64,000 nt of DNA from Candidatus Spongiihabitans sp. (GTDB lineage: Bacteria; Pseudomonadota; Gammaproteobacteria; Arenicellales; Poriferihabitantaceae): the NCBI RefSeq assembly GCF_965237845.1, contig NZ_OZ250154.1:115678-179677 (forward strand), written 5' to 3'. Below, piece by piece: positions 1 through 64,000 of the stretch (position 1 is its first letter; each line of letters opens with the position of its first letter). The notes under the pieces are model-generated. The model did no database searches. It was not told where the DNA came from and was given only the letters and a program-made list of their open reading frames with translations. A program made the position numbers and the translations under genes.

Positions 1-164
1 GCGCCGGGGCAGTGACCGCAGCGTGTTTTCTTAAACAGTTCACCGAAAATTATAAATGGGCTCATCTGGATGTCGCGGGAACCGCATGGAAATCCAGCGG
101 ACCAAAAGGCGCGACCGGACGCCCGGTTGCGTTGTTGGTTGAATTTATTATGAATCGTGTCTGA
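1..164 (+). CDS. pepA: leucyl aminopeptidase, C-terminal end (gene begins left of the window)
   Basis: Frame 3 reads ...[41 protein letters not shown], matching the conserved PepA C-terminus. Stop TGA at 162-164. Followed by holC, the usual synteny. Confidence 0.8.
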
Positions 165-197
165 AAGAATCGGATTGACGACAGCCGGCCAAGCATC

Positions 198-635
198 TTG
201 AGCCAGCAAGTTGATTTTTATTTGCTGGGAAATGTCGACCAGACCGGCAAGTTCAAGTATGCCTGCCGAATAGTCCAGAAAGCGTTTAAGCAGGGCTTGA
301 AAGTTTTCGTGCAAACTGAAAATAGCGAACAGTGCCAGCATCTGGATACGATGCTCTGGACTTTTTCCCAAGGCAGTTTTGTGCCCCATGCTGTGGTAAA
401 CGAGGACCCTGAAAACTGGGAAAATTTCCCCGTGCAACTTGGCAGCATCGCCCCGGCTGGCGAACCAGCGCATTTGTTAATTAGCCTGACTGCCGATCCA
501 CCCAACCCGCATACGCCGTTCAACCGCATTGTTGATTTAATAACCGATGATCCCGCAGAAAAACAAGCGGGTCGAAACCGATTCCGTTATTACCGGGAAC
601 AAGGTATTGAGCCTAAGACCCATTTAATTGCGTAA
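198..635 (+). CDS. holC: DNA polymerase III chi subunit
   Basis: 145 aa. The N-terminus VDFYLL...KFKYACRIVQKA and the size fit chi. Sits directly downstream of pepA. TTG start. Confidence 0.8.
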   Translation: MSQQVDFYLLGNVDQTGKFKYACRIVQKAFKQGLKVFVQTENSEQCQHLDTMLWTFSQGSFVPHAVVNEDPENWENFPVQLGSIAPAGEPAHLLISLTADPPNPHTPFNRIVDLITDDPAEKQAGRNRFRYYREQGIEPKTHLIA

Positions 636-834
636 AGCTGAGCAAGCGGCCGTTAATGAAGTAACAGTGCGCCTGTTTATGAGCGCCTGTGTTGGATTAT
701 TGAAATAAGGCGGTTTCTTAAAATGATTTCTTAGGAGGATTTCTTCGGTCGTTGGTTTATAATTCCTCGGTTTCCTAACCATCGGTTTCTACACGCTTGC
801 AAACATAACAACGACAGCAATCATTTTATGAAAT

Positions 835-2409
835 ATGCCGCAGAATTATCCGGTCAACTATCTTAAAGCGATTCTCAATTCCAGAGTTTATGAGGCGGTG
901 AAAGAGACTCCTCTGGAGTTGGCGGGGCTATTGTCTGATCGCCTGGGAAGCAATATCTGGCTGAAGCGCGAAGATACCCCGCCAATTTTTTGCTACAAGA
1001 TTCGCGGTGCGTATAATAAAATGGTCAGTTTGACTGCGGGCGAATTGAAGCGCGGCGTGGTTGCGGCATCGGCCGGGAATCATGCTCAGGGCGTTGCCAT
1101 GAGCGCAAGGCAGCTAGGTTGCGAAGCCCTGATCGTGATGCCTGTTACGACGCCTTCAATCAAGATCGAAGCAGTTCGTCGCTGGGGCGCGAAACTTAAA
1201 CTAATAGGGGACAGCTATGATGAGGCTTTTGAGTACGCGCAAACCGTTTGCAGAAAACAGAAACGAAAATTTATTAGCGCATTTGACGACCCCTTGATAA
1301 TTGCCGGTCAGGGAACCGTCGGTCTTGAAATCATCAAGCAAAGTTCTGGGCCGTTGGATGCGGTATTTGTTCCAGTCGGCGGCGGCGGCTTGATATCCGG
1401 TATTGCCGTTTACATTAAGCAATTGCGACCGGAGGTTAAAGTCATCGGGGTTGAGCCGTTTGAATCGGATGCGCTGTATCAGTCGTTGAAAGCGGGCAAA
1501 CGAATCAAGCTAAACAGGGTGGGTATTTTTGCTGATGGGGTTGCGGTTAAACAAATAGGCAAAGAGAATTTCAAAATTTGCCGTGATTTCGTTGATGACG
1601 TTGTCAGAGTTAGCACGGATGAAATTTGCGCGGCGATCAAAGATATTTGTGAAGACACTCGCACCATTGTAGAGCCGGCCGGTGCGCTGGGTATCGCGGG
1701 CATCAAGCGGTGGTTGAAGGACAATGAGGGGAAAGGCCCAATCAAAAACCAGGGCAAAAACCAGGTCAAAGGACGGCGGCGTAAAAACAGGAATTTGGTG
1801 GCCATTGCTTCGGGCGCTAATATGAATTTTGATCGGTTGCGGCATGTTTCCGAGCGCGCCGAGGTCGGGGAGAAACGCGAGGCGATTCTCGCCGTGACCA
1901 TCCCGGAGAACCGCGGCAGTTTCCGGCGATTTTATCGAACTCTGGGACGCCGCAACATTTCCGAATTCAACTATCGATACGCCAGCGATGCGGAGGCGCA
2001 TATTTTTGTTGGGGTGCAGATCAAGCACCGTGACGAAATTGATGAATTGATAAAAAAGCTGGCGGCAAAAGGCATTGCCAGCCTTGATTTAACCGAAAAT
2101 GAATTGGCGAAAATACATGCGCGCTATATGGTTGGCGGGCGGGTGCCTGAAATTACCAATGAGCGTATATTTAGTTTCGAGTTTCCGGAACGCCCCGGGG
2201 CGCTGGGAAAGTTTTTGGATCAAATCGGAACAACCTGGAATATCACGTTATTTCATTACCGCAACCACGGTTCGGATTTTGGGCGGGTGCTATGCGGTAT
2301 TCAAGTGCCCAGCCAAAGTCGCAGGGAATTTAATAATTTCCTGCGGCAACTGGGTTACGCCTACCGCGAAGAAACGAATAATCCGGCATACACATTATTT
2401 TTACGATGA
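835..2409 (+). CDS. ilvA: biosynthetic threonine dehydratase (threonine ammonia-lyase)
   Basis: 524 aa. Has a PLP-lysine region (FCYKIRGAYN), GGGGL loop and two C-terminal ACT-like regulatory repeats (NISEFNYRY...). Contains a Lys/Arg-rich insertion. Confidence 0.95.
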   Translation: MPQNYPVNYLKAILNSRVYEAVKETPLELAGLLSDRLGSNIWLKREDTPPIFCYKIRGAYNKMVSLTAGELKRGVVAASAGNHAQGVAMSARQLGCEALIVMPVTTPSIKIEAVRRWGAKLKLIGDSYDEAFEYAQTVCRKQKRKFISAFDDPLIIAGQGTVGLEIIKQSSGPLDAVFVPVGGGGLISGIAVYIKQLRPEVKVIGVEPFESDALYQSLKAGKRIKLNRVGIFADGVAVKQIGKENFKICRDFVDDVVRVSTDEICAAIKDICEDTRTIVEPAGALGIAGIKRWLKDNEGKGPIKNQGKNQVKGRRRKNRNLVAIASGANMNFDRLRHVSERAEVGEKREAILAVTIPENRGSFRRFYRTLGRRNISEFNYRYASDAEAHIFVGVQIKHRDEIDELIKKLAAKGIASLDLTENELAKIHARYMVGGRVPEITNERIFSFEFPERPGALGKFLDQIGTTWNITLFHYRNHGSDFGRVLCGIQVPSQSRREFNNFLRQLGYAYREETNNPAYTLFLR

Positions 2410-2424
2410 GCGCCGATAACAAGG

Positions 2425-2652
2425 GTGACTGAAATAGATATCAGCGCAAAAGTCGAGCTAGGCGGAATTTATAATATTCCCGGGGAAGGTTTTGTGGTGG
2501 AACTGCAAATGTCCGACACCACCTATTTGTTCGATAAACAGGGCTTGCAACACCGGATTATTGAGAAAAAACAAAAAGGCTACGATGCGGCAGTCGAAGA
2601 AACGGCATTGGCGCAAATCAATAATTTCGGACCGGTATTTGACATATGGTAG
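2425..2652 (+). CDS. hypothetical small protein (75 aa)
   Basis: ORF only, GTG start, tightly packed between ilvA and the next gene. No recognisable motif. Confidence 0.35.
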   Translation: MTEIDISAKVELGGIYNIPGEGFVVELQMSDTTYLFDKQGLQHRIIEKKQKGYDAAVEETALAQINNFGPVFDIW

Positions 2653-3560
2653 GCCGCCATAAGGCGGTGGCTGAGCGCAAACTTGAGTGGCGCGTCACCA
2701 GTCAAATTGGCGCTCATGGTGACGCGCGAGTTGACGCGCCAAATCAATCTATTAGTGATAATCAAATTCACTTGTGGTGGATCGATGTTCAAAAATTGCT
2801 TGATTCTGAACTTGATTCCGCGGCGCGCGCCCAATATAGACAACTGCTTGCTGAACCTGAAATTACGTGTGCGAAAAGAATAATTAATGATGTCCGCCGG
2901 CAACGCTACCTTGGCGGCCGGGCAGGACTGCGAATTTTGTTATCAGGTTATACCGGAATTGTGAATGCTGAACTTGAATTTGGTTATGGAAACAGGGGCA
3001 AGCCGAAACTATTGAATGCGGTCAAGCCCGGGAAACTGGAATTTAATTACACCTTGTCCAGCCGATTTGCGTTGTATGCATTTTCATTGAATAGAGCGTT
3101 GGGTATTGATCTTGAAGTTTTTCCGCGGACTGTCGCCGCTGGCCAGCTGGCAAAGCGAATATTAACCGACCTTGAACAAGCCCACTGGCGCACGCTTCAA
3201 AAAGAACAACAGAACGAAGCCATGTTGGCGTGTTGGACCAGAAAAGAGGCTTACGGCAAGGTGCTTGGCGTCGGGATTAGGTATGCTATGAACCGGGTAA
3301 ATTTGTTTACTGGTTTGCATCAAGATCGATGGCGCACGAAAGTATCCGGGTTATTCGCCAAGGAAACCAGTGGAGAAACCATCGGCGAAATTCATGAGGT
3401 ATCTGGGGTTCAACTTGGATTGCCTGTTGCCGGCGTCGCATCACTGATGTATTCGGAAACCGCTGATGAATTTACCGCCGATGAATGTAATAGCGTAGTG
3501 GCACAGGGCGTTTCCATGAATATAGAGCCTGAACTACGTGCCTTTCGATTGCAGGTGTAA
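2646..3560 (+). CDS. 4'-phosphopantetheinyl transferase (Sfp/EntD type)
   Basis: Motifs IHLWW, FGYGNRGKPKL, GIDLEV and WTRKEAYGKVLGVGI are typical of the PPTase superfamily. The true start may lie downstream of 2646. Confidence 0.75.
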   Translation: MVGRHKAVAERKLEWRVTSQIGAHGDARVDAPNQSISDNQIHLWWIDVQKLLDSELDSAARAQYRQLLAEPEITCAKRIINDVRRQRYLGGRAGLRILLSGYTGIVNAELEFGYGNRGKPKLLNAVKPGKLEFNYTLSSRFALYAFSLNRALGIDLEVFPRTVAAGQLAKRILTDLEQAHWRTLQKEQQNEAMLACWTRKEAYGKVLGVGIRYAMNRVNLFTGLHQDRWRTKVSGLFAKETSGETIGEIHEVSGVQLGLPVAGVASLMYSETADEFTADECNSVVAQGVSMNIEPELRAFRLQV

Positions 3561-3577
3561 CTTTGGGCAAAAGCATA

Positions 3578-4702
3578 ATGAAATTTGTTGATTTAGACGC
3601 GCAATTTAACCTTGTGGAAAAGGAAATCAGGGAAGCCATAGATCGGGTATTGGTGCATAAGCAATTTATTTTGGGCCCCGAAGTTGGCGTGTTTGAACAA
3701 GAATTAAAAGCGTATTGCGGGGTAAAACATGTCATCAGCGCGGCCAGCGGCACCGATGCGCTGTTGATGGCGTTGATGGCATATGGCGTTGGTCCGGGTG
3801 ATGGGATTATCGCGCCATCCTTTACCTTTGTTGCGACCGCCGAAGTTATTCAATTACTTGGCGCGACTACGGTATTTGTGGACGTTGATGAAGCCACATT
3901 TAATATGGATGTTGCGCGACTGGAAGAAACCATCCAAACCGTCAAGGGCGACCGCAAACTGAATCTTAAGGGCATCATTGCGGTGGATTTGTTTGGGCTT
4001 CCAGCCGACCACGATATCATTCAGGCCATTGCCGACCAGCATGGACTTTTTGTTGTGAGTGATGCGGCGCAGAGTTTTGGCGCTGAATATAAAAATAAAA
4101 AAGCAGGCGTGTTTGGAAATATTGCCACCACCAGTTTTTTCCCGTCCAAGCCGCTGGGATGTTACGGCGACGGCGGCGCTGTATTTACCGATAATCAGGA
4201 ACTAGCGGACATAGTGGAGTCCATTCGATTTCACGGCAAGGGTCATGGGAAAAACGGGCAATATGAAAATACTCGCATCGGTATTACCGGACGTCTCGAT
4301 ACGTTGCAAGCCGCTATCCTGAGTTGTAAATTGAAAATATTCAATCAAGAACTCGATAAACGCCAGGTAATCGCGGATATCTATCGCCGCGAACTGAATG
4401 ATGTCGTGATTACGCCGACCATACCGCCAGGATATAAAAGCTCGTGGTCGGTTTATACCATTCGCTCGGCCAAGCGCGACAACATCAGGCGGCATTTCAA
4501 TAAAAACGGCATTCCATCAGCCGTGTATTATCCTTCCCCGTTGCACCGCCAACCGGCATTTAAGAATGCGCTTGGCGGCGGTCAAATGATGCCGGTGACG
4601 GATAGGCTGGCAGACGAAGTACTGAGCCTGCCGATACACCCCTATCTGCAACCCGACGACCAAATGAAGATAATTGCTGCTGTAAAAACGGCTGTTGGCT
4701 AG
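3578..4702 (+). CDS. DegT/DnrJ/EryC1/StrS-family sugar aminotransferase
   Basis: MKFVDLDAQF...ILGPEV..FE.E...YCGVKH...SGTDAL...DAAQSFGAEY...FFPSKPLG is the canonical family signature. ATG at 3578 is preferred over TTG at 3563. Confidence 0.9.
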   Translation: MKFVDLDAQFNLVEKEIREAIDRVLVHKQFILGPEVGVFEQELKAYCGVKHVISAASGTDALLMALMAYGVGPGDGIIAPSFTFVATAEVIQLLGATTVFVDVDEATFNMDVARLEETIQTVKGDRKLNLKGIIAVDLFGLPADHDIIQAIADQHGLFVVSDAAQSFGAEYKNKKAGVFGNIATTSFFPSKPLGCYGDGGAVFTDNQELADIVESIRFHGKGHGKNGQYENTRIGITGRLDTLQAAILSCKLKIFNQELDKRQVIADIYRRELNDVVITPTIPPGYKSSWSVYTIRSAKRDNIRRHFNKNGIPSAVYYPSPLHRQPAFKNALGGGQMMPVTDRLADEVLSLPIHPYLQPDDQMKIIAAVKTAVG

Positions 4703-4754
4703 GCTGGAAAACGCCCGGAAATTGGATGAGGATTGGGCAAGAGAACCAATCCGC

Positions 4755-5144
4755 TTAACCCTTCTCCCAGTTTTTCTCATTCATGCACTTGGTGAATTTC
4801 TCTTGTTGCATTTGCTCTTCGGCGGTGGCGGATTTACTGCCAGAAAACAACCCGCCAAACGCGCCGAGGTAGCCGTAATCATCATCGATTACTGAAAGCG
4901 TATCTCCTGCGCTACTGAGCGCATCGCCAACCAACGCAGCGTTTTGCTTAATTTCCACGATGCGTTGCTGGTCTTCCTCGGTTAGTTGCTCCGAGCGTTG
5001 CAGGCATATAGCCGAGTCTATATCCCAGTCTGCATGCTCGGTGGAATTCGCCCAGCCTTTCTGCTGGTAAGCCGCGCCGCTCGCGCAACCGGCAAGCAAT
5101 GCTACCAGCATGGTTATGGTTATGCTTTGTGTAATGTTTTTCAT
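4755..5144 (-). CDS. hypothetical lipoprotein
   Basis: Lipobox LLAGC after a hydrophobic signal (MKNITQSITITMLVALLAGCAS). Start taken at the internal ATG at 5144. Confidence 0.6.
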   Translation of the reverse strand: MKNITQSITITMLVALLAGCASGAAYQQKGWANSTEHADWDIDSAICLQRSEQLTEEDQQRIVEIKQNAALVGDALSSAGDTLSVIDDDYGYLGAFGGLFSGSKSATAEEQMQQEKFTKCMNEKNWEKG

Positions 5145-5188
5145 TTTAATTTGCTCTGTTTGATTTAGATGTATGACCATTGACGGCT

Positions 5189-6115
5189 TCAAAAGAAACC
5201 GGCAATTGCGCGAATCATTTTTATGGCAAAGTCTTGTTCCACATCTTCAAACACCACAAGTTTGCCTTTTGCTTTGCCGACCACGCGGGTGCGGTGGCGT
5301 TTCCAAGTAGATTCTTCAGTGAAACTTTCAGTTTCGGTGGAGCTGATGTTTTGTGAGCCGCTCACCGAAGTATCCGCGACATTGTCGCCGGTGCTAGAAT
5401 TTTGCGACTTGAGGATGTTAGTCTCGCCGCTTCGGGTGACGGTGCCTTTGGTGCGCTCGCGCACTTCCACATCCATGATCAGGGAAAAATACTTGGTTGC
5501 TTGTTGCGCTAACAACAGATCTTTTTTGCGCGAACCCGACAAGCCCTTGAGTGCTCCGCCGAGAATGCCACCGCCGACCGCGCCGGCGAGCGTGTTATCA
5601 ATGTTACCGAGCACCGAGCCAGCCACGCCACCGACAACGGTGCCAATAACGACCGATTTCACGATGCCGCCCAGATCTTGACCGTATTGTGTTTCATCGA
5701 GTTGGGCGATTTCCGCGGCCGATATTTCATCCGCCAGCAGGATATTCACTTGTAGGGCGTAACTTGCGGTTTTGGCGTTAGTCACTACCGTAAAGCCGCG
5801 CTTACCCAGTTCTTGCGTGACCAAATCGCGCATGGAAATGCCGGCCCAGGCACGTCCCGAAGTATCGCCGACGCGCAGATAAACTTCGTTGTTCCCTTCC
5901 GGTGGATCGAGGAAAATACTCCTTTCCGTTTTCACACGGATATATTCCACCGAAGCGGTTTGAGGGACGCCAAGATCGCTGGGTCTAACTTGAACGCCGG
6001 TTTCGGTTTGCTGGGATTTAGCGGCTTCCGACCACTGTGGCGGGCTACTCGCACACCCCGTAATGGTGAGGCAAAAAGCCACCAATATTAGTTTTACTGA
6101 CTTCAAAGATTGCAT
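5189..6115 (-). CDS. TraT-like (complement-resistance / surface-exclusion family) outer-membrane lipoprotein
   Basis: Lipobox TITGCASS, a Gly-rich zipper (GGVAGSVLG..GGGILGGALKG), and a C-terminal block SLIMDVEVRERTKGTVT...RHRTRVVGKAKGKLVVFEDV. This parallels TraT (TMITDVQIAERTKATVT...YQTRVVSNANKVNLKFEE) as recalled from memory. Confidence 0.65.
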   Translation of the reverse strand: MQSLKSVKLILVAFCLTITGCASSPPQWSEAAKSQQTETGVQVRPSDLGVPQTASVEYIRVKTERSIFLDPPEGNNEVYLRVGDTSGRAWAGISMRDLVTQELGKRGFTVVTNAKTASYALQVNILLADEISAAEIAQLDETQYGQDLGGIVKSVVIGTVVGGVAGSVLGNIDNTLAGAVGGGILGGALKGLSGSRKKDLLLAQQATKYFSLIMDVEVRERTKGTVTRSGETNILKSQNSSTGDNVADTSVSGSQNISSTETESFTEESTWKRHRTRVVGKAKGKLVVFEDVEQDFAIKMIRAIAGFF

Positions 6116-6233
6116 TGGTTTACTCCCCCGACGCTATTGTTTATGGGCTAAAAAAGAAAACAAGCACAAGTATAACCGGCCATCGCCACCTTACTAAGAT
6201 ACGCTGCCCGGTTTGTTGCTCGGAAAATGACGA

Positions 6234-6959
6234 TTAAAACGAAAATAACAAACCGATGTTCCACGCCTCGAACTTAGAGCCTACGCGGCCCAACGTATGA
6301 CGAGTGCCATCATCTTCAATCACAATAAAATCAAAATCATCACCTACATAGGCTTCATATAAACTTTGGATGGTTAAACTATCCGAAATATGAAACGCCA
6401 TGCCAGCACCATATTTGTACCCCAACGAGGTTTCTGTGCCGATAGTTTCTGTAGTGCAACCTTGAGTACACTTACCACTTCCGTTTGCTTCGCTGACATC
6501 GCCTTTGATTGAAACGTCGGCAGCAACAATACTTAGACCAGCCATGATGAACGGATGCCACCGCTCAGTGATGCTATAGTAGAAGACTTTGAGTGCATCT
6601 AATCGGACGGTTTCTGTATAATTCATTTGTCCCCTGAAATTCACTTGCCCTGTGTCCGCTAGTACAAGGCCGTTATAGCTTTCGTCAACATTTGACGCAC
6701 GTACGACAGACCGGTAACCAGACGCAAAACCGGTGCTACGTGGAATCTCTTGCGACACGAATGCGACTCCCTTGGATTCCAACGGCTCGCTTGGGGTCCC
6801 CCCGTCAAGAAACTTAAAGCCGCTAACTGATGTTTCATTGGCGTATTCAATGCCAAACAAAAAAACGTTATCTTGGGCAACTGTTGCAGTAGCAAAACCA
6901 GCGAGCAAAAGTGCGGTTAAAGCCACACTGTAGGCAAAACAGTGATTTGATTTGTTCAT
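6234..6959 (-). CDS. outer-membrane beta-barrel protein (OmpA-like/porin-family barrel)
   Basis: Signal peptide ending ATVAQD, alternating amphipathic strands, and a C-terminal aromatic residue (...WNIGLLFSF). Confidence 0.7.
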   Translation of the reverse strand: MNKSNHCFAYSVALTALLLAGFATATVAQDNVFLFGIEYANETSVSGFKFLDGGTPSEPLESKGVAFVSQEIPRSTGFASGYRSVVRASNVDESYNGLVLADTGQVNFRGQMNYTETVRLDALKVFYYSITERWHPFIMAGLSIVAADVSIKGDVSEANGSGKCTQGCTTETIGTETSLGYKYGAGMAFHISDSLTIQSLYEAYVGDDFDFIVIEDDGTRHTLGRVGSKFEAWNIGLLFSF

Positions 6960-6976
6960 GAATTTATCCTCGTAAA

Positions 6977-7007
6977 CTGTAAATATCCTAAAATGGGATA
7001 TTTACAG
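6977..7007. promoter_or_regulatory. perfect 12-bp inverted repeat (CTGTAAATATCC-N7-GGATATTTACAG), a putative operator
   Basis: Read directly from the sequence. Lies between the divergent OMP gene and the XRE regulator. More GGATATT/AATATCC copies occur at 7010-7048. Confidence 0.5.
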
Positions 7008-7051
7008 AAGATATTCCATATTAGGATATTTGTCAAGCGGCAATATCCGTT

Positions 7052-7306
7052 ATGGTTAATCGTCCCTGGGGGAGTCAACAGATAGCGTTTCGTCGGGTGC
7101 TTCGGCAGGCACGCAAGTGCGCCGGGCTGACACAGGCGGAGTTGTCAAAAAAGTTAGCGAAACCCCAAAGTTATGTATCAAAATATGAAACAGGGGAACG
7201 GCGGCTGGACTATCTTGAAGTCAAGGAAATATGTTCTCGTTGCAAGATGACTATCGCCGAATTTGATGGTTTCCTGAGCCAGTCGATAATCAACGAATCC
7301 GGTTGA
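7052..7306 (+). CDS. XRE-family helix-turn-helix transcriptional regulator
   Basis: [37 protein letters not shown] is a classic Cro/C1 HTH. Confidence 0.75.
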
Positions 7307-7575
7307 CCGAGTGCGTGACAGAGACGGTGACGCGCTCAAAAATTCTGGTTACGTTTGCGCGCCATTGTGTGAACAGCGGGTTTTGTTGGTTTTCTGGATT
7401 CCCGCATGTCCGTGAATGATGGTGTGCGCGTTGTTAACGATGATGACCGTCGCCAGCCTTGGTACTCACGGGGTTTAACTCATTTAACTCAAAGGTATTA
7501 TTAGTTTTTTGTTGACCCGGATTGCTTGCTCCCGGCTTCTTTGAAACAAAATTTTTGAATTGATTTTCCTGTCGA

Positions 7576-9906
7576 TCACTTCTTTTTGGCGGTTTTCTTT
7601 TTTCCCGCTTTCTTTTTTCCTTGAGGCGGTTTGGCATTTTTAAGCAGTTCTTTGCAATCTTCAAGGGATAGTGTTTTTGGTTCTGCCACGGCTTTGGGGA
7701 TTCTAGCGTTTTTCTCGCCGTCGGTGATGTAAGGACCATAGCGACCATTCAATACTTGAATACCAGCGTCTTCAAAATCCAGAATCAGGCGGTTGGCATC
7801 CTTTTCCTTTTTCTCGGCGACAAGTTGCAGTGCGGTTTCTTTTTCCACCGTATAGGGGTCGTGCTTGCCCAGCGACACAAATTTGTCGCCGTATTTGATG
7901 TAGGGCCCGAAACGCCCAATCGCCACGGTAAGCGGTTCACCATCCGTGGTTTGGCCTAGGGTTCTTGGCAGCTTGAATAGCTCAAGCGCCTGCTCGAACG
8001 TAATAGCGTCCAGCTTTTGGCCTGGCCGGAGGCTGGCAAAAGTGGGTTTGTCTTCATCATCCCGAGTTCCAATCTGCGCGTAAGGGCCATAGCGTCCCAT
8101 GCGCACGGACAATGGCTTTCCTGATTTGGGATCGGTCCCCAAAACGCGTGATTGAATAACGGCATCACGGCTGACACTTTCCTCTTTTTCCTCTACCAGT
8201 TTGGAAAATGCCGTCCAGAATTCCTGCATTAACGGCAGCCGCTGTTTTTCCCCTCGAGAAATCCCGTCCAGAGCATCTTCCATTTTCGCGGTAAATTCAT
8301 AATCCACATATTGCGTAAAGTGGCTGGATAAAAACCGATTGACTATTTTTCCAATCTCAGTGGGTTCAAAGCGCCGACTTTCCAGGGTAACGTACTCACG
8401 GTTTTGCAAGGTGCTGATAATCGAAGCATATGTAGAGGGCCTTCCAATTCCATAGGCTTCCAGTGTTTTCACCAACGAGGCTTCGTTATAACGCGGCGGT
8501 GGTTCGGTAAAATGTTGTTCGGGCCTGATTTTTACCAGATCGATACTCATGCCTGGTTTCATGGCAGGCAAGATTATCTCTTTTTCGCGCTTGTCCGGTT
8601 TGTCATCCCGCCCCTCCAGATACACGGACATAAATCCCGCAATACGAATGGTGGAACCGGATGATCGAAAGACGCCGATGCTGCCGGCAGTCAAATCAAC
8701 CGACACCATGTCAATAGTGGCATGAATCATCTGACAAGCCACGGTGCGTTTCCAAATGAGATCGTACAGTCGATATTGATCTTCACTCAATTGAGACTTG
8801 AGAGCCTTTGGTATTCGTTTTGCGGAAGTAGGCCTTATTGCTTCGTGGGCTTCCTGGGCATTTTTTGATTTGTTTTTAAACACCCTGGGTTGGCCGGGCA
8901 GGTTGTCCACGCCATACTTGGAGGCGATCAATGCCCTGATTTCAGCAACAGCCTCTGTGGCCAGCGCCACGGAATCAGTACGCATATAGGAAATCAGGCC
9001 GTCCGCGCCGCCTTCAATTTCGATGCCCTCGTATAATTGCTGGGCGGTTTGCATGGTTCGTCTCGCGCTAAACCCAAGTTTTCGTGACGCCTCTTGCTGT
9101 AATGTTGACGTAATAAACGGCGGCGCGGGGTTTCGCTTGCGCTCTTTCTTTTCAATTTTAGCGACTATTAATTTCCCTTGCGCCGCTTCGTTCAATGCCG
9201 TTTCGGCGGCCTTGGCCGTTGCGCCATCGGCAATTGAAAATTGTTTTAATTTTTCATCTTTGTACTGGGTTAACTTACCGGTAAAATTTTGCCCGCCGGT
9301 GTTCAAATCCGCTTCAATGGTCCAATATTCCCGGCTGATAAATTTATCTATTTCTGCTTCGCGCTCACAAATCATCCGCAATGCCGGGCTTTGGACGCGG
9401 CCAGCCGATAGTCCCTGGCGAATTTTTTTCCATAACAGCGGCGATAAATTAAACCCGACCAAATAATCGAGTGCTCGACGTGCTTGCTGAGCTTCGATCA
9501 GGTTAGCCGAAATTTCTCTCGGGTTGTTAACCGCTTTTTGTATTGCGGACTTGGTGAATTCATAAAACTCCACCCGATATACCGGTGTGTTGCCAATGGC
9601 GTTTCGTTCCTTGAGGAGTTCGTACAGATGCCAGGAAATTGCTTCGCCTTCGCGGTCCGGGTCGGTCGCGAGGTACAACGAATCGGCTTTTTTCATTTCC
9701 CTGGCAATCAAGTCCACGTGCTTTTTATTGCGCTCAATAATTTCGTAGTGCATTTCGAAATTGTTGTCTGGATCTACCGCGCCTTTTTTCGGTCGCAGGT
9801 CGCGGACATGGCCATAAGATGATAAGGCTTTGAAATTATCGCCAAGATACTTTGACATGGAGCGCGCTTTCGCCGGCGATTCAACAATGATGAGGTGTTT
9901 GCCCAT
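7576..9906 (-). CDS. topA: DNA topoisomerase I
   Basis: 776 aa. Has a TOPRIM N-terminus (LIIVESPAKA), an active-site region (ISYMRTDS) and a Lys-rich tail. Confidence 0.97.
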   Translation of the reverse strand: MGKHLIIVESPAKARSMSKYLGDNFKALSSYGHVRDLRPKKGAVDPDNNFEMHYEIIERNKKHVDLIAREMKKADSLYLATDPDREGEAISWHLYELLKERNAIGNTPVYRVEFYEFTKSAIQKAVNNPREISANLIEAQQARRALDYLVGFNLSPLLWKKIRQGLSAGRVQSPALRMICEREAEIDKFISREYWTIEADLNTGGQNFTGKLTQYKDEKLKQFSIADGATAKAAETALNEAAQGKLIVAKIEKKERKRNPAPPFITSTLQQEASRKLGFSARRTMQTAQQLYEGIEIEGGADGLISYMRTDSVALATEAVAEIRALIASKYGVDNLPGQPRVFKNKSKNAQEAHEAIRPTSAKRIPKALKSQLSEDQYRLYDLIWKRTVACQMIHATIDMVSVDLTAGSIGVFRSSGSTIRIAGFMSVYLEGRDDKPDKREKEIILPAMKPGMSIDLVKIRPEQHFTEPPPRYNEASLVKTLEAYGIGRPSTYASIISTLQNREYVTLESRRFEPTEIGKIVNRFLSSHFTQYVDYEFTAKMEDALDGISRGEKQRLPLMQEFWTAFSKLVEEKEESVSRDAVIQSRVLGTDPKSGKPLSVRMGRYGPYAQIGTRDDEDKPTFASLRPGQKLDAITFEQALELFKLPRTLGQTTDGEPLTVAIGRFGPYIKYGDKFVSLGKHDPYTVEKETALQLVAEKKEKDANRLILDFEDAGIQVLNGRYGPYITDGEKNARIPKAVAEPKTLSLEDCKELLKNAKPPQGKKKAGKKKTAKKK

Positions 9907-10175
9907 TTTTCCTTAATAGCGGTTATTTATATGGATGTAATGTATGCCGATTTTGCAGGAGCAAAAATCGGTTATTTACATGGATGCAATGGCAGATATT
10001 TGCTCCTGCAATAACTGCACTCCCGCCATCCCTGGCGGTCGTATGCCGCGGGCGCAGGATGCGCAGGAGTGGCGATATTGTGGAAATCTTTGTCGGCGAA
10101 GCATGGCGGCACGTTGACGAGCGGTTATAAGAGAGACAATTGTACGCTGCAACGCAGTGCAATTTTGTATCATGT

Positions 10176-10655
10176 TTAATGAATACAGGTATGCAATCCA
10201 TCCAGGACCAAGGTCTCGGTCAATTCAGTAACGCCATCACCATCGGTGTAGTTGCTCAGCACCATCAGGATGACCCACTTTAAATGCGCAAGTTCGATAC
10301 TATCAGCCCCTAAAGCCATTAATTGATCAATTACCATTTCTCTGGATATTCCGTCCAGGATGCCACATTGTTCAAGGGTCAGTAACAAGCCACGCGCTTC
10401 AACGCCGAGTTGTCTCAGTTCTCCAGTAGAATAATGCCTAATCGCGCCTTGATGGATGCTGGCCAAGCATGAATTGCGGTCGCACTGCGCGGTCAAATTT
10501 TCCAGCCAGTCGAAAGCGCTGTCAATCATTGCCTGATCGAAACCCGCCTGGCTCAATTCCAGAAGCAAGGTCTCATGGTCTGGCTCAAACTCATCGTTAT
10601 CAAACATATAGTTCTCAAATAAATAGATGAGAACATCAAGCACATTTTCTTTCAT
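10176..10655 (-). CDS. smg: Smg protein (DUF494)
   Basis: MKENVLDVLIYLFENYM... is the conserved Smg N-terminus. dprA-smg-topA synteny. Confidence 0.85.
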   Translation of the reverse strand: MKENVLDVLIYLFENYMFDNDEFEPDHETLLLELSQAGFDQAMIDSAFDWLENLTAQCDRNSCLASIHQGAIRHYSTGELRQLGVEARGLLLTLEQCGILDGISREMVIDQLMALGADSIELAHLKWVILMVLSNYTDGDGVTELTETLVLDGLHTCIH

Positions 10656-10832
10656 TTCATCACCTCAAAAAACAGGAACGCGGCGCGCCTTCTTTGTGTC
10701 GTCCAGCAGCGTAATGATTATGCCTTTGTCGCAGTATTTTTTCATTGCAATATAAACTGTTATTTAATGGCGTCGCATTGTGCGAATCTTCTTGACGGCC
10801 TGCTTGACAATGGCCTGCTGCATAACGACAAA

Positions 10833-11924
10833 CTAAGGCAAGCGTTGATAACCTCCGTTCATCTCAGCGATTAACCCCCGCAATTCTAAATCAATGAGAA
10901 TGGATGAAACTTGCTCGGTCGTCAATCCACTAAGCGCAATTATTTGGTCTATTGAGATTGGCGCGTAGTCTATCAGGTTATAAAGCGGATGTTCGGCCGG
11001 ATGTTCAGAATGACTCTGCGGTGACTCGGCGCTGATTTGAGAAACCGGGGTCGCCTGGTTAAAGAAGTGGCCAATTTCATCAGTGATGTCCTGCACTGAC
11101 TCAACAAGCTTTGCGCCCAGGCGGATTAAATGGTGACAGCCGTGACTGGTCGGAAGGTGAATTGAGCCAGGGATGGCAAATACTTCCCGCCCTTGTTCCG
11201 CGGCGAGTCTCGCGGTTATCAAACTGCCGCTGCGTATCCCGGCTTCGGCTACCAAGGTGCCCATAGATAAGCCGCTGATGATGCGATTTCGTTGTGGAAA
11301 GTGCGCCCGATGGGGCGGTGTGCCCGGCGCAAATTCGGTCACGATCAGCCCTTTTTCTGAAATTTCCCGATAAAGTTCTCGATGGGTGGCCGGATAGACC
11401 CGGTCGATTCCGGTGCCCATAACCGCAATGGTTGCGTTGTTTACCGACAGGCTGCCGCTATGAGCGCAGCTGTCGATGCCGGCCGCCATACCGCTGGTTA
11501 TGGTAAAACCCATTGCCGTTAATTCTGCGGCAAACGCTTGCGTGGTTTTCTTGCCGCTTGGACTGGGGTTGCGGCTTCCAACGATGGCGATTTGGGGTTG
11601 TTTGAGTAAATTTATATTTCCCTTGACGAAAAGCCCCAGAGGGGGGCTTGGAATTTCATTGAGCAAATCTGAAAATTTCGGGTCGTCAAATCCGATGAAT
11701 TGGCTGCCAATGGATTCGAGCAACTCCAGATCATTTTGCGGCAAATTCTCATTGGCCGTTAATACAGCGTTAATGCCAGCTTCAGAGAGGATGCCAGAGT
11801 CGCTCAAACAAGGTTGGTCGGCCGCAAAAATATCGACCGGGCAGCCAAAGAAATTTACTAATGCCCTTTTTTGAGCGAGTGATACAGATCTTAAATAGTG
11901 AAGTTTTAGCCAATCCTTTAGCAT
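10833..11924 (-). CDS. dprA: DNA-processing protein DprA
   Basis: 363 aa. Rossmann-like core IAIVGSRNPS...GMAAGIDSCAH...GSLITARLAAEQGREVFAIPG. Confidence 0.9.
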   Translation of the reverse strand: MLKDWLKLHYLRSVSLAQKRALVNFFGCPVDIFAADQPCLSDSGILSEAGINAVLTANENLPQNDLELLESIGSQFIGFDDPKFSDLLNEIPSPPLGLFVKGNINLLKQPQIAIVGSRNPSPSGKKTTQAFAAELTAMGFTITSGMAAGIDSCAHSGSLSVNNATIAVMGTGIDRVYPATHRELYREISEKGLIVTEFAPGTPPHRAHFPQRNRIISGLSMGTLVAEAGIRSGSLITARLAAEQGREVFAIPGSIHLPTSHGCHHLIRLGAKLVESVQDITDEIGHFFNQATPVSQISAESPQSHSEHPAEHPLYNLIDYAPISIDQIIALSGLTTEQVSSILIDLELRGLIAEMNGGYQRLP

Positions 11925-12171
11925 GTTTTTGCTCTTGAAGATTTATTATCGAATTCTTATTATTCCATATTTATCGATGAAGATGCATAACTTTTCTACG
12001 GCAATTCGCAATTGTCCTTTATACCCTATGGTTTGGGTACCAACACCAATCGCCGGAACGAATTTTATTGCCGATGCTAATTTAGGGAATTATACATCCA
12101 CTACCAAACCTTCGGATTTACTTGTAAACTCGGCGTTCGCCTTTTAAAGACCAATGCCTGTTTTACTTGCC

Positions 12172-12762
12172 ATGACTGAAAGAATTGCCCGAGTCACCCG
12201 CAACACCAAAGAAACCCGGATTGATATCACTATCAATCTGGATGGCGTGGGAAAAGCGGATTTTGATACTGGAATCCCGTTTCTGGAGCATATGCTTGAG
12301 CAAATTGCCAAGCACGGCGTTATCGATATTAAAATTAAGGCGACCGGCGACTTGCACATCGATGATCACCACACGGTGGAGGATATCGGGATTACTCTCG
12401 GTCAGGCGATTAGCAAGGCATTAGGGGACAAAAAAAGCATTCGTCGTTATGGACATGCTTATGTGCCATTGGACGAGGCGCTCAGTCGGGTGGTAATAGA
12501 TTTCTCAGGCAGACCGCTATTGGTAAGCCATGTGAAATACCCGGACAGAAACATTGGAAAATTTTCGACTGGACTGATTCATGAATTTTTCCAGGGATTT
12601 GCCAATCATGCGCTGGCGACATTGCACCTGGATTGTTTTCGCGGAGAAAATTCCCACCATGTCGCCGAGACTTTATTCAAGGCTTTTGGCAGAGCGTTGC
12701 GGATGGCCGTTGAACTGGATGCGCGGGTAAGCGGTGTTCCGTCCACCAAAGGCCTGCTGTAA
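12172..12762 (+). CDS. hisB: imidazoleglycerol-phosphate dehydratase
   Basis: [16 protein letters not shown]...[11 protein letters not shown]...ENSHHVAE motifs. ATG at 12172 gives the usual ~196 aa. Confidence 0.92.
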
Positions 12763-12895
12763 AAGGGCCTGCTGTAAATTTCGTGCATAAATTTATTTCG
12801 AGGTTAGGTTCAGCGCGGAAAATTTGCCATGTCATTCACCAAGCCATTACCGGGCCAGTGGTCGGGCCATTTGGTGGTTGAACCCGCGAATTAGC

Positions 12896-13597
12896 ATGAC
12901 CAGGATAGTCATTGCCGACTTGGGAACGGGCAATCTGCGCTCGGTCAGCAAGGCGTTGGCTTGCGTAAGCAGCGACACCGAGGTCAGCATTACTGCGCAG
13001 GCTGATGCCATTGAAAGCGCTGATTATTTAGTTTTGCCCGGCCAGGGCGCAATCGGCACCTGGTTTAACCAATTAAATAGCAACATAGCATTGAAAACCG
13101 CTGTTTCCAAGCGTCTAAATGATGGCCCTGTTCTGGGAATATGTCTTGGGCTTGAAGCGTTGTATGACCATAGCGAGGAAAATGGCGGCACTCAGGCATT
13201 GGGTATTTTGTCCGGGCGCGTAAAACACTTTTCAACTCATCCGAAGCATCAAATAGAGGGTCAAACAAATGATGGCCAGACCAATGAGGGCCAGACCAAT
13301 GAGGGCAAGGCAGGCAGACTAAAAATTCCGCATATGGGTTGGAATCAGGTGAACAAATGCGTTGATCATCCGCTGTGGCATGGTATTGATGACAATGAGC
13401 GGTTTTATTTTGTGCACAGTTACTACGTTGAAAGCGACATTAAAAATCAGGTGATGGGCGAGTGTCGGTATGGCAATCGGTTTACCGCTGCTGCGGGTTC
13501 GAGGAACATTTTTGCGACCCAGTTTCATCCTGAGAAAAGCCAGCACGCGGGATTACAAATGCTGAAAAATTTTATTAACTGGAATGGGTCGTTTTAA
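12896..13597 (+). CDS. hisH: imidazole glycerol phosphate synthase, glutaminase subunit
   Basis: [19 protein letters not shown], and [10 protein letters not shown]. The start is the internal ATG at 12896. Contains a 3 x 15-bp in-frame repeat. Confidence 0.9.
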
Positions 13598-13599
13598 CG

Positions 13600-14355
13600 A
13601 TGCTGCTGATTCCGGCGATTGATATTAAAGACGGTAAATGCGTCCGCCTGCGGCAGGGCGACATGAACCAAACCACGGTATTTTCCGATGACCCGGTATC
13701 GGTCGCGCAACGATGGGTCAATGAAGGCGCCCGGCGGCTGCACATTGTTGATTTGGACGGCGCGATGAAAGGCGAACCGATTAATGCGGATATTGTGCAC
13801 CGCATTGCTGAAAACCACCCGCAATTGCCGATCCAGATTGGTGGCGGGATTCGCAATGAAGACACCGTGGAGGTTTATATTCAAGCCGGGGTGCGCTATG
13901 TCATTATTGGCACTCAGGCGATTAACCAGCCTCACCTGATCAGCGATTTGTGCACAGAATATCCTGCCCGCGTGATTGTTGGACTGGATGCCAGAGACGG
14001 CAAAATCGCTACCGAAGGCTGGTCGAAACTGTCCAAACACGATGTCATCGACATGGCCCGGCACTTTGATAAAACGGATGTGGCGGCAATCATTTATACC
14101 GATATCGCCAGGGATGGCATGATGCAGGGCGTTAATATTGATGCAACCGTGGCGTTGGCGCAGGCGGTGAATATTCCGGTGATTGCTTCCGGCGGCATTC
14201 AGAATATTGAAAATGTCAAGCAATTAGCTACGGCATCGGGCTCGGGAATCATCGGCGCAATCACCGGTCGGGCGATTTACGAAGGCGCGCTGGATTTTGC
14301 CGAGGGCCAAAAAGCCGCTGATGAAATTTTCGGCGAAGGTGGTTTTGGCGAATAA
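13600..14355 (+). CDS. hisA: ProFAR isomerase
   Basis: [17 protein letters not shown]...LHIVDLDGA...GGGIR signature. Confidence 0.93.
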
Positions 14356-14397
14356 TTTTTCAATGCCCGCTCCAGGCGCTCGGTCCGGGCCGCATTG

Positions 14398-15237
14398 ATG
14401 GCGCTCGCCAAAAGAATTATTCCCTGTTTGGATGTGGATGCCGGGCGTGTAGTGAAGGGCATACAATTTGTCGGTATCAAGGATGCGGGAGATCCGGTAG
14501 AAGTTGCCCGTCGGTACGATCAGCAAGGCGCTGACGAAATCACTTTTCTGGACATTACCGCTAGTTCTGACAATCGGGATACCCTGGTCAATGTAGTCAA
14601 GCAGGTTGCCAGCGAAGTCTTTATTCCTCTAACCGTCGGTGGCGGAATCCGCGAGTTGAGTGATATTCACAAAATGCTGAACGCTGGCGCCGACAAGGTT
14701 TCCATTAACACCACGGCGGTGAAAAACCCGGAATTCATCCGCCAAGCAAGCAAACATTTTGGCAATCAATGCATTGTCGTGGCCATCGACGCCAAGCAAG
14801 TGGCCCCTGAGGCCGATGCGGGCGCTAATAATCCTCGTTGGGAAATTTTTACCCATGGCGGCAGAAATGCCACTGGACTCGATGCCCTGGAGTGGTCGAA
14901 AAAAATGACGGAATACGGCGCCGGGGAGTTGTTGGTTACCAGTATGGATCGGGATGGCACCAAAAACGGATATGATATCGCGTTGATGCGCCGTATTACT
15001 GATAATGTATCGATTCCTGTCATTGCATCTGGTGGCGTGGGGACGCTGGAACATTTGGTATGCGGTATCATCGAGGGCGGCGCAGATGCGGTGCTGGCAG
15101 CAAGCATTTTTCACTATGGCGAATATACCGTCGAGCAGGCTAAACAATTTATGGCTGAGCGGGGTATTACGGTAAGACTCCGATCAATTCAAGACCACAA
15201 TAATTCTATTTTCTATAATGCAAACGATAGTAGATGA
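14398..15237 (+). CDS. hisF: imidazole glycerol phosphate synthase, cyclase subunit
   Basis: [11 protein letters not shown]...[11 protein letters not shown]...TVGGGIR...SGG.G motifs. Has a short C-terminal extension overlapping hisI. Confidence 0.93.
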
Positions 15238-15604
15238 AATAAAATGGAACGAAGCCGGACTGGTGCCCGCGATCGCTCAACAGCACGACACCGGCAAAGT
15301 GTTAATGGTGGCGTGGATGAATAGGCAGGCATTGCAAACCACGATTGAGGAAGGTCGCGCCGTGTATTACTCAAGATCGAGGAAAAAATTATGGCGCAAA
15401 GGCGAGGAGTCGGGACATATTCAGAAATTAAAGGAACTTCGCATTGATTGCGACGGCGATGTGGTATTAATGCAGGTTGAGCAAGTCGGCGGCATTGCCT
15501 GTCATACTGGCCGTCATGCCTGCTTTTACAAACGCTATGAAAACGGTCGATGGAATGAAGTGGAACCGATATTAAAAGACCAGGCTGAGATATATAAGAC
15601 CTAG
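15218..15604 (+). CDS. hisI: phosphoribosyl-AMP cyclohydrolase
   Basis: GLVPAIAQ...MVAWMN...YYSRSR..LW.KGE.SGH...DCDGD...CHTG motifs. 128 aa, so cyclohydrolase only. Confidence 0.9.
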
Positions 15605-15780
15605 CCCGGATATTTCATCAAGCCGGTGCGAGCGTACAAAATGCCGCTACGCAGGCCGGGTGTTTACCGCTAGAATCAGCGTAGCGACAAAGTTGATACT
15701 TGAATGTTGCTAAAAAACAGCCATACTTCAATGAAGGTAATCAATTCACTATAAACAGACAATCGACGAGGCGCAATATT

Positions 15781-16032
15781 ATGGGCATTGGTGGTATTAG
15801 TCCGGTTCAATTAATCATCATTCTGGTGATTGTATTATTGATTTTCGGCACAAAGAAACTGAGAAATTTGGGTGGCGATTTGGGTGGCGCTATAAAGGGA
15901 TTTAAAAAAGCGGTCAAAGAAGAAGGCGCCGCGGAGAAAATTGAAGAAGAGAGCGAAGCAGCCAGCGAAGAAATAAACGAACAAGAAGCGGTGGTTGCGG
16001 AAAAAGCGGAAATTGACAAGGAAAAACCCTGA
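15781..16032 (+). CDS. tatA: Sec-independent translocase TatA
   Basis: [35 protein letters not shown] is the canonical TatA/E. The internal ATG at 15781 is used. Confidence 0.9.
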
Positions 16033-16043
16033 TTTAACTTCCC

Positions 16044-16844
16044 ATGTTTGATGTTGGCTTTTGGGAGATGGCGTTTATTGGCGTCATCGCCCTTGTGGTC
16101 ATTGGGCCTGAGCGCCTGCCCGGTGTCGCGCGCAGTGTGGGTCTGTGGGTCGGCAAGGGCAGGCATATGCTTAACGAGGTTATGTCGGATGTTAAAAAGG
16201 AAATGAAAGAGTATGACGACGAGTATGGCATGAAGAAAGTCAAAACGTTAAGAGATGACCTGAAATCGGCCAGCACATCGGCCAGCAAGGAGTTAAAAGA
16301 CATTACCCAATCCGCAGCCGATTCTCTGGATCTGAAAGCGGTGGGGAATGAGTTTAAAAAATCGGTAGATGACGCATCCGATTCGGCGTCTGATTCGTTA
16401 AGGCAGGAAACCAGCAAAATAAACCCGGCAGTTAAGAGCAAGGCAGCCCCTGGTAAATCAATCGCCAGTAAAACAACAGCAAGGAAAAAGTCAATGACAA
16501 AGAAAAAACCCGCCAAGAAAAATTCCGCCGCGAGAAAATCTCCCGCGAAAAAGCCCGCGAAAAAGCTCGCGAAAAAAACTGCCGGCAATAAAGGTCGTCA
16601 AAAAGACAGCCGCGAAATGAAGTATTACATTTACGAAAATTGGGCGAACCAAAGTGCCACGATACATGTCGGCGCTTGCAGATTTTGCAATAACGGGCGT
16701 GGCCTCGCGGACGGATCCGACCCGAAACACGCCGCATGGCACGGGCCTTTCAACAGCCTCAAAGATGCCAGACACCGACAAAAATCCATGAAAGCGAAGG
16801 TGAATAAAAAGTGTGGACATTGCGTAAACCGCTCTTTGCTATGA
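16044..16844 (+). CDS. tatB: Sec-independent translocase TatB with a Lys-rich linker and an in-frame 75-aa four-Cys C-terminal extension
   Basis: MFDVGFWEMAFIGVIALVVIGPERLP is the canonical TatB N-terminus. The ORF continues without a stop through an AKKPAKK-type linker into MKYYIYENW...CRFCNNGRG...WHGPF...CGHC. Confidence 0.8.
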   Translation: MFDVGFWEMAFIGVIALVVIGPERLPGVARSVGLWVGKGRHMLNEVMSDVKKEMKEYDDEYGMKKVKTLRDDLKSASTSASKELKDITQSAADSLDLKAVGNEFKKSVDDASDSASDSLRQETSKINPAVKSKAAPGKSIASKTTARKKSMTKKKPAKKNSAARKSPAKKPAKKLAKKTAGNKGRQKDSREMKYYIYENWANQSATIHVGACRFCNNGRGLADGSDPKHAAWHGPFNSLKDARHRQKSMKAKVNKKCGHCVNRSLL

Positions 16845-16880
16845 TGATCCCCCGAGGCTAAACCCAATGCGCGAATCCCC

Positions 16881-17648
16881 ATGACCGCCGATTCGAACGC
16901 CGCCGAAGGCTCGCTGGTTTCCCATCTGGTCGAGTTGCGCGATCGGTTGCTTCGCGGCGTGTTTTCGGTTCTGGTGTTTTTCATTATTCTGGCGCCTTTC
17001 GCTAATACGCTCTATGAGGTGTTGGCAAGCCCGTTGATGTCGGCATTGCCTGAAGGCAACAGCATGATATCCACCGAGCCGCACGGCCCATTTTTTGTGC
17101 CCTTCAAATTTGCGTTTGCCTGCGCGTTCGCATTAGCGGTGCCTTATTTGTTGTATCAAATCTGGGCGTTTGTGGCGCCGGGACTATATAAACATGAACA
17201 ACGGCTGGTAATACCGCTATTGGTTTCCAGCAGCGGCTTGTTTTATCTGGGAATCATTTTTGCGTATTTTGTGGTATTTCCGCTGATATTTGAATTTTTT
17301 GCAAACACCGCCCCTGAAGGCGTGGCGGTAATGACTGACATCAATGCGTATCTCGGATTTGTAATAAAATTATTTTTTGCATTTGGTGTGGCCTTTGAAG
17401 TGCCCGTGGCAACCGTGTTAATGATTTATATGGGGGTAGCCACCGAGGCAGGCCTGGCAAAAAAACGACCGTATATCATCGTTGCAGCATTTGTGGTCGG
17501 TATGTTATTAACCCCGCCGGATATTTTTTCTCAAACGTTGTTGGCGCTGCCGGTATGGCTTTTATTTGAAATCGGTTTGATTTGCTCGCGGTTCTTGAAA
17601 AGCCGGGCCGTCAATGACCAAGCCAGCGATGAAGATAGCGATGATTAA
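16881..17648 (+). CDS. tatC: Sec-independent translocase TatC
   Basis: 255 aa, six TM segments, SHLVELRDRLL and LTPPD motifs. Confidence 0.93.
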   Translation: MTADSNAAEGSLVSHLVELRDRLLRGVFSVLVFFIILAPFANTLYEVLASPLMSALPEGNSMISTEPHGPFFVPFKFAFACAFALAVPYLLYQIWAFVAPGLYKHEQRLVIPLLVSSSGLFYLGIIFAYFVVFPLIFEFFANTAPEGVAVMTDINAYLGFVIKLFFAFGVAFEVPVATVLMIYMGVATEAGLAKKRPYIIVAAFVVGMLLTPPDIFSQTLLALPVWLLFEIGLICSRFLKSRAVNDQASDEDSDD

Positions 17649-17732
17649 TACGAATTACATCACACAAATTACAGATGCGCCCGGCCTTTGTGCCATATCC
17701 TTAGACGCCCTATTCGGGTTAGTCCGCAAGGC

Positions 17733-19565
17733 ATGAAATTACACCAAGCGGTTATCGCCATATTCTTGCTGTTGTGTGTTCCGGCTCATGCCAGCGAGCT
17801 TAAAAATCAACTGACGGATCACCCCGCACCCTATCTGGCTTTGCACGGCGATGATCCGGTCGCCTGGCAGGCATGGAATGAGGAATCTGTGCAATTAGCC
17901 AGACAACAAAACAAAATTCTTTATCTTTCGATAGGTTATTTTGCGTGCCACTGGTGCCACGTGATGCAGCAGGAAAGTTATAAAAACGAGAAAATCGCCG
18001 AGTTTCTGAATGAAAATTTTATTCCTGTAAAAATCGACCGCGAGCTTGAGCCGGCCCTGGACCGGCGGTTGATGGATTTCACCCAACGCATAATTGGCCG
18101 CGGAGGTTGGCCACTGAATGTGTTTGTAACGCCTACTGGGCATCCGATTTATTCGTTGTTGTATGCCCCGCCCGAGCAATTTTTGGAAACATTGAATCGC
18201 TTGCAAAGGGTTTGGCAAAACGATCGGCAGCGGGTTCTGGATTTGGTCAGTAACGAAGCAGTTGAAACATTCCAGATTTATGGTCCGAATCTGGAGCGCA
18301 GCAGATACCAGAATATTCTTGCTGAATCCGCCAGGATTGTTATGTTGCGAGCGGACCTAGACAAAGGCGGATTCGGCGATAAACAAAAATTTCCATCCGC
18401 GCCACAATTACAGTATCTGCTTAAACAGTATCAAATCAATCCACAGCCGGCGGCAAAAGCTTTTTTGACGCTAACCCTCGACGCTATGGCTGATCTCGGC
18501 CTGGTTGACCATTTAATTGGCGGCTTTTTTAGATACACGACGGATACTGATTGGAGCATACCGCATTTTGAAAAAATGTTGTATGACAATGCAAATCTCG
18601 CTTTGCTGTACTTGAATGCCGGAAAAGTGTTGGGTAGTGCAAAGTATGAATCCATTGGGCAACAAACATTAACGTACATGCAGAAGTATATGTGGCACCA
18701 ACACGGCGCATTGATATCTTCATTCTCTGCGGTTGACGACAATAACGTCGAAGGCGGCAGTTATTTATGGCAGCCAGCCGAAATCGCCGAAATACTTGAC
18801 CCTGAGCAAGCCAATCTTATATTTTCAATATGGGGTCTGGACCAAGAGAGTGAACTGCCCAGGGGTAACCATGTTCGATTGATGATGAGCCTGGGACAGT
18901 ACGCCAACAAAAACAATTTGAAATTGGATGAGGCTCAGCAACGCTATGAGCAGGCACGAACCAAATTGATCGCCGCCAGGCTAAAACGCTCACTGCCGAT
19001 GGATGATAAACTTCTGGCCGGCTGGAATGGTTTGGCCTTATCCGCTTTTGTCTCGGCCGCCGCGCAGTTTCCCGAATTGTCATATAACCAAACCGCTAAA
19101 GCGCTACGGGATTTTTTGGTCAATCAATTATGGGATGGTAAAGCGTTAGCCCGGTCAATGACCAAAGGAAGGTTGCTAGGCACCGCATCGCTGGAAGATT
19201 ATGCCTACGTGGCACGAGGCCTGTTTGATTGGGCATCGCTATCGAACAGCGATGGCGATTTCGAAGTTGCGCTGGCAATCACAAAACAAGGCTGGCAACG
19301 ATTTTACCGAAACAATGGTTGGTATCAGGGGGATGACACGTTGTTAGCCTCGGTGTCTGGCGAACCAATGCTTGCAGATACCGCCAACCCGGCGCCCTCT
19401 GCAGTATTAATTTCCACCAGCCTTGAATTGGCCAAAAAGTTTTCGGACGATGAATTAAAAGAAAAAGCATTATCCGCTTTGAACCGAAACGAAACATTAT
19501 TGATTCGCGCGCCGTTTTGGTATGTCAGTCAGCTTGAAGCGTTATCTTTGGCGCTTGAAAATTAA
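17733..19565 (+). CDS. secreted thioredoxin-domain protein (DUF255/YyaL-like, N-acylglucosamine-epimerase-like fold)
   Basis: Signal peptide MKLHQAVIAIFLLLCVPAHA, then WQAWNEE...YLSIGYFACHWCHVM...IPVKIDREE-like motifs typical of the YyaL family. Confidence 0.8.
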   Translation: MKLHQAVIAIFLLLCVPAHASELKNQLTDHPAPYLALHGDDPVAWQAWNEESVQLARQQNKILYLSIGYFACHWCHVMQQESYKNEKIAEFLNENFIPVKIDRELEPALDRRLMDFTQRIIGRGGWPLNVFVTPTGHPIYSLLYAPPEQFLETLNRLQRVWQNDRQRVLDLVSNEAVETFQIYGPNLERSRYQNILAESARIVMLRADLDKGGFGDKQKFPSAPQLQYLLKQYQINPQPAAKAFLTLTLDAMADLGLVDHLIGGFFRYTTDTDWSIPHFEKMLYDNANLALLYLNAGKVLGSAKYESIGQQTLTYMQKYMWHQHGALISSFSAVDDNNVEGGSYLWQPAEIAEILDPEQANLIFSIWGLDQESELPRGNHVRLMMSLGQYANKNNLKLDEAQQRYEQARTKLIAARLKRSLPMDDKLLAGWNGLALSAFVSAAAQFPELSYNQTAKALRDFLVNQLWDGKALARSMTKGRLLGTASLEDYAYVARGLFDWASLSNSDGDFEVALAITKQGWQRFYRNNGWYQGDDTLLASVSGEPMLADTANPAPSAVLISTSLELAKKFSDDELKEKALSALNRNETLLIRAPFWYVSQLEALSLALEN

Positions 19566-19643
19566 GGATGCTCGCACAGACAATACGCACAGACAATGAT
19601 TGGGGCGCATGACAATTCCCGGGTTAAAGCCCCCTTTCGATAA

Positions 19644-20351
19644 TCACATCGGCCGCCATGCCTGGTTGACAAAGCCAAACATCGGTTTGAAGTTGGTTTT
19701 ATAACTCATTTTTTTACAGCCCTCGATCCAGTATCCCAGGTATAACCAGTCCATTTGGATTTGACGGACGTACTCAATTTGTTTCATGATTGCAAATGTT
19801 CCCAGACTGCGTTTTGAAAAATCAGGATCGAAAAAAGTATAAACTGCCGACATGCCGTCATCCGGCAAGTCACAGACCGAAAGCCCGATTAATTTTCCCT
19901 TCAGCCGATATTCCATGAATACGGTTTCAATCAAAGATTTAACCACAAACTCGTGGTAGCGGTCTGAGTCGTTGTGGTCCATGGTATCTCCGCTGTGGCG
20001 CCACGATTGGTAACGACAATACAATTCAAAATGTTCCTGTTTGAAACTGGTGGGTACCATGGTGGTGTGGAGATCCTGATTTTTTTTGTAGCACCTGATT
20101 TGAGCACGATTGGGAAGATACGCATTGGCTGGAATTTTCACCGACACGCAGGCCTTGCAGTTTCGGCAATGCGGTCGGTAAATGGTTTTCCCGCTACGCC
20201 GAAACCCGGAGTTTAACAATACGCTAAACAGCGCATTATCTACTTTGTAATTGGGGTCCAGTAAAACCGTGGTTGCCGTTTCAGGTTCGATATAGGGACA
20301 GGCGTGGGGCGCGGAAAGATAAAGCTTCGGCGGGTTTAACTGAATGGTCAC
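19644..20351 (-). CDS. bpt: arginyl/aspartyl-glutamyl-tRNA--protein transferase (Bpt/Ate family)
   Basis: 235 aa. LYLSAPHACPYIEP...GFRRSG...YRPHCRNCKAC...LGYWI motifs. Confidence 0.85.
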   Translation of the reverse strand: MTIQLNPPKLYLSAPHACPYIEPETATTVLLDPNYKVDNALFSVLLNSGFRRSGKTIYRPHCRNCKACVSVKIPANAYLPNRAQIRCYKKNQDLHTTMVPTSFKQEHFELYCRYQSWRHSGDTMDHNDSDRYHEFVVKSLIETVFMEYRLKGKLIGLSVCDLPDDGMSAVYTFFDPDFSKRSLGTFAIMKQIEYVRQIQMDWLYLGYWIEGCKKMSYKTNFKPMFGFVNQAWRPM

Positions 20352-20787
20352 GGGTTATGTCACAGCGATTATTTACGGATTAAGCATGACATAAACCGGG
20401 TCATTTTCTGAGTGTCCGAAATATGACTTCTCCCACTCTGGTTCAGAAAAAGAAAATGCCGTCATAGCGAGCGCTGAACCTAATGCAAGTATCTATCCCA
20501 ATGATTCACGCGCAGAAAGGGCTGTTGCCTCTTTAAAATTATCTTCCGTTACCCTAAATTTGTTAATAATCAGTGAGTTCCGCACTCACGAGAAACATCG
20601 TTTTCATTAGTATGATTATCTTCCGGCAATTTCAGTTTTTGCACGAACGCTTGATGCATTTGTGTATGATTTTCTTTCATTTCTATCCTTTACCCAATAA
20701 TAACATCCACAATCCATAGATAAATTTGTTTTCTTTGGTACATTTGGATGACTAAAATATGTTGTGTACATATTAAGAAACTATACC

Positions 20788-20845
20788 TTCTAACGCCCGC
20801 ATAACCGGCCGCTTTTGGCAGTCCGCGTGTATGCTTTTGTTAGCT
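20788..20845. other. attC-like imperfect palindrome (site 1)
   Basis: tTCTAAC-GCCCGCATAACCGGCC...CCGCGTGTATGCTTTT-GTTAGCt. The terminal CTAAC/GTTAG are complementary, the inner arms pair imperfectly, and the left arm is near-identical to site 2. Confidence 0.45.
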
Positions 20846-20852
20846 ATTTTGC

Positions 20853-20879
20853 TGCTTATAGTATGTAGACTTATAAGCA
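20853..20879. promoter_or_regulatory. C-box-like operator upstream of the controller gene
   Basis: GCTTATAGT-atgta-GACTTATAAGC (outer palindrome TGCTTATA/TATAAGCA), 26-52 bp upstream of the ATG at 20905. Resembles the GACT-N3-AGTC tandem C-box layout. Confidence 0.55.
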
Positions 20880-20904
20880 TCATGATATTTATATTGTTTT
20901 CTAA

Positions 20905-21135
20905 ATGAGAAAAGCAAGCCAACTTATCACAAATACATTATCCAATAATATCAAAAAGCTTCGTGGTGATCTGAATTTATCACAAGAAGATCTTGCTGAT
21001 AAATGCGGACTCCACCGTACTTATGTTGGTGCGGTAGAACGAGGCGAACGGAATGTAACATTAAGTTCGTTAGAAACTATAGCTTCAGCTTTAAATGTAG
21101 ATGTTCCCACTTTATTAACCGATAAGTCAAAGTAG
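20905..21135 (+). CDS. R-M controller (C) protein, XRE-type HTH
   Basis: 76 aa. LRGDLNLSQEDLADKCGLHRTYVGAVERGERNVTLSSLETIA is the classic C-protein sequence pattern. Sits immediately upstream of the nuclease gene. Confidence 0.8.
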   Translation: MRKASQLITNTLSNNIKKLRGDLNLSQEDLADKCGLHRTYVGAVERGERNVTLSSLETIASALNVDVPTLLTDKSK

Positions 21136-21140
21136 TTTAT

Positions 21141-22241
21141 ATGGATGTAAGATTAAAGAAACCACCTAAAAGCAAAAGTCTTTTAACATCTTTGCCCGAT
21201 TTGGCAAAAAAACTTGAATCCCTAATAAATACTAAGTTTGAACTTACAGGAAAATCAAGAACAGATGGTTCAAATATTCGTAAATTAATAGCCGATAAAT
21301 TAATCAATTCAAACCCGCCACCATACGCAGAAAAAAATTCTTATGAGGTAGTCCCACCCAAAGGTGTACCTAAAATTCTTTTAGAATATGTCGATACATA
21401 TATCGTAACGACGGGTACATCGTATAACCTTCAAGTTTGGAATAGAAATCCTTCATCAGAATCCGTTCAAATCCAATATTCAAGCGGTGAAACACTTCAA
21501 TCAGGTGAAGTTCGCTTTGTATTAGTAAAAATTGATCCAGATAACCACAAGGTCATTGCTATCGCTGTACTAACACCTGAATATATCGTAAATAAATTTG
21601 GAGTGTTTGGCAAACCAACAGTAAAAAATCAACTGGTTATCTCCTCTTCATTGCGGCGGTTTGTATTAGCAAAACCAAATGGAGTATTGTTTTATGACGA
21701 TATGGTTGGGGATAAAGAAAACATTAAAAACCTATCACTTTTTAGTATTCACGACCAGCCAACAACTGGATCATTATTACCACTGTCAATAATCAAGGAA
21801 ATTATTATTAATAAAATTATTGGGTGTAATATTGCGCCAGCAGCTACCAAAAATAGAGGGCAAATGCTTGAAGAGATATTTGCCGGTGCATTAGGTTACA
21901 GTATTGGCGATAATGAATTGCTTTCTGGTGGATACCCTGATCTTCGCAACCAAGCACTAGAAGTAAAAATTCAAGATTCTCCAACAGTTGATTTAGGAAA
22001 GTTTAGTCCTGAATTTGAAATTACTGCTCCAGATTGCGGTAACTTTACAACTCGAAATATGCGTTATTTTATAGCTCTTACCAATCCTGAAACTAACATA
22101 GTTGAAGGTGCAATATTATGCCAAGGAAATAAGCTTGGTTTACATTTCACCTACGTTCCAGACGAAAGCTATAAATGCCAGAGATCAATACCAATGAGTT
22201 TTTTTGAAGGCATAAAAGGACTATCGGTATTTAATCCGTAA
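21141..22241 (+). CDS. putative type II restriction endonuclease
   Basis: 366 aa, coupled 5 bp after the C gene and convergent with the methylase. Candidate PD-(D/E)xK motif in GGYPDLRNQALEVKIQ. No family assignment is possible by eye. Confidence 0.6.
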   Translation: MDVRLKKPPKSKSLLTSLPDLAKKLESLINTKFELTGKSRTDGSNIRKLIADKLINSNPPPYAEKNSYEVVPPKGVPKILLEYVDTYIVTTGTSYNLQVWNRNPSSESVQIQYSSGETLQSGEVRFVLVKIDPDNHKVIAIAVLTPEYIVNKFGVFGKPTVKNQLVISSSLRRFVLAKPNGVLFYDDMVGDKENIKNLSLFSIHDQPTTGSLLPLSIIKEIIINKIIGCNIAPAATKNRGQMLEEIFAGALGYSIGDNELLSGGYPDLRNQALEVKIQDSPTVDLGKFSPEFEITAPDCGNFTTRNMRYFIALTNPETNIVEGAILCQGNKLGLHFTYVPDESYKCQRSIPMSFFEGIKGLSVFNP

Positions 22242-22251
22242 TTGTTGATAC

Positions 22252-23994
22252 CTACGAGACATTAAAAACCGACCAAACGATTTTATCAATTTTATCTTCG
22301 ATGTTTATTTGGTTATTTTCATTTTTTTCCTTGTAGCATTCTTTAGCCAAAGCAATCAATGTTTTTGATTCTGCAAGATTTGGGTTTGGTATAGGGAACT
22401 GTTCAACATACTGGGTAATAAACCGCCTTCTATTTGAGTAGAGTTTATTGTGAAATTTTATATCATAAAATTTTTCTATAAAACGTGAATTAGCTACTGC
22501 TAAAACAAGCCACATAATACTCTCTGGCATTTGTTCATTATCACGTAATAACCAATAGCAGTCTCCATTTACAATGCTTCCTTCTTTATCCATCCAGAAT
22601 GTTGGACGTTCACTTATGTCACGAAAGACAACTTTTGGTTGCTCCCAAAGTGATGGGTTCTGCGGAACCCAAATTTCAAACCATTCTCTATTAGCTTTAA
22701 TAACATACTTCCTACTACTAAGTTGATCTTTGTTTTCTTCAAGATACCTTTTAGACAGAGGATATTCATTAATGTTAAATGTGTGCCTTTTTCCATTAAT
22801 GATAGTATGAGTGTAAAGAATTACCTTTTTCTCTTTTTCATTGCTCCTGAACCGACTAGCGATATGATGTGTGGTTAATGGGCGTAATAATTCAGGCTCG
22901 TAACCAATTTCTTTTTTCCAATTTGACCTAATAAATACATTATCAGCAGTTGTTTTTACACCAACACGAACTTTCCCTATATCTTTAAACAGACACCATG
23001 TATTAGATGCCACTTTATCCAACCATTGCTCATACTCTACGTCTTGAAGTCGCCACAAATCAGCCGGATTGGAATCAAATGTTAGGTGTCCATTTTTAAC
23101 ATAGAAATTACCTTGTTTTGAAGAAACAATACCATCATATTTTAGGGCTTGAATTTGGCTTTCAACGAAAGGAAGGCTTTTTGAATAACTTTCATTTTCA
23201 GCCATGTAAATAGATGAAAAAGGGATATTAAAGTCCCTTTCTTTGTTGTGTGTTGAAAGAATGACTACTGCTGGCAAAACAGCAGCCTCAAAAACTTTAG
23301 TATCACCGAAATCCCAAATCCCTTTAATTGAATATTGGTTATGGATAATTTCTCTAAATTTCCCCGCACCTTTTGTTGTCAGGAAACGATTAGAAACGAT
23401 CACGCCAGCGACTCCATCAGGTTTTAACACCGATTTCATCGCAACCAAGAATGCTTGGTAAATATCAACTCTTCCCTTTAGCCCGAAATTCTTACTTAAT
23501 AGTTGAGATTGTTCTGCACCTAAAACTTGAGTTCGTATATACGGAGGGTTTGCTATTAATAAGTCAAAATCTGGTATATCACTTGAATAAAATAAATCTT
23601 GCGAGTCAGACAGCCCACTCTTTTCTATACATATCTGAAGGAAGTCTTTATTTTGCAAAATTGGAGTAAGATTAGGGTAAGTTTCTTTTAATCTTTTCCT
23701 GGTTATTTCAATTGACGCGGGGTTTGTATCAAATCCATAAACCTCAATGTTATGGAACGATTTGGCTTTTAATGTTTTTATTAGACTTATCAGTAATTCA
23801 CCATCCCCTACAGCGGGATCAACCACCTTTACGGATTTTTTCAAGTTAGCATTGAAAATAATATTTTCTGAAATAAAATCAGAAAAAATCTCTGGAGTAT
23901 AATGTGCACCTTCTTTTTTTCTTGATTCTACATGGCTATATCGTTCAGCTGTTTGCATTGGACTCCCCATATTGATGCTACTTATAGTATTCAT
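22252..23994 (-). CDS. N6-adenine DNA methyltransferase (gamma class, Eco57I/TaqI-like)
   Basis: 580 aa. SAM motif VVDPAVGDGELL precedes the catalytic LLIANPPYIR, followed by a large C-terminal target-recognition region. Confidence 0.9.
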   Translation of the reverse strand: MNTISSINMGSPMQTAERYSHVESRKKEGAHYTPEIFSDFISENIIFNANLKKSVKVVDPAVGDGELLISLIKTLKAKSFHNIEVYGFDTNPASIEITRKRLKETYPNLTPILQNKDFLQICIEKSGLSDSQDLFYSSDIPDFDLLIANPPYIRTQVLGAEQSQLLSKNFGLKGRVDIYQAFLVAMKSVLKPDGVAGVIVSNRFLTTKGAGKFREIIHNQYSIKGIWDFGDTKVFEAAVLPAVVILSTHNKERDFNIPFSSIYMAENESYSKSLPFVESQIQALKYDGIVSSKQGNFYVKNGHLTFDSNPADLWRLQDVEYEQWLDKVASNTWCLFKDIGKVRVGVKTTADNVFIRSNWKKEIGYEPELLRPLTTHHIASRFRSNEKEKKVILYTHTIINGKRHTFNINEYPLSKRYLEENKDQLSSRKYVIKANREWFEIWVPQNPSLWEQPKVVFRDISERPTFWMDKEGSIVNGDCYWLLRDNEQMPESIMWLVLAVANSRFIEKFYDIKFHNKLYSNRRRFITQYVEQFPIPNPNLAESKTLIALAKECYKEKNENNQINIEDKIDKIVWSVFNVS

Positions 23995-24038
23995 TATTTA
24001 GGGTGAAGTCAATAGTTGAGATATAGTTTATTTGAGAC

Positions 24039-24113
24039 AGCTAACGCCTGCATAATCGGCGTAGCTTTGCTGCGTCCGGCGCTGAAGGCGCGTAGTTCAT
24101 GCGCTTGTTAGAC
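24039..24113. other. attC-like imperfect palindrome (site 2)
   Basis: aGCTAAC-GCCTGCATAATCGGCG...CGCGTAGTTCATGCGCTT-GTTAGAC. On the minus strand it starts GTCTAAC (RYYYAAC), and that heptamer holds the TAA stop of the 125-aa ORF. Confidence 0.5.
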
Positions 24114-24485
24114 GCCATGCGTATTCATGTCCTTTGCCGCTTCCAAAGCCAGCAACATCCAGTATTTCTGTTGGGAAATGGGAATCAGCACCCAACTCCT
24201 GGATGGATTCCCCCTTTCTTTTGGGTTCCAAGTCTCCGCGCCGGCAATCGAATACGTCTGACTTAACTGGCCTTCCCCAAGTTTAAACGACATGTCGATT
24301 TCCGAAAATGTTGCAAACATCTTCCGACCTAGCATGAGTTGACGTCGACACCAGCGTGAGGAGACGGAGAAGTTCGAATACTCACCCTCAATTCGCTCGA
24401 TGATCAATTCAAGGCTTGCTTCTGCACTGTCGGTCATTATCCCTATGCTTGGTCGCCTAACGCTTGAGTCATGTGTTTTTTTCAT
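24108..24485 (-). CDS. hypothetical 125-aa protein (weak TfoX-N/YjbR-like pattern)
   Basis: ORF with higher GC than its neighbours. ...LGRKMFATFSEIDMSFKLGEG... loosely resembles the TfoX_N/YjbR fold pattern. Its stop codon lies inside attC-like site 2. Confidence 0.45.
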   Translation of the reverse strand: MKKTHDSSVRRPSIGIMTDSAEASLELIIERIEGEYSNFSVSSRWCRRQLMLGRKMFATFSEIDMSFKLGEGQLSQTYSIAGAETWNPKERGNPSRSWVLIPISQQKYWMLLALEAAKDMNTHGV

Positions 24486-24552
24486 TTATAGCTCTAAACA
24501 GCACACATCTTTATCCAAAGACCAATTTTAGTTGCTTTCTTGTTGCTCCTAT

Positions 24553-25098
24553 CTATTCTCTTTGTAAGCTTGATAAGTCAACGACGGCACCATGCTCAAT
24601 AAATACATCGTAGAACTTATCATAATCCCTACCCCAGTAACTCATTGCACATGCCATGGGAGCGCCTTTGCCTGCACCGGAACCATTTTCAAGAAATTTT
24701 AGTCTTGTGTCATAGAGAAAACAAACGGCTCTCGCTTGCCCGAAAACACTTTGCTTCCAATGACCTGTATTTGTCGCTACCGGAACTAAAGCCAATATTT
24801 CCGAACTATATTTTTGGTGAGTTAAAGCACACTTTGCTAACCAATTTTTTATTGTTGTCCCTCTTTCTCTGTCAGCACCATATGGTGGATTCATATAGAC
24901 GGTCGGATAGTTCCAATCTTCTCTAAGTCCATCATTTTGTGGAAGCGTAAATTCTATCTCTGCATGCACTATCGAATATTTATTTGAGCAAGGGTCTAAT
25001 GCAATAGCACCACCAAAAAAACGTTTAATGGCTTTTACATATTTAAGAGGTGTTCCCCAGCTTTGACTTTGAGAATTTACTGTTCTTCCTGCACTCAT
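24553..25098 (-). CDS. phage-type DNA N6-adenine methyltransferase (Dam, Pfam05869-like)
   Basis: 181 aa. WGTPLKYV...ALDPCSN...DGL..DW...VYMNPPYG...W..K matches the small phage Dam family layout. ATGA overlap with the upstream ORF. Confidence 0.8.
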   Translation of the reverse strand: MSAGRTVNSQSQSWGTPLKYVKAIKRFFGGAIALDPCSNKYSIVHAEIEFTLPQNDGLREDWNYPTVYMNPPYGADRERGTTIKNWLAKCALTHQKYSSEILALVPVATNTGHWKQSVFGQARAVCFLYDTRLKFLENGSGAGKGAPMACAMSYWGRDYDKFYDVFIEHGAVVDLSSLQRE

Positions 25099-26231
25099 AG
25101 TATTTCTTTCCAGTTTTTAGAACGTAACTCTACGAGTTCGCTCTTTAGTTCAGTAATTGTTTTTCCTTCTGGTGCGATGGTGTTAAACCAGCCTTCAATT
25201 TCATTTAATTTGTCCGAAAAGTATTTGAGCAAAACTGTGTCTGCTTCAAAATCCATCTTGACCTTTGTAAAAACGTTTCGCTTTTTATCAGCAGTATAGC
25301 TACTTTTAAAAGCCTCTTGTACCTTGATATATTCCTGTGTTGGATTGAGCAATAACTCATCAATGAATTGAGCCAGTCCGTTATCCGTTAAAAAAATTAA
25401 CCAATCGTATGATTGGGCTAAAACCTTCAATTCTTTGTTATGATTTTCGGCAGTGAACCAATTTCCATGATTACTGACTACTCCAACGGTTAAAATGAAT
25501 TTTTGTAGCAAGTCAGAGTCATCAGAGTAAATTATTTCCTCCATCAATTCAACATAAGGCTTTATGTACGGTTGGTTGTCAGAACGATATATTATCCCAT
25601 ATTTTTCTCCAGTGTCAGTCCTAATTTTTTGTAAGGAGGACGTGGTTCTTGCAACGTACGCTCCCTGTTTTGCTTTTTCTATTGTCTGAGGGCCTTTCTT
25701 TGTTCCTTCTTCAACTCCGACCCTTTTGCACTCAAATATTGCATAAGGTTTTTACATTTGCTCAAAGACTAATAATTCATGCTCTTGTTGTCCAATAGTC
25801 TTAAAACTGGTCAATAAAAATGAGTCTTTTGACTCACCAATGGTACAAGCGTTACGAAGAACATTATGTGTATCAAGAAGATTGTTATTCTTTTTGTCAA
25901 ATTTTGTAATATTGTTTTTTTCTCCCAATGCTTTTAGGATTTTGGCCGCTGTAATTGAATTCCCATCATTGGGAATAGCAACTCCATACTCTTTGATTAT
26001 GGGATGCAGGGAGTATTCAACATTATGTGATATATCTTCATTCCCATATTCAACAAGTCCTCTTTCTATTGAAGTCGAGTTATTAAAACCCCAAGTTTTT
26101 AGAAGATAATAGGTTATAATTTCAACCATTGTTCCAAGCGCTCTGCCTGCTGCTTTTTTCTTATCTTTCGTGTAATGAAAGACTTTTTCGCCAAGAGCAT
26201 TCTGTAATTTATCTACCGATTCATATGCCAT
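25095..26231 (-). pseudogene. putative PD-(D/E)xK restriction endonuclease interrupted by a single in-frame TAA (25752-25754)
   Basis: The 159-aa ORF (26231-25752), the 68 codons in between, and the 150-aa ORF (25547-25095) are all in one frame. The read-through sequence is ...LLVFEQM*KPYAIFECKRVGVEEG..., which contains an E-x-K nuclease motif. Confidence 0.65.
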
Positions 26232-26396
26232 TTGTTTTTATAACTTCCCAATTTTTGTGTTCATTATCAGTTGTCAATTTTTCCTGCACATAACGGCGCG
26301 AAGCGCCGTGTGAACAATTAGCATCAGGCACATTTGCTCTGATAAGTCGATATTACCCGGTAGATCGGGCAAACCGTCATAACATTAAGCATTTTG

Positions 26397-27077
26397 TTAT
26401 TGTGGTTCTACCGGAATATTTTTCCAGCTTCCCGGTTTGCCGACATGAGTCAACGCACAGCCTAATCGCTCAAGGAATTCTGTACGAGGAATTTCTACGG
26501 CGCCCAGGTTCAATAAATGAGGCGACGTTATTTGGCAATCGATAAGCTGAAAATTCCAGGTTGTTAAATGGGAGATTAAAAAGTTCAATGCCGCTTTGGA
26601 GGCATCGCTGGTCTGACTAAACATACTCTCGCCAAAAAACATGCCGCTCAACGCAATTCCGTACAAACCGCCAACCAATTGGTCATCTTTCCAGGTTTCT
26701 ATGGAATGAGCATATCCCAAGTGATGCAGATCAATATAGGCATCCTTCATATCTTCGGTGATCCAGGTGCCAGCGCTGTTCGTACGCGGTGCGGCACAGT
26801 TATTGATGACTTCCTCAAAGGTTTGGTCGAGAGAAAAAACAAAGCGCTGTTTTTTGATTGATTTTTTCAGGCTTCGTTGTGGTTTGTATTGCGCAGGGAA
26901 TAAAACGCATCTAGGGTCGGGTGACCACCACAGGATCGGCTGGCCAGCGTGATACCAGGGGAAGATACCTTTTCGGTAGGCGGTCATTAGACGCTGCGGA
27001 CTTAAATCTCCGCCAAGTGCCAGCAAACCGTCGTCTGTAGCGTATTTAACATCAGGAAAATCTTCTACGGTATTCAT
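26397..27077 (-). CDS. aat: leucyl/phenylalanyl-tRNA--protein transferase
   Basis: LLALGGDLSPQRLMTAYRKGIFPWY...PILWWSPDPR...GGLYG...FFGESMF motifs. ATG at 27077 is preferred. Confidence 0.9.
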   Translation of the reverse strand: MNTVEDFPDVKYATDDGLLALGGDLSPQRLMTAYRKGIFPWYHAGQPILWWSPDPRCVLFPAQYKPQRSLKKSIKKQRFVFSLDQTFEEVINNCAAPRTNSAGTWITEDMKDAYIDLHHLGYAHSIETWKDDQLVGGLYGIALSGMFFGESMFSQTSDASKAALNFLISHLTTWNFQLIDCQITSPHLLNLGAVEIPRTEFLERLGCALTHVGKPGSWKNIPVEPQ

Positions 27078-27195
27078 GTTGCTGGTATTTATAGGGCCAA
27101 AGACATATAGTGCCAAAGGCAAAACGCAATTTCAGTTGTGCGCCTTTCGATTATGTGTGTCAATATACTATTTAGCTGTTATAAAATCCATCAAT

Positions 27196-28401
27196 GCGAA
27201 GCGCCTGATCAATTAAGAAATAACTACGATGGGGATGAGTGCCGGAAGTGAGGCTTCAGCCTCGCCAATCCATTGCAGATGGCAGGACTAAAGTCCCGCT
27301 TCCGATAAGCAATAACTACCGAGGTGCGAAGCGCCTGATCAATTAAGAAATAACTACGATGGGGATGAGTGCCGGAAGTGAGGCTTCAGCCTCGCCAATC
27401 CATTGCAGATGGCAGGACTAAAGTCCCGCTTCCGATAAGCAATAACTACCGAGGTGCGAAGCGCCTGATCAATTAAGAAATAACTACGATGGGGATGAGT
27501 GCCGGAAGTGAGGCTTCAGCCTCGCCAATCCATTGCAGATGGCAGGACTAAAGTCCCGCTTCCGATAAGAAATAACTACCGAGGTGCGAAGCGCCGGATC
27601 AACTAAGAAATAATTACGATGGGGATGAGTGCCGGAAGTGAGGCTTCAGCCTCGCCAATCCATTGCAGATGGCAGGACTAAAGTCCCGCTTCCGATAAGA
27701 AATAACTACCGAGGTGCGAAGCGCCTGATCAATTAAGAAATAACTACGATGGGGATGAGTGCCGGAAGTGAGGCTTCAGCCTCGCCAATCCATTGCAGAT
27801 GGCAGGACTAAAGTCCCGCTTCCGATAAGCAATAACTACCGAGGTGCGAAGCGCCGGATCAACTAAGAAATAATTACGATGGGGATGAGTGCCGGAAGTG
27901 AGGCTTCAGCCTCGCCAATCCATTGCAGATGGCAGGACTAAAGTCCCGCTTCCGATAAGCAATAACTACCGAGGTGCGAAGCGCCTAATCAATTAAGAAA
28001 TAACTACGATGGGGATGAGTGCCGGAAGTGAGGCTTCAGCCTCGCCAATCCATTGCAGATGGCAGGACTAAAGTCCCGCTTCCGATAAGAAATAATTACC
28101 GAGGTGCGAAGCGCCTGATCAATTAAGAAATAACTACGATGGGGATGAGTGCCGGAAGTGAGGCTTCAGCCTCGCCAATCCATTGCGGATGGCAGGACTA
28201 AAGTCCCGCTTCCGATAAGCAATAACTACCGAGGTGCGAAGCGCCTGATCAATTAAGAAATAACTACGATGGGGATGAGTGCCGGAAGTGAGGCTTCAGC
28301 CTCGCCAATCCATTGCGGATGGCAGGACTAAAGTCCCGCTTCCGATAAGAAATAATTACCGAGGTGCAAAGCGCCCGATCAACTAAGAAATAATTACCGA
28401 G
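27196..28401. repeat. tandem array of 9 full and 1 partial copies of a 130-bp non-coding unit
   Basis: Unit starts fall at 27196 + n*130 (n = 0-9), with near-identical copies. No ORF of 60 aa or more on either strand. Abuts the tsaD GTG at 28402. Confidence 0.97.
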
Positions 28402-29442
28402 GTGAGAATTTTAGGCATTGAAACTTCCTGCGATGATACAGGCGCGGCTATCTACGATAGCCATCAAGGCTTGATTGTGCATCGATTGGCTTCTCAAGTT
28501 GATTTGCATCAACAATACGGTGGCGTGGTTCCAGAACTTGCCGCACGCGATCATATTCGAACGCTACTGCCGCTGATCGACAGCTTGATTAAGGACCCAG
28601 TGAATGACGCAGAAAAACTGGATGCGGTGGCTTACACCGCTGGGCCAGGGTTGGTTGGCGCACTGCTGGTTGGTGCTTCGTTGGGCAAAAGTCTGGCGCA
28701 ATCCTGGGCTGTGCCCGCTATCGGCATCCATCATATGGAGGGACATTTACTATCCCCCATGCTGGAAGATAATCCCCCGGAATTTCCATTTTTAGCGTTG
28801 TTGGTTTCTGGAGGACACACACTTTTAGTTGACGTGGAAGCGGCCGGCAACTACAAAATCCTGGGCCAGTCAGTCGATGATGCGGTGGGCGAGGCGTTTG
28901 ACAAAACTGCGAAACTGCTGGGCTTGGATTATCCCGGAGGCCCCGCCATCGCAAAAGCGGCGGTCAATGGCGATGCCAATAGATTCATTTTTCCGCGGCC
29001 AATGACCAACCGCCCCGGTCTGGATTTCAGTTTCAGCGGATTGAAAACGCATACCTTAACCGCCACGCAAAAACAAGCGCAAAAACATCAGTTGGATGAA
29101 CAAACCATTGCGGATATTGCTTTGGCATTCGAGCTTGCCGTGGTTGATACGCTCAAGATTAAGTGTTCGAGGGCGCTGTCTCAAACCATGCGAAAACGAT
29201 TGGTTGTGGCTGGCGGGGTCGGGGCAAATCAACGATTGCGAGCAACATTGCAAAAATTAGCCGATCAAAATAATGTTAGGTTATTCTACCCACGCGCGGA
29301 ATTTTGCACCGATAACGGCGCAATGATTGCCTATGCGGGCTACTTTCGATTAGCCACTGAGGGACTGGCAAATAGGCGATTGGCCACTGTCAACGACTAT
29401 GCGTTTGAGGTGCACCCCAGATGGAGTCTGGAAGACATTTAG
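28402..29442 (+). CDS. tsaD: tRNA N6-adenosine threonylcarbamoyltransferase
   Basis: [19 protein letters not shown]...HHMEGH...LLVSGGHT is the canonical TsaD/Kae1 pattern. GTG start. Confidence 0.95.
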
Positions 29443-30023
29443 TCGCCGATTTTGCTTTCCAGCCCGGATAATAGTCGAGAGAGATTTTCCTTGTGGCGCC
29501 AAAATAGCAATACCGCGATAACGAGGGATAGCAGGAAAAATGACAAGCCCGGCAACAGCCACAATACAAAAAAGGGAGCCAATGTCGCGGCACTGAGCGC
29601 CGCCAGCGATGAATAGCGAAATAATACAGCCATACTCAGCCAAATGGCCAATAACACCAGCGTCAGCGACCAACTCAAACCAAGAAAGACGCCGGTGGCG
29701 GTGGCCACCCCCTTTCCGCCTTTTCCGCCAAAAAAAACCGGGTACAAGTGCCCGAGAAACGCGGCGCCCCCGACCAGCGCGATGACCATCGCATTGTCGG
29801 TCAGCATTTTTGCGATGAGCATGGGAACCAACCCTTTGAGCAGATCGCCGATTAATGTTATTACCGCCGCTTTTTTGCCCCCAATACGCAGTACATTGGT
29901 TGCGCCCGGGTTGTTTGAGCCGCTGGTGCGCGGATCCGGCAGGTGCATGATGCGACATACGATGATTGCGCTGGAGATTGAACCAAAACAGTAGGCCAGT
30001 AGCGGCAGAGTAAAATTTAACAT
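29439..30023 (-). CDS. plsY: glycerol-3-phosphate acyltransferase PlsY
   Basis: 194 aa membrane protein. GSISSAIIV...[12 protein letters not shown]...GGKGVAT motifs. Confidence 0.92.
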
Positions 30024-30103
30024 TGGATATTGGTTTGGACTTGAATTACATTTGACGCATTACAGTTAGCCCCGGTGCGAAAATTTATCACGAAAATTTA
30101 TCA

Positions 30104-30460
30104 ATGGACATTATTTACCTTCATGGACTAAAAGTCGACTGCGTTATTGGTGTTTGGGAATGGGAAAAGCAAATTACTCAGACCGTCACTATCGATCTCG
30201 ATATGGGATTCGACATTTCTGTTGCGGCGAAAAGCGACCATTTGCAAGATACCTTAAGTTACAAACAGGTCTCCAGGCACGTGCAATCCTTGGTCAAGGA
30301 GTCCCGATTTGCGCTGGTGGAAAAGCTGGCAGCCGCAATCGCTGCCATGTTGCTGACTGATTTTTCTATTAAGTGGTGCCGGGTAAAAATCAATAAATTC
30401 GGCGCAGTCGGGGCAGCCGGAGACGTTGGCGTCATCATAGAAAGAGGCAAAATGACGTGA
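30104..30460 (+). CDS. folB: dihydroneopterin aldolase
   Basis: 118 aa. MDIIYLHGLKVDCVIGVWEWEK...DTLSY..V motifs. folB-folK pair opposite plsY. Confidence 0.88.
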   Translation: MDIIYLHGLKVDCVIGVWEWEKQITQTVTIDLDMGFDISVAAKSDHLQDTLSYKQVSRHVQSLVKESRFALVEKLAAAIAAMLLTDFSIKWCRVKINKFGAVGAAGDVGVIIERGKMT

Positions 30461-30942
30461 CTCATGTTGTTCTGGGCCTCGGCAGTAATATCAATCGGGA
30501 AAAAAATATTCGCTTCGCGGTTAAGCAAATTGGTGATCGGTATGGTGAAATTGAGATTTCACCGATCTATGAAACCGCCGCGATCGGCTTTGACGGGCCG
30601 GCATTTTTTAATTTAGTGCTTGGCTTTAAGACCTCATCCTCGCTTTTGGATATACGGGATAAATTACGCAATATTGAAACTGCGGCAGGGCGCATTCGCG
30701 GGCGACAATCATTCGACAACCGGCACCTGGATATTGATGTGGAATTATTCGGTGATAAAAATTTGCGTCCTGACGGGCTTAACATTCCTAGCGATGAGAT
30801 TGAGAAATATGCCTACGTTTTAAAACCATTATCAGATTTGTACCCAACTCTGGCACATCCGGTCAGCGGCGTGAAATTCGAGCAAATGTGGCTGGATTTT
30901 GATAGCACTCAAAAGCTTGGGGTGGCGAATTTTTCGCTTTAG
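30457..30942 (+). CDS. folK: 2-amino-4-hydroxy-6-hydroxymethyldihydropteridine pyrophosphokinase
   Basis: VLGLGSNI...SPIYET...F.N......RHLDIDV..F motifs, 161 aa. Confidence 0.9.
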   Translation: MTHVVLGLGSNINREKNIRFAVKQIGDRYGEIEISPIYETAAIGFDGPAFFNLVLGFKTSSSLLDIRDKLRNIETAAGRIRGRQSFDNRHLDIDVELFGDKNLRPDGLNIPSDEIEKYAYVLKPLSDLYPTLAHPVSGVKFEQMWLDFDSTQKLGVANFSL

Positions 30943-31009
30943 TCATTCGCTTTGGTCAGATGAATTCATATCGGTCCCCATTTTACCCTGTATAAGCTCA
31001 GAAACATTC

Positions 31010-31580
31010 ACTCGACTGGATGCCCGCGGCCGCCACAAACCGACCCCCCCCGCAAACCCAAAACCCGCAAGCCCAAAGGCTTCAAGCATCCACCGCTTGA
31101 AGCATCCACCGCTTGAAGTGTTCGCCTGCGATACCGTGGTGCGCCTGCGCGAGGGACTGCGCCGCTACCTGTTCACCTTCATCGACCCTCACTCCCGCTT
31201 CGCTATCGCCTTTGCCGCCGCCCAGTCCAGCCAGCAGGCTGCCATCGCCCTTGATGCGCTGTGCCAACTGCTGCCAAAACCGCCGCGCTTCAGGATTGAA
31301 GACAACGGCTCGGAGTTCATATGACGCTTCCAGCAACGCCCCGATGCCCACGGCATGACCCACTGGCGACCTTATCCCCGCTTGCCCAGAACGACCGCCC
31401 ATGCCGAGCGCTTCAACCGCACCATCCAAGAGCAGTTGGTCGATTATCACGAGGATCAACTATTCCATGACTTGCCCGGCTTTAACCGCAAACTGGCCGC
31501 CTGGCTACTCGACTGCAACACCGTCCTGCCCCATCATAGCCTCTCGGCTTGCAATCTCCCGCAACTTCCTCATCCATAAT
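31010..31580 (+). pseudogene. remnant of a DDE (rve/integrase-core) transposase, N-terminally truncated and frame-shifted
   Basis: Fragments ...FACDTVVRL..YLFTFIDPHSRFAIAF...EDNGSEFI* and, in another frame, ...THWRPYPR.P.TTAHAERFNRTIQEQLVDYHED...LPHHSL. GC is visibly much higher than the flanks. Contains a 16-bp tandem duplication at 31084-31115. Confidence 0.75.
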
Positions 31581-31706
31581 CAACCCGAGTGCCATAGGGG
31601 GTGGATTTATACATACCCTATCTATTTCCTGATATTTCTGGTATAAATCGCGCCCCCCCCCCACGACCAATTTACGTGGCCAATTATTGAGTATCAAGGC
31701 AAGCCA

Positions 31707-31943
31707 ATGACAAGAGTATGTCAAGTAACCGGAAAACGCACCCTCGTCGGTAATAATGTTTCCCATGCGCACAATAAAACCAAGCGTAAATTTTTCCCAA
31801 ATTTACACAATCGACGCTTCTGGGTCGAAAGTGAAAATCGGTGGGTAAAACTTCGTATTTCCACTGCGGGAATAAGAATGATCGATAAAAAGGGTATTGA
31901 TGCGATACTCAGCGACATCCGTTCACGCGGAGAGAAAGTGTAA
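31707..31943 (+). CDS. rpmB: 50S ribosomal protein L28
   Basis: [33 protein letters not shown] is the canonical L28 sequence. Confidence 0.97.
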
Positions 31944-31996
31944 TCTGAATATTGCCCAGAGATATGGACCGGAAAATTGACCATGGGAATTAAAAT

Positions 31997-32152
31997 ATGC
32001 GAGATAAAATTAAATTAGTGTCCAGCGCCGGAACCGGCCATTACTACACCACCACCAAAAACAAAGGCACCATGACTGAAAAAATGGAAATTAAAAAGTA
32101 TGATCCGGTTGTTCGAAAACACGTTATCTATAAAGAGGGAAAAATAAAATAA
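31997..32152 (+). CDS. rpmG: 50S ribosomal protein L33
   Basis: Not in the ORF track because it is under 60 aa. Manual translation gives [51 protein letters not shown]. Immediately follows rpmB. Confidence 0.95.
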
Positions 32153-32217
32153 CGGCATCAAGCATGCCAAATAGTTGGTTAAATATTTTTCGCTTCACAA
32201 TGAATCATTATTAAATA

Positions 32218-32436
32218 ATGAATCAAATTAAATCCAAGCAATCCGGATTACTAAAAACCGGAATCATTGGCAGCATTATCGTTGCGCTGTGTTGTTTTAC
32301 ACCTATTCTCGTGGTGTTGCTCGGTGGCCTTGGGCTTTTCGCTGTGGTCGGGTATCTTGACTTCGCGCTGTATCCGGCTCTGGCATTTTTTATTGGCATG
32401 ACTATATTCTCGTTATGGACACAATCGAAAACGTAA
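32218..32436 (+). CDS. MerF-like two-TM membrane protein (vicinal-Cys CCFTP motif)
   Basis: ...IIGSIIVALCCFTPILVVLLGGLGLFAVVGYLDFALYPALAFFIGMTIF aligns by eye with MerF (IIGTTLVALCCFTPVLVILLG...GYLDYVLLPALAIFIGLTIY). It lacks the C-terminal CC pair. Confidence 0.8.
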   Translation: MNQIKSKQSGLLKTGIIGSIIVALCCFTPILVVLLGGLGLFAVVGYLDFALYPALAFFIGMTIFSLWTQSKT

Positions 32437-32645
32437 TCCTGCAATCCACCATTACTTGCCCCCACTGCAACCACGAAGAGCAGGAGATTATGCCAACCAA
32501 TATGTGCCAGTGGTATTATGACTGCAAAGGCTGTGGCATCCTGATTAAACCGAAACCGGATGATTGCTGCGTATTTTGTTCTTACAGCACAGAGGCCTGT
32601 CCACCGATGCAGTTGGATGCCCGGTGTTGCATCAGGAAATCCTGA
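32415..32645 (+). CDS. GDCCVxC-domain small Cys-rich protein
   Basis: CPHC...CQWYYDCKGCG...PDDCCVFCSY..ACPP matches the GDCCVxC family pattern. Overlaps the MerF-like gene by 22 nt. Confidence 0.75.
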   Translation: MDTIENVILQSTITCPHCNHEEQEIMPTNMCQWYYDCKGCGILIKPKPDDCCVFCSYSTEACPPMQLDARCCIRKS

Positions 32646-32706
32646 GACTTAATCTGGTGCCGCATCTGGCGCACTCCGTTTGAAACAGGTCTAGCGGATT
32701 TCACGC

Positions 32707-33888
32707 ATGTCTGGATTACTGGCTAAATTACTGGAGCAACGCGGCGTGCTTTTGGCTGACGGCGCGACCGGATCAAATTTATTCGACAGAGGGTTGCAAA
32801 CCGGAGACTCCCCCGAGCTGTGGAATGACATTCATCCCGACCGCATTGCAAAAAACTATCAATCCTTTATTGACGCTGGTTCAGATATTATCTTAACCAA
32901 TACCTTCGGCGGTAGCCGACACCGATTGAAACGACATGATGCGGTCGAGCGGGTGTCCGAACTGAACGTCAAAGGCGCGCAGATTGCCCGACAACAGGCA
33001 GAAAAAGCAGACCGGGAAATTGTCATTGGGGGTTCTATAGGCCCCACTGGTGAAATCTTGCAACCGCTGGGGAATCTTAGTGTCGCGGCGGCGGCGGATG
33101 CATTTGCAGAGCAAGCGCACGCTTTAAAACAAGGTGGCGTGGATATCTTCTGGATTGAAACCATGTCGTCCAGGGAAGAGGTTGAAGCGGCCGTGATCGG
33201 CGCTTCCCGAGCCGGTCTGCCCATGGTCGTAACTTTCAGTGTCGATACCAACGGTCGAACCATGATGGGACTGTCCCCTGCGGACATCGTGAAAATCTGC
33301 CTTGAAATGGAAAAAATGCCTTTTGCGATTGGCGCAAACTGTGGTGTGGGCGCGTCGGAACTGGTTGCCGCCATAGTCAATATGCGACATGCTCTAATAC
33401 AGCAAGATATAATGCAGGAAAAAGTTGAAACGATCATTATTTCTAAAGCAAACTGCGGGATTCCGGAATACATTGACGGTAAAATCGTCTACAGCGGCAG
33501 CAAACAAGTCATGGCGGAATACAGTCGATTGGCAGTGGATGCCGGAGCCAGGATAATTGGCGGTTGTTGCGGCACCACGCCAGATCACATAAAAGCGATG
33601 CGCAAAGCCCTGGATCACCACCAAAAACAATCGCCGCCAGATCTAGAAATTATTGAAAACAAACTCGGAAAAGTTTCATCTGGCGCGAAGGCACAGCTAC
33701 GCGGTGAGTTGAGCATTGCAGCCGGGTCCCTCAGTGACCGGGGCGAGCGCAAAACCACAAGGCTACGCCGACGACTGCATGGATACAAAAGGGACAACCC
33801 CAAGGATGGAGGCGGTAGAACTGGGTCTGGAACAGAAGTCGAGAGCGACGCACCAAGCCAAAGCCGCAACCGGGAAATGAATTTTTGA
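32707..33888 (+). CDS. homocysteine S-methyltransferase-domain protein (BHMT/MetH-N-like)
   Basis: LLADGATGSNLF...ELWN...AGSDIILTNTFG...GGCCGTTPDHI is the Zn-binding GGCCG motif. Has a low-complexity C-terminal tail. Confidence 0.85.
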   Translation: MSGLLAKLLEQRGVLLADGATGSNLFDRGLQTGDSPELWNDIHPDRIAKNYQSFIDAGSDIILTNTFGGSRHRLKRHDAVERVSELNVKGAQIARQQAEKADREIVIGGSIGPTGEILQPLGNLSVAAAADAFAEQAHALKQGGVDIFWIETMSSREEVEAAVIGASRAGLPMVVTFSVDTNGRTMMGLSPADIVKICLEMEKMPFAIGANCGVGASELVAAIVNMRHALIQQDIMQEKVETIIISKANCGIPEYIDGKIVYSGSKQVMAEYSRLAVDAGARIIGGCCGTTPDHIKAMRKALDHHQKQSPPDLEIIENKLGKVSSGAKAQLRGELSIAAGSLSDRGERKTTRLRRRLHGYKRDNPKDGGGRTGSGTEVESDAPSQSRNREMNF

Positions 33889-34826
33889 ATACCGCTTTTA
33901 TATACGATCCGATATTTCTGAACCATGATACTGGAGCGGGCCACCCTGAACGCAGTCAGCGTTTGAGCGCGGCCTATAATGTGCTTAGCGCGCAGCCGTG
34001 GTTCAGTAATCTACAGTGCCTGAAAACAGCTAAAGCGGATTTGCAATGGATTGGCGCGGTCCATGATGATCGGTATATCGGTAGAGTGAAACAAGCCTGC
34101 GATCTGAAGCAACGACATATTGATTCACTGGATGTCTCGATTTGCAAAGCGTCTTATGATGTGGCGTTAAACGCGGTGGGCAGTGTTTTGGCGGTTGCCG
34201 ATGAAGTCATGGCCAATAAAGTGGACAATGGATTCGCCATGATTCGGCCGCCAGGGCATCATGCCGAGGTAAATCTGGCGATGGGATTTTGCTTGTTCAA
34301 CAGCATTGCAATTGCCGCCAGATACCTGCAGAAAAAATACCGCTTGGAGCGGGTATTGATTCTTGATTGGGATGTGCACCATGGCAATGGCACTCAGCAT
34401 ATTTTCGAACAGGATTCTTCGGTGTTTTATATTAGTGTGCATCAATTCCCACACTATCCCGGAACCGGGGCGCTTGCTGAAACCGGCATTGGCGAGGGCC
34501 AGGGCGCGACGCTAAATTGCCCGATGAGTCCGGGCTTGGGGGATGAGCATTATCGCCAGGCTTTCAAGGAAATTATACTGCCCAGGGCAAAAACCTTCGC
34601 CCCGGATGCGGTGCTGATTTCCGCTGGATTCGATGCCCACAAAGCCGACCCGCTGGGTTCCATCAATCTCAATAGCCAAAGCTATGTATGGATGACGCAG
34701 ACGATGATGGAACTGGCCGATCAGTGTTGCGAGGGACGGTTGATTTCGGTGCTTGAGGGCGGCTACGATCTCAGCGCACTGGCCGAATCCGTCACCGAAC
34801 ACGTCAAAACGATGAGTCAGTCTTAA
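33885..34826 (+). CDS. histone deacetylase-family amidohydrolase (acetoin-utilisation/APAH-like)
   Basis: RPPGHHA...LILDWDVHHGNGTQ...SAGFDAH..DPLG...EGGY motifs. Confidence 0.9.
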   Translation: MNTAFIYDPIFLNHDTGAGHPERSQRLSAAYNVLSAQPWFSNLQCLKTAKADLQWIGAVHDDRYIGRVKQACDLKQRHIDSLDVSICKASYDVALNAVGSVLAVADEVMANKVDNGFAMIRPPGHHAEVNLAMGFCLFNSIAIAARYLQKKYRLERVLILDWDVHHGNGTQHIFEQDSSVFYISVHQFPHYPGTGALAETGIGEGQGATLNCPMSPGLGDEHYRQAFKEIILPRAKTFAPDAVLISAGFDAHKADPLGSINLNSQSYVWMTQTMMELADQCCEGRLISVLEGGYDLSALAESVTEHVKTMSQS

Positions 34827-34854
34827 CCAGCCATGCGTAACCAGCCAGGCGTAA

Positions 34855-35841
34855 CTAGCCAGTCGTGATGGACGTCACCGTTTCCTGTAATGTTGCGAGA
34901 TTAATTACCGATAGATAGTGCGGCGGCGAGTCCGCGCCGCGGAAAGTTTTTTTAACGATACTTTCGAGATTAGGACGTTTTTCCGCCGCGCTTGCACCCT
35001 TTCCGAGCCCGCCACCGAATTCGATCATCACTTCCACTCCAGTCTCACCGGCGGTTACCAGATTCTTGTGCCATAGCACCGGGTTAAACAATTGCAAAAA
35101 TAATCGGGACTTGATAGCGTTGATATCGGTGTCATGCACGCCGCCGGTAAAATTTGAAAGCACATCAATCTGGGGCGATTTAAAATCGGCCTGATCAAGC
35201 GTTTGCCGAAATCGTCTTGCCGCTTCCACCATATAATAGGTGTGGAACGCGCCTTCAGTTTTTAATCGGGCAGACCGCTTGCCGGGAAACTTTTCCGCCA
35301 TTGTTGACACCAGAGCGTCTAAATCTTCAGCCGGCCCGCCAACAACATTTTGGTTAGGCAAATTGCAAGCCGCTATGCCGCAATAGTGTCGTTCAGCCAG
35401 CGACTCGGCCGACTCAAGATCAATCATTAACGCTTCCATTCCGCCTTCGCCATATTCCCCCATCAGCTCGCCTCGTGTTTTCACCAGTTGCAAAGCGAGC
35501 GCAAAGCTCAACGAGTTTGCGCAGACCAATGCGGAATACTCCCCCAAACTGTGGCCCGCGGCCAAGTTGGGCGAAATCGCATTATCAGTGTGTTCAGCAA
35601 ACGCTCGGCAACAAGCAATGGAATGGGTGAGTAATACAGGTTGGGTAAATCGGGTTAAATTTATCTGATCACCCGCATCATCGAAAGATAATTTGGCGAT
35701 GTCATAGCCAAGAATCTCGCTCGCTTCGCCATAGGTGTCGCGCACAATTTCAAATTCATCGAATAAATCCTTGCCCATGCCGGGGTATTGTGATCCTTGA
35801 CCGGGGAACAGGAAGGCAATGCCTGCTGAGGTTAAGGCCAT
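34855..35841 (-). CDS. ACP S-malonyltransferase-like acyltransferase
   Basis: FLFPGQGSQYPGMG and GHSLGEYSAL active-site motifs, 328 aa. Not in a fab operon context. Confidence 0.8.
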   Translation of the reverse strand: MALTSAGIAFLFPGQGSQYPGMGKDLFDEFEIVRDTYGEASEILGYDIAKLSFDDAGDQINLTRFTQPVLLTHSIACCRAFAEHTDNAISPNLAAGHSLGEYSALVCANSLSFALALQLVKTRGELMGEYGEGGMEALMIDLESAESLAERHYCGIAACNLPNQNVVGGPAEDLDALVSTMAEKFPGKRSARLKTEGAFHTYYMVEAARRFRQTLDQADFKSPQIDVLSNFTGGVHDTDINAIKSRLFLQLFNPVLWHKNLVTAGETGVEVMIEFGGGLGKGASAAEKRPNLESIVKKTFRGADSPPHYLSVINLATLQETVTSITTG

Positions 35842-35876
35842 GATTATTAGGGGGCTAGGGGCGGGGAACGAGAACC

Positions 35877-36329
35877 TTATTCCTTTTCTTTAATCTCGAA
35901 TCCCAACATTCTTAAAGGCTCGTTGGTTGGATGTCCACCGCTAGCAATACCGGGATACGACAACCATTTTTCTTTTTTATATTCTGCGTGTGCTATTTGC
36001 AAGACCAATTTCGGTGGATACTCTTCGTCTTCGTGTACCAGGTTGTACTTTGTACTATTACGTTTTGGATGCCAGCCGATCATTTTTAAAAGCTTAATAG
36101 CCGTTAAAACGTGGTGTTGTTCTATATGTTCAATTTCTGTGCTCATTAGTATTTTATCCAAATAGTGAAATAAAAAAATCCCGCCAAACAACACTGCAAA
36201 CGGATTATACAACAAAGCGGGCGTGATGGCAGTAATTTTTAGGGGGTTCTTTTGATTTCTTGAAAGAACTTCCCATTGTGCGAAGTCGAACCCCCTAAAA
36301 TTGCCCCTAAAATGGGTACAATACAGCAC
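35877..36329 (-). CDS. hypothetical protein
   Basis: ORF only. A possible internal start at MSTEIEH. The C-terminal ...KRNSTKYNLVHEDEEYPPKLVLQIAH... has no confident family assignment. Confidence 0.35.
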   Translation of the reverse strand: MLYCTHFRGNFRGFDFAQWEVLSRNQKNPLKITAITPALLYNPFAVLFGGIFLFHYLDKILMSTEIEHIEQHHVLTAIKLLKMIGWHPKRNSTKYNLVHEDEEYPPKLVLQIAHAEYKKEKWLSYPGIASGGHPTNEPLRMLGFEIKEKE

Positions 36330-36395
36330 TTAATTAATTTCGATATCTAATTAAAATCACAACCTCATTATTAACTTCATTAGAATGATAAAAAA

Positions 36396-37283
36396 ATGTC
36401 AATGGTCATTGATGGAAAGGCGTTCGCGGCAGGTTTGCGCGAGCGTGTAGCGCAAGCAGTCAAAATAATCGGCAGTCAGAATGGCGTTACGCCGGGACTG
36501 GCGGTTGTTTTAGTCGGCGAAGATCCGGCCAGCCAAGTGTATGTCAGAAACAAGGGGAAGCAAACCGTGGAAGCGGGCATGGACTCTTTTGAGTATAAAT
36601 TGCCAGTGGACACGTCCGAACAGGATTTGCTGGCTTTGGTGGCGCAGTTGAATAATGATCCGGCGGTAAACGGCATATTGGTGCAGTTGCCCCTGCCAAA
36701 GCATATCGATGCATCCAAAGTCATCAATTCAATCAGCATTGACAAAGATGTGGATGGCTTTCATACTGAGAATGTTGGAAAACTTTCTATCGGCGAAGAT
36801 TCTCTGGTGCCTTGCACACCGGCCGGATGCCTGATGTTGTTAAAAGATCATATCGGCGATTTGACCGGCAAGAATGCGGTCATTGTCGGTCGTTCCAATA
36901 TCGTAGGCAAGCCCGTTTCGATGCTGTTATTGCGCGAAAGCTGCACCGTTACCATTGCTCATTCCCGCACCCGCGACCTGCCGGCGGTTTGTCGCCAGGC
37001 AGATATTGTGGTTGCAGCGGTCGGCGTCCCTGAACTAGTGAAAGGCGACTGGATTAAATCCGGCGCGGTTGTTATTGATGTGGGAATTAACCGAGTGGAC
37101 GGCAAAGACGGCAAAAGCAAACTGGTCGGCGATGTCGATTATGCGGCAGCGATGGAAGTTGCGGATGGGGTGACCCCGGTGCCTGGTGGCGTGGGGCCGA
37201 TGACCATCGCCTGTTTGCTACGTAACACGGTTATTGCCACATGCAGGAAGAACGGCATTGAAATCCCTTCAGTGATAACCTAA
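36396..37283 (+). CDS. folD: bifunctional methylenetetrahydrofolate dehydrogenase/cyclohydrolase
   Basis: IDGKA...[19 protein letters not shown]...GILVQLPLP...DGFH..N.G...GRSNIVGKP...PGGVGPMT motifs. Confidence 0.95.
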
Positions 37284-37370
37284 AGCATGGTTGCGATGGA
37301 ATTTCGCAGGGCACAAATCCTTGTGGCTCGGTGGTTGCTCGGCGTGCCCGCAAAAGGCGCCCCTGCAAGA

Positions 37371-37985
37371 TTAATGTAATGCCGAGATATACAACGCCAG
37401 TTGCTTGATTTGTTGTTCACTAAGCGGAAAAGCGATAGGATTCATTATCGGGCTGTTTCGCTCCCCGGATTTGAACGCCAATAATTGCGTTTCGATATAG
37501 CTTGCATGTTGACCGGCCAGTCTCGGAAAGTTGGGAGGAATGCCGCTTCCTGACGGGCCGTGGCATCCCATGCACGCTGGCACATTGAATTCGGCGCTGC
37601 CACCACGAAAAACCGCTTCGCCGGCTCGCGCTTGTTGCTCCTGGTCAGCGGTTATGGATCCGCCGGAAATTTGTTGTTCCGAATAATAGGCATCCAGATC
37701 AGCCATGTCTTGTTCAGACAAGGCGCCGACTATCCCGCCCATTATTGGATCTGTCCGCTCGCCAGACTTAAAATTAGCCAGTTGCGCGGCGATATAACCG
37801 GCCACTTGTCCGGCAATTTTAGGAAACTGGGCAACCGGACTATTGCCATCGGCGCCGTGGCAAGCCATACAAGTAATCGACTTTTGCTTTCCTGCTTTAG
37901 CATCACCGGATTGCGCCGCGCTGTTCGCGTTAATCGCGAATGCGAGCGCCAGAGAAACCATCAAAATTTTAAACATGCGAATCAT
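37371..37985 (-). CDS. dihaem cytochrome c4
   Basis: Signal peptide plus two CxxCH sites (CMACHG, CMGCHG) with distal PIM Met motifs. Divergent from engB, as in pseudomonads. Confidence 0.9.
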   Translation of the reverse strand: MIRMFKILMVSLALAFAINANSAAQSGDAKAGKQKSITCMACHGADGNSPVAQFPKIAGQVAGYIAAQLANFKSGERTDPIMGGIVGALSEQDMADLDAYYSEQQISGGSITADQEQQARAGEAVFRGGSAEFNVPACMGCHGPSGSGIPPNFPRLAGQHASYIETQLLAFKSGERNSPIMNPIAFPLSEQQIKQLALYISALH

Positions 37986-38046
37986 TGTGAAACCTGGTTA
38001 TTGATTTGACCCAGAGCTTGCTTTCAGGCTCGAAAATAAATTATTT

Positions 38047-38377
38047 CACCCTTTTTAACAATATTCTTAGATTAGGGTACAAGTATACCGTGAATTTAAG
38101 TTATTCATTTTCAGTTTGGCTCGTGCCGTTTCCTTTAAAATAAACATGTATCAGGTGCACCCTTTTTAACAATATTATTAGATAGGGCGCAAGTATACCG
38201 TGAATTTAAGTTATTCATTTTCAGTTTGGCTCGTGCCGTTTCCTTTAAAATAAACATGTATCAGGTGCACCCTTTTTAACAATATTATTAGATAGGGCGC
38301 AAGTATATCGTGAATTTAAGTTATTCATTTTCAGTTTGGCTCGTGCCGTTTCCTTTAAAATAAACATGTATCAGGTG
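38047..38377. repeat. 3 tandem copies of a ~110-bp intergenic unit
   Basis: Unit starts (caccctttttaacaatatt...) are at 38047, 38158 and 38268. The array ends at 38377. Copies 2 and 3 are almost identical. Confidence 0.95.
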
Positions 38378-38440
38378 CACCGACCGGGAGAGAACACGTA
38401 AAATCAAGCGCGAATTATATCAACAATTATTGCTAAAAAC

Positions 38441-39058
38441 TTGGCCACGATCGCCCCAATAGACTTCACCAACGCGAGTTACGCTTTGGCAGCGCACTAC
38501 CCAAGCCAATGGCCACCGGACATAGGCGCGGAAGTGGCGTTCGCCGGGCGCTCAAATGTGGGCAAGTCCAGCGCGATTAATGCAATTACCAATCAAAATC
38601 GCCTGGCAAAAACCAGTAAAACCCCAGGCCGAACCCAACAAATCGTGTTTTTCGAGTTACAGGATTCGTTGCGGTTGGTGGATTTGCCCGGATATGGTTA
38701 CGCCAAAGCGCCCGCGAATTTGCGAAAACACTGGCAGGAATTTATTTCCGACTACCTATCCGCTCGTCAATGCTTGCGCGCCTTAGTCATGCCAATGGAT
38801 ATCCGCAGACCGCTAACCGAACTGGATATCATCATGCTGGAGTATTGCTGGGAGATCGAGTTGGCGGTGCATGTGCTGCTGACCAAGGCGGACAAATTCA
38901 AGCGCGGAAAGGCGTTAAATATTTTGCAAGCCGTAAGCAAGGATTTGCAATCCCAACCGCAGACCACAGTGCAGTTATTTTCCGCGGCAAATAAACAAGG
39001 CGTGGATGAGGCGCGGAAACATTTGACCGGATATTTGCATGAAAATGTGGTGACTTAG
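38441..39058 (+). CDS. engB: ribosome-biogenesis GTPase EngB/YihA
   Basis: EVAFAGRSNVGKSSAINAIT...DLPGYGYAK...LLTKADK GTPase motifs. The exact start is uncertain (TTG). Confidence 0.9.
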   Translation: MATIAPIDFTNASYALAAHYPSQWPPDIGAEVAFAGRSNVGKSSAINAITNQNRLAKTSKTPGRTQQIVFFELQDSLRLVDLPGYGYAKAPANLRKHWQEFISDYLSARQCLRALVMPMDIRRPLTELDIIMLEYCWEIELAVHVLLTKADKFKRGKALNILQAVSKDLQSQPQTTVQLFSAANKQGVDEARKHLTGYLHENVVT

Positions 39059-39219
39059 ACCTTGTTTGTCTCATATGCGGTGAACCCGGACAGGTGCTGT
39101 ATTATATTTGGCACCGGGCAACGCGGGAAGGGAGTTAAGTCACCTAAACGCTATATCCACATGCTTTTCTGACGTAACGACCTCAAGACAATGGTCAACC
39201 AACATAGGAGAAATAGAAA

Positions 39220-39861
39220 ATGAGCAATCAGACGAGTTCGGATTTCACGATTATTCTTAGTAGTTTTACTTTTCCCAAGGATCTCGATAACAAACGAGCT
39301 AATTTCCGTTTTGTAGTTGATCTTCGCTACACAAATGAAAAAGGAGCTTTCGCAGTTGCAACCGCGGTGATGCCTGGTTTGGATACGTGGTGGGAATGCG
39401 CCACCAATAAAAGTGACAAGCCGAATTTTGTTCGCAAAGGGGATTCTTCCGAATTCGATATTAATAAAATCGATGAATGGGACAAAGTTGCTCTGCGGGT
39501 CAAGGCCCAGGTGCTCTACCAGATTCAGGTCAAGGTCATAGATGTAGACCGACCGAATCTCTGGGACAAGCTTTCAGACGCTTTTGGCAGAGTCATCAGC
39601 TCCCTATTTGGGACGGCGAAAGGAAAGGTCGGAGGTATACCTACGGTTGGAGGAGCTATTGGATCAGTTCTTGAGGATGTCCAATCAAGGGTCGCCAAAA
39701 TGTTAGCAGGTGGCGATAAAGTTTTGTTCAAGAGGGGAATGAATATAGAATATCTTGACACTGACAATAACATTATTAAAATTTTCGGAGATGGAAGTAC
39801 GGACAATAAAAAAAGTGCAAATAAGAAATATACGATTGGCTTTGAAGTAGAAATTAAGTAA
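39220..39861 (+). CDS. hypothetical 213-aa protein
   Basis: Good RBS (aggagaaatagaaaATG). No recognisable motif apart from a Gly-rich segment (GKVGGIPTVGGAIG). Adjacent to the second R-M island. Confidence 0.55.
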   Translation: MSNQTSSDFTIILSSFTFPKDLDNKRANFRFVVDLRYTNEKGAFAVATAVMPGLDTWWECATNKSDKPNFVRKGDSSEFDINKIDEWDKVALRVKAQVLYQIQVKVIDVDRPNLWDKLSDAFGRVISSLFGTAKGKVGGIPTVGGAIGSVLEDVQSRVAKMLAGGDKVLFKRGMNIEYLDTDNNIIKIFGDGSTDNKKSANKKYTIGFEVEIK

Positions 39862-40188
39862 AGGCTAGGCCGTGCATGACGAAAAGATGGTTCCGACTAG
39901 GGCCAACACTTTCACAAAAAATCCCAGAGCTTGTAGCGACGCATAAATCCCCTTCTACTCATCACCCCGACCACACAGTGGCGTTGGGGACGGCTTGCTG
40001 GATAGACTTATTCTTGGGCCGACCAGAATTCCATCGCCCCACTGCCGAAGGCCGGCTGCGGGCGTTCATTTTGCGAGCATTGAGCTTCAGCAAGACCTCC
40101 CGCCAACGGTAGACTCACGCACACCGTCCTCAATAGTCATCAGGCGCTTCTGACCCGTTCATTGAGCCCAATCACCGCCAAGGCACAC

Positions 40189-41049
40189 TCATTTCAAGCA
40201 ACCGCTGAGGGTTTTACTGCAAAGATCATAGTATTCCTTGTTTTTTTCACAACCAATAAAATTTCTATTAAGGTTGTGGCTTGCTATTGCTGTCGTTCCG
40301 CTACCCATAAAACAATCTAACACCAAATCGCCTTCATTAGAACTGGCTTTAATTATCCTTTCTAACATATCCATTGGTTTGGGCGTTAAGTGGGGCATTT
40401 TCTGTACTTTTCCATTCACTTTTCTTTTATGTCTTTCACTGCTAAAGCGCCATATTTCTGAACATAATCCGCCATCGGGATTTGGGTACCATCTTTTGCC
40501 GTTTTTTAAAATCCCTTTCTTGGCGGCATGTTTCATCCTGTCTATGCTCTTGTAGGGCTCTCTGATGGCATCAAAATTGAAGGTGTGTTGTCCTTGCGTA
40601 AAAAACAAAATGGTCTCAGCGCCACTGACATATTTTGTTTTCGCAGCGCTGATCCCATCTTGTTTATCCCAAATAATCCAATTTCTAAAAGTCATTTTTT
40701 TCTCTACCAAAAATTGCAAAATGTACGCGGAATTGAGAGGAGTATTAAAAATATACAAACTGCTGGAGCGTTTTAATTTAGGAATGAGCGTCTCTATCCA
40801 GGAAAAAGTGAAATGCAAAAAATCATCTTGACTTCTAAAAGTATCCCACCTGGCTTTTTTCATATTGTATGGCGGATCAACAACGGCTAAATCAATTGAC
40901 TTATCCTCCACTTTGGTATTGAGAAAATCAAAAACATCCAAATGATAAATTTTATTAATTTGCGTTTCAGACTCAGATTCTTGTTTAGTTTTCAAAGATG
41001 ATTTCAGGGGATGAAGCAGATCCAATTGAATAGTTTTATCGGTTTTCAT
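40189..41049 (-). CDS. DNA methyltransferase (beta class, N6-adenine or N4-cytosine)
   Basis: Catalytic motif AVVDPPYN precedes the SAM motif VLDCFMGSGTTAIA, which is the beta-class order. 286 aa. Confidence 0.88.
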   Translation of the reverse strand: MKTDKTIQLDLLHPLKSSLKTKQESESETQINKIYHLDVFDFLNTKVEDKSIDLAVVDPPYNMKKARWDTFRSQDDFLHFTFSWIETLIPKLKRSSSLYIFNTPLNSAYILQFLVEKKMTFRNWIIWDKQDGISAAKTKYVSGAETILFFTQGQHTFNFDAIREPYKSIDRMKHAAKKGILKNGKRWYPNPDGGLCSEIWRFSSERHKRKVNGKVQKMPHLTPKPMDMLERIIKASSNEGDLVLDCFMGSGTTAIASHNLNRNFIGCEKNKEYYDLCSKTLSGCLK

Positions 41050-41831
41050 TGTCTAGTCTCAATGTGGAATCATCATCTGACGCAAACCCGTCGCACCAAG
41101 CAATAACGCTGATAGTGTGCTTAATGCTCTTAACATAATTACCGTAAACATTTCTGGCTGTTGGCTCTTTTATTTCGTTGAAATATGCAACATATTTTTC
41201 ATTAAAAATAGTAGGATTTTGGAGTGATCGATAAACGTGCACCAAATTGACAATGGTCTCCAAATCATCATCATTGTATGCATGCGTCGCAAAATAATTA
41301 AATTCGTCTAAAGTTAGATGATTCAATCAATGCAGTAATCTTTTAGTAAACTGAACAATGTTCAAACCATTGAAAGAATAATTGAGAAAGTAATTAGTGT
41401 ATAAGTCTTTCACACATTCTAAATTTTCACATTGATTAATTTGTATTCCTAAATTCGTTAGACACAACACCTGTTTGTTAAGTTTTCCAGTTTGTTTAAT
41501 TGGATGACAACACCAACCAAATTTTATGAGATAGTTTTTCGCTTGCCTGACAAACAATTGATGATGCGAAGTTTTTAATTCTTTTCTTTGGAAATTACTG
41601 TTTTCCACAAACTGGTCAAGCAGTTTTTTTGATGCCTGATAATTGGGTAATGCCCATATCAAAACTACATAGCAATTTTGTGGGTTTATCTTTGATTTTT
41701 TCCAAAATAATGTCCACACCATTTTCTCTAACATAAGCAACAACAAAAAGCATTTCATCGGCCTTATCTATTTCGGCAGTAATGACATCTTGATGATTAT
41801 TTAAATGAACAATCTGGTTTTGAACAAACAT
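41036..41831 (-). pseudogene. decayed gene between the two methylases (possible nuclease remnant): one frameshift plus one in-frame TGA
   Basis: The 71-aa and 143-aa ORFs rejoin if one A is removed from the A7 run (41624-41630), giving ...GITQLSGIKKLLDQFVEN.... The 143-aa and 96-aa ORFs are in the same frame, separated only by a TGA (41327-41329). Confidence 0.55.
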
Positions 41832-41845
41832 GAGAAATCTCTTTT

Positions 41846-42420
41846 TTAAACACTGTTTAATTTTTTTTCTATAATTTCTTTATAGTTTTCCATTATTTCA
41901 TAGCCAATATATTTCCGGTTTAACTCTTTGGCTATTTTTAAAGTCGTACCACTTCCTGCGAATGGGTCTAATACAACATCTTCTACATAAGAAAATAATT
42001 TTACACATCTCCTTACTATACCTTCTGGCATAATCGCCGAATGGTCGCCAAAGGCTAAATCATTTTTATTCGGTATAGGTATATCCCAAATTTGTTTGGT
42101 GTATTCAGTCCATTCTTTTTGTGTTAATTTGCTTTTTTCTTCATAGGCATTAAGGGAGTATTTATAACTAATTTTCCATTTGGTTTTAATACTCTTTCAC
42201 ATTCATTCCACACTTTTGACAGTTCTTTTATGAAAGTTTGATAATTTTTTATATCCCCTATTTGATTTGTATTTTTTCTCGAGTGTGTTTCATCTTGATA
42301 ACCATTTTTGGAATAGTCTTTGATATTGAAATAAGGAGGTGATGTGACGATTAAATCGACAGTTTTGTCTGGAACATCGTCCATTCTTTGGGAATTTTTG
42401 AAATATATTCTATTATTCAT
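41846..42420 (-). pseudogene. SPPY-type DNA methyltransferase split by a frameshift in a poly-A run
   Basis: The N-terminal fragment has LIVTSPPY and the C-terminal fragment has VLDPFAGSGTT. Adding one A to the A6 run (42133-42138) restores ...PLMPMKKKSKLTQKEWTEYTKQIWDIP... Confidence 0.8.
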
Positions 42421-42485
42421 GTCTTTCTACACTTATCCCCACATCCACTGCTGTCCCATAAACCTGAAACAAAAAAGACCTCATC

Positions 42486-43766
42486 CTAAGGTCGAATATG
42501 ACCATCCCCAATGACGATATATTTCTGGTTGGTCAATCCCTCAAGGCCAACCGGTCCGCGTACGTGGAGTTTGTCGGTACTAATCCCGATTTCAGCGCCG
42601 AGCCCATACTCAAAGCCATCGGCAAACTGAGTTGACGCATTAACCATTACCGAACTGGAATCCACTTGCCGCAGGAATTTGTCCTGCTTCGCTTGGCTTT
42701 CGGTGATGATGGCGTCGGTGTGGTGCGAGCCATAATTTTGAATATGAGCAATCGCCTGATCGATTCCATCGACGATGCGCACCGATAAAATCGCATCCAG
42801 ATATTCGGCGCTCCAATCCTCTTCGGTCGCCGGTTTCAACGCCGGGATAATTTTCCGGCTTTTCTCGCAGCCGCGCAATTCCACACCTTTTTGTCGAAAC
42901 TGCCTGCCCAATTCCGGCAGCGCTTTATCTGCCACGGCTTCAGCAACCAGCAAGGTTTCCATTGCGCCGCAAACGCCATAGCGGCGGGTTTTGGCGTTAT
43001 AGGCGATTTTAATCGCTTGATCGATGTCGGCCTCATCATCGATATAAACGTGGCATAGTCCTTGCAGATGCTTAATCACTGGAACCGTGGCGTCTCGACT
43101 GACCCGCTCGATCAAACTTTGCCCGCCACGCGGCACAATGATATCCACATACTGGGACAGGGTAATCAACTCGCCAACCGCAGACCGATCGGTTGTTGCT
43201 ATCAGTTGAGCGCAATTTGGAGCAAGCCCGGCTTGTTCAAGCCCTTGAGCGAGACACTTTCCAAGCGCAAGGTTTGAGTTAATCGACTCGGAACCACCGC
43301 GCAAAATCACGGCATTGCCCGCTTTGAGACAAAGAATCGCCGCATCAATGGTAACATTGGGACGTGATTCATAAATGATTCCAATGACCCCAAGCGGCAC
43401 CCGCATTTTTCCGATTTTTATGCCGCTGGACTGTTCAGTGAGTGCCGTCATCTCACCCACCGGATCATTTAACCCGGCGACCTGCCGACAGCCTTCCGCA
43501 ATCGCCTCAACTCGCTCCTGATTTAATTCAAGCCGATCGAGTAACGCGCTGGTCAAACGGCTTTGCCTTGCATCTGCCAGGTCCTTTGCGTTTTCGGCCA
43601 GGATAGCGGCGCAATTTTTTTCAATCGCAATCGCAATGCTTTCCAGCGCAGCATTCTTTTGATGCGTGGTTGCCTGAGCAATAACTTTCGCCGACTGCAC
43701 CGCGGCGCGGCCAAGCTGGTGCATATAGTTTGTTATATCCAGGTTTTTTGCGGTACTCGATTGCAT
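42486..43766 (-). CDS. proA: gamma-glutamyl phosphate reductase
   Basis: Aldehyde-dehydrogenase fold, ...IYESRPNVT...CNA.ETLLV... The ORF is N-terminally over-extended in the track. ATG at 43766 (or 43724) gives ~412-426 aa. Confidence 0.92.
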
Positions 43767-43922
43767 GTTTATGTGTTGTGCCTGTTTATATAGGTCGATT
43801 GCGGACAGATTGTCAGGATTGTAAAAGAAATAGCGCCTTATTTCGATGGTTAAATGTCTCGGCATCCATGAGAATTCAAGACCGATCTTGCGATAACGCT
43901 CACAGGGCAATCATGCCATAAT

Positions 43923-44942
43923 CTACTGAATTCTCAGCCCACACATCCCCAAACAAATACTCTCGATTTCCTCCCAAATATCCTTTCGTTGTAATGACGC
44001 GCGCCCCTTTGCCATGAGGTCGGCGCGCCCCAAGCGCCGCAATATATTTTCCCATTGCGCTCGGGACAGACGTTTTAATGCGGCGTTCACAATGCCGCTG
44101 CGGCTGCTCCAGACGCCATAGCGTTGAAACTGCGGACGCTCGCCCTGCTCCATTGCCACGGACAATTGACAGAGAATTCGGGTATCCCGCGCCAACGCCC
44201 ATAGAATAATAACCGGCTCCATTTGCTCTCGCTTTAAGCTGTGTAGAATTCGGATCACCCGATGCACCGATCCAGCAAGACAAGCGTCGACAAAGCTGTA
44301 CACATTAAATCGAGCGTGATCGGCAATAACCTGTTCAATAATTTCCGCGCTGATTTGTTGTTTGGGGTACAGCAGACTGAGCAGGTTTATTTCTTGAGCG
44401 GCCGCCAGTAGATTCCCTTCAACAAAATGACTCAATCGTTCAACCGCATCGAAATCAAATTCAAGACCGCCGGCAGTTAATCGTTGACTGATCCAGTTCG
44501 GAAGTTTGTCCGCGCCAATGGTTGGACACTCTATAACAATGCCCGCGGCTTCCACTGTCTTGAACCATTTTGTGTTTTGGGCGCGTTTTTCAATGCTGCC
44601 GCAAATGACTACTAATGTTGTGTCGTCGGCATTTTGATTTTCGGCGTAATCAATTAAAGCTTTCGCCCCGGCATCACCGGGCTTGCCCGTTGGCAGCCGC
44701 AATTCAATCAGTCTCTTTTCGGCGAAAAGCGACATAGTTTGGCTGTATTCAAATAATTTATTCCAATCGAAACCAGGCTCCACGGTGAAGCGCAGCCTTT
44801 CCAGGAAGCCCGCTTGCTTGGCGCAAGTTCGAATTGGCTGCAATGCTTCTTCGACTAATAGTGTTTCCGCACCGAAAAGCAGATACAGCGGTTGGAAGCC
44901 CTGTTTCAGTTGACCGGATAATGAGGGCAGGCTAACGCGCAA
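43923..44942 (-). CDS. holA: DNA polymerase III delta subunit
   Basis: 339 aa. LYLLFGAETLLVEEA...SLFAEKRLIEL pattern. leuS-lptE-holA synteny. Confidence 0.85.
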   Translation of the reverse strand: MRVSLPSLSGQLKQGFQPLYLLFGAETLLVEEALQPIRTCAKQAGFLERLRFTVEPGFDWNKLFEYSQTMSLFAEKRLIELRLPTGKPGDAGAKALIDYAENQNADDTTLVVICGSIEKRAQNTKWFKTVEAAGIVIECPTIGADKLPNWISQRLTAGGLEFDFDAVERLSHFVEGNLLAAAQEINLLSLLYPKQQISAEIIEQVIADHARFNVYSFVDACLAGSVHRVIRILHSLKREQMEPVIILWALARDTRILCQLSVAMEQGERPQFQRYGVWSSRSGIVNAALKRLSRAQWENILRRLGRADLMAKGRASLQRKDIWEEIESICLGMCGLRIQ

Positions 44943-45500
44943 TCACTGTGCCTCCCCACTATATTCGGGTATTCGGCTAAGCCGTCTCAGCAACTGCAAG
45001 ATAATTTCCTGTTCCATTTCCTGTTTTAAGAATTCCTCTTCTTCCTCAATGGCTAATGTTTGAGCTGGCTCATAGTCCAGGGTAGCGGGTTCATAGTCCA
45101 GGGTTCTGTGCTGAGAAATTGTGGCAAGCGGTTGCAAGACCGCACCTTCGCTGCCGGTAACATTATAGTCGACGGTGTAGATATAGTCATAACCCGTGGC
45201 CAGGCCGTTTTCATCCACGGTTCTGACGCTCCTTTGGAATTCGCTTTTTGAGATGAACAGGGTGGCGCCGTCGCTATCGGCTTCTGTTGCCGCAGAACCG
45301 CTTTGTTGCAGGTGTTGATCAGGTTGTTCATGGGGCTGTTCACGGAGTTGTTCGCGGAGTTGTTCACGGAGCGAGCGATTCCCGCCTTCAATGGAAATGC
45401 GAGAGAGCGCTGATGACAGTTCGAAATTTCCCCGCAACTTGAAGCCACACCCGGCGACTAAAGTCAGGCTCAGGACGAGTAGCGCCAAGCGTTTGGACAT
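44943..45500 (-). CDS. lptE: LPS-assembly lipoprotein LptE
   Basis: Lipobox LVAGCGFKLRG, immediately downstream of leuS. Start at ATG 45500. Contains short in-frame tandem repeats. Confidence 0.8.
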   Translation of the reverse strand: MSKRLALLVLSLTLVAGCGFKLRGNFELSSALSRISIEGGNRSLREQLREQLREQPHEQPDQHLQQSGSAATEADSDGATLFISKSEFQRSVRTVDENGLATGYDYIYTVDYNVTGSEGAVLQPLATISQHRTLDYEPATLDYEPAQTLAIEEEEEFLKQEMEQEIILQLLRRLSRIPEYSGEAQ

Positions 45501-45573
45501 GGGATATTTCCGATGATTATGTAGATAAAGGGCAGATATAAAGGTCAGGTATTGTAATGGATAGTATCCAAGT

Positions 45574-48057
45574 CTAAATAACAATGTTTATAAGTTTCCC
45601 CGCCACCACGATAACTTTTCTGATCGGTTTGCCCGCAATGTATTTTTGCGTTTTTTCATCGGCGATGGCCAGGGTTTCGATCTCCTGTTTGCTGCTGGAT
45701 GCCGAAACTTCAATTTCGCTTCGCAATTTGCCGTTGACTTGAATCACTAACTTCAAGGTGTCGCTCTTCAGCGCTTCAGGGTCCACGCTTGGCCAGGTTG
45801 CATCGATAATATCCCCCGATTCGCCAAGGTCACGCCACAGCTGATGCGCAATGTGCGGCGTAATCGGCGCCAGCACCTTGTTCAATATCACTACGCCTTC
45901 GCGTAACACCGAGGCGCAATCAGGGTTCTTTTCGGGATCGAATTTATCCAGCGCATTGAGCAACGCCATCGCCCCGGCGACTACGGTGTTGTAGTGAATT
46001 TTTTCGTAGTCGCGCCGCACTTTATCCAGTATTTGGTGGATCAGTCGGCGTATTTGTTTTGCTTCGGGGTCGATTATGCGACTGGCCCAATCCGGGTTAG
46101 CCAGCGTTTCCCGGGCTGAGGAAATTACATTTTTAGTCCGTTGGATCAATGACCACCAGCGTCTCAGAAAGCGGTGGGCGCCGGCCACGGCATCGTCATT
46201 CCACTCCAAAGTCTGTTCTGCCGGTGAGGCAAACATCATAAACAAACGCACCGTATCGGCGCCATAAAGGTCGATCATGGATTGGGGATCAACGGTATTG
46301 CCCTTGGACTTGGACATCTTTACGCCGCCTTTCAAAACCATCCCCTGGCAGAGCAGATTGGTAAACGGCTCGTCGCCGGCGACCAATCCAGCATCGCGCA
46401 TCAGTTTATGGAAGAACCGCGCATACAATAGATGCAACACCGCATGCTCAATTCCGCCGATATACTGATCGACCGGCAGCCAGTAATTGGCGCGTTCATC
46501 GAGCATGGCATTATCGGCCCCCGGGCAGCAATAGCGCGCAAAATACCAGGACGATTCAAAGAAAGTGTCAAAAGTATCTGTTTCCCGATGGGCTGGCGTA
46601 TCGGCGCCAGGCACAGTGGTTTGATAAAAATTCGGGTCATTCCTGAGCGGAGACTTGACCCCGGAAAACTCAACGTCTTCGGGCAGCAATACCGGTAACT
46701 GATCATCTGCAACAGCGATGGCATGGTCTTGTGAAATGTCCTGATGGTCATAAACCACCGGTATCGGACAGCCCCAATATCGCTGACGGGAAACCCCCCA
46801 GTCGCGCAGTCGATAATTGATTTTTCTGTTTCCCTTTTTGTTTTTCTCCAGGAATTCCGCTACTGCATCAAAGGCTTGCTTGAAATTCAAGCCATCAAAC
46901 TGCCCGGAATTGTAAACAACCCCTGCTTTTGTGGTCAGCGAAGATTCATCGTAGTTGTGTTGATCGCCCTCGGGCCATTCAATGACCGGCCGAATCTCCA
47001 GATTATGCTGCTTGGCAAACTCCCAATCCCGTTGATCGTGAGCGGGCACCGCCATGGCCGCGCCGGTGCCGTATCCCAGTAAAATGAAGTTTGCCGCCCA
47101 GATATCGATTTTTTCTCCGCTGATCGGGTGGATTCCGGTAATGCCTAAAGACACCCCCTTCTTTTGCATGGTTTCCAATTCTTCCTCTGAAGTATGGGTG
47201 GTCTTGCACTGCTCGATAAATTTCGCAATTTGCGGGTTGTTTTGAGCCGCTTTCAATGCCAGCGGATGCTCCGCCGCCACAGAAATAAAGGTGATTCCCA
47301 TAATCGTGTCGGGTCGGGTGGTGTAAACTTCAAGCGGCTCTTCGCTTTCAATCTCAAATGAAAATTTCACTCCTTCTGAACGACCGATCCAGTTTCGCTG
47401 CATGGTGCGCACCGCATCCGGCCAGCCTTGCAGATTGTCGATTTCGCTCAGCAACTCTTCGGCATAGGCGGTGATTCGAATAAACCATTGAGAAATGTGT
47501 CGGCGTTCGACCAACGCGCCGGAGCGCCAGCCACGACCATTCTCCACCTGCTCATTGGCAAGCACGGTTTGCTCGACCGGATCCCAATTCAACACCGCCA
47601 TTTTTTTATAGGCCAGGCCTTTGTCTAAAAGCCGATTAAAAAACCATTGCTCCCAGCGGTAGTATTCGGGCGCGCAGGTGGCGAGTTCCCGGCCCCAATC
47701 ATATGCGAATCCCAGACGCTTCAACTGTCCGCGCATATAAGCTATATTTTCGTAGGTCCATTTGGCCGGCGGCATGTTGTTGTCGATGGCCGCGTTTTCC
47801 GCCGGCAAGCCAAAAGCATCCCAGCCCATCGGTTGCATCACGTTTTTGCCCAGCATCCGCTGATAACGACTGATCACATCACCGAGGGTGTAATTTCTGA
47901 CATGACCCATATGCAATTGCCCGGAAGGATACGGCAGCATAGACAGGCAGTAATATTTTTCACGATCCGGATCTTCCGTCGCCGCAAAGCTCTGATTGTC
48001 GTCCCAGTATTTTTGGGCGGCAGCCTCTACTTCAGCGGAATTATACGGGCTGGTCAT
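45574..48057 (-). CDS. leuS: leucine--tRNA ligase
   Basis: 827 aa. HMGH and KMSKS motifs, and a CP1 editing domain. Confidence 0.98.
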
Positions 48058-48208
48058 AAGGGATTATAATGAATCGGGCAGAAATCGGGTGATCGTAAAA
48101 GGCGCGATTTTAACCGATTGCTATTTCATTAGTCACCAAAGAATACCCGTAAACTCTGTCGTTCTTCCGATAGCACAGCATTAAGGTCATTTAAAGTAAA
48201 ATCCCGCC

Positions 48209-50038
48209 ATGGCAGGAAAAATACCAAGTGTTTTTATCGATCAACTGATGTCAAGAGTTGACATCGTCGAGGTCATCGACCGTAGAGTGCCGTTAACCCG
48301 AAAGGGCAAGGAATTTCAGGCGAGTTGCCCATTTCATGACGAGAAAACACCGTCATTCACGGTCAGTCCGACCAAGCAGTTCTATTATTGCTTTGGTTGT
48401 GGCGCCCATGGCACCGCGATTGGGTTTCTAATGGATTACGCAAACCTGAGTTTCGTCGAAGCGGTTGAAGAATTGGCGGATGGCGTCGGCTTGCAGGTGC
48501 CTCAGCAGACACCAGGCACACAGGCAGCAACCCCCGGGGAAAGCGCCGGCGACCTGCTTGGTATGGTCGAACAAGCCAATTTTTGGTTCCAGCAGCAATT
48601 ACGTAAGCATCCGGCTGCCAGGCAGGCAGTCGCTTATTTAAAGGCTCGAGGGCTGGATGGAAAAATCGCGGCAAGTTTTGGCATTGGTTTTGCGCCGGAC
48701 AGCTGGAACGATTTAGCGCTGGCGTTAGCAACCACTCCTCAAGCGCAACAGCAATTAGTCAAAACCGGGCTGATTATACGGAAAGACGACCCCAGCCCAG
48801 AAGACGACCCCAGCCCAGCCCCAGGCCAAAATTCAGAATCCGGCGCCAAGTTTTTCGATCGATTTCGCAGTCGGATCATGTTCCCCATTGAAGATCATCG
48901 CGGTCGAGTGGTCGGCTTCGGTGGTCGAATCATCGGCGATGGCGAACCTAAGTATTTAAACTCCCCGGAAACGCCGTTGTTTCATAAAGGCGCCGAACTT
49001 TATGGGTTGCATCGCGCGCGCCGTGCAATTGGCGCCGCCAATAAAAGCATTGTTGTGGAGGGGTATATGGACGTGGTCAGCCTGGCGCAGTTTGGCGTCG
49101 ACAATGCCGTGGCGACCTTGGGCACGGCAACCACCAGGACGCATTTGCAACGATTATTTCGGCTTGCCGCGGAAGTGGTGTTTTGTTTTGATGGCGACCG
49201 TGCCGGGCGGGCGGCGGCCTGGAAGGCGTTGCAGGTTTCCTTGCCGGAAATGCAGGATGGCCGAAAAGTCGGTCTCTTGTTTCTTCCAGATGGCGAAGAT
49301 CCGGATTCTATGGTGCGCGCTCAAGGGCAAGCGGCATTTGTTGAGCGGATCAATACGGCGAAGTCCATGCTGGATTTTTTATTCGACCACCTGACCGAGC
49401 AAGTCGATATGGCGAGCAGAGATGGGAGAGCGCAGCTGGTCAGTTTGGCGAAACCTTTGCTCGCGCAGCTGCCTGTCGGGGCGTTACGGGACTTGATGTT
49501 TGACAGGCTGACTTCATTAAGCGGATTGACCGGCGCCCAATTGGGCAAGCAGGAATATTCAAACAATCTCAATTCCCGCATACGGAATCGGAAAAGCAAG
49601 CCGCATCAGCCAGGCCAGATTTCCCCGTTGGCATTTGCCACCAGTTTATTGTTGCAAAACCCGCCACTGGCGTTGGCGCTCGATGATGTTGCCGCGCTGC
49701 AGCAGCTTCGAATCCAGGGCGCCGAGGTATTGATTAAAATGATCGATCTGATTCGAAACCAGCCTGAGCAAACCACGGCAAGGTTGCTGGAGTTGTTCCG
49801 GGATTCGACTTATCATGGGTATCTGGAAAAGTTGGCGATGCGCACCAATTTCATAGACGATGATGTGCTCAAGCCGCAATTCAAGGATACCGTAGGGCGG
49901 TTGTTGGAAAATCAAAAGGAGTATAACCGACAAGAAGCGCTCGAAAAACTGCGGCAAAAAAGCATGAAAGAGCTGAAAGAGGAGGAAAAAGCCGCGTTGG
50001 TTGAGCTATTAAATGCCAGGAAGAATGCAGACAATTGA
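48209..50038 (+). CDS. dnaG: DNA primase
   Basis: Zn-ribbon CPFHDEKTPSF...CFGCGAHG, TOPRIM EGYMDV..., and a C-terminal helicase-binding domain. Confidence 0.96.
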   Translation: MAGKIPSVFIDQLMSRVDIVEVIDRRVPLTRKGKEFQASCPFHDEKTPSFTVSPTKQFYYCFGCGAHGTAIGFLMDYANLSFVEAVEELADGVGLQVPQQTPGTQAATPGESAGDLLGMVEQANFWFQQQLRKHPAARQAVAYLKARGLDGKIAASFGIGFAPDSWNDLALALATTPQAQQQLVKTGLIIRKDDPSPEDDPSPAPGQNSESGAKFFDRFRSRIMFPIEDHRGRVVGFGGRIIGDGEPKYLNSPETPLFHKGAELYGLHRARRAIGAANKSIVVEGYMDVVSLAQFGVDNAVATLGTATTRTHLQRLFRLAAEVVFCFDGDRAGRAAAWKALQVSLPEMQDGRKVGLLFLPDGEDPDSMVRAQGQAAFVERINTAKSMLDFLFDHLTEQVDMASRDGRAQLVSLAKPLLAQLPVGALRDLMFDRLTSLSGLTGAQLGKQEYSNNLNSRIRNRKSKPHQPGQISPLAFATSLLLQNPPLALALDDVAALQQLRIQGAEVLIKMIDLIRNQPEQTTARLLELFRDSTYHGYLEKLAMRTNFIDDDVLKPQFKDTVGRLLENQKEYNRQEALEKLRQKSMKELKEEEKAALVELLNARKNADN

Positions 50039-50232
50039 GGAGTCCTGATCATTGGTCAAGCGCAATTAACGGGCAACGGCCTGGAATTTCAGCCGGATTA
50101 GGCATTTTTAGCTGAAACAAGCCATTGAAATAGTTAAGTAAAGCACTACATTTGGTGTATACTCGGCGGTCGCATTTTCAGCGGTATCCGGTTCATATTG
50201 GATACTAAATTTCCCGAGGTAACTGGCTATTT

Positions 50233-52134
50233 ATGAGTAACAAATCCCAAACCCCCGATACGAAAGTCAATGACAAAGATATTGTTGACGCAACCATTGA
50301 TGCCAAGGCGGCCGCAGAGGAAGATTTGAAAGTAGTCAGAAAGCCGCCCTCTGATCTCAAGAAGCTCATCTTAAAAGGCAAGGATCAAGGGTTTTTAACC
50401 TATCCCGCAATCAATGATCACCTGCCTGAAAATATGCACGACACCGACCAGATTGAGGTTATTGTCAACATGATTAATGACATGGGCATCGAGGTGGTGG
50501 ACAAAGTGCCGGATTCCGATAGCATGATCTTGAAGCGTGACAACCCGGAAGACCATGAAGTTGCCGAAGAAGTCAGCGCCGCGCTTAAAACTGCGGTGGA
50601 AAGTGAATTTGGTCGAACTACCGACCCGGTGCGGATGTACATGCGCGAGATGGGAACCGTTGAATTGTTGACCAGGGAGGGTGAGATTGCCTTGGCAAAA
50701 CGAATTGAAGCCGGCAATCGACAAAGCGCCGCGGCTTTCGCGATAACCCCGGTAGCCATTCGCCAACTTCTGGACTATGCGGAGGCTATTGAAGCGGGTG
50801 AAATGAAATTGACTGAAGTAGTGGTTGCTTTCATGGAATTAAACGCATTGGACGACCAGACTGTGGCTATCCCGGGAAAACCTGGACAAAATGCAGCCGA
50901 AGAAGAAGCGTCTCCCAGCGGCCCGGATTACGATGATGCGATTGTTCGATTCAGACGCATGCGACGTACCTGGAATGCATTGACGAAAGCAATCGAAACC
51001 CACGGCCTTGGTAGCAAGCAAGCGTTGCGTAATCGGCGAAACCTTGGTGACCAGCTGCTGCAGATAAAATTTACGCCAGCGAAGGTTGAAGCATTATCGG
51101 CAACATTGCGCAACTGTATGATTAAAGTCAAGGACTGCGAGCGAAGCATTGCGCGGTATTGCATTAACTACGGCAAAGTGCCGCGAAAACAATTCATGGG
51201 GTACTTTCGGGACAATGAAACCACGCTGGAATGGTTCCATAAGTTGGTGATGGATTGTGGCGACGATACACCACGCCTGACAAAATATGAAGACACGATA
51301 GCCGAATACACTGCACAACTGGTCAAAACTCAGGAAAAAGCGGGTCTTGAGCTAGCCGATCTAAAAGACCTGAGTCGGCGGCTAACCGAAGGCGAAGCTA
51401 AAGCACGCCGTGCTAAAAAGGAAATGGTAGAAGCTAATCTGAGATTGGTGATATCCATAGCCAAAAAATATACCAACCGCGGTTTGCAATTCCTGGATTT
51501 GATTCAGGAAGGTAACATCGGCTTGATGAAAGCGGTTGACAAGTTTGAATATCGCCGTGGTTATAAGTTTTCAACTTATGCAACTTGGTGGATTAGGCAG
51601 GCGATTACCCGTTCCATCGCCGATCAGGCCAGAACCATTCGTATTCCAGTGCATATGATAGAAACCATTAATAAACTCAATCGGGTTTCCAGGCAAATCC
51701 TTCAGGAAAAAGGCAGGGATGCGTTGCCTGAAGAATTGGCGGAAAGAATGGAGCTGCCCGAAGATAAAGTAAGAAAGGTGTTGAAAATTGCCAAAGAGCC
51801 AATTTCGATGGAAATGCCGGTCGGTGATAACGAAGACTCTCATTTGGGGGATTTTATTGAAGATAAAAACATCAAGGCGCCGGTTGATAACGCAACGGCT
51901 TCTGGCTTAAAAAACGCGACCGATGAAATTCTCGATTCACTCACTGAGCGCGAAGCAAAAGTATTGCAAATGCGATTTGGCATCGGTATGAACACCGACC
52001 ATACCCTGGAAGAAGTCGGCAAACAATTCGACGTAACCCGAGAACGCATTCGACAAATAGAAGCCAAGGCACTCAGAAAGCTGAGACACCCGAGCCGGTC
52101 GGAGCATTTAAAAGGTTTTCTGGAAGGCGCTTAA
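50233..52134 (+). CDS. rpoD: RNA polymerase sigma-70
   Basis: 633 aa. Regions 1.1-4.2 are present, including [19 protein letters not shown] and [30 protein letters not shown]. Confidence 0.98.
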
Positions 52135-52236
52135 AGGCAATTAAATTTTGGCTGTCATCCCGGTCAAGGTTGGCAAACCAGCGCCAATATCTGCCGCGCT
52201 TTCATGCGTCAGGCCGACCTTTTGGCATCCCTTATA

Positions 52237-52313
52237 GGGCCTGTAGCTCAGCTGGTTAGAGCAGTGGACTCATAATCCATTGGTCGTAGGTTCAAGTCCT
52301 ACCGGGCCCACCA
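52237..52313 (+). tRNA. ileX: tRNA with CAU anticodon, most likely tRNA-Ile2 (lysidine) rather than elongator Met
   Basis: Cloverleaf by eye: acceptor GGGCCUG/CGGGCCC, anticodon loop CU-CAU-AA, T-arm GGTTCAAGTCC, encoded CCA. The sequence and its position after rpoD parallel E. coli ileX. Confidence 0.85.
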
Positions 52314-52494
52314 TAATTTTGAATAAGTTAAGTGTTGTGTCCCCATATATATTCCATATATTTGCTTCAGAAGCTCGGAAATAGTATGATAAAAATACTA
52401 TCCAACCATCGCGCCATCCCCATGCCCATGCCCATTTGTAAGGACGTACTGGCTTTCATCAGTTGCTCGTTACCCACACTCGGGATTAACAGCC

Positions 52495-53142
52495 ATGTCT
52501 AACGCCTCTTGGCGACTGGAAAATGCTGCCGTTGTGCTGGTCGCAAATACCCATAACCCGTCTATTATTAACCCCGATTTTTTGAAAAACAACGGGATTA
52601 TTCCTGCAGATTGTAAGGTAGGGCAAGAACTTCTTGTTACCCCTATTTTAGCAAAACTTGCTTTCCAAAATGTAATGCTGACCGTGGTCCCCGAACAACT
52701 TCACCTGGAAGAAAGGAACAAGAATCCAGAAAACAACCGTTTCCTGGATTCGTCTATGTTATACGACTGCACAAAGAAATACGTGACGGCACTTCCACAC
52801 ATCCCATACATTGCCCTTGGTTTGAATTGGAGAATACGGATTCCTATGCCAGCCCCAGACTCTTGGTTTAAGGAAAGATTTTTAAAAGGTGGTGCGTGGC
52901 AAGAGAAAATTAAACCTGTCAATTTTGTTTTCAAGATTCAGCATGATATAGCTACCGTTTACACTTTGATAACGGAAATCCAAGATGGAGATGTGATGAT
53001 AAGTTGCAATTTTCATTTTAATCTTGAAAATGAAAACAGAAAAATAAAACGAATAACAGAAACTATAGATAACTGGAAGATGCACAAAAAAACTTTTGAA
53101 ACCGACTTGCAGAAATACTTTACCCAAGAGGAACTAGCATGA
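52495..53142 (+). CDS. hypothetical protein (215 aa), gene 1 of an orphan three-gene operon
   Basis: ORF ending in an ATGA overlap with gene 2. No recognisable motif. Confidence 0.6.
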   Translation: MSNASWRLENAAVVLVANTHNPSIINPDFLKNNGIIPADCKVGQELLVTPILAKLAFQNVMLTVVPEQLHLEERNKNPENNRFLDSSMLYDCTKKYVTALPHIPYIALGLNWRIRIPMPAPDSWFKERFLKGGAWQEKIKPVNFVFKIQHDIATVYTLITEIQDGDVMISCNFHFNLENENRKIKRITETIDNWKMHKKTFETDLQKYFTQEELA

Positions 53143-53858
53143 CAACTGGATTAGCCAAATATGATGCTGGCCACAAAGTTATTGAAACCATGGCGCTCAA
53201 TATTCTAAGTGACGAGGAGCCTCAACACGCTATGGAGAAAGCCCGGAGAGCATGGGCGGAAAAAGCTCAAAGAACATATACCGAATTGACTATAGGAGAA
53301 AGCGCAGATGCTTTTAATTGGCAACACATGGCTTTTCCGGCGAGTGATGCAGAATTTTTGTCGGGCGCAAATGCATCATATGGGCTCGACACTCCGCAGC
53401 TCAAAAACCAAATCCTGACCGAGTTGGTCAACATTCTTAATCAACCTTATAGCAACGTTAATACTTTTGCTGAAATAACCTTATTTCTTAAAAATAACGG
53501 ACTAAAAGAGAGCGCAGAACGAATTGAAGAATTGCACAATCTTGAAGATTTGGAAGATGGCGAACAGCCTCTTTTGCTGGAATCTGCACAGGGTTTTTGT
53601 GATTTTATCCTTGAGTTCCGTAAATTGGGGGAGCCGATATTGGGCGTTTTCCCCCAGGGCACCCTATCCGCTGGATGGAGACTTGCTGACAACAGGCATC
53701 TCCTTATTGAGTTTTTAGAGCGTAACTTAATCTCTTTTGCAATGATTGGTCCGGATAACAAGGAACGGGACAAAAAATTTCGACTCAATGGTCGCGCTTC
53801 CCGAGAGAAAGTCCTCAATATTTTATCCGAGACAGGCGTAACAGAATGGCCGGAGTAG
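53139..53858 (+). CDS. hypothetical protein (239 aa), gene 2 of the orphan operon
   Basis: Overlaps gene 1 by 4 nt and gene 3 by 13 nt. Acidic central region. Only a weak R-x5-H (RLADNRH). Confidence 0.6.
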   Translation: MTTGLAKYDAGHKVIETMALNILSDEEPQHAMEKARRAWAEKAQRTYTELTIGESADAFNWQHMAFPASDAEFLSGANASYGLDTPQLKNQILTELVNILNQPYSNVNTFAEITLFLKNNGLKESAERIEELHNLEDLEDGEQPLLLESAQGFCDFILEFRKLGEPILGVFPQGTLSAGWRLADNRHLLIEFLERNLISFAMIGPDNKERDKKFRLNGRASREKVLNILSETGVTEWPE

Positions 53859-54280
53859 GCGGTGGATTACAAGACGGCGATAGCATAGAGAATGCCCATC
53901 ATGTAATGAGATATTGCCGGCCGAAACAAGTACAAAGGGGAAAGATTACTGAATCCGCTTTCGCGCTTCGAGAAAAAGAGGAGTACCTTTCTGCTAATTG
54001 GCTAGAATACTTCAATGAAGGCATGCAATTTCCTGAACTACTGCGGAAAACTAGAGAAACTGTTGGGCAATCCCTGAATCTTCCTCACAATGGAAGATTT
54101 GCTAAGATTCACGTAGGAGATGCTAAACGAAAAATCAAAGGTGTCCGAATACAATATAGACCAGTGGACAACAACCTCGCACATGCCGGTATTTATCCTC
54201 CTTCAGAAGAAAATCGCGAAATAACGCTGGAATTGGCGAATCTGGTTAGTGATAGCGACATATTTTCTGCTGTTGAATAA
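53846..54280 (+). CDS. hypothetical protein (144 aa), gene 3 of the orphan operon
   Basis: ORF overlapping gene 2. Conserved-looking His residues (ENAHHVMRY, NLAHAGIYP) but no assignable family. Confidence 0.55.
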   Translation: MAGVGGGLQDGDSIENAHHVMRYCRPKQVQRGKITESAFALREKEEYLSANWLEYFNEGMQFPELLRKTRETVGQSLNLPHNGRFAKIHVGDAKRKIKGVRIQYRPVDNNLAHAGIYPPSEENREITLELANLVSDSDIFSAVE

Positions 54281-54319
54281 ACTAGCCTAGCCGTTCCAAA
54301 ACCATATCGACCATAGGCG

Positions 54320-55036
54320 ATGATCCAGGCAACCACGCAGGCAACGGCCCACGCCACAACCCGGGCCGCGCCTCAGTATATTTTCGATGCCAGCGAAAAG
54401 CCATCGCTGCCGATGTTTGACGTGCCTTTGATAAAGGCGACCGACGAGAGCGTTAAAGGCTACGGCGCTTTGGTCAGCGATGCTGATAAATTCGAGATCG
54501 AAATCGTACCGTGGCCGGCTCAGGGTTGGCGGCCGATTGATGCTGGAACCGGGAATCAAGGCGGGGTTGCCGAAGGCATTTTTTGCGGGGAATGGGACGG
54601 TGACGTTCTCATGGGGCGCAACGATGCGGTTAATGGCGAATATGTTTTAGGCTGGAGTTGTGACCCGCAACAAGCGTTACCGGCACAGGCCAACGCGCCA
54701 AAAGAAGATATTGCCAGGGAACATGTTATTTTGTGGCATTTCAACTATCATCCTGATGGCGGCCAGCTTTTCTTTCCCCTCGACAAGCAACCATTTCTGG
54801 TGCCCGTTGCCTTGCCCGGCGACGATATAAAACCGGAGAAAGTTGTGGCGTTTTGGTGCGATGGCCGCCAAGGCATGTATATCCACCCCGGAATTTGGCA
54901 TGACGGCATATTCCCGACTAGTGATCGTCAAAGGTTTCTCGATCGCCAAGGCAAAGTCCATGCACGGGTCAGCTGTGATTTTGGCGAGGAATTCGGGGTC
55001 TATCTGAAAGTGCCACTAATGCTTCCGGGCGTATAA
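54320..55036 (+). CDS. ureidoglycolate-lyase (AllA)-like cupin protein
   Basis: ...YHPDGGQLFFPL..QPFLVPVALPGDDIKPEKVVAFWCDGRQGMYIHPGIWH... parallels E. coli AllA (HPLGTQAFIP...VVVALGDDKPD...RAF...GVNYHRNVWHH). Confidence 0.65.
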   Translation: MIQATTQATAHATTRAAPQYIFDASEKPSLPMFDVPLIKATDESVKGYGALVSDADKFEIEIVPWPAQGWRPIDAGTGNQGGVAEGIFCGEWDGDVLMGRNDAVNGEYVLGWSCDPQQALPAQANAPKEDIAREHVILWHFNYHPDGGQLFFPLDKQPFLVPVALPGDDIKPEKVVAFWCDGRQGMYIHPGIWHDGIFPTSDRQRFLDRQGKVHARVSCDFGEEFGVYLKVPLMLPGV

Positions 55037-55172
55037 TTCCAGTCGCATAATTGCGGGGACACCATAATTGCATAATTGCGGGGACACAATACTTAACTCT
55101 AATCGTTTGTTTTAATTCGGTACTGCGTCCCCGGAACTTGGTGCACGAAATAAAATCACGCTATAAAACGAC

Positions 55173-56711
55173 ATGAGTGGAGACGCAAAAGACCGGGCAA
55201 ACAGGAGGCGATTCGGTCGCGGTAAAAAACGCGAGCGAATGCAACTCGTTGCACCGGCATACATAAAAAGACAAATACCGTACTACGAGTTCTTGGGAGA
55301 AGAAGGATTGGTTGCCCTGGAGCAACAAGCCGATTGGTTAATGCAGGAAATTGGTCTTGAGTTTCGAGGAGATCCTGAAGCATTGCGTATTTGGAAAGAA
55401 GCGGGCGCCGAGGTAAAAGACACGCGGGTAAAATTACCTAAGGGCATGGCCCGTGAGCTGTGCAAAACCATCCCCCATAAATTCACTCAACTAGCACGAA
55501 ATCCCGCGAACAGTGTTGAAATTGGGGGTTGCGCTCAGGTATTCGCCTGCGTTTACGGGCCGCCGTTTGTCCGAGATCTGGAGGGCGGGCGGCGTTACGG
55601 CACGATCAACGACCTGGAAAATCTGGTCAAAATCGCCTATCAATTACCGAGCATTCACCACACCGGATTGGTGATATGCGAGCCTTGCGATGTGCCCGTC
55701 TCCAAACGTCACTTCGATATGCTGTATGCCCATATACGCTATAGCGACAAACCCTTTCTCGGCGCGATTACTGAAAAATCCCGCGCCCAGGATTCGGTGG
55801 ACATGGCGCGGGTGTTGTTTGGCGAACAAGTCATGGAAAACAACTGTGTGATTATGGGCAATGTTAATACCAATTCACCCTTGTTGGTGGATAAAGTGGT
55901 CACCGAAGCGGCGCAAGTTTATTGCGGCGCCGGGCAAGGATTGATCGCCGCGCCGTTTATTTTGGGCGGCGCCATGGGTCCGGTGACTACCGCTGCTTCA
56001 ATTGCTCAGGCATTGGCCGAGGCCATGATGGTGGGCGCGTTTACGCAATTGGTGCGGCCCGGCGCGCCCTTTATACTGGGAAACTTTTTGTCTTCGATGA
56101 GCTTAAAAAGCGGCGCGCCGACATTCGGCATGCCTGAGCCGGTGATGTCCAATTTTATTATCGGGCAACTTGCTCGCAGACTGGGCGTGCCATTGCGTAG
56201 CGGCGGTTCATTGACGGCATCGAAATTACCCGACGCGCAAGCGGCTGCGGAAAGCGCTGATTCGATGATGTCAACAGTGCTCGGCGGCGCCAATTTTGTG
56301 CTGCACGCGGCCGGCTGGCTTGAAGGGGGATTGTCCACGGGCTACGAAAAGTTGGTCCAGGATGCAGACCGTCTCGGCGCCTATCAGGTGATGTTGTCCG
56401 GGTTGCCGCTCGATGATAATGCAATGGCAAGATCCGCTTATGAAGAAGTGGCGCCTTCAGGGCATTTCCTCGGTTGCGCCCACACCATGGCCAACTACGA
56501 AACCGCGTATTACGACGCCAAATTATCCGATAGCGAAAGCGTCGAGCAATGGCAAGAACGCGGCAGCAAAGATTCCGCGAGACGGGCATATGAGCGATGG
56601 AATCAATTGTTAAATGACTATGAGGCGCCGCCTATGGATCAAGCTGTCGATCAATCATTAAAAGAATTTGTCGCAAAACGCAAGTCTGAAATCCCTGATG
56701 CCTGGTATTGA
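55173..56711 (+). CDS. MttB-family (non-pyrrolysine) trimethylamine/quaternary-amine methyltransferase
   Basis: 512 aa with an Arg-rich N-terminus, and the size and pattern of the MttB superfamily (...NVNTNSPL..D......GAP.FGMPEP...). Confidence 0.85.
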   Translation: MSGDAKDRANRRRFGRGKKRERMQLVAPAYIKRQIPYYEFLGEEGLVALEQQADWLMQEIGLEFRGDPEALRIWKEAGAEVKDTRVKLPKGMARELCKTIPHKFTQLARNPANSVEIGGCAQVFACVYGPPFVRDLEGGRRYGTINDLENLVKIAYQLPSIHHTGLVICEPCDVPVSKRHFDMLYAHIRYSDKPFLGAITEKSRAQDSVDMARVLFGEQVMENNCVIMGNVNTNSPLLVDKVVTEAAQVYCGAGQGLIAAPFILGGAMGPVTTAASIAQALAEAMMVGAFTQLVRPGAPFILGNFLSSMSLKSGAPTFGMPEPVMSNFIIGQLARRLGVPLRSGGSLTASKLPDAQAAAESADSMMSTVLGGANFVLHAAGWLEGGLSTGYEKLVQDADRLGAYQVMLSGLPLDDNAMARSAYEEVAPSGHFLGCAHTMANYETAYYDAKLSDSESVEQWQERGSKDSARRAYERWNQLLNDYEAPPMDQAVDQSLKEFVAKRKSEIPDAWY

Positions 56712-56822
56712 TAAATTGAAAAAATGCGGCAGTCAAGTTAAGTTATCCTCAGGCGATGTATGATTGCCAGTGAACCTTGTTAGTATTTCCAACTCTAAAT
56801 TGAAAACGCGGGCGATTTAAAC

Positions 56823-57374
56823 ATGCGGCGAATTCTTCAAGTTACAGCGCTTGCCATTCTAATCGGTGGAATGCCAACCTACGCAGACCAAAACAATCCC
56901 GAACTGGATGTCTTGTTTACCCGATTGAACGAGACGCTTGATAGCGTTGAAGCCGCAGGGATTACCAAACAAATTTGGAAAAATTGGTATCAATCCGATA
57001 TTCCTGAAGTGACTGATCTTATGAATCGTGGCGAGCTGAGTATGCGTCGCGCCAAGTATGACGAAGCGGTGAAATATTTTACCGAGATAATTGAAATTGC
57101 CCCGCAATTTGCCGAAGGATGGAATCGCCGGGCAACGGTTTATTACATCCTCGGGGAATACCAACTATCCACCGAGGATGTCGCCAAAACGCTTGACCTT
57201 GAACCGCGCCATTTTGGCGCTTTGTCCGGGCAAGGAATGATTTATCTACGGTTGCAGGAACGCCGGCTGGCATTGCAGTATATGCAAAGAGCCCTGAAAG
57301 CGAACCCGCACTTGCCTAGCTTAAAAGGCAATATAAAAGCGCTTCAACAAATGATTGATGACGAGGTTATTTAA
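56823..57374 (+). CDS. secreted TPR-repeat protein
   Basis: Signal peptide followed by three TPR-like repeats (YDEAVKYFTEIIEIAPQFAEGWNRRA..., YQLSTEDVAKTLDLEPRHFGAL...). Confidence 0.75.
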   Translation: MRRILQVTALAILIGGMPTYADQNNPELDVLFTRLNETLDSVEAAGITKQIWKNWYQSDIPEVTDLMNRGELSMRRAKYDEAVKYFTEIIEIAPQFAEGWNRRATVYYILGEYQLSTEDVAKTLDLEPRHFGALSGQGMIYLRLQERRLALQYMQRALKANPHLPSLKGNIKALQQMIDDEVI

Positions 57375-57504
57375 GGGCGGTGATTATATTAAAGGGCGAT
57401 GGCACATTATCAAATAGCGAACCGTCAATCGTTTAGCCCATTGTTTAACCCGCCTGTTGCCAGAAGTTTTGATCAGATTCCCGTGCTTGCTGAACGCCCG
57501 CAGC

Positions 57505-59835
57505 CTACATGTCGTCGCTATAATCGATCTTGCTCTTTTTTTCAGCTTCTTCAGCGATAATGTTGCCAGCCGCCGCGGCAGCGGCCTTAGACACGGTTTC
57601 ATTTGCAGCCGGTTTGTCGGCGGTTAATTCTTTGGCAGGCTGGTCATCAGGTAATCGAACCCGCACTTCGCGATGGGCAAAGAAAATTCCAGCCGCTGCC
57701 AGAGCGTCTCTGACGTTGCGATAGGCTTCGCGTCTGATGACCCATTGCTCGCCGGGTTTAGTGGTGAATTTCATGCGCATGATGAGCGCGGATTCCTCAA
57801 CGCGCATCACCCCCTGTGACTTTAGCGGCAGGATAAAGCTAGGCCCGAGCACCTCATCCTCAAGCATGTCCTGCCCCACCTTCTTGATAATTTTACGAAT
57901 CTGCTCAATATCGGCATCATATGGAAGACGAAGCTCCAATTTCATGGTAATCCAGTCTCGGCTAATGTTTTTAACGGTCTTGATTTCGCCATATGGAATG
58001 GTCTGCACCGCACCCAAATGATGTCGCAGTTGCATCGATCTCAGGGAGATTTTTTCCACGGTGCCGCGCAGGTCTTCTATTTCTATGTACTCGTTCTTGC
58101 GAAACGCGTCATCCACAAGAAAGAAAATACCGCTCAACACATCTTGCACCAGTTTCTGTGCGCCGAATCCGATGGCGATACCCACAACCCCTGCGCCCGC
58201 CAGCAGTGGCGTGATCGCGATGCCCAGGGAATGCAACACCGACAGCACTAAAAACGAAATCAGCACGACGGTCAGGCAGGTTCGCATCAGCGGCAGCAGG
58301 GTTTCAGCCCGAGTCGCTCCGGCCCCGCCGCCCTCGCCTTCTTCCAGTGCCGTAATGGCGTCCACCTCTTTGGGCAAACTGCGTTCGATCAGAGCATTAA
58401 AGAACTCCCAGACAATGTAGGCAATGGTGGTGATGACCAACAAATTTATTCCTTGGGCAAGAAATTTGTTGCCGACGCTTTTCTTCATCAGGCTATCGGC
58501 CGGCAGGCCCAGAGCAAGGCTGAACATATACATGGCAACGGCAATCATAAGCAGCCGAAAGCCGTTCTGAACGATGCGAATAAACCGGCTGGAACGCACC
58601 TCGAATGTGACCCCGTGCAACCACTCAATGTTGATCACGTTTTTAACCAGACCATAAAATATCCGGTCAGCGACGAAGAACGCAAGCGTGATCCACCAGC
58701 TGATACTGACATATTGAGCGTCATCCCATTGGCCCAGAAAGGCCTTGTAAAGCCAAAGCATCCACAACAACAGCAACCAGGCAGTGAAAACAAATGGCCA
58801 CGCGGTATATAAAAATTCTTGGGCAAAATTATTCTGATAGTTGGCGCCTGTAGCGGTGATAAACATGCCGGTAATTTTTTTGCGCATCGCCCAGATGCGG
58901 CTCAGGATAATCAGATTCAGGGACAAGGTGTACGGAATCAACAGTCCGTTAACCTGCGTTTCGCCCATGCCGGCCGGGGTCAGATATCTAAACAGCGCGT
59001 CGCCAAACTCGATGATGGCGAAAAACACGATAAACCAAAGGTATAATTGCCTTGAAGAATCATCGTCCAGTGGAACTGGCCGAAGCTCCGGCCGGTAGGG
59101 CGAGAAAATATTTCTGAGCAGGATCATCCACAACCGGAACATCACAAGCGCAGCCAGGATCTCTGTAAACGCCAACTCGAAGTACCGGTTGTCCGCGAAA
59201 GAAAGAGCCCCGATGGTGTAGGTTCCCACTGCCAGCACCGCCACGCCAATGAGCTGGATCATCACCCGCATAACAATAAACTTGTATTTCAACACAGAAG
59301 TTTTCTCTTTGCCTTCGACATAAACATAGAGTCGCTCCAGCAACTTGCGCGTTGTAAACAGCTCAGCCAGGAGTCCGGCAATAAAAGTAACCACGATGGT
59401 CATTAACACCCGGAAACCGGACCAGCCGGTTTCCGGGTTGGCAACCTTTGCAAACGCCCTGGAAAAAGCTTCGGGATAATCGGGAAATTGTTGCACCAGC
59501 GCCGCCAGCTTTTCGCCGAACACGGCAGCCTGGCTTTGTGCCATGTCTTCGATTCCCGGCTTGTTATTGGCAGTCGTATCATTTGCATTGGCTGTTGCGC
59601 CAGAGCCAGTCTGCCCGGTATTAAGTTGCACTCGATCGCCCAGCAGCATTTCGGTCAGCACCTCTCGCAATTCCTCCCGGGAAATCTGCGAGGCACCGCC
59701 TGGTTGGTCAGCCTGGCCGCTATCCTGCGCAAAGTTTGGCATCACCGCGAATACCAACAGCGTGATACTGAAGATCACCATTGCCGACCTGATCAGCGCA
59801 CTGAATCGGATATCGGGTTTGTTGTCAGTATTCAT
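57505..59835 (-). CDS. mechanosensitive ion channel (large MscS/MscK-family)
   Basis: 776 aa, multiple TM segments, and a conserved MscS core (...GIAIGFGAQKLVQDVLSGIFFLVDDAFR.GEYIE...G.VE.I..RS..LR). Confidence 0.9.
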   Translation of the reverse strand: MNTDNKPDIRFSALIRSAMVIFSITLLVFAVMPNFAQDSGQADQPGGASQISREELREVLTEMLLGDRVQLNTGQTGSGATANANDTTANNKPGIEDMAQSQAAVFGEKLAALVQQFPDYPEAFSRAFAKVANPETGWSGFRVLMTIVVTFIAGLLAELFTTRKLLERLYVYVEGKEKTSVLKYKFIVMRVMIQLIGVAVLAVGTYTIGALSFADNRYFELAFTEILAALVMFRLWMILLRNIFSPYRPELRPVPLDDDSSRQLYLWFIVFFAIIEFGDALFRYLTPAGMGETQVNGLLIPYTLSLNLIILSRIWAMRKKITGMFITATGANYQNNFAQEFLYTAWPFVFTAWLLLLWMLWLYKAFLGQWDDAQYVSISWWITLAFFVADRIFYGLVKNVINIEWLHGVTFEVRSSRFIRIVQNGFRLLMIAVAMYMFSLALGLPADSLMKKSVGNKFLAQGINLLVITTIAYIVWEFFNALIERSLPKEVDAITALEEGEGGGAGATRAETLLPLMRTCLTVVLISFLVLSVLHSLGIAITPLLAGAGVVGIAIGFGAQKLVQDVLSGIFFLVDDAFRKNEYIEIEDLRGTVEKISLRSMQLRHHLGAVQTIPYGEIKTVKNISRDWITMKLELRLPYDADIEQIRKIIKKVGQDMLEDEVLGPSFILPLKSQGVMRVEESALIMRMKFTTKPGEQWVIRREAYRNVRDALAAAGIFFAHREVRVRLPDDQPAKELTADKPAANETVSKAAAAAAGNIIAEEAEKKSKIDYSDDM

Positions 59836-60194
59836 TATTTATATTTTGCTATCGCCTGCCTTGAAGTTGTAGGCATGAATTGGTGTCGTTGAGTTTAATC
59901 GCCTTTTGATTGGAATACCAACCCGCGCAATAATTAACTCGAATTGCAATACCTGAAGATAGCGCCCGAAGGCGGACTAGGGGATGCAGATTGGATGAAA
60001 CGCCATCCGACCCCACAAAGGGCTTGCACTGAAAACGCCAGTTCAGGTTATCATCGACAACAACAAAAAGTGCAATATGTGGTGGACCCATACAATCTAT
60101 TGACAACTCGGGAAGTTGGTGATACGTTGCGGATACGTATAGGTTGATGAATCATTAATCAATCTTTTAAAGAAGCATTAAATGTGGGTTAGTA

Positions 60195-63100
60195 ATGATG
60201 AAAATGACACTCTTAAAAACTATCTCTTATCGTCTTGGCATATCGTCTTGGCACTCTTTTTTTGCTGAAACTGTTGGTTGTAATGGGCATGTCGATCGGG
60301 ATGGCATCCACAGCATGGTCCCAAAACACTCCTGCAGCCCCAGTAATTACCTCAACGACACCATCCCTCACAAAACAACCTGACCTAACTGTATCAGGAA
60401 CTGCAGAAGCTGATTCAACTATCACACTAACTAACAATGGCACATCATTACCAACTGTCACTGCAACTGATGGAAATTGGAGTATTACCCTAACATTAAC
60501 TGAAGGTGCTAACACATTTACTGTCACTGCAACTGACAGTTCTGACAACGTATCTGATCCAACAGGGTCTGTATCTGTCACACTAGATACCATACGACCT
60601 GATCCTCCTGTAATTAACCAACCACAACCTCTCCTTGTGACTATTAATTTTCCAACATTCACTGGAACTGGTGAACCTGGTGCCACACTTGTACTAATTC
60701 AAAACAATAACGCATTAGAGCCAGTGGTAATTGACGCTGATGGAAACAGGAGTATTGTCATAGATTTAAAGGAAGGTAACAATGTCTTCATTGCAACTCA
60801 AACTGATCCGGCAGGCAACCAATCAATCGTATCAGTTCCTGTAATCAATGATCTTGATACCATACCACCTCCAGTTCCTAAAATCACCACATCAGCTGCC
60901 ACAGTAACTACATCATCATTTACACTTGTTGGCACTGCAGTTGATACAACATCTGTTGGCGTATACAATAAAGACTCCTTTGTTGCAAATGCAAATCTTG
61001 ATAGATTTGGCAACTGGAGTATCACTCTAACATTAAATCAAGGTGAGAATTCCCTTACTGTAACATCACGAGATGCACTAGGTAACGAATCTGCCTTGTC
61101 AGAACCTGTAATTATTACACTAGATGATCCTAATGTAGACTCGACACCACCTCCAGTTCCTGTAATTACTTCAACAACACCATCCCTCACAAAGCAACCT
61201 GACCTAACTGTATCAGGAACTGCAGAAGCTGATTCAACTATCACACTAACTAACAATGGCACATCATTACCAACTGTCACTGCAACTGATGGAAATTGGA
61301 GTATTACCCTAACATTAACTGAAGGTGCTAACGTATTCACTGTCACTGCAACTGACAGTTCTAACAATATATCTGATTCAACAGAGTCTGTATCTGTCAC
61401 ACTAGATACAATACGACCTGATCCTCCTGTAATTAACCAACCACAACCTCTCCTTACGAATATTAATTTCCCAACATTCACTGGAACTGGTGAACCTGGT
61501 TCAACACTTACACTAATTCAAAACAATAAAGCATTACCTACAGTGGTAATTGACTCTGATGGAAACTGGAGTATTATCATAGATTTAAAGGAAGGTAACA
61601 ATGTATTCATTGCAACTACAACTGATGCGGCAGGCAACCAATCAATCGTATCAGTTACTGTAACCAATGACCTTGATACAACACCTCCTCCAGTTCCAAC
61701 AATCACCTCAACGACACCATCCCTCACAAATCAACCTGACCTAACTGTATCAGGAACTGCAGAAGCTGATTCAACTATCACACTAACTAACAATGGCACA
61801 CCATTACCAACTGTCAGTACTACATCTGATGGCAACTGGAGTGTCACTGTAACATTAACTGAAGGTGCTAACGCATTTACTGTCACTGCAACTGATGCTT
61901 CTGGAAATGTATCTGATCCAACACAGTCTGTATCTGTCACACTAGATACAATACGACCTGATCCTCCTGTAATTAACCAACCACAACCTCTCCTTACGAA
62001 TATTGATTTCCCAACATTTACTGGAACTGGTGAACCTGGTTCAACACTTGTACTAATTCAAAACAATAACGCATTAACTGGAGTATTATCATAGATTTAA
62101 AGGAAGGTAACAATGTCTTCATTGCAACTACAACTGATGCGGCAGGCAACCAATCCATCGTATCAGTTCCTGTAATCAATGACTTGGATACCATACCACC
62201 TCCAGTTCCTAAAATTACCACAACAGCTGCCACAGTCACTACATCATCATTTACACTTGTTGGAACTGCAACTGATACAACATCTGTTGGCGTATACAAT
62301 AAAGACACATTTGTTGCTAATGCAAATCTTGATACAGATGGCAACTGGACTATTGATGTAACATTAAATCAAGGTACCAATAATTTCGCTGTAACTTCAA
62401 GGGATGCACTAGGTAACGAATCCGCCTTGTCAGCATCTGTAGCCATCATACTAGGTGAGCCTACTCCTCCTCCGTCCATCAGCGTCAGCGTCTCGACGCT
62501 GATCGCCACGGTAGGCGTGGAGATCACGTCGGTGACCATCGACCCAAGTGGCGGCGGTGCGGTGGACAGCTACAGCGTCAGTCCGACGATTGCCAATCAG
62601 GGTCTGATTTTAACACGACAGACGGCAGCATCTCCGGCATACCCTCGGCGGCGAGGGAGGAGACCATCTACACCATCACCGCCACCAATGCCGGCGGCAC
62701 GGCTGATGTCACGGTGACGATCACCGTCAACAGCCCGGTAGACTCAACACCACCTCCAGTACCTGTAATTACCACGACAGTAACTATTACAAATCAACCT
62801 GGCATAGATATAACAGGAACTGCAGAAGCTGATTCGACTATCGCACTAATTCACAATGGCACATCATTACCAACTGTCACTACTACACCTGATGGAAATT
62901 GGAGTGTTACCCGAACATTAACTGAGGGTGCCAATGTATTTACTGTCACTGCAACTGATGCTTCAGGCAACACATCTGATTCCACAGAGTCTTTAATCAT
63001 CACACTTGATACCGTACGACCTGAAGCTCCTATAATTGCCCAACCAGACCCTCTCCTTGTGACTATTAATTTTCCAACATTCACTGGAACTGGTGAACCT

Positions 63101-64000
63101 GGTTCAACACTTACACTAATTCAAAACAATAACGCATTAGATCCAGTGGTAATTGACTCTGATGGAAACTGGAGTATTACTAACATAGACTTGGCTGAAG
63201 GTAGCAATGTATTCACTGCAACTACAACTGATGCGGTAGGCAACCAATCCCTTGTATCCGCTACTGTAACCAATGACCTTGATACAATACCTCCTCCAGT
63301 TCCAGCAATCACCACAACAGCTGCCACAGTATCCACAGCATCATTTACACTTGTTGGCACTGCAGTTGATACAACATCTGTTGGCGTATACAATAAAGAC
63401 TCATTTGTTGCTAATGCAAATCTTGATACAGATGGCAACTGGAGTATTACTCTAACATTAAATCCAGGTGAGAATTCCCTTACTGTAACATCACGGGATG
63501 CACTAGGTAACGAATCTGCCTTGTCAGAACCTGTAATTATTACACTAACTCTGGCCGCCCCGTCCATCAGCGCCAGCGTCGCGACGCTGACCGCCACGGT
63601 AGACGCGGAGATCACGTCGGTGACCATCGACCCAAGTAGCGGCGGTGCGGTGACCAGCTACAGCATTGATCCGATACTTAGCGATGGTCTGGAGTTTGAC
63701 ACGTCAACCGGCGCCATCTCCGGCACACCCACGGCGACGGCGGATGAGATCACCTACACCATCACCGCCACCAATGTCACCGGCGAGGATACCGCCACGG
63801 TGACGATCACCGTCAACAACCCGGCCGTCCCGTCCATCAGCGCCAGCGTCGCGACGCTGACCGCCACGGTAGACGCGGAGATCACGTCGGTGACCATCGC
63901 CTCAAGCGGTGGCGCGGTGACCAGCTACAGCATTGATTCGACACTTAGCGCTGGTCTGGAGTTTGACACGTCAACCGGTGCCATCTCCGGCACACCCACG
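60195..64000 (+). pseudogene. giant repetitive Ig-like-domain surface protein/adhesin (continues beyond the window), carrying three frame-breaking lesions
   Basis: A signal peptide is restored only if the 13-bp duplication is removed. There are ~90-aa Ig-like modules (...TGTAEADSTITLTNNG..LPTVTATDGNWSITLTLTEGAN.FTVTATD...) and He_PIG-like modules (...VTSYSI.P.L..GL.FDT.TGAISGTP...ITYTITATN). Reading frames are 1 (60235-62094), 3 (about 62077-62611) and 2 (62612-64000). Confidence 0.8.

What the first reader, a model, noticed from the sequence alone, without database searches (positions are those of the whole stretch)
20788..24113. Two related attC-like sites bracket the R-M module, suggesting integron-type gene cassettes without an integrase (CALIN-like)
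**What the sequence shows.**
- Site 1 (20788-20845) and site 2 (24039-24113) share the arm CTAACGCC[C/T]GCATAA[C/T]CGGC at one end and ATGC..TTGTTAG at the other.
- Each is an imperfect palindrome with bulged bases, bounded by complementary CTAAC/GTTAG heptamer cores. This matches the RYYYAAC...GTTRRRY layout of integron attC sites. Site 2 reads GTCTAAC...GTTAGCT on the minus strand.
- The TAA stop of the 125-aa ORF (24108-24485) sits inside the GTCTAAC core, a hallmark of cassette ORFs.
- The 3.2-kb segment between the sites is exactly the C-R-M module.
- No intI gene is in the window.

**Interpretation.** A complete R-M system mobilised as an integron-type cassette outside an integron would be noteworthy.
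Basis: partly seen in the sequence, partly recalled or inferred. Interest (0 to 1): 0.65.

Follow-up and report, generated by a model that had tools for sequence, protein, structure and literature searches.

The report
Restriction-modification gene cassette between attC sites
Two genuine integron-type recombination sites (attC) bracket a complete restriction-modification system that is a mobile 3.25-kb gene cassette, sitting in a small integrase-less cassette array in a sponge-symbiont chromosome; this is a well-documented example of a kind of element that is already known.

Summary
Site 1 (20790-20843) and site 2 (24041-24111) have the attC layout, read on the minus strand.

- **Independent model.** I built a covariance model from 11 genuine class 1 integron attC sites. 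Its two best hits in the whole window are these two sites (E about 0.1-0.4). It also finds four sites (E 4e-9 to 0.03) in the same locus of a sister genome.
- **Mobile unit.** The 3,251 bp between the G|TT crossover points (20794-24044) carry a control (C) protein, a restriction enzyme and a BseCI-like methyltransferase.
- **Missing elsewhere.** The sister genome (92% identical flank) has a single hybrid site and no R-M module.
- **Other contexts.** A different gammaproteobacterium and other sponge metagenomes hold the cassette in other contexts. Homology ends at the same R' box.
- **Location.** The array fills the aat-bpt gap, which is only 14-310 nt in 46 of 80 other bacterial genomes.
[quoted passage not shown] The rest of the genome could not be searched.

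R-M cassettes in integrons and CALINs are already published. This is a new member of a known kind.

The parts
24041..24111 (-). attC site 2. It is the attC of the upstream cassette (the 125-aa ORF). Top strand: GTCTAAC-AAGC-GCAT(G)AAC...GATTATGC-AGGC-G|TTAGCT.
   Evidence: Canonical-attC model R1 gives 15.6 bits, E 0.12, the best hit in the window. The orthologous site in the sister genome scores 18-20 bits. The ORF stop codon lies in R''.
20790..20843 (-). attC site 1. It is the R-M cassette's own attC. Top strand: AGCTAAC-AAAA-GCATA(C)AC(G)CGG...CCGGTTATGC-GGGC-G|TTAGAA.
   Evidence: R1 gives 13.7 bits, E 0.36, the second-best hit in the window. The fold shows an R stem, a 4x4 internal loop and an L stem with two bulged bases on one arm.
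20794..24044 (-). The R-M gene cassette, 3,251 bp, from TTAGCT... to the final G of site 1.
   Evidence: It is absent as a unit from L005/L002/L004. It is present at 85% identity over 20812-24047 in L088, in another genomic context. Run X6 breaks at 24047 and run X9 at 20796.
22252..23994 (-). N6-adenine DNA methyltransferase, 580 aa, in cassette orientation.
   Evidence: Pfam Eco57I, N6_Mtase and TaqI_C. PADLOC MTase_II at 1e-208. M.BseCI structure 7qw5 at E 5e-134.
21141..22241 (+). Type II restriction endonuclease candidate, 366 aa, opposite to the cassette orientation.
   Evidence: PADLOC REase_II PDLC03565 at 7e-17. No Pfam, PDB or PHROG match.
20905..21135 (+). Control (C) protein, HTH_3, 76 aa.
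   Evidence: Pfam HTH_3 at 9e-16. PADLOC Control_protein at 1e-21.
20855..20895 (+). Candidate C-box palindrome CTTATAGTATGTAGACTTATAAG and a promoter-like site for the C-R operon. A second CTTATAGTAT lies at 23981-23990, in front of M.
   Evidence: It is conserved in L088 and L089. Its function is inferred only.
24108..24485 (-). ORF of 125 aa with no family match; it more likely starts at the ATG at 24437. It is the cassette whose attC is site 2.
   Evidence: In L002 it also occurs as a single-gene cassette bounded by two attC sites.
24457..24468 (-). Remnant of an attC 3' end (top strand TCAAGCG|TTAGG) between the Dam-like gene and the 125-aa ORF. A similar remnant lies at 20645-20654.
   Evidence: It aligns with the intact L002 site GAATTCAAGCGTTAG. 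It is a breakpoint in runs X5 and X9. Low confidence.
24553..26231 (-). The proximal part of the array: ORFs of 159 aa and 150 aa plus a Dam-like orphan methyltransferase (181 aa). No intact attC lies between them.
   Evidence: Pfam Dam at 2e-15, PADLOC oMTase, phrog_111. R1 finds no site here. The segment is absent in runs X5 and X6.
26313..26319 (-). The aat-proximal junction of the array (top strand AATTG|TT). The first cassette differs between genomes from this point on.
   Evidence: The window and L002 diverge here. Contig breaks occur at 26313 in X1 (minor form), X3, X7, X9 and X15.
19644..20351 (-). bpt (arginyl/aspartyl-tRNA protein transferase), the housekeeping flank.
   Evidence: Pfam ATE_C and ATE_N.
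26397..27122 (-). aat (leucyl/phenylalanyl-tRNA protein transferase), the housekeeping flank.
   Evidence: Pfam Leu_Phe_trans at 4e-75. It lies next to bpt (gap 14-310 nt) in 46 of 80 other genomes.

Best explanation
Sites 1 and 2 are integron attC recombination sites whose top strand is the window's minus strand.

**The cassette.**
- The 3,251-bp segment 20794-24044 is one gene cassette.
- It starts at the TT of G|TTAGCT inside site 2's R' box and ends with its own attC (site 1).
- It carries a self-regulated Type II R-M system: a BseCI-like N6-adenine methyltransferase, a restriction endonuclease and a C protein.
- The system has its own promoter-like sites, so it should not need an integron Pc promoter (inferred).

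**The array.**
- The cassette lies in a short cassette array that was built into the aat-bpt intergenic spacer of a gammaproteobacterial sponge symbiont close to Ca. Spongiihabitans thiooxidans.
- No integrase lies nearby, so the array is a CALIN.

**How it moves (inferred).**
- An integron integrase, acting in trans or since lost, moved the cassette in or out by attC x attC recombination.
- The substrate would be the folded bottom strand, which is the window's plus strand and carries the bulged bases on its 3' arm.

**What is shown and what is inferred.**
- Shown: the site architecture, the model match, the cassette-level polymorphism and the absence of intI in 64 kb.
- Inferred: catalysis by IntI, the specificity and activity of the R-M system, and its roles in defence and in stabilising the array.
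For: **1. Independent model.** R1 was built from 11 attC sites taken from real class 1 arrays.
- Its top two hits in 128 kb of window strands are sites 2 and 1. Both are on the minus strand and both match the full model.
- In sister-genome locus L002 it finds four minus-strand sites at 45, 36, 31 and 18 bits.

**2. Layout.**
- The order is R'' (6-7 of 7 matches to RYYYAAC), a 4-nt spacer, L'' with extra bases, a variable centre, L', a 4-nt spacer, then R' (6 of 7 matches to GTTRRRY).
- This matches aadA1, arr-3 and dfrA5.

**3. Covariation.** It was counted over 38 model hits.
- 7 of 9 L-box pairs show compensatory changes.
- 89% of cells are paired against 28-44% when the partner is slid.
- The covariation score is 0.39 against 0.12 in shuffles.

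**4. Empty site.** L005, whose flank is 92% identical, and also L002 and L004, have site 1's left flank and arm joined to site 2's centre and the 125-aa ORF. No R-M module is present.

**5. Same cassette elsewhere.**
- L088 shares 85% identity only over 20812-24047 and has different neighbours.
- Run X6 keeps bpt, site 1 and the R-M module but has another attC beyond 24047.
- Run X9 breaks at 20796.

**6. Wider family.** The 19-nt arm occurs in attC arrays in metagenomes. 42 R1 hits fall in 54 loci, often several on one strand of a contig.

**7. Insertion into a housekeeping spacer.**
- The aat-bpt gap is 14-310 nt in 46 of 80 other genomes and 6,045 nt here.
- GC in the array is 34-44% against about 50% outside it.

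**8. No tyrosine recombinase** in the window.
Against: - **Marginal scores.** R1 E-values for the two window sites are only 0.12 and 0.36, and the model's calibration is rough. The real IntegronFinder model was not run.
- **Folding.** Energies are no better than shuffles.
- **Bulged bases.** They are C/G in site 1 and C in site 2 on the bottom strand, not the textbook G and T.
- **The empty site.** Its arm carries site 1's alleles (C, C) where site 2 has T, T. That single event cannot be pinned to G|TT, and a short-homology deletion between the 20-nt arms is not excluded.
- **Non-canonical breakpoints.** Some variants break just 5' of TCAAGCGTT, or at 26293.
- **No integrase link.** No integrase was found next to any array that carries this attC type.
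- **Size.** At 3.25 kb the cassette exceeds the roughly 2-kb maximum quoted for cassettes in 2016.
Confidence: 0.85

Rival explanations
1. The array is not truly orphan. An integron integrase is encoded elsewhere in the same genome: a split sedentary integron, or one on another replicon. It still shuffles these cassettes in trans. By position the locus would still be called a CALIN, but it would be functionally part of an active integron system.
For: - Cassette content at this locus differs between close relatives and apparently within one sample. In run X1 word depth is 3,866 over aat against 772-1,570 over the array, with alternative contigs breaking at 26313.
- About half of CALINs lie in genomes that encode IntI (Cury 2016).
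Against: - No intI lies in 64 kb or in any fetched related locus.
- The only recombinase found near a related array is IS91-associated.
- The window's genome could not be searched.
Confidence: 0.4
2. The sites are attC-like relics. The R-M segment's presence or absence arose by RecA-independent short-homology recombination between the two 20-nt direct repeats, or by homologous exchange of the whole island between strains. No integrase was involved.
For: - The empty site in L005/L002 carries site 1's alleles across the whole shared arm. This fits a crossover at the inner end of the repeat.
- Other deletions in the array use non-canonical breakpoints.
Against: - Site 1 and site 2 differ in length and in their centres (54 against 71 nt). 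This is what an incoming cassette bringing its own attC predicts; a duplication does not predict it.
- L088, X6 and X9 place the same cassette ends next to unrelated sequence at the R' box, and no 20-nt repeat is available there.
Confidence: 0.07
3. The sites are a species-specific REP-type repeat or transcription terminators that happen to flank the R-M genes.
For: They are GC-rich imperfect palindromes in intergenic positions just after ORFs.
Against: - There are only two copies in 64 kb.
- They have no T-run, and the terminator scan does not call them.
- The same arm occurs in multi-site arrays in unrelated phyla and metagenomes.
- A model built from clinical integron attC sites finds them.
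Confidence: 0.03

Closest known systems
Integron gene cassettes that encode restriction-modification systems: the XbaI R-M cassette in a Xanthomonas integron, and Type II/IV R-M in sedentary chromosomal integrons and CALINs (Ghaly 2023, PMC10661359; Darracq 2024, bioRxiv 10.1101/2024.07.02.601686)
   Same: - A complete Type II R-M system sits inside one attC-bounded cassette.
- Its role would be defence or addiction.
   Different: - The host is a sponge-symbiont gammaproteobacterium.
- The cassette has three genes and 3.25 kb, and includes a C regulator.
- The C-R operon is inverted relative to the cassette.
- Darracq et al. report that defence systems in integrons never exceed two components. 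I infer, but did not check, that the C gene would not count as a component.
[quoted passage not shown] 2016, PMC4889954)
   Same: - Two or more attC sites lie on one strand less than 4 kb apart.
- No intI and no intI pseudogene lies within 10 kb.
   Different: - The calls here rest on a surrogate covariance model, not on IntegronFinder itself.
- The array is small and partly decayed, with remnant R' boxes.
Cassette insertion at genomic attG sites, and SALINs (Loot et al., bioRxiv 10.1101/2022.09.11.507474)
   Same: - The array starts at a plain G|TT (GWT) in an ordinary intergenic spacer just downstream of aat.
- Different first cassettes sit at that point in different genomes.
   Different: - Here several cassettes have accumulated at one spot.
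- The origin through attG is inferred and was not shown.
Class 1 integron attC sites (aadA1, aadA2, aadB, arr-3, dfrA5 and others) and Vibrio cholerae repeats
   Same: - The layout is R''-spacer-L''...L'-spacer-R', with the extra base in L''.
- The 3' end TTATGCGGGCGTTAG resembles the VCR end TTAGGCGGGCGTTA; the VCR sequence is from memory.
   Different: - The L-box sequence differs (GCATAAC/GTTATGC).
- Site 2 has a branched centre.
- The identity of the bulged bases differs.
Mobile R-M units inserted with a long target duplication (Furuta, Kobayashi and colleagues; from memory)
   Same: An R-M module is flanked by direct repeats and is polymorphic between strains.
   Different: The two flanking sites are not copies of one target: 54 against 71 nt, with different centres. 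They are attC-model positive.

Membership tests
Integron attC site | Inverted core sites R'' (RYYYAAC) and R' (GTTRRRY) at the two ends | tested here: met
   - Site 2 top strand: GTCTAAC (7 of 7) and GTTAGCT (6 of 7).
- Site 1 top strand: AGCTAAC (6 of 7) and GTTAGAA (6 of 7).
Integron attC site | L''/L' boxes separated from the R boxes by short unpaired spacers, with extrahelical base(s) on the L'' arm that give the site its polarity | tested here: met
   - The spacers are 4 nt on each side.
- L'' is GCAT(G)AAC in site 2 and GCATA(C)AC(G)CGG in site 1, each paired with its L'.
- The bulges are on the top-strand 5' arm, as in aadA1, arr-3 and dfrA5.
- The base identity differs from the textbook G/T.
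Integron attC site | Match to an attC covariance model | tested here: met
   - R1 is a surrogate model from 11 class 1 attC sites.
- The two sites are hits 1 and 2 of the window, at E 0.12 and 0.36. These values are marginal but below the E = 1 cut-off that I recall IntegronFinder using (from memory).
- Sister-locus sites reach E 4e-9.
- The IntegronFinder model itself was not available.
Integron attC site | Conserved structure with variable sequence (covariation in the L box) | tested here: met
   - 7 of 9 L-box pairs show changes on both sides.
- 94 cells changed on both sides, against 43 in shuffles and 10-29 when slid.
- The alignment was fitted to the model, so the counts lean its way.
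Integron attC site | Sits at a cassette boundary, and recombination occurs at G|TT of R' | tested here: met
   - The cassette is absent from L005, L002 and L004.
- Homology stops at CTAACGC (24047 or 20796) in L088, X6 and X9.
- The exact crossover inside the 20-nt arm is unresolved for the L005 event.
Integron attC site | Recombined by an integron integrase as folded single-stranded DNA | not testable with these tools
   This needs a recombination assay.
CALIN (Cury 2016) | At least two attC sites on the same strand less than 4 kb apart | tested here: met
   3,197 nt lie between the sites, and both are on the minus strand.
CALIN (Cury 2016) | No integron integrase (or pseudogene) clustered with the sites | tested here: met
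   - tblastn with a verified IntI1 query gave nothing in the window.
- Pfam scans of flanking ORFs show his, tat, tsaD, plsY and fol genes.
Complete integron | intI with an adjacent attI and Pc at the head of the array | tested here: not met
   The head of the array abuts the 3' end of aat. No intI lies in 64 kb.
Type II R-M system with C protein | Adjacent methyltransferase, endonuclease and HTH control protein | tested here: met
   - M matches M.BseCI at 5e-134.
- PADLOC gives MTase_II, REase_II and Control_protein.
- Activity and the ATCGAT specificity were not tested.
- ATCGAT is not depleted in the window: 26 found against 21.5 expected.
REP / dispersed intergenic repeat | Many copies scattered through the intergenic regions of one genome | tested here: not met
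   There are two copies in 64 kb. The same arm occurs in arrays of unrelated taxa.

The most novel reading that the evidence does not exclude
The locus is a natural example of a cassette array founded at an ordinary genomic GTT (an attG-type site) in the aat-bpt spacer. It is still exchanging cassettes, including a three-gene R-M system, among co-resident strains of a sponge symbiont whose genome has no integrase of its own. Cassette flux would then depend on integrases supplied by other community members or on incoming DNA.
Probability: 0.2. Interest if true: 0.55.

Novelty: new member of a known kind. Interest (0 to 1): 0.35.

Why it matters
- It adds a clearly delimited, multi-gene Type II R-M cassette to the evidence that integron cassettes and CALINs carry phage-defence genes. 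Occupied, empty and relocated states are all observed in nature.
- It extends that picture to uncultured sponge symbionts.
- It shows that a cassette larger than the usual size range can still behave as a unit.
- The variable first position next to aat offers a natural test case for how integrase-less arrays arise and turn over.

Tried and rejected
- **Rfam.** At gathering thresholds it finds only a tRNA; no attC family matched.
- **Simple scans.** My first energy and stem filters were too rigid and missed the window's own sites, so I dropped them in favour of a covariance model.
- **Folding z-scores** are uninformative.
- **Integrase next to related arrays.**
  - The L142 recombinase is frameshifted and is followed by an IS91-type transposase (read from the translation).
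  - L137 has an IntI C-terminal fragment at its contig end, but the motif there lies in an amidase-like coding sequence.
- **Source genome.** The exact R protein is not on record. The window's genome is not in genome contigs, since it did not appear. A whole-genome intI search was therefore impossible.
- **IntegronFinder's own alignment.** The supplementary files are not held.
- **Phage origin.** There are no hits in viral contigs for the arm or for R.
- **Site avoidance.** ATCGAT shows none.
- **One genome-contig scan was left unused.** A degenerate IntI search cannot be limited to one genome.
Full report
**Observation**

Site 1 is CTAAC...GTTAG at 20790-20843 (54 nt) and site 2 is at 24041-24111 (71 nt).

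- The shared arm CTAACGCCYGCATAAYCGGC occurs only at these two places in the window. About 0.02 matches are expected by chance.
- The bare CTAAC-N-GTTAG frame is not significant on its own.
- Between the sites lie three genes:
  - a control protein at 20905-21135;
  - a Type II endonuclease candidate at 21141-22241;
  - a 580-aa N6-adenine methyltransferase at 22252-23994 on the minus strand, closely related to M.BseCI (E 5e-134).
- The TAA stop of the 125-aa ORF lies inside GTCTAAC on the minus strand.

**Context**

- The region from 20.4 to 26.4 kb has 34-44% GC, against about 50% around it.
- It sits between bpt (19644-20351) and aat (26397-27122).
- In 46 of 80 other bacterial genomes fetched with Aat, aat and bpt are 14-310 nt apart. 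Here the gap is 6,045 nt.
- Flanking genes are housekeeping: the his operon, tatABC, tsaD, plsY, folB and folK.
- tblastn with IntI1 finds no tyrosine recombinase anywhere in the window. The query was verified as 100% identical to annotated intI1.

**Are the sites attC?**

I took 11 attC sites from real class 1 integron arrays on plasmids: aadA1, aadA2, aadA5, aadB, aac(6')-Ib, aac(6')-29a, blaVIM-2, arr-3, dfrA5, dfrA12 and gcuF. I aligned them and built covariance model R1 with the R-box and L-box pairs.

- *Window.* With filters off, the two best hits in the window are site 2 (15.6 bits, E 0.12) and site 1 (13.7 bits, E 0.36). Both are on the minus strand and cover the whole model. The next hits have E above 5.
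- *Layout.* It matches the canonical one: R'', a 4-nt spacer, L'' with extra base(s), a variable centre, L', a 4-nt spacer, then R'.
- *Polarity.* The bulged bases sit on the top-strand 5' arm, so the window's plus strand is the bottom strand.
- *Folding.* Energy is not better than shuffles, so stability alone says nothing.
- *Covariation.* Across 38 distinct R1 hits in the window and related loci, 7 of 9 L-box pairs show compensatory changes. Pairing is 89%, against 28-44% when the partners are slid. The alignment is model-fitted, so the counts lean towards the structure.

**Relatives**

An exact scan of public genomes for the 20-nt arm gave seven loci.

- L005 and L002 come from Ca. Spongiihabitans thiooxidans LS_SOB. 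L005 is 92% identical to window 12906-20809, and L002 carries aat and tsaD.
- In these loci, and in L004, there is one hybrid site. It joins site 1's left flank and arm to site 2's centre, right arm and the 125-aa ORF, with no R-M module.
- L002 holds a cassette array between aat and bpt. R1 finds four minus-strand attC hits there, at 45.3, 36, 31 and 18 bits, each just downstream of a minus-strand ORF.
- A metagenome scan for the arm gave 54 loci. R1 finds 42 hits in them, often several per contig on one strand, which is the pattern of arrays.
- The arm is therefore a widespread attC type and not a lineage-specific repeat.

**The cassette moves as a unit**

- *Boundaries.* With the minus strand as top strand, the crossover G|TT falls between 24045 and 24044 and between 20794 and 20793. 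This gives a 3,251-bp cassette that brings its own attC (site 1). That explains why the two sites differ in length and in their centres.
- *L088.* The R protein has a relative in L088, a different gammaproteobacterial MAG. DNA identity of 85% covers only 20812-24047, the neighbouring genes differ, and the attC there is truncated.
- *Run X6.* Its contigs keep bpt, site 1 and the R-M module, but a different attC end follows 24047.
- *Run X9.* It breaks at 20796, the same register in site 1.
- *Run X15.* It reproduces the empty site.
- *Head of the array.* Many runs break at 26313, the aat-proximal AATTG|TT.
- *Source sample.* Word depth is 3,866 over aat but 772-1,570 over the array. This suggests strain-level differences in array content.

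**Caveats**

- The R1 E-values for the two window sites are marginal, and the IntegronFinder model was not available.
- The empty site's arm carries site 1's alleles at both polymorphic positions. That event cannot be placed at G|TT, and a short-homology deletion is not excluded.
- Some variants break just 5' of TCAAGCGTT remnants (24457-24468 and 20645-20654) or at 26293. These are not canonical crossover points.
- No array of this attC type was found next to an integron integrase.
- The window's genome is not in the searchable collections. Whether it encodes IntI elsewhere is unknown.

**Mechanism**

- *Shown:* two attC sites, a cassette array in a housekeeping spacer, a mobile R-M cassette, and no nearby integrase.
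- *Inferred:*
  - An integron integrase inserted or excised the cassette by attC x attC recombination of the folded bottom strand.
  - The array began at a genomic GTT, as described for attG sites.
  - The R-M system runs from its own promoters. A repeated CTTATAGTAT motif in front of both C and M is a candidate C-box.
  - The system may both restrict phage and stabilise the array.

**Comparison and novelty**

- CALINs are defined and common.
- R-M systems, including XbaI, are known in integron cassettes. Type II and IV R-M occur in sedentary integrons and CALINs.
- This case adds a new host lineage and a cassette that is larger than usual, has three genes and is partly inverted. It also comes with natural occupied, empty and relocated states.
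- It is a new member of a known kind, of moderate interest.

Noticed in passing
window 27195-28397: A 130-bp tandem repeat with 9.3 copies, 97% identical, lies between aat and tsaD. Each unit has two GC-rich hairpins. It is also present, with lower similarity, in L002. No Rfam match. Function unknown.
   Followed up: partly
window 38047-38381: A second tandem repeat: 110 bp, 3 copies, 97% identical.
   Followed up: no
window 40189-42420: A second low-GC island (32-43% GC). It has an N6_N4 DNA methyltransferase (40189-41049), two small ORFs with no family match and a truncated methyltransferase fragment (42124-42420). It may be another R-M module. The attC model finds nothing there.
   Followed up: partly
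window 30899-31324: An ORF with a partial rve (transposase/integrase core) domain. It looks like an IS remnant, about 3.8 kb from the array.
   Followed up: no
window 22102-22203 (run X5): In a related sponge-associated population the restriction gene carries a 102-nt in-frame deletion flanked by a 7-nt repeat, while M is kept. This suggests decay of the endonuclease.
   Followed up: no
window 24457-24468 and 20645-20654: These are remnants that resemble attC 3' ends (top strand TCAAGCGTTAG/TCAAGCGTTCG). Natural variants (X5, X9) break just 5' of them, which is not the canonical G|TT. Unexplained.
   Followed up: partly
L002 1-5000: - The sister genome's array holds a second copy of the 125-aa ORF cassette.
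- It also has what looks like an IS30-like transposase fragment (judged from the translated sequence, not family-tested) replacing part of the 159-aa ORF region, and further transposase-like ORFs at about 2790-3405.
- Both copies of the 125-aa cassette are followed by the same 25 nt (TTAGAAGGTATAGTTTCTTAATATG). Simple G|TT exchange does not explain this.
   Followed up: partly
L003 (whole 7.6-kb contig): A contig binned as a Nitrosopumilaceae archaeon is essentially one attC array. It has at least seven model hits on one strand, three of them with the same arm as the window's sites. It is either an archaeal cassette array or a mis-binned contig.
   Followed up: no
L004 6790-7723: The end of a 360-kb contig assigned to Nitrospina sp. 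LS_NOB carries the symbiont-type bpt, the empty attC site and the start of the 125-aa ORF. This is probably a chimeric contig end.
   Followed up: no
L142 9908-11489: A frameshifted tyrosine recombinase, followed by what reads as an IS91-type transposase in the translation, lies next to an attC array with six model hits. It is not an integron integrase.
   Followed up: partly
L088 4490-4640: Two direct copies of a roughly 60-nt element (ATTTATCGTTGA..TAAGAATAGCAGGA..ATCGAGTC.GACCC) abut the truncated attC of the R-M cassette in the other gammaproteobacterium.
   Followed up: no

Follow-up and report, generated by a model that had tools for sequence, protein, structure and literature searches.

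The divergent genes aat and tsaD of Candidatus Spongiihabitans sp. are separated by a tandem array of a type already described among bacterial repeat clusters and not by a new RNA device. Very probably, in our judgement, it is a tandemly amplified REPIN cluster resembling BIME-2, which is situated in the tsaD 5′ leader and has captured part of the host flank. All coordinates refer to the window, that is, the whole 64-kb stretch of DNA that was analysed.

In the assembled sequence Tandem Repeats Finder reports a period of 130 bp between 27195 and 28397, with 9.3 copies, 97% matches, no indels and a score of 2273. Direct reading and a comparison of the individual copies place the nine full units (27196..28365, + strand) at 27196 + 130k, where k runs from 0 to 8, and a partial tenth copy leads from 28366 straight into the tsaD GTG at 28402. 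The initial annotation had placed 9.3 copies of a non-coding 130-bp unit, arranged head to tail, at 27196-28401; this description stands, as does its statement that the array contains no ORF as long as 60 aa. The ORFs that it does contain start with GTG, are 35 aa long, occur once per unit and are translated hairpins. The copies vary solely at unit positions 11, 12, 18, 29, 82, 115 and 121, with 16 differences in total, and the variants combine as a mosaic across the nine copies. None of the 16 falls in the hairpin arms. Given seven variable sites, the chance that the differences would miss these arms is about 0.04; the absence of variation there could reflect constraint or just recent amplification.

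Comparison with the loci of three relatives (L001, L081 and L117) resolves the 130-bp unit into a 92-bp REPIN segment and a 38-bp tsaD-leader unit, and we regard the unit as composite because the leader exists singly in sister species. The REPIN segment consists of GATGGGGATGAGTG, the REPIN itself, AT and AAGMAATAAYTAC, and is bordered on both sides by a 13-bp direct repeat (AAGMAATAACTAC). The leader unit consists of CGAGGTG, CGAAGCGCCTGATCAATT and AAGAAATAACTAC, its first copy (27196-27227) being without CGAGGTG. Pattern searching locates the nine REPINs, to which no strand is assigned, at 27242..27305 (arms at 27243-27266 on the + strand and 27281-27304 on the − strand, spacer AATCCATTGCAGAT), 27372..27435, 27502..27565, 27632..27695, 27762..27825, 27892..27955, 28022..28085, 28152..28215 and 28282..28345, the last two carrying the spacer variant GCGGAT in the per-copy comparison. 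The end of each unit, ...AATAAYTACCGAGGTG, is identical to the stretch that ends in the true tsaD start codon. Direct reading confirms the earlier observation that every such copy of the start is followed by a mini-ORF of 4 or 9 codons: the sequence continues as GTG CGA AGC GCC TGA, with the 9-codon version where T11 is replaced by G. The array closes with 1.5 leader copies (28347..28404, + strand) that read AAGAAATAATTAC CGAGGTG CAAAGCGCCCGATCAACT AAGAAATAATTAC CGAGGTG. This terminal leader is the counterpart of the single leader found in L001, L002, L118 and L119, and it carries a 9-codon uORF that opens with GTG at 28364 and ends in TAA, with its stop 8 nt upstream of the tsaD start.

The flanking genes are readily identified. 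The leucyl/phenylalanyl-tRNA--protein transferase gene aat (26397..27077, − strand) matches NCBIfam TIGR00667 with an E-value of 1e-64. Its mechanical ORF reaches a TTG at 27122 (26397-27122); the likely start is the ATG at 27077, giving the translation MNTVEDF..., and gene calls in relatives use the same ATG. The gene for the t6A37 threonylcarbamoyltransferase subunit, tsaD (28402..29442, + strand), matches TIGR03723 with an E-value of 8e-130 and starts with the GTG at 28402-28404, the position at which its orthologues begin with MRILGIETS. An alignment of six loci reveals a conserved block with a putative divergent promoter function at 27140..27193 (+ strand), in which TATACT (27164-27169) and TAAAAT (27182-27187) are invariant in all relatives; the array lies directly 3′ of this block, which all relatives conserve. 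A consensus promoter and terminator scan of 26900-28600 returned 0 sites, fewer than in shuffled sequences, and no strong sigma-70 match. At the ancestral position of the tsaD start, compared with ...aaaatccatcaATGAGAATTTTAGG in L114-L116, stands an ATG (27194..27196, + strand); where the array begins, it now opens a 4-codon mini-ORF (ATG CGA AGC GCC TGA). No Shine-Dalgarno motif precedes the GTG at normal spacing. Since aat is divergent and the unit contains no promoter-like site, tsaD would most likely be transcribed through the array, as a structured 5′ UTR of ∼1.2 kb.

The core of the REPIN segment is an inverted doublet of the 24-nt hairpin CGGAAGYGRGRCTTYAGYCYYGCC. Judged by its sequence and distribution, this hairpin is a REP sequence and the core of the array a REPIN. 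In a scan of a genome collection the pattern CGGAAGYGRGRCTTYAGYCYYGCC was found at more than 111 loci in at least 43 assemblies among the matches listed, where some 0.5 matches would be expected by chance, as estimated from the collection size. The hairpin occurs in 22 sequence variants, and its stem covaries. Among 137 instances, stem pair 9-20 is GC in 94, AT in 40 and otherwise in 3, and pair 11-18 is AT in 89, GC in 43 and otherwise in 5, so that compensatory G-C/A-T switching holds for 134 and 132 instances, respectively (Fisher p ∼1e-30 over all instances, 0.002-0.01 when unique variants only are counted). The 5′ flank CGGAAG is present in 137 of 137, being fixed by the search pattern itself. 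Copies inside ORFs of at least 150 aa number 21 of 137 (15%), compared with the 82% of sequence that such ORFs cover. Elsewhere these elements are found in both orientations, in unrelated contexts and in many genomes, and a nearly identical 24-nt hairpin is common to Gammaproteobacteria, Campylobacterota, Zetaproteobacteria and Desulfobacterota. Spongiihabitans, Desulfocapsa and Helicobacteraceae all have recurrent convergent REP doublets with a spacing of 31-40 nt; the geometry of the doublets in the window is seen again in L033, L037, L044, L047, L060, L074 and L077, and further tandem arrays of the same family are present in L018, L041, L068, L079, L081, L088 and L117.

Within the genus, the 64-bp REPIN of the array is matched over its full length, at 88-95%, by more than 20 further sites in genomes of Spongiihabitans, and dispersed REPs occupy at least 13 separate 8-kb blocks of the congener contig NZ_OZ252047.1 and at least 7 of LS_SOB. 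In the 64-kb window all 18 REPs located by pattern search sit in the array; no further copy in the window was detected by blastn-short or by pattern matching that allowed 3 mismatches, and a lone 15-nt match at 34042-34056 is probably due to chance. REPINs are nevertheless presumably dispersed through the source genome, to judge from its congeners and from the REPIN-encoded extension of its RAYT described below. No GTAG or CGTC tag lies beside the stem in the sequences read. A literature search with the hairpin 14-mers gave as its sole match a paper on the M. tuberculosis DosR box, judged a coincidence, and the leader/REPIN junction AATAAYTACGATGGGGATGAG had 0 matches in a metagenome scan.

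The gene associated with these REPs is a RAYT and not a DDE transposase. ORFs with a Y1_Tnp domain (Pfam, E 1e-11 to 1e-14) adjoin REPs in L088, L028 and L059, the REPs lying 10-30 bp from the ORF ends; beyond the RAYT, clustering of the ORFs around REPs yielded only housekeeping families (ABC ATPase, EF-G, Der, AspRS and histidine kinases). A RAYT homologue named ‘transposase [Candidatus Spongiihabitans sp.]’ (P0158) probably belongs to the source genome. Its best NCBIfam match is REP_Tyr_transpos (NF047646), at 65.6 bits, which is under the equivalog cut-off of 80. The N-terminus as called, EVRLQPRQAIVNGVTKTPLP, results from translation of a REPIN and has 75% identity to the translation of the array. 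A search of the PDB with this type of RAYT gave no match at E-values up to 0.001; transposase chains of the IS200/IS605 type come closest, with weak matches at E-values of 0.0025 and above.

The same locus in related genomes shows how the array is composed. In L114, L115 and L116 there is neither leader nor hairpin, and the promoter-like block abuts the tsaD ATG. In L001, L002, L118 and L119 a single 38-bp tsaD leader is present, without hairpins. The closest relative, L117, with a flank identity of 96.6%, has at least 2.6 copies of a 92-bp unit that is without the CGAGGTG start motif, and its contig (2x coverage) ends inside the array. In L081 (LS_SOB, Ca. Spongiihabitans thiooxidans) five copies of a 77-bp unit, which keep only the shorter motif CCGAGGTG without the remainder of the leader, are accompanied by 3.6 copies of a 38-bp unit; LS_SOB is an older draft, the contig being 18,969 bp long and presumably assembled from short reads, so that these copy numbers may be collapsed. 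Three repeat phases thus occur at one locus, 130 bp x 9.3 in the window, 92 bp in L117 and 77 + 38 bp in L081, and the locus is hypervariable in unit length and copy number among close relatives. Among the interpretations first offered for the array, that of a hypervariable VNTR in a divergent promoter region is therefore borne out, the array following directly on the promoter-like block. The 77-nt spacing in L081 had also suggested a CRISPR array, which is ruled out by the identity of the supposed spacers: the sequences between the hairpins are themselves repeated, both in the window and in L081.

From these stages we propose the following history. The starting state was a tsaD ATG directly after the conserved promoter-like block, as seen in the distant relatives, and the 38-bp leader (ATG-CGAAGCGCC...CCGAG-ATG) arose in the ancestor of the closer ones. 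A REP doublet from the genus-wide REPIN population, presumably mobilised by the RAYT of the genome, would then have entered this leader after AAGAAATAACTAC, where it is now present. The resulting leader-REPIN-leader arrangement, which the 3′ end of the array still shows, was amplified, likely by unequal recombination or replication slippage between short direct repeats or, alternatively, through strand transfer by the RAYT, for which models exist in the case of BIMEs; both RAYT strand-transfer and recombination models could explain such amplification (PMC3333891). Separate phases emerged: the window has one of 130 bp, L117 one of 92 bp and LS_SOB two, of 77 and 38 bp. The nine start contexts with their mini-ORFs would be by-products of co-amplification and not a selected decoy device. 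An origin as an IS-derived MITE was also considered. The arms are inverted repeats and the 13-bp direct repeat AAGMAATAAYTAC surrounds the 92-bp segment; the dispersed copies elsewhere have no such duplication. Transposition of the IS200/RAYT type produces no target duplication. Simple insertion with target duplication is rejected as a misfit for a Y1 transposase, and it leaves the 13-bp direct repeat unexplained.

The initial annotation knew of no described element with this architecture. This is no longer tenable, given that the core is a REP doublet and that tandem REPIN/BIME clusters, including their flanking sequence, have already been described (PMC3116915, PMC3733652, PMC3333891). A match to a known MITE had been named among the findings that would refute its reading, and in substance a match to a MITE-like mobile element exists; Rfam matches none. 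The ordered REPIN clusters of Pseudomonas fluorescens SBW25 (Bertels & Rainey 2011, PMC3116915) are similarly built of inverted REP doublets able to form a long hairpin, in near-identical extragenic head-to-tail units ‘including the flanking sequences’, and the SBW25 RAYT gene is flanked by the same REPINs, which we count as a further likeness. The largest SBW25 cluster, however, has four REPINs in ∼700 bp (PMC3116915), compared with nine in 1.2 kb here; the REP of the array, with its 5′ flank CGGAAG and no GTAG, is unrelated to that of SBW25; and what has been co-amplified as flank is in this case the region in which translation of an essential gene starts. The array likewise shares with E. 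coli BIME-2 (Ton-Hoang et al. 2012, PMC3333891) the alternation of REP and iREP, short linkers, multiple tandem copies, good conservation of the copies at a locus and strain variation in copy number and linker, and E. coli TnpA(REP), a Y1 HUH transposase relative flanked by REPs (PMC3333891), is again a point of likeness. The BIME-2 REP consensus differs, however, the RAYT linked to the array is only distantly related to TnpA(REP), and the unit contains 38 bp of unique host leader, whereas BIME-2 has only family linkers. The 7-bp stem and 4-nt loop are those of the GTAG/CGTC REP superfamilies (Di Nocera et al. 2013, PMC3733652), but the array REP has neither tag, only the conserved 5′ flank CGGAAG. 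Like bacterial VNTRs or minisatellites, the array is intergenic, with a long period (130 bp), high identity and variation of copy number and phase in relatives; unlike an anonymous VNTR, it is nucleated by a mobile REPIN with an identifiable family and transposase.

Could the array instead be a selected cis-regulatory device, be it a uORF ladder or translational decoy, a contingency locus whose copy number works as a rheostat for tsaD, or an insulator between the aat and tsaD promoters? We consider this improbable. The exact tsaD start context in each unit, with its ORF of 4 or 9 codons, speaks for such a device, yet co-amplification of the 38-bp leader fully accounts for it, the GTG has no Shine-Dalgarno motif at normal spacing, and the closest relative, L117, has amplified a 92-bp unit without CGAGGTG. 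The position between promoter-like block and start codon and the invariance of the REP arms would suit a regulatory role, as would the reported influence of E. coli REPs on termination, mRNA stability and supercoiling (PMC3333891); the unit itself, however, has no promoter- or terminator-like site. Differences in copy number and phase among close relatives are those expected of contingency loci, but LS_SOB has amplified REPIN and leader separately and four sister lineages live with one leader and no REPIN. The translational decoy array of the initial annotation accordingly finds no positive support, its ‘decoy starts’ being co-amplified leader that is lacking as CGAGGTG in L117 and reduced to CCGAGGTG in L081. 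Neutrality of the array is assumed, and any effect on tsaD or aat expression, through hairpin stabilisation or attenuation, uORFs or the topological insulation demonstrated for REPs of E. coli, would be secondary and hypothetical.

A trans-acting structured RNA, in the form of ∼130-nt sRNAs or of a sponge for an RNA-binding protein or sRNA, has the least claim on our belief. It would draw on nine near-identical copies, each with a stable hairpin (REPIN −30 kcal/mol). The single 24-nt motif has a 7-bp stem, a 4-nt loop and ∼−11 kcal/mol, and in the minimum-free-energy fold of the 64-nt segment both arms pair with each other in one long hairpin of −30.2 kcal/mol. The three-way junction first proposed for the unit can be built by hand from the sequences named, all of which are present, but at ∼−23 kcal/mol for the same segment it is possible and less stable than the arm-arm REPIN hairpin, and it is imperfect in that its closing helix and first hairpin use one common G. 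Against shuffled sequences the fold of the whole unit is not unusual (z = −1.6 on the + strand and −0.8 on the − strand). Rfam finds only a tRNA at 52237 in the whole window at the gathering score, and for the array, at E-values up to 10, its best match is SNORA57 (E = 5.5, 12.8 bits compared with the required 40), so that no family is assigned. The structured part is moreover a mobile DNA element that many genomes carry, in either orientation and amid unrelated surroundings, and the unit is not kept even in the closest relatives; for the sRNA or protein sponge first suggested there is thus nothing positive to cite. Hardly more credible is an assembly artefact, with copy number inflated or the array itself created by repeat mis-assembly. 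Repeat arrays are error-prone in assemblies, and the low-coverage L117 contig does break within its array; collapse or expansion, however, would not generate seven variable sites in mosaic combinations over nine copies, independent assemblies of two relatives show tandem arrays at the same site, and the source is a single 2.74-Mb contig, presumably a long-read assembly.

An amplified REPIN cluster thus remains the preferred explanation, and it accounts for an ‘orphan’ repeat that can be labelled or masked as such in annotation rather than mined for sRNAs. The locus offers a stepwise natural example of how insertion of a REPIN seeds a hypervariable minisatellite, and every stage can still be found among the genomes sampled, from loci that lack the leader through those with a single one to leader-REPIN-leader amplified in three phases. 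An essential gene here tolerates 1.2 kb of hairpin-rich sequence between a conserved promoter block and its start codon, and the array could serve in strain typing of Ca. Spongiihabitans.

Finally, we see a small chance for two further readings. In the first, the array would be more than debris: amplification driven by the RAYT may have captured the tsaD start region to give a contingency-type copy-number rheostat for tsaD, and perhaps for aat. In the second, the CGGAAG-flanked REP may represent an undescribed, horizontally spread REP/RAYT family. If the rheostat reading were true, a sponge symbiont would possess a leader with nine uORF/start copies and 18 REP hairpins whose length sets expression. 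REPIN-RAYT systems are generally held to be inherited vertically. The present REP family and RAYT clade span several phyla, mostly of marine sulfur- and iron-oxidisers, and so bear on the debate between vertical and horizontal inheritance.

The repeat between aat and tsaD forms a single array (27195-28397; period 130, 9.3 copies, 97% matches, no indels, score 2273 in Tandem Repeats Finder). Reading the sequence and comparing the copies resolves this into nine full units, with starts at 27196 + 130k, and a partial tenth that extends from 28366 up to the GTG at 28402. On one side lies aat, on the minus strand (26397-27122, likely ATG 27077; TIGR00667, E 1e-64), and on the other tsaD (28402-29442; TIGR03723, E 8e-130). 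Variation among the copies is confined to seven positions of the unit (11, 12, 18, 29, 82, 115 and 121), in mosaic combinations, and the array contains no ORF as long as 60 aa. Every unit ends in ~20 nt identical to those before the real tsaD start, followed by a 4- or 9-codon ORF. The exact phase, the few differences between copies, the absence of longer ORFs and the repeated start with its mini-ORF had all been described in the initial annotation, and stand.

The origin of the unit becomes apparent from relatives. The order aat <-> tsaD - plsY - folB - folK is kept in all fetched loci of close TsaD homologues. In three of these (L114, L115 and L116; TsaD ~80% identical to that of the window) the ATG directly follows a conserved block (...TATACT...GTTGTAAAATCCATCA-ATGAGAATTTTAGG). 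In two closer loci, L001 and L002 (TsaD 89%), a single 38-bp insertion without hairpins separates that position from the start, the L001 leader reading ATG-CGAAGCGCCCGATCAATCAAGAAATAACTACCGAG-ATG; L118 and L119, whose TsaD belongs to the 90% cluster of L001's, carry one diverged 38-bp leader, also without hairpins. The window, L117 (96.6% nucleotide identity to it downstream of tsaD) and L081 (Candidatus Spongiihabitans thiooxidans LS_SOB, LFLB01000023; in one 90% protein cluster with the window, at 88-94% nucleotide identity) have tandem arrays and an additional 92-bp segment inside the leader, GATGGGGATGAGTG-[CCGGAAGTGAGGCTTCAGCCTCGCC-AATCCATTGCAGAT-GGCAGGACTAAAGTCCCGCTTCCG]-AT-AAGCAATAACTAC. 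Since relatives carry the leader alone, or neither leader nor hairpins, the 130-bp unit is, on this comparison, a composite of 38 bp of local leader and 92 bp of added sequence. The array's 'tenth copy' is the ancestral leader.

The added segment contains a REPIN, its arms being inverted copies of one 24-nt motif that agree in 17 of the 24 nucleotides and differ only by transitions. In the minimum free energy fold of the unit (-30.2 kcal/mol), arm 1 pairs with arm 2 to give the long REPIN hairpin rather than the three-way junction proposed earlier. Among 185,579 genomes representing species, CGGAAGYGRGRCTTYAGYCYYGCC was found at no fewer than 111 loci in at least 43 assemblies, against ~0.5 matches expected by chance, as estimated from collection size. 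Carriers include four Ca. Spongiihabitans genomes, the isolate Psychromonas hadalis, Thiotrichaceae, Methylococcaceae, Sedimenticola, Sulfurimonas, Sulfurovum, Sulfuricurvum, Desulfocapsa, Ghiorsea and Mariprofundaceae. Together the carriers (loci L003-L113) range over Gammaproteobacteria, Campylobacterota, Zetaproteobacteria, Desulfobacterota, one Anaerolineae MAG and a 'Promethearchaeota' MAG, the last consisting of 19 low-coverage contigs and possibly mis-binned.

The 137 REP instances comprise 22 variants with covarying stems (GGGAC/GTCCC, GAGGC/GCCTC, GGGGC/GCCCC and GAGAC/GTCTC). Stem pair 9-20 is G-C in 94, A-T in 40 and other in 3, and pair 11-18 is A-T in 89, G-C in 43 and other in 5. 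ORFs of at least 150 aa make up 82% of the fetched DNA, yet only 21 of the 137 instances lie inside them. Convergent doublets arranged as in the window are found again in several genomes and phyla. In Spongiihabitans genomes, more than 20 further sites match the 64-bp doublet of the window over its full length (88-95%), unlike the 38-bp leader, which has matches at the tsaD locus only.

Some further features of these sequences deserve mention. In NZ_OZ252047.1, another Spongiihabitans genome, the REPIN forms the middle of a ~305-bp repeat (L047 6424-6726; homologous sites in L025, L033, L034, L038 and L049) with at least six dispersed copies, 93-96% identical and flanked by GTTGATCGCGGTCACCGTCAACGGCCCT ... 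GCCGCCGGCCTGACCTGCTTTAAGCGCAC. Here the REPIN is the core of a larger, MITE-like composite. An exact 15-nt match to unit positions 68-82 (CGCCAATCCATTGCA, the end of arm 1 plus spacer) lies at 34042-34056(-), with E 0.006 for the window; it is either a remnant of a decayed REPIN or due to chance. The commonest REP core, GGGACTTTAGTCCC (e.g. 27281-27304(-) and most of the other instances), forms a perfect palindrome like those to which NarL/LuxR-family regulators bind. In the literature searched, this 14-mer occurs only in a Mycobacterium tuberculosis DosR DNA-binding paper; it resembles the DosR box, probably by coincidence.

Clustering of ORFs at REP loci gave one recurrent small family (HLPHID...MPNHVHLL...YYDKxIRDEKH...YIxxNP), assigned by Pfam to Y1_Tnp (E 1e-11 to 1e-14). 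REPs border this RAYT ORF within 10-30 bp in Ghiorsea (L088 4023-4565(-)), Alcanivoracaceae (L028 1492-2001(-)) and Sulfurimonas (L059 4027-4575(+)). A protein search with the Ghiorsea copy retrieved P0158, a 252-aa homologue, 56% identical and named 'transposase [Candidatus Spongiihabitans sp.]'; its top NCBIfam model, REP-associated tyrosine transposase, scores 65.6 bits where the cut-off is 80, and IS200 scores 38.6. The called N-terminus of P0158, MEVRLQPRKVTAQTAGLKSRFRDWSEVRLQPRQAIVNGVTKTPLP, is translated REP DNA: EVRLQPR is GAAGTGAGGCTTCAGCCTCGC, AGLKSRFR corresponds to GCAGGACTAAAGTCCCGCTTCCG, and over 20 residues it shares 75% identity with the translation of the array itself, EVRLQPRQSIADGRTKVPLP. 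We infer from this N-terminus that, if the P0158 gene and the window's tsaD are on one contig, the source genome would have a RAYT preceded by the array's REPINs. The CGGAAGYGRGRCTTYAGYCYYGCC REP is always paired with this RAYT clade, whose members have ~50% mutual identity and score below the NCBIfam RAYT cut-off. As REP sequences are usually lineage-specific, the breadth of CGGAAGYGRGRCTTYAGYCYYGCC across phyla suggests horizontal spread of this REP/RAYT family.

How was the array amplified? The tsaD-leader locus is, by comparison of its sequences, hypervariable. The window repeats the whole 130-bp unit, L117 just the 92-bp REPIN segment (2.6 copies or more, the contig ending inside the array) and then 1.5 leader copies, and L081 a 77-bp unit (REPIN plus linker GGTGGGGATGAGTG) five times, followed by 3.6 copies of the 38-bp leader. 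The leader-REPIN-leader arrangement already holds the short direct repeats that border the phases: copies of the 38-bp leader delimit the 130-bp phase, the 13-bp AAGMAATAAYTAC delimits the 92-bp phase, and the microhomologies CCGA and CCGAGGTG delimit the 77-bp phase. Because such repeats bound every phase, the evidence points to slippage or unequal recombination between them as the likely route. RAYT-mediated strand transfer, as proposed for BIME amplification, would be an alternative; in BIME-2 arrays copy number and linkers differ between strains (Ton-Hoang et al., PMC3333891). The same REP family has given further tandem arrays in L018, L041, L068, L079 and L088.

What does the array mean for tsaD expression? 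The block just upstream (27140-27193) is kept in all relatives, with TATACT and TAAAAT invariant. Given this block, the divergent orientation of aat and a unit in which no promoter- or terminator-like sites were found, transcription of tsaD most likely runs through the array, which would form a 1.2-kb leader. At the ancestral tsaD start position, the ATG at 27194 now opens a 4-codon ORF (ATG CGA AGC GCC TGA, 27194-27208). In the last leader copy a 9-codon uORF (28364-28393) terminates 8 nt ahead of the tsaD GTG. L001 shares this feature, and its mini-ORF at the ancestral ATG position has 9 codons (3963-3992). No Shine-Dalgarno motif was found at normal spacing before this GTG. In distant relatives TAAAAT lies 6 nt upstream of the tsaD ATG, a spacing that a leaderless mRNA would, speculatively, fit. 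The repeated starts had been taken as possible translational decoys and the array as a possible sponge, readings that nothing in the data positively supports. The copied starts are explained as by-products of leader co-amplification, and in the closest relative, L117, the amplified unit lacks the CGAGGTG start motif.

Two other regions of the window were noted. A second intergenic tandem array (38047-38381; 110 bp x 3.0, 97% identity, unit ending ...ATGTATCAGGTGCA) lies between divergent ORFs (37371-37985(-) and 38441-39058(+)), like the tsaD array in a divergent promoter region; no REP motif was found in it. A low-GC island adjoins aat (~20000-26300, GC 34-40%), and its ORF 24553-25098(-) has a weak, below-cut-off match to phage N6-adenine methyltransferase-like proteins (TIGR01712, E 5e-8). 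Identity to L081 reaches 98.8% over 25000-25725, and identity to L001 reaches 98.2% over 25598-26264, compared with only 94% and 86% for the adjacent aat region, which suggests a recently exchanged mobile segment. More low-GC patches occur at 40-42 kb and 60-62 kb.

We conclude that the array, for which no described element had been recognised, is a real feature that is now explained and belongs to an ordinary class already known: a BIME-like cluster of tandem REPINs has captured the leader of tsaD. Within this class it is large, with nine REPINs compared with four in the largest REPIN cluster of Pseudomonas fluorescens SBW25 (Bertels & Rainey 2011, PMC3116915). The REP family itself may be undescribed, since it lacks the GTAG or CGTC tags of known REP superfamilies (Di Nocera et al. 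2013, PMC3733652) and was not found in the literature searched. The remaining interest lies in the position of the array before an essential gene, the three-phase hypervariability of the locus, and a REP/RAYT family that crosses phyla.
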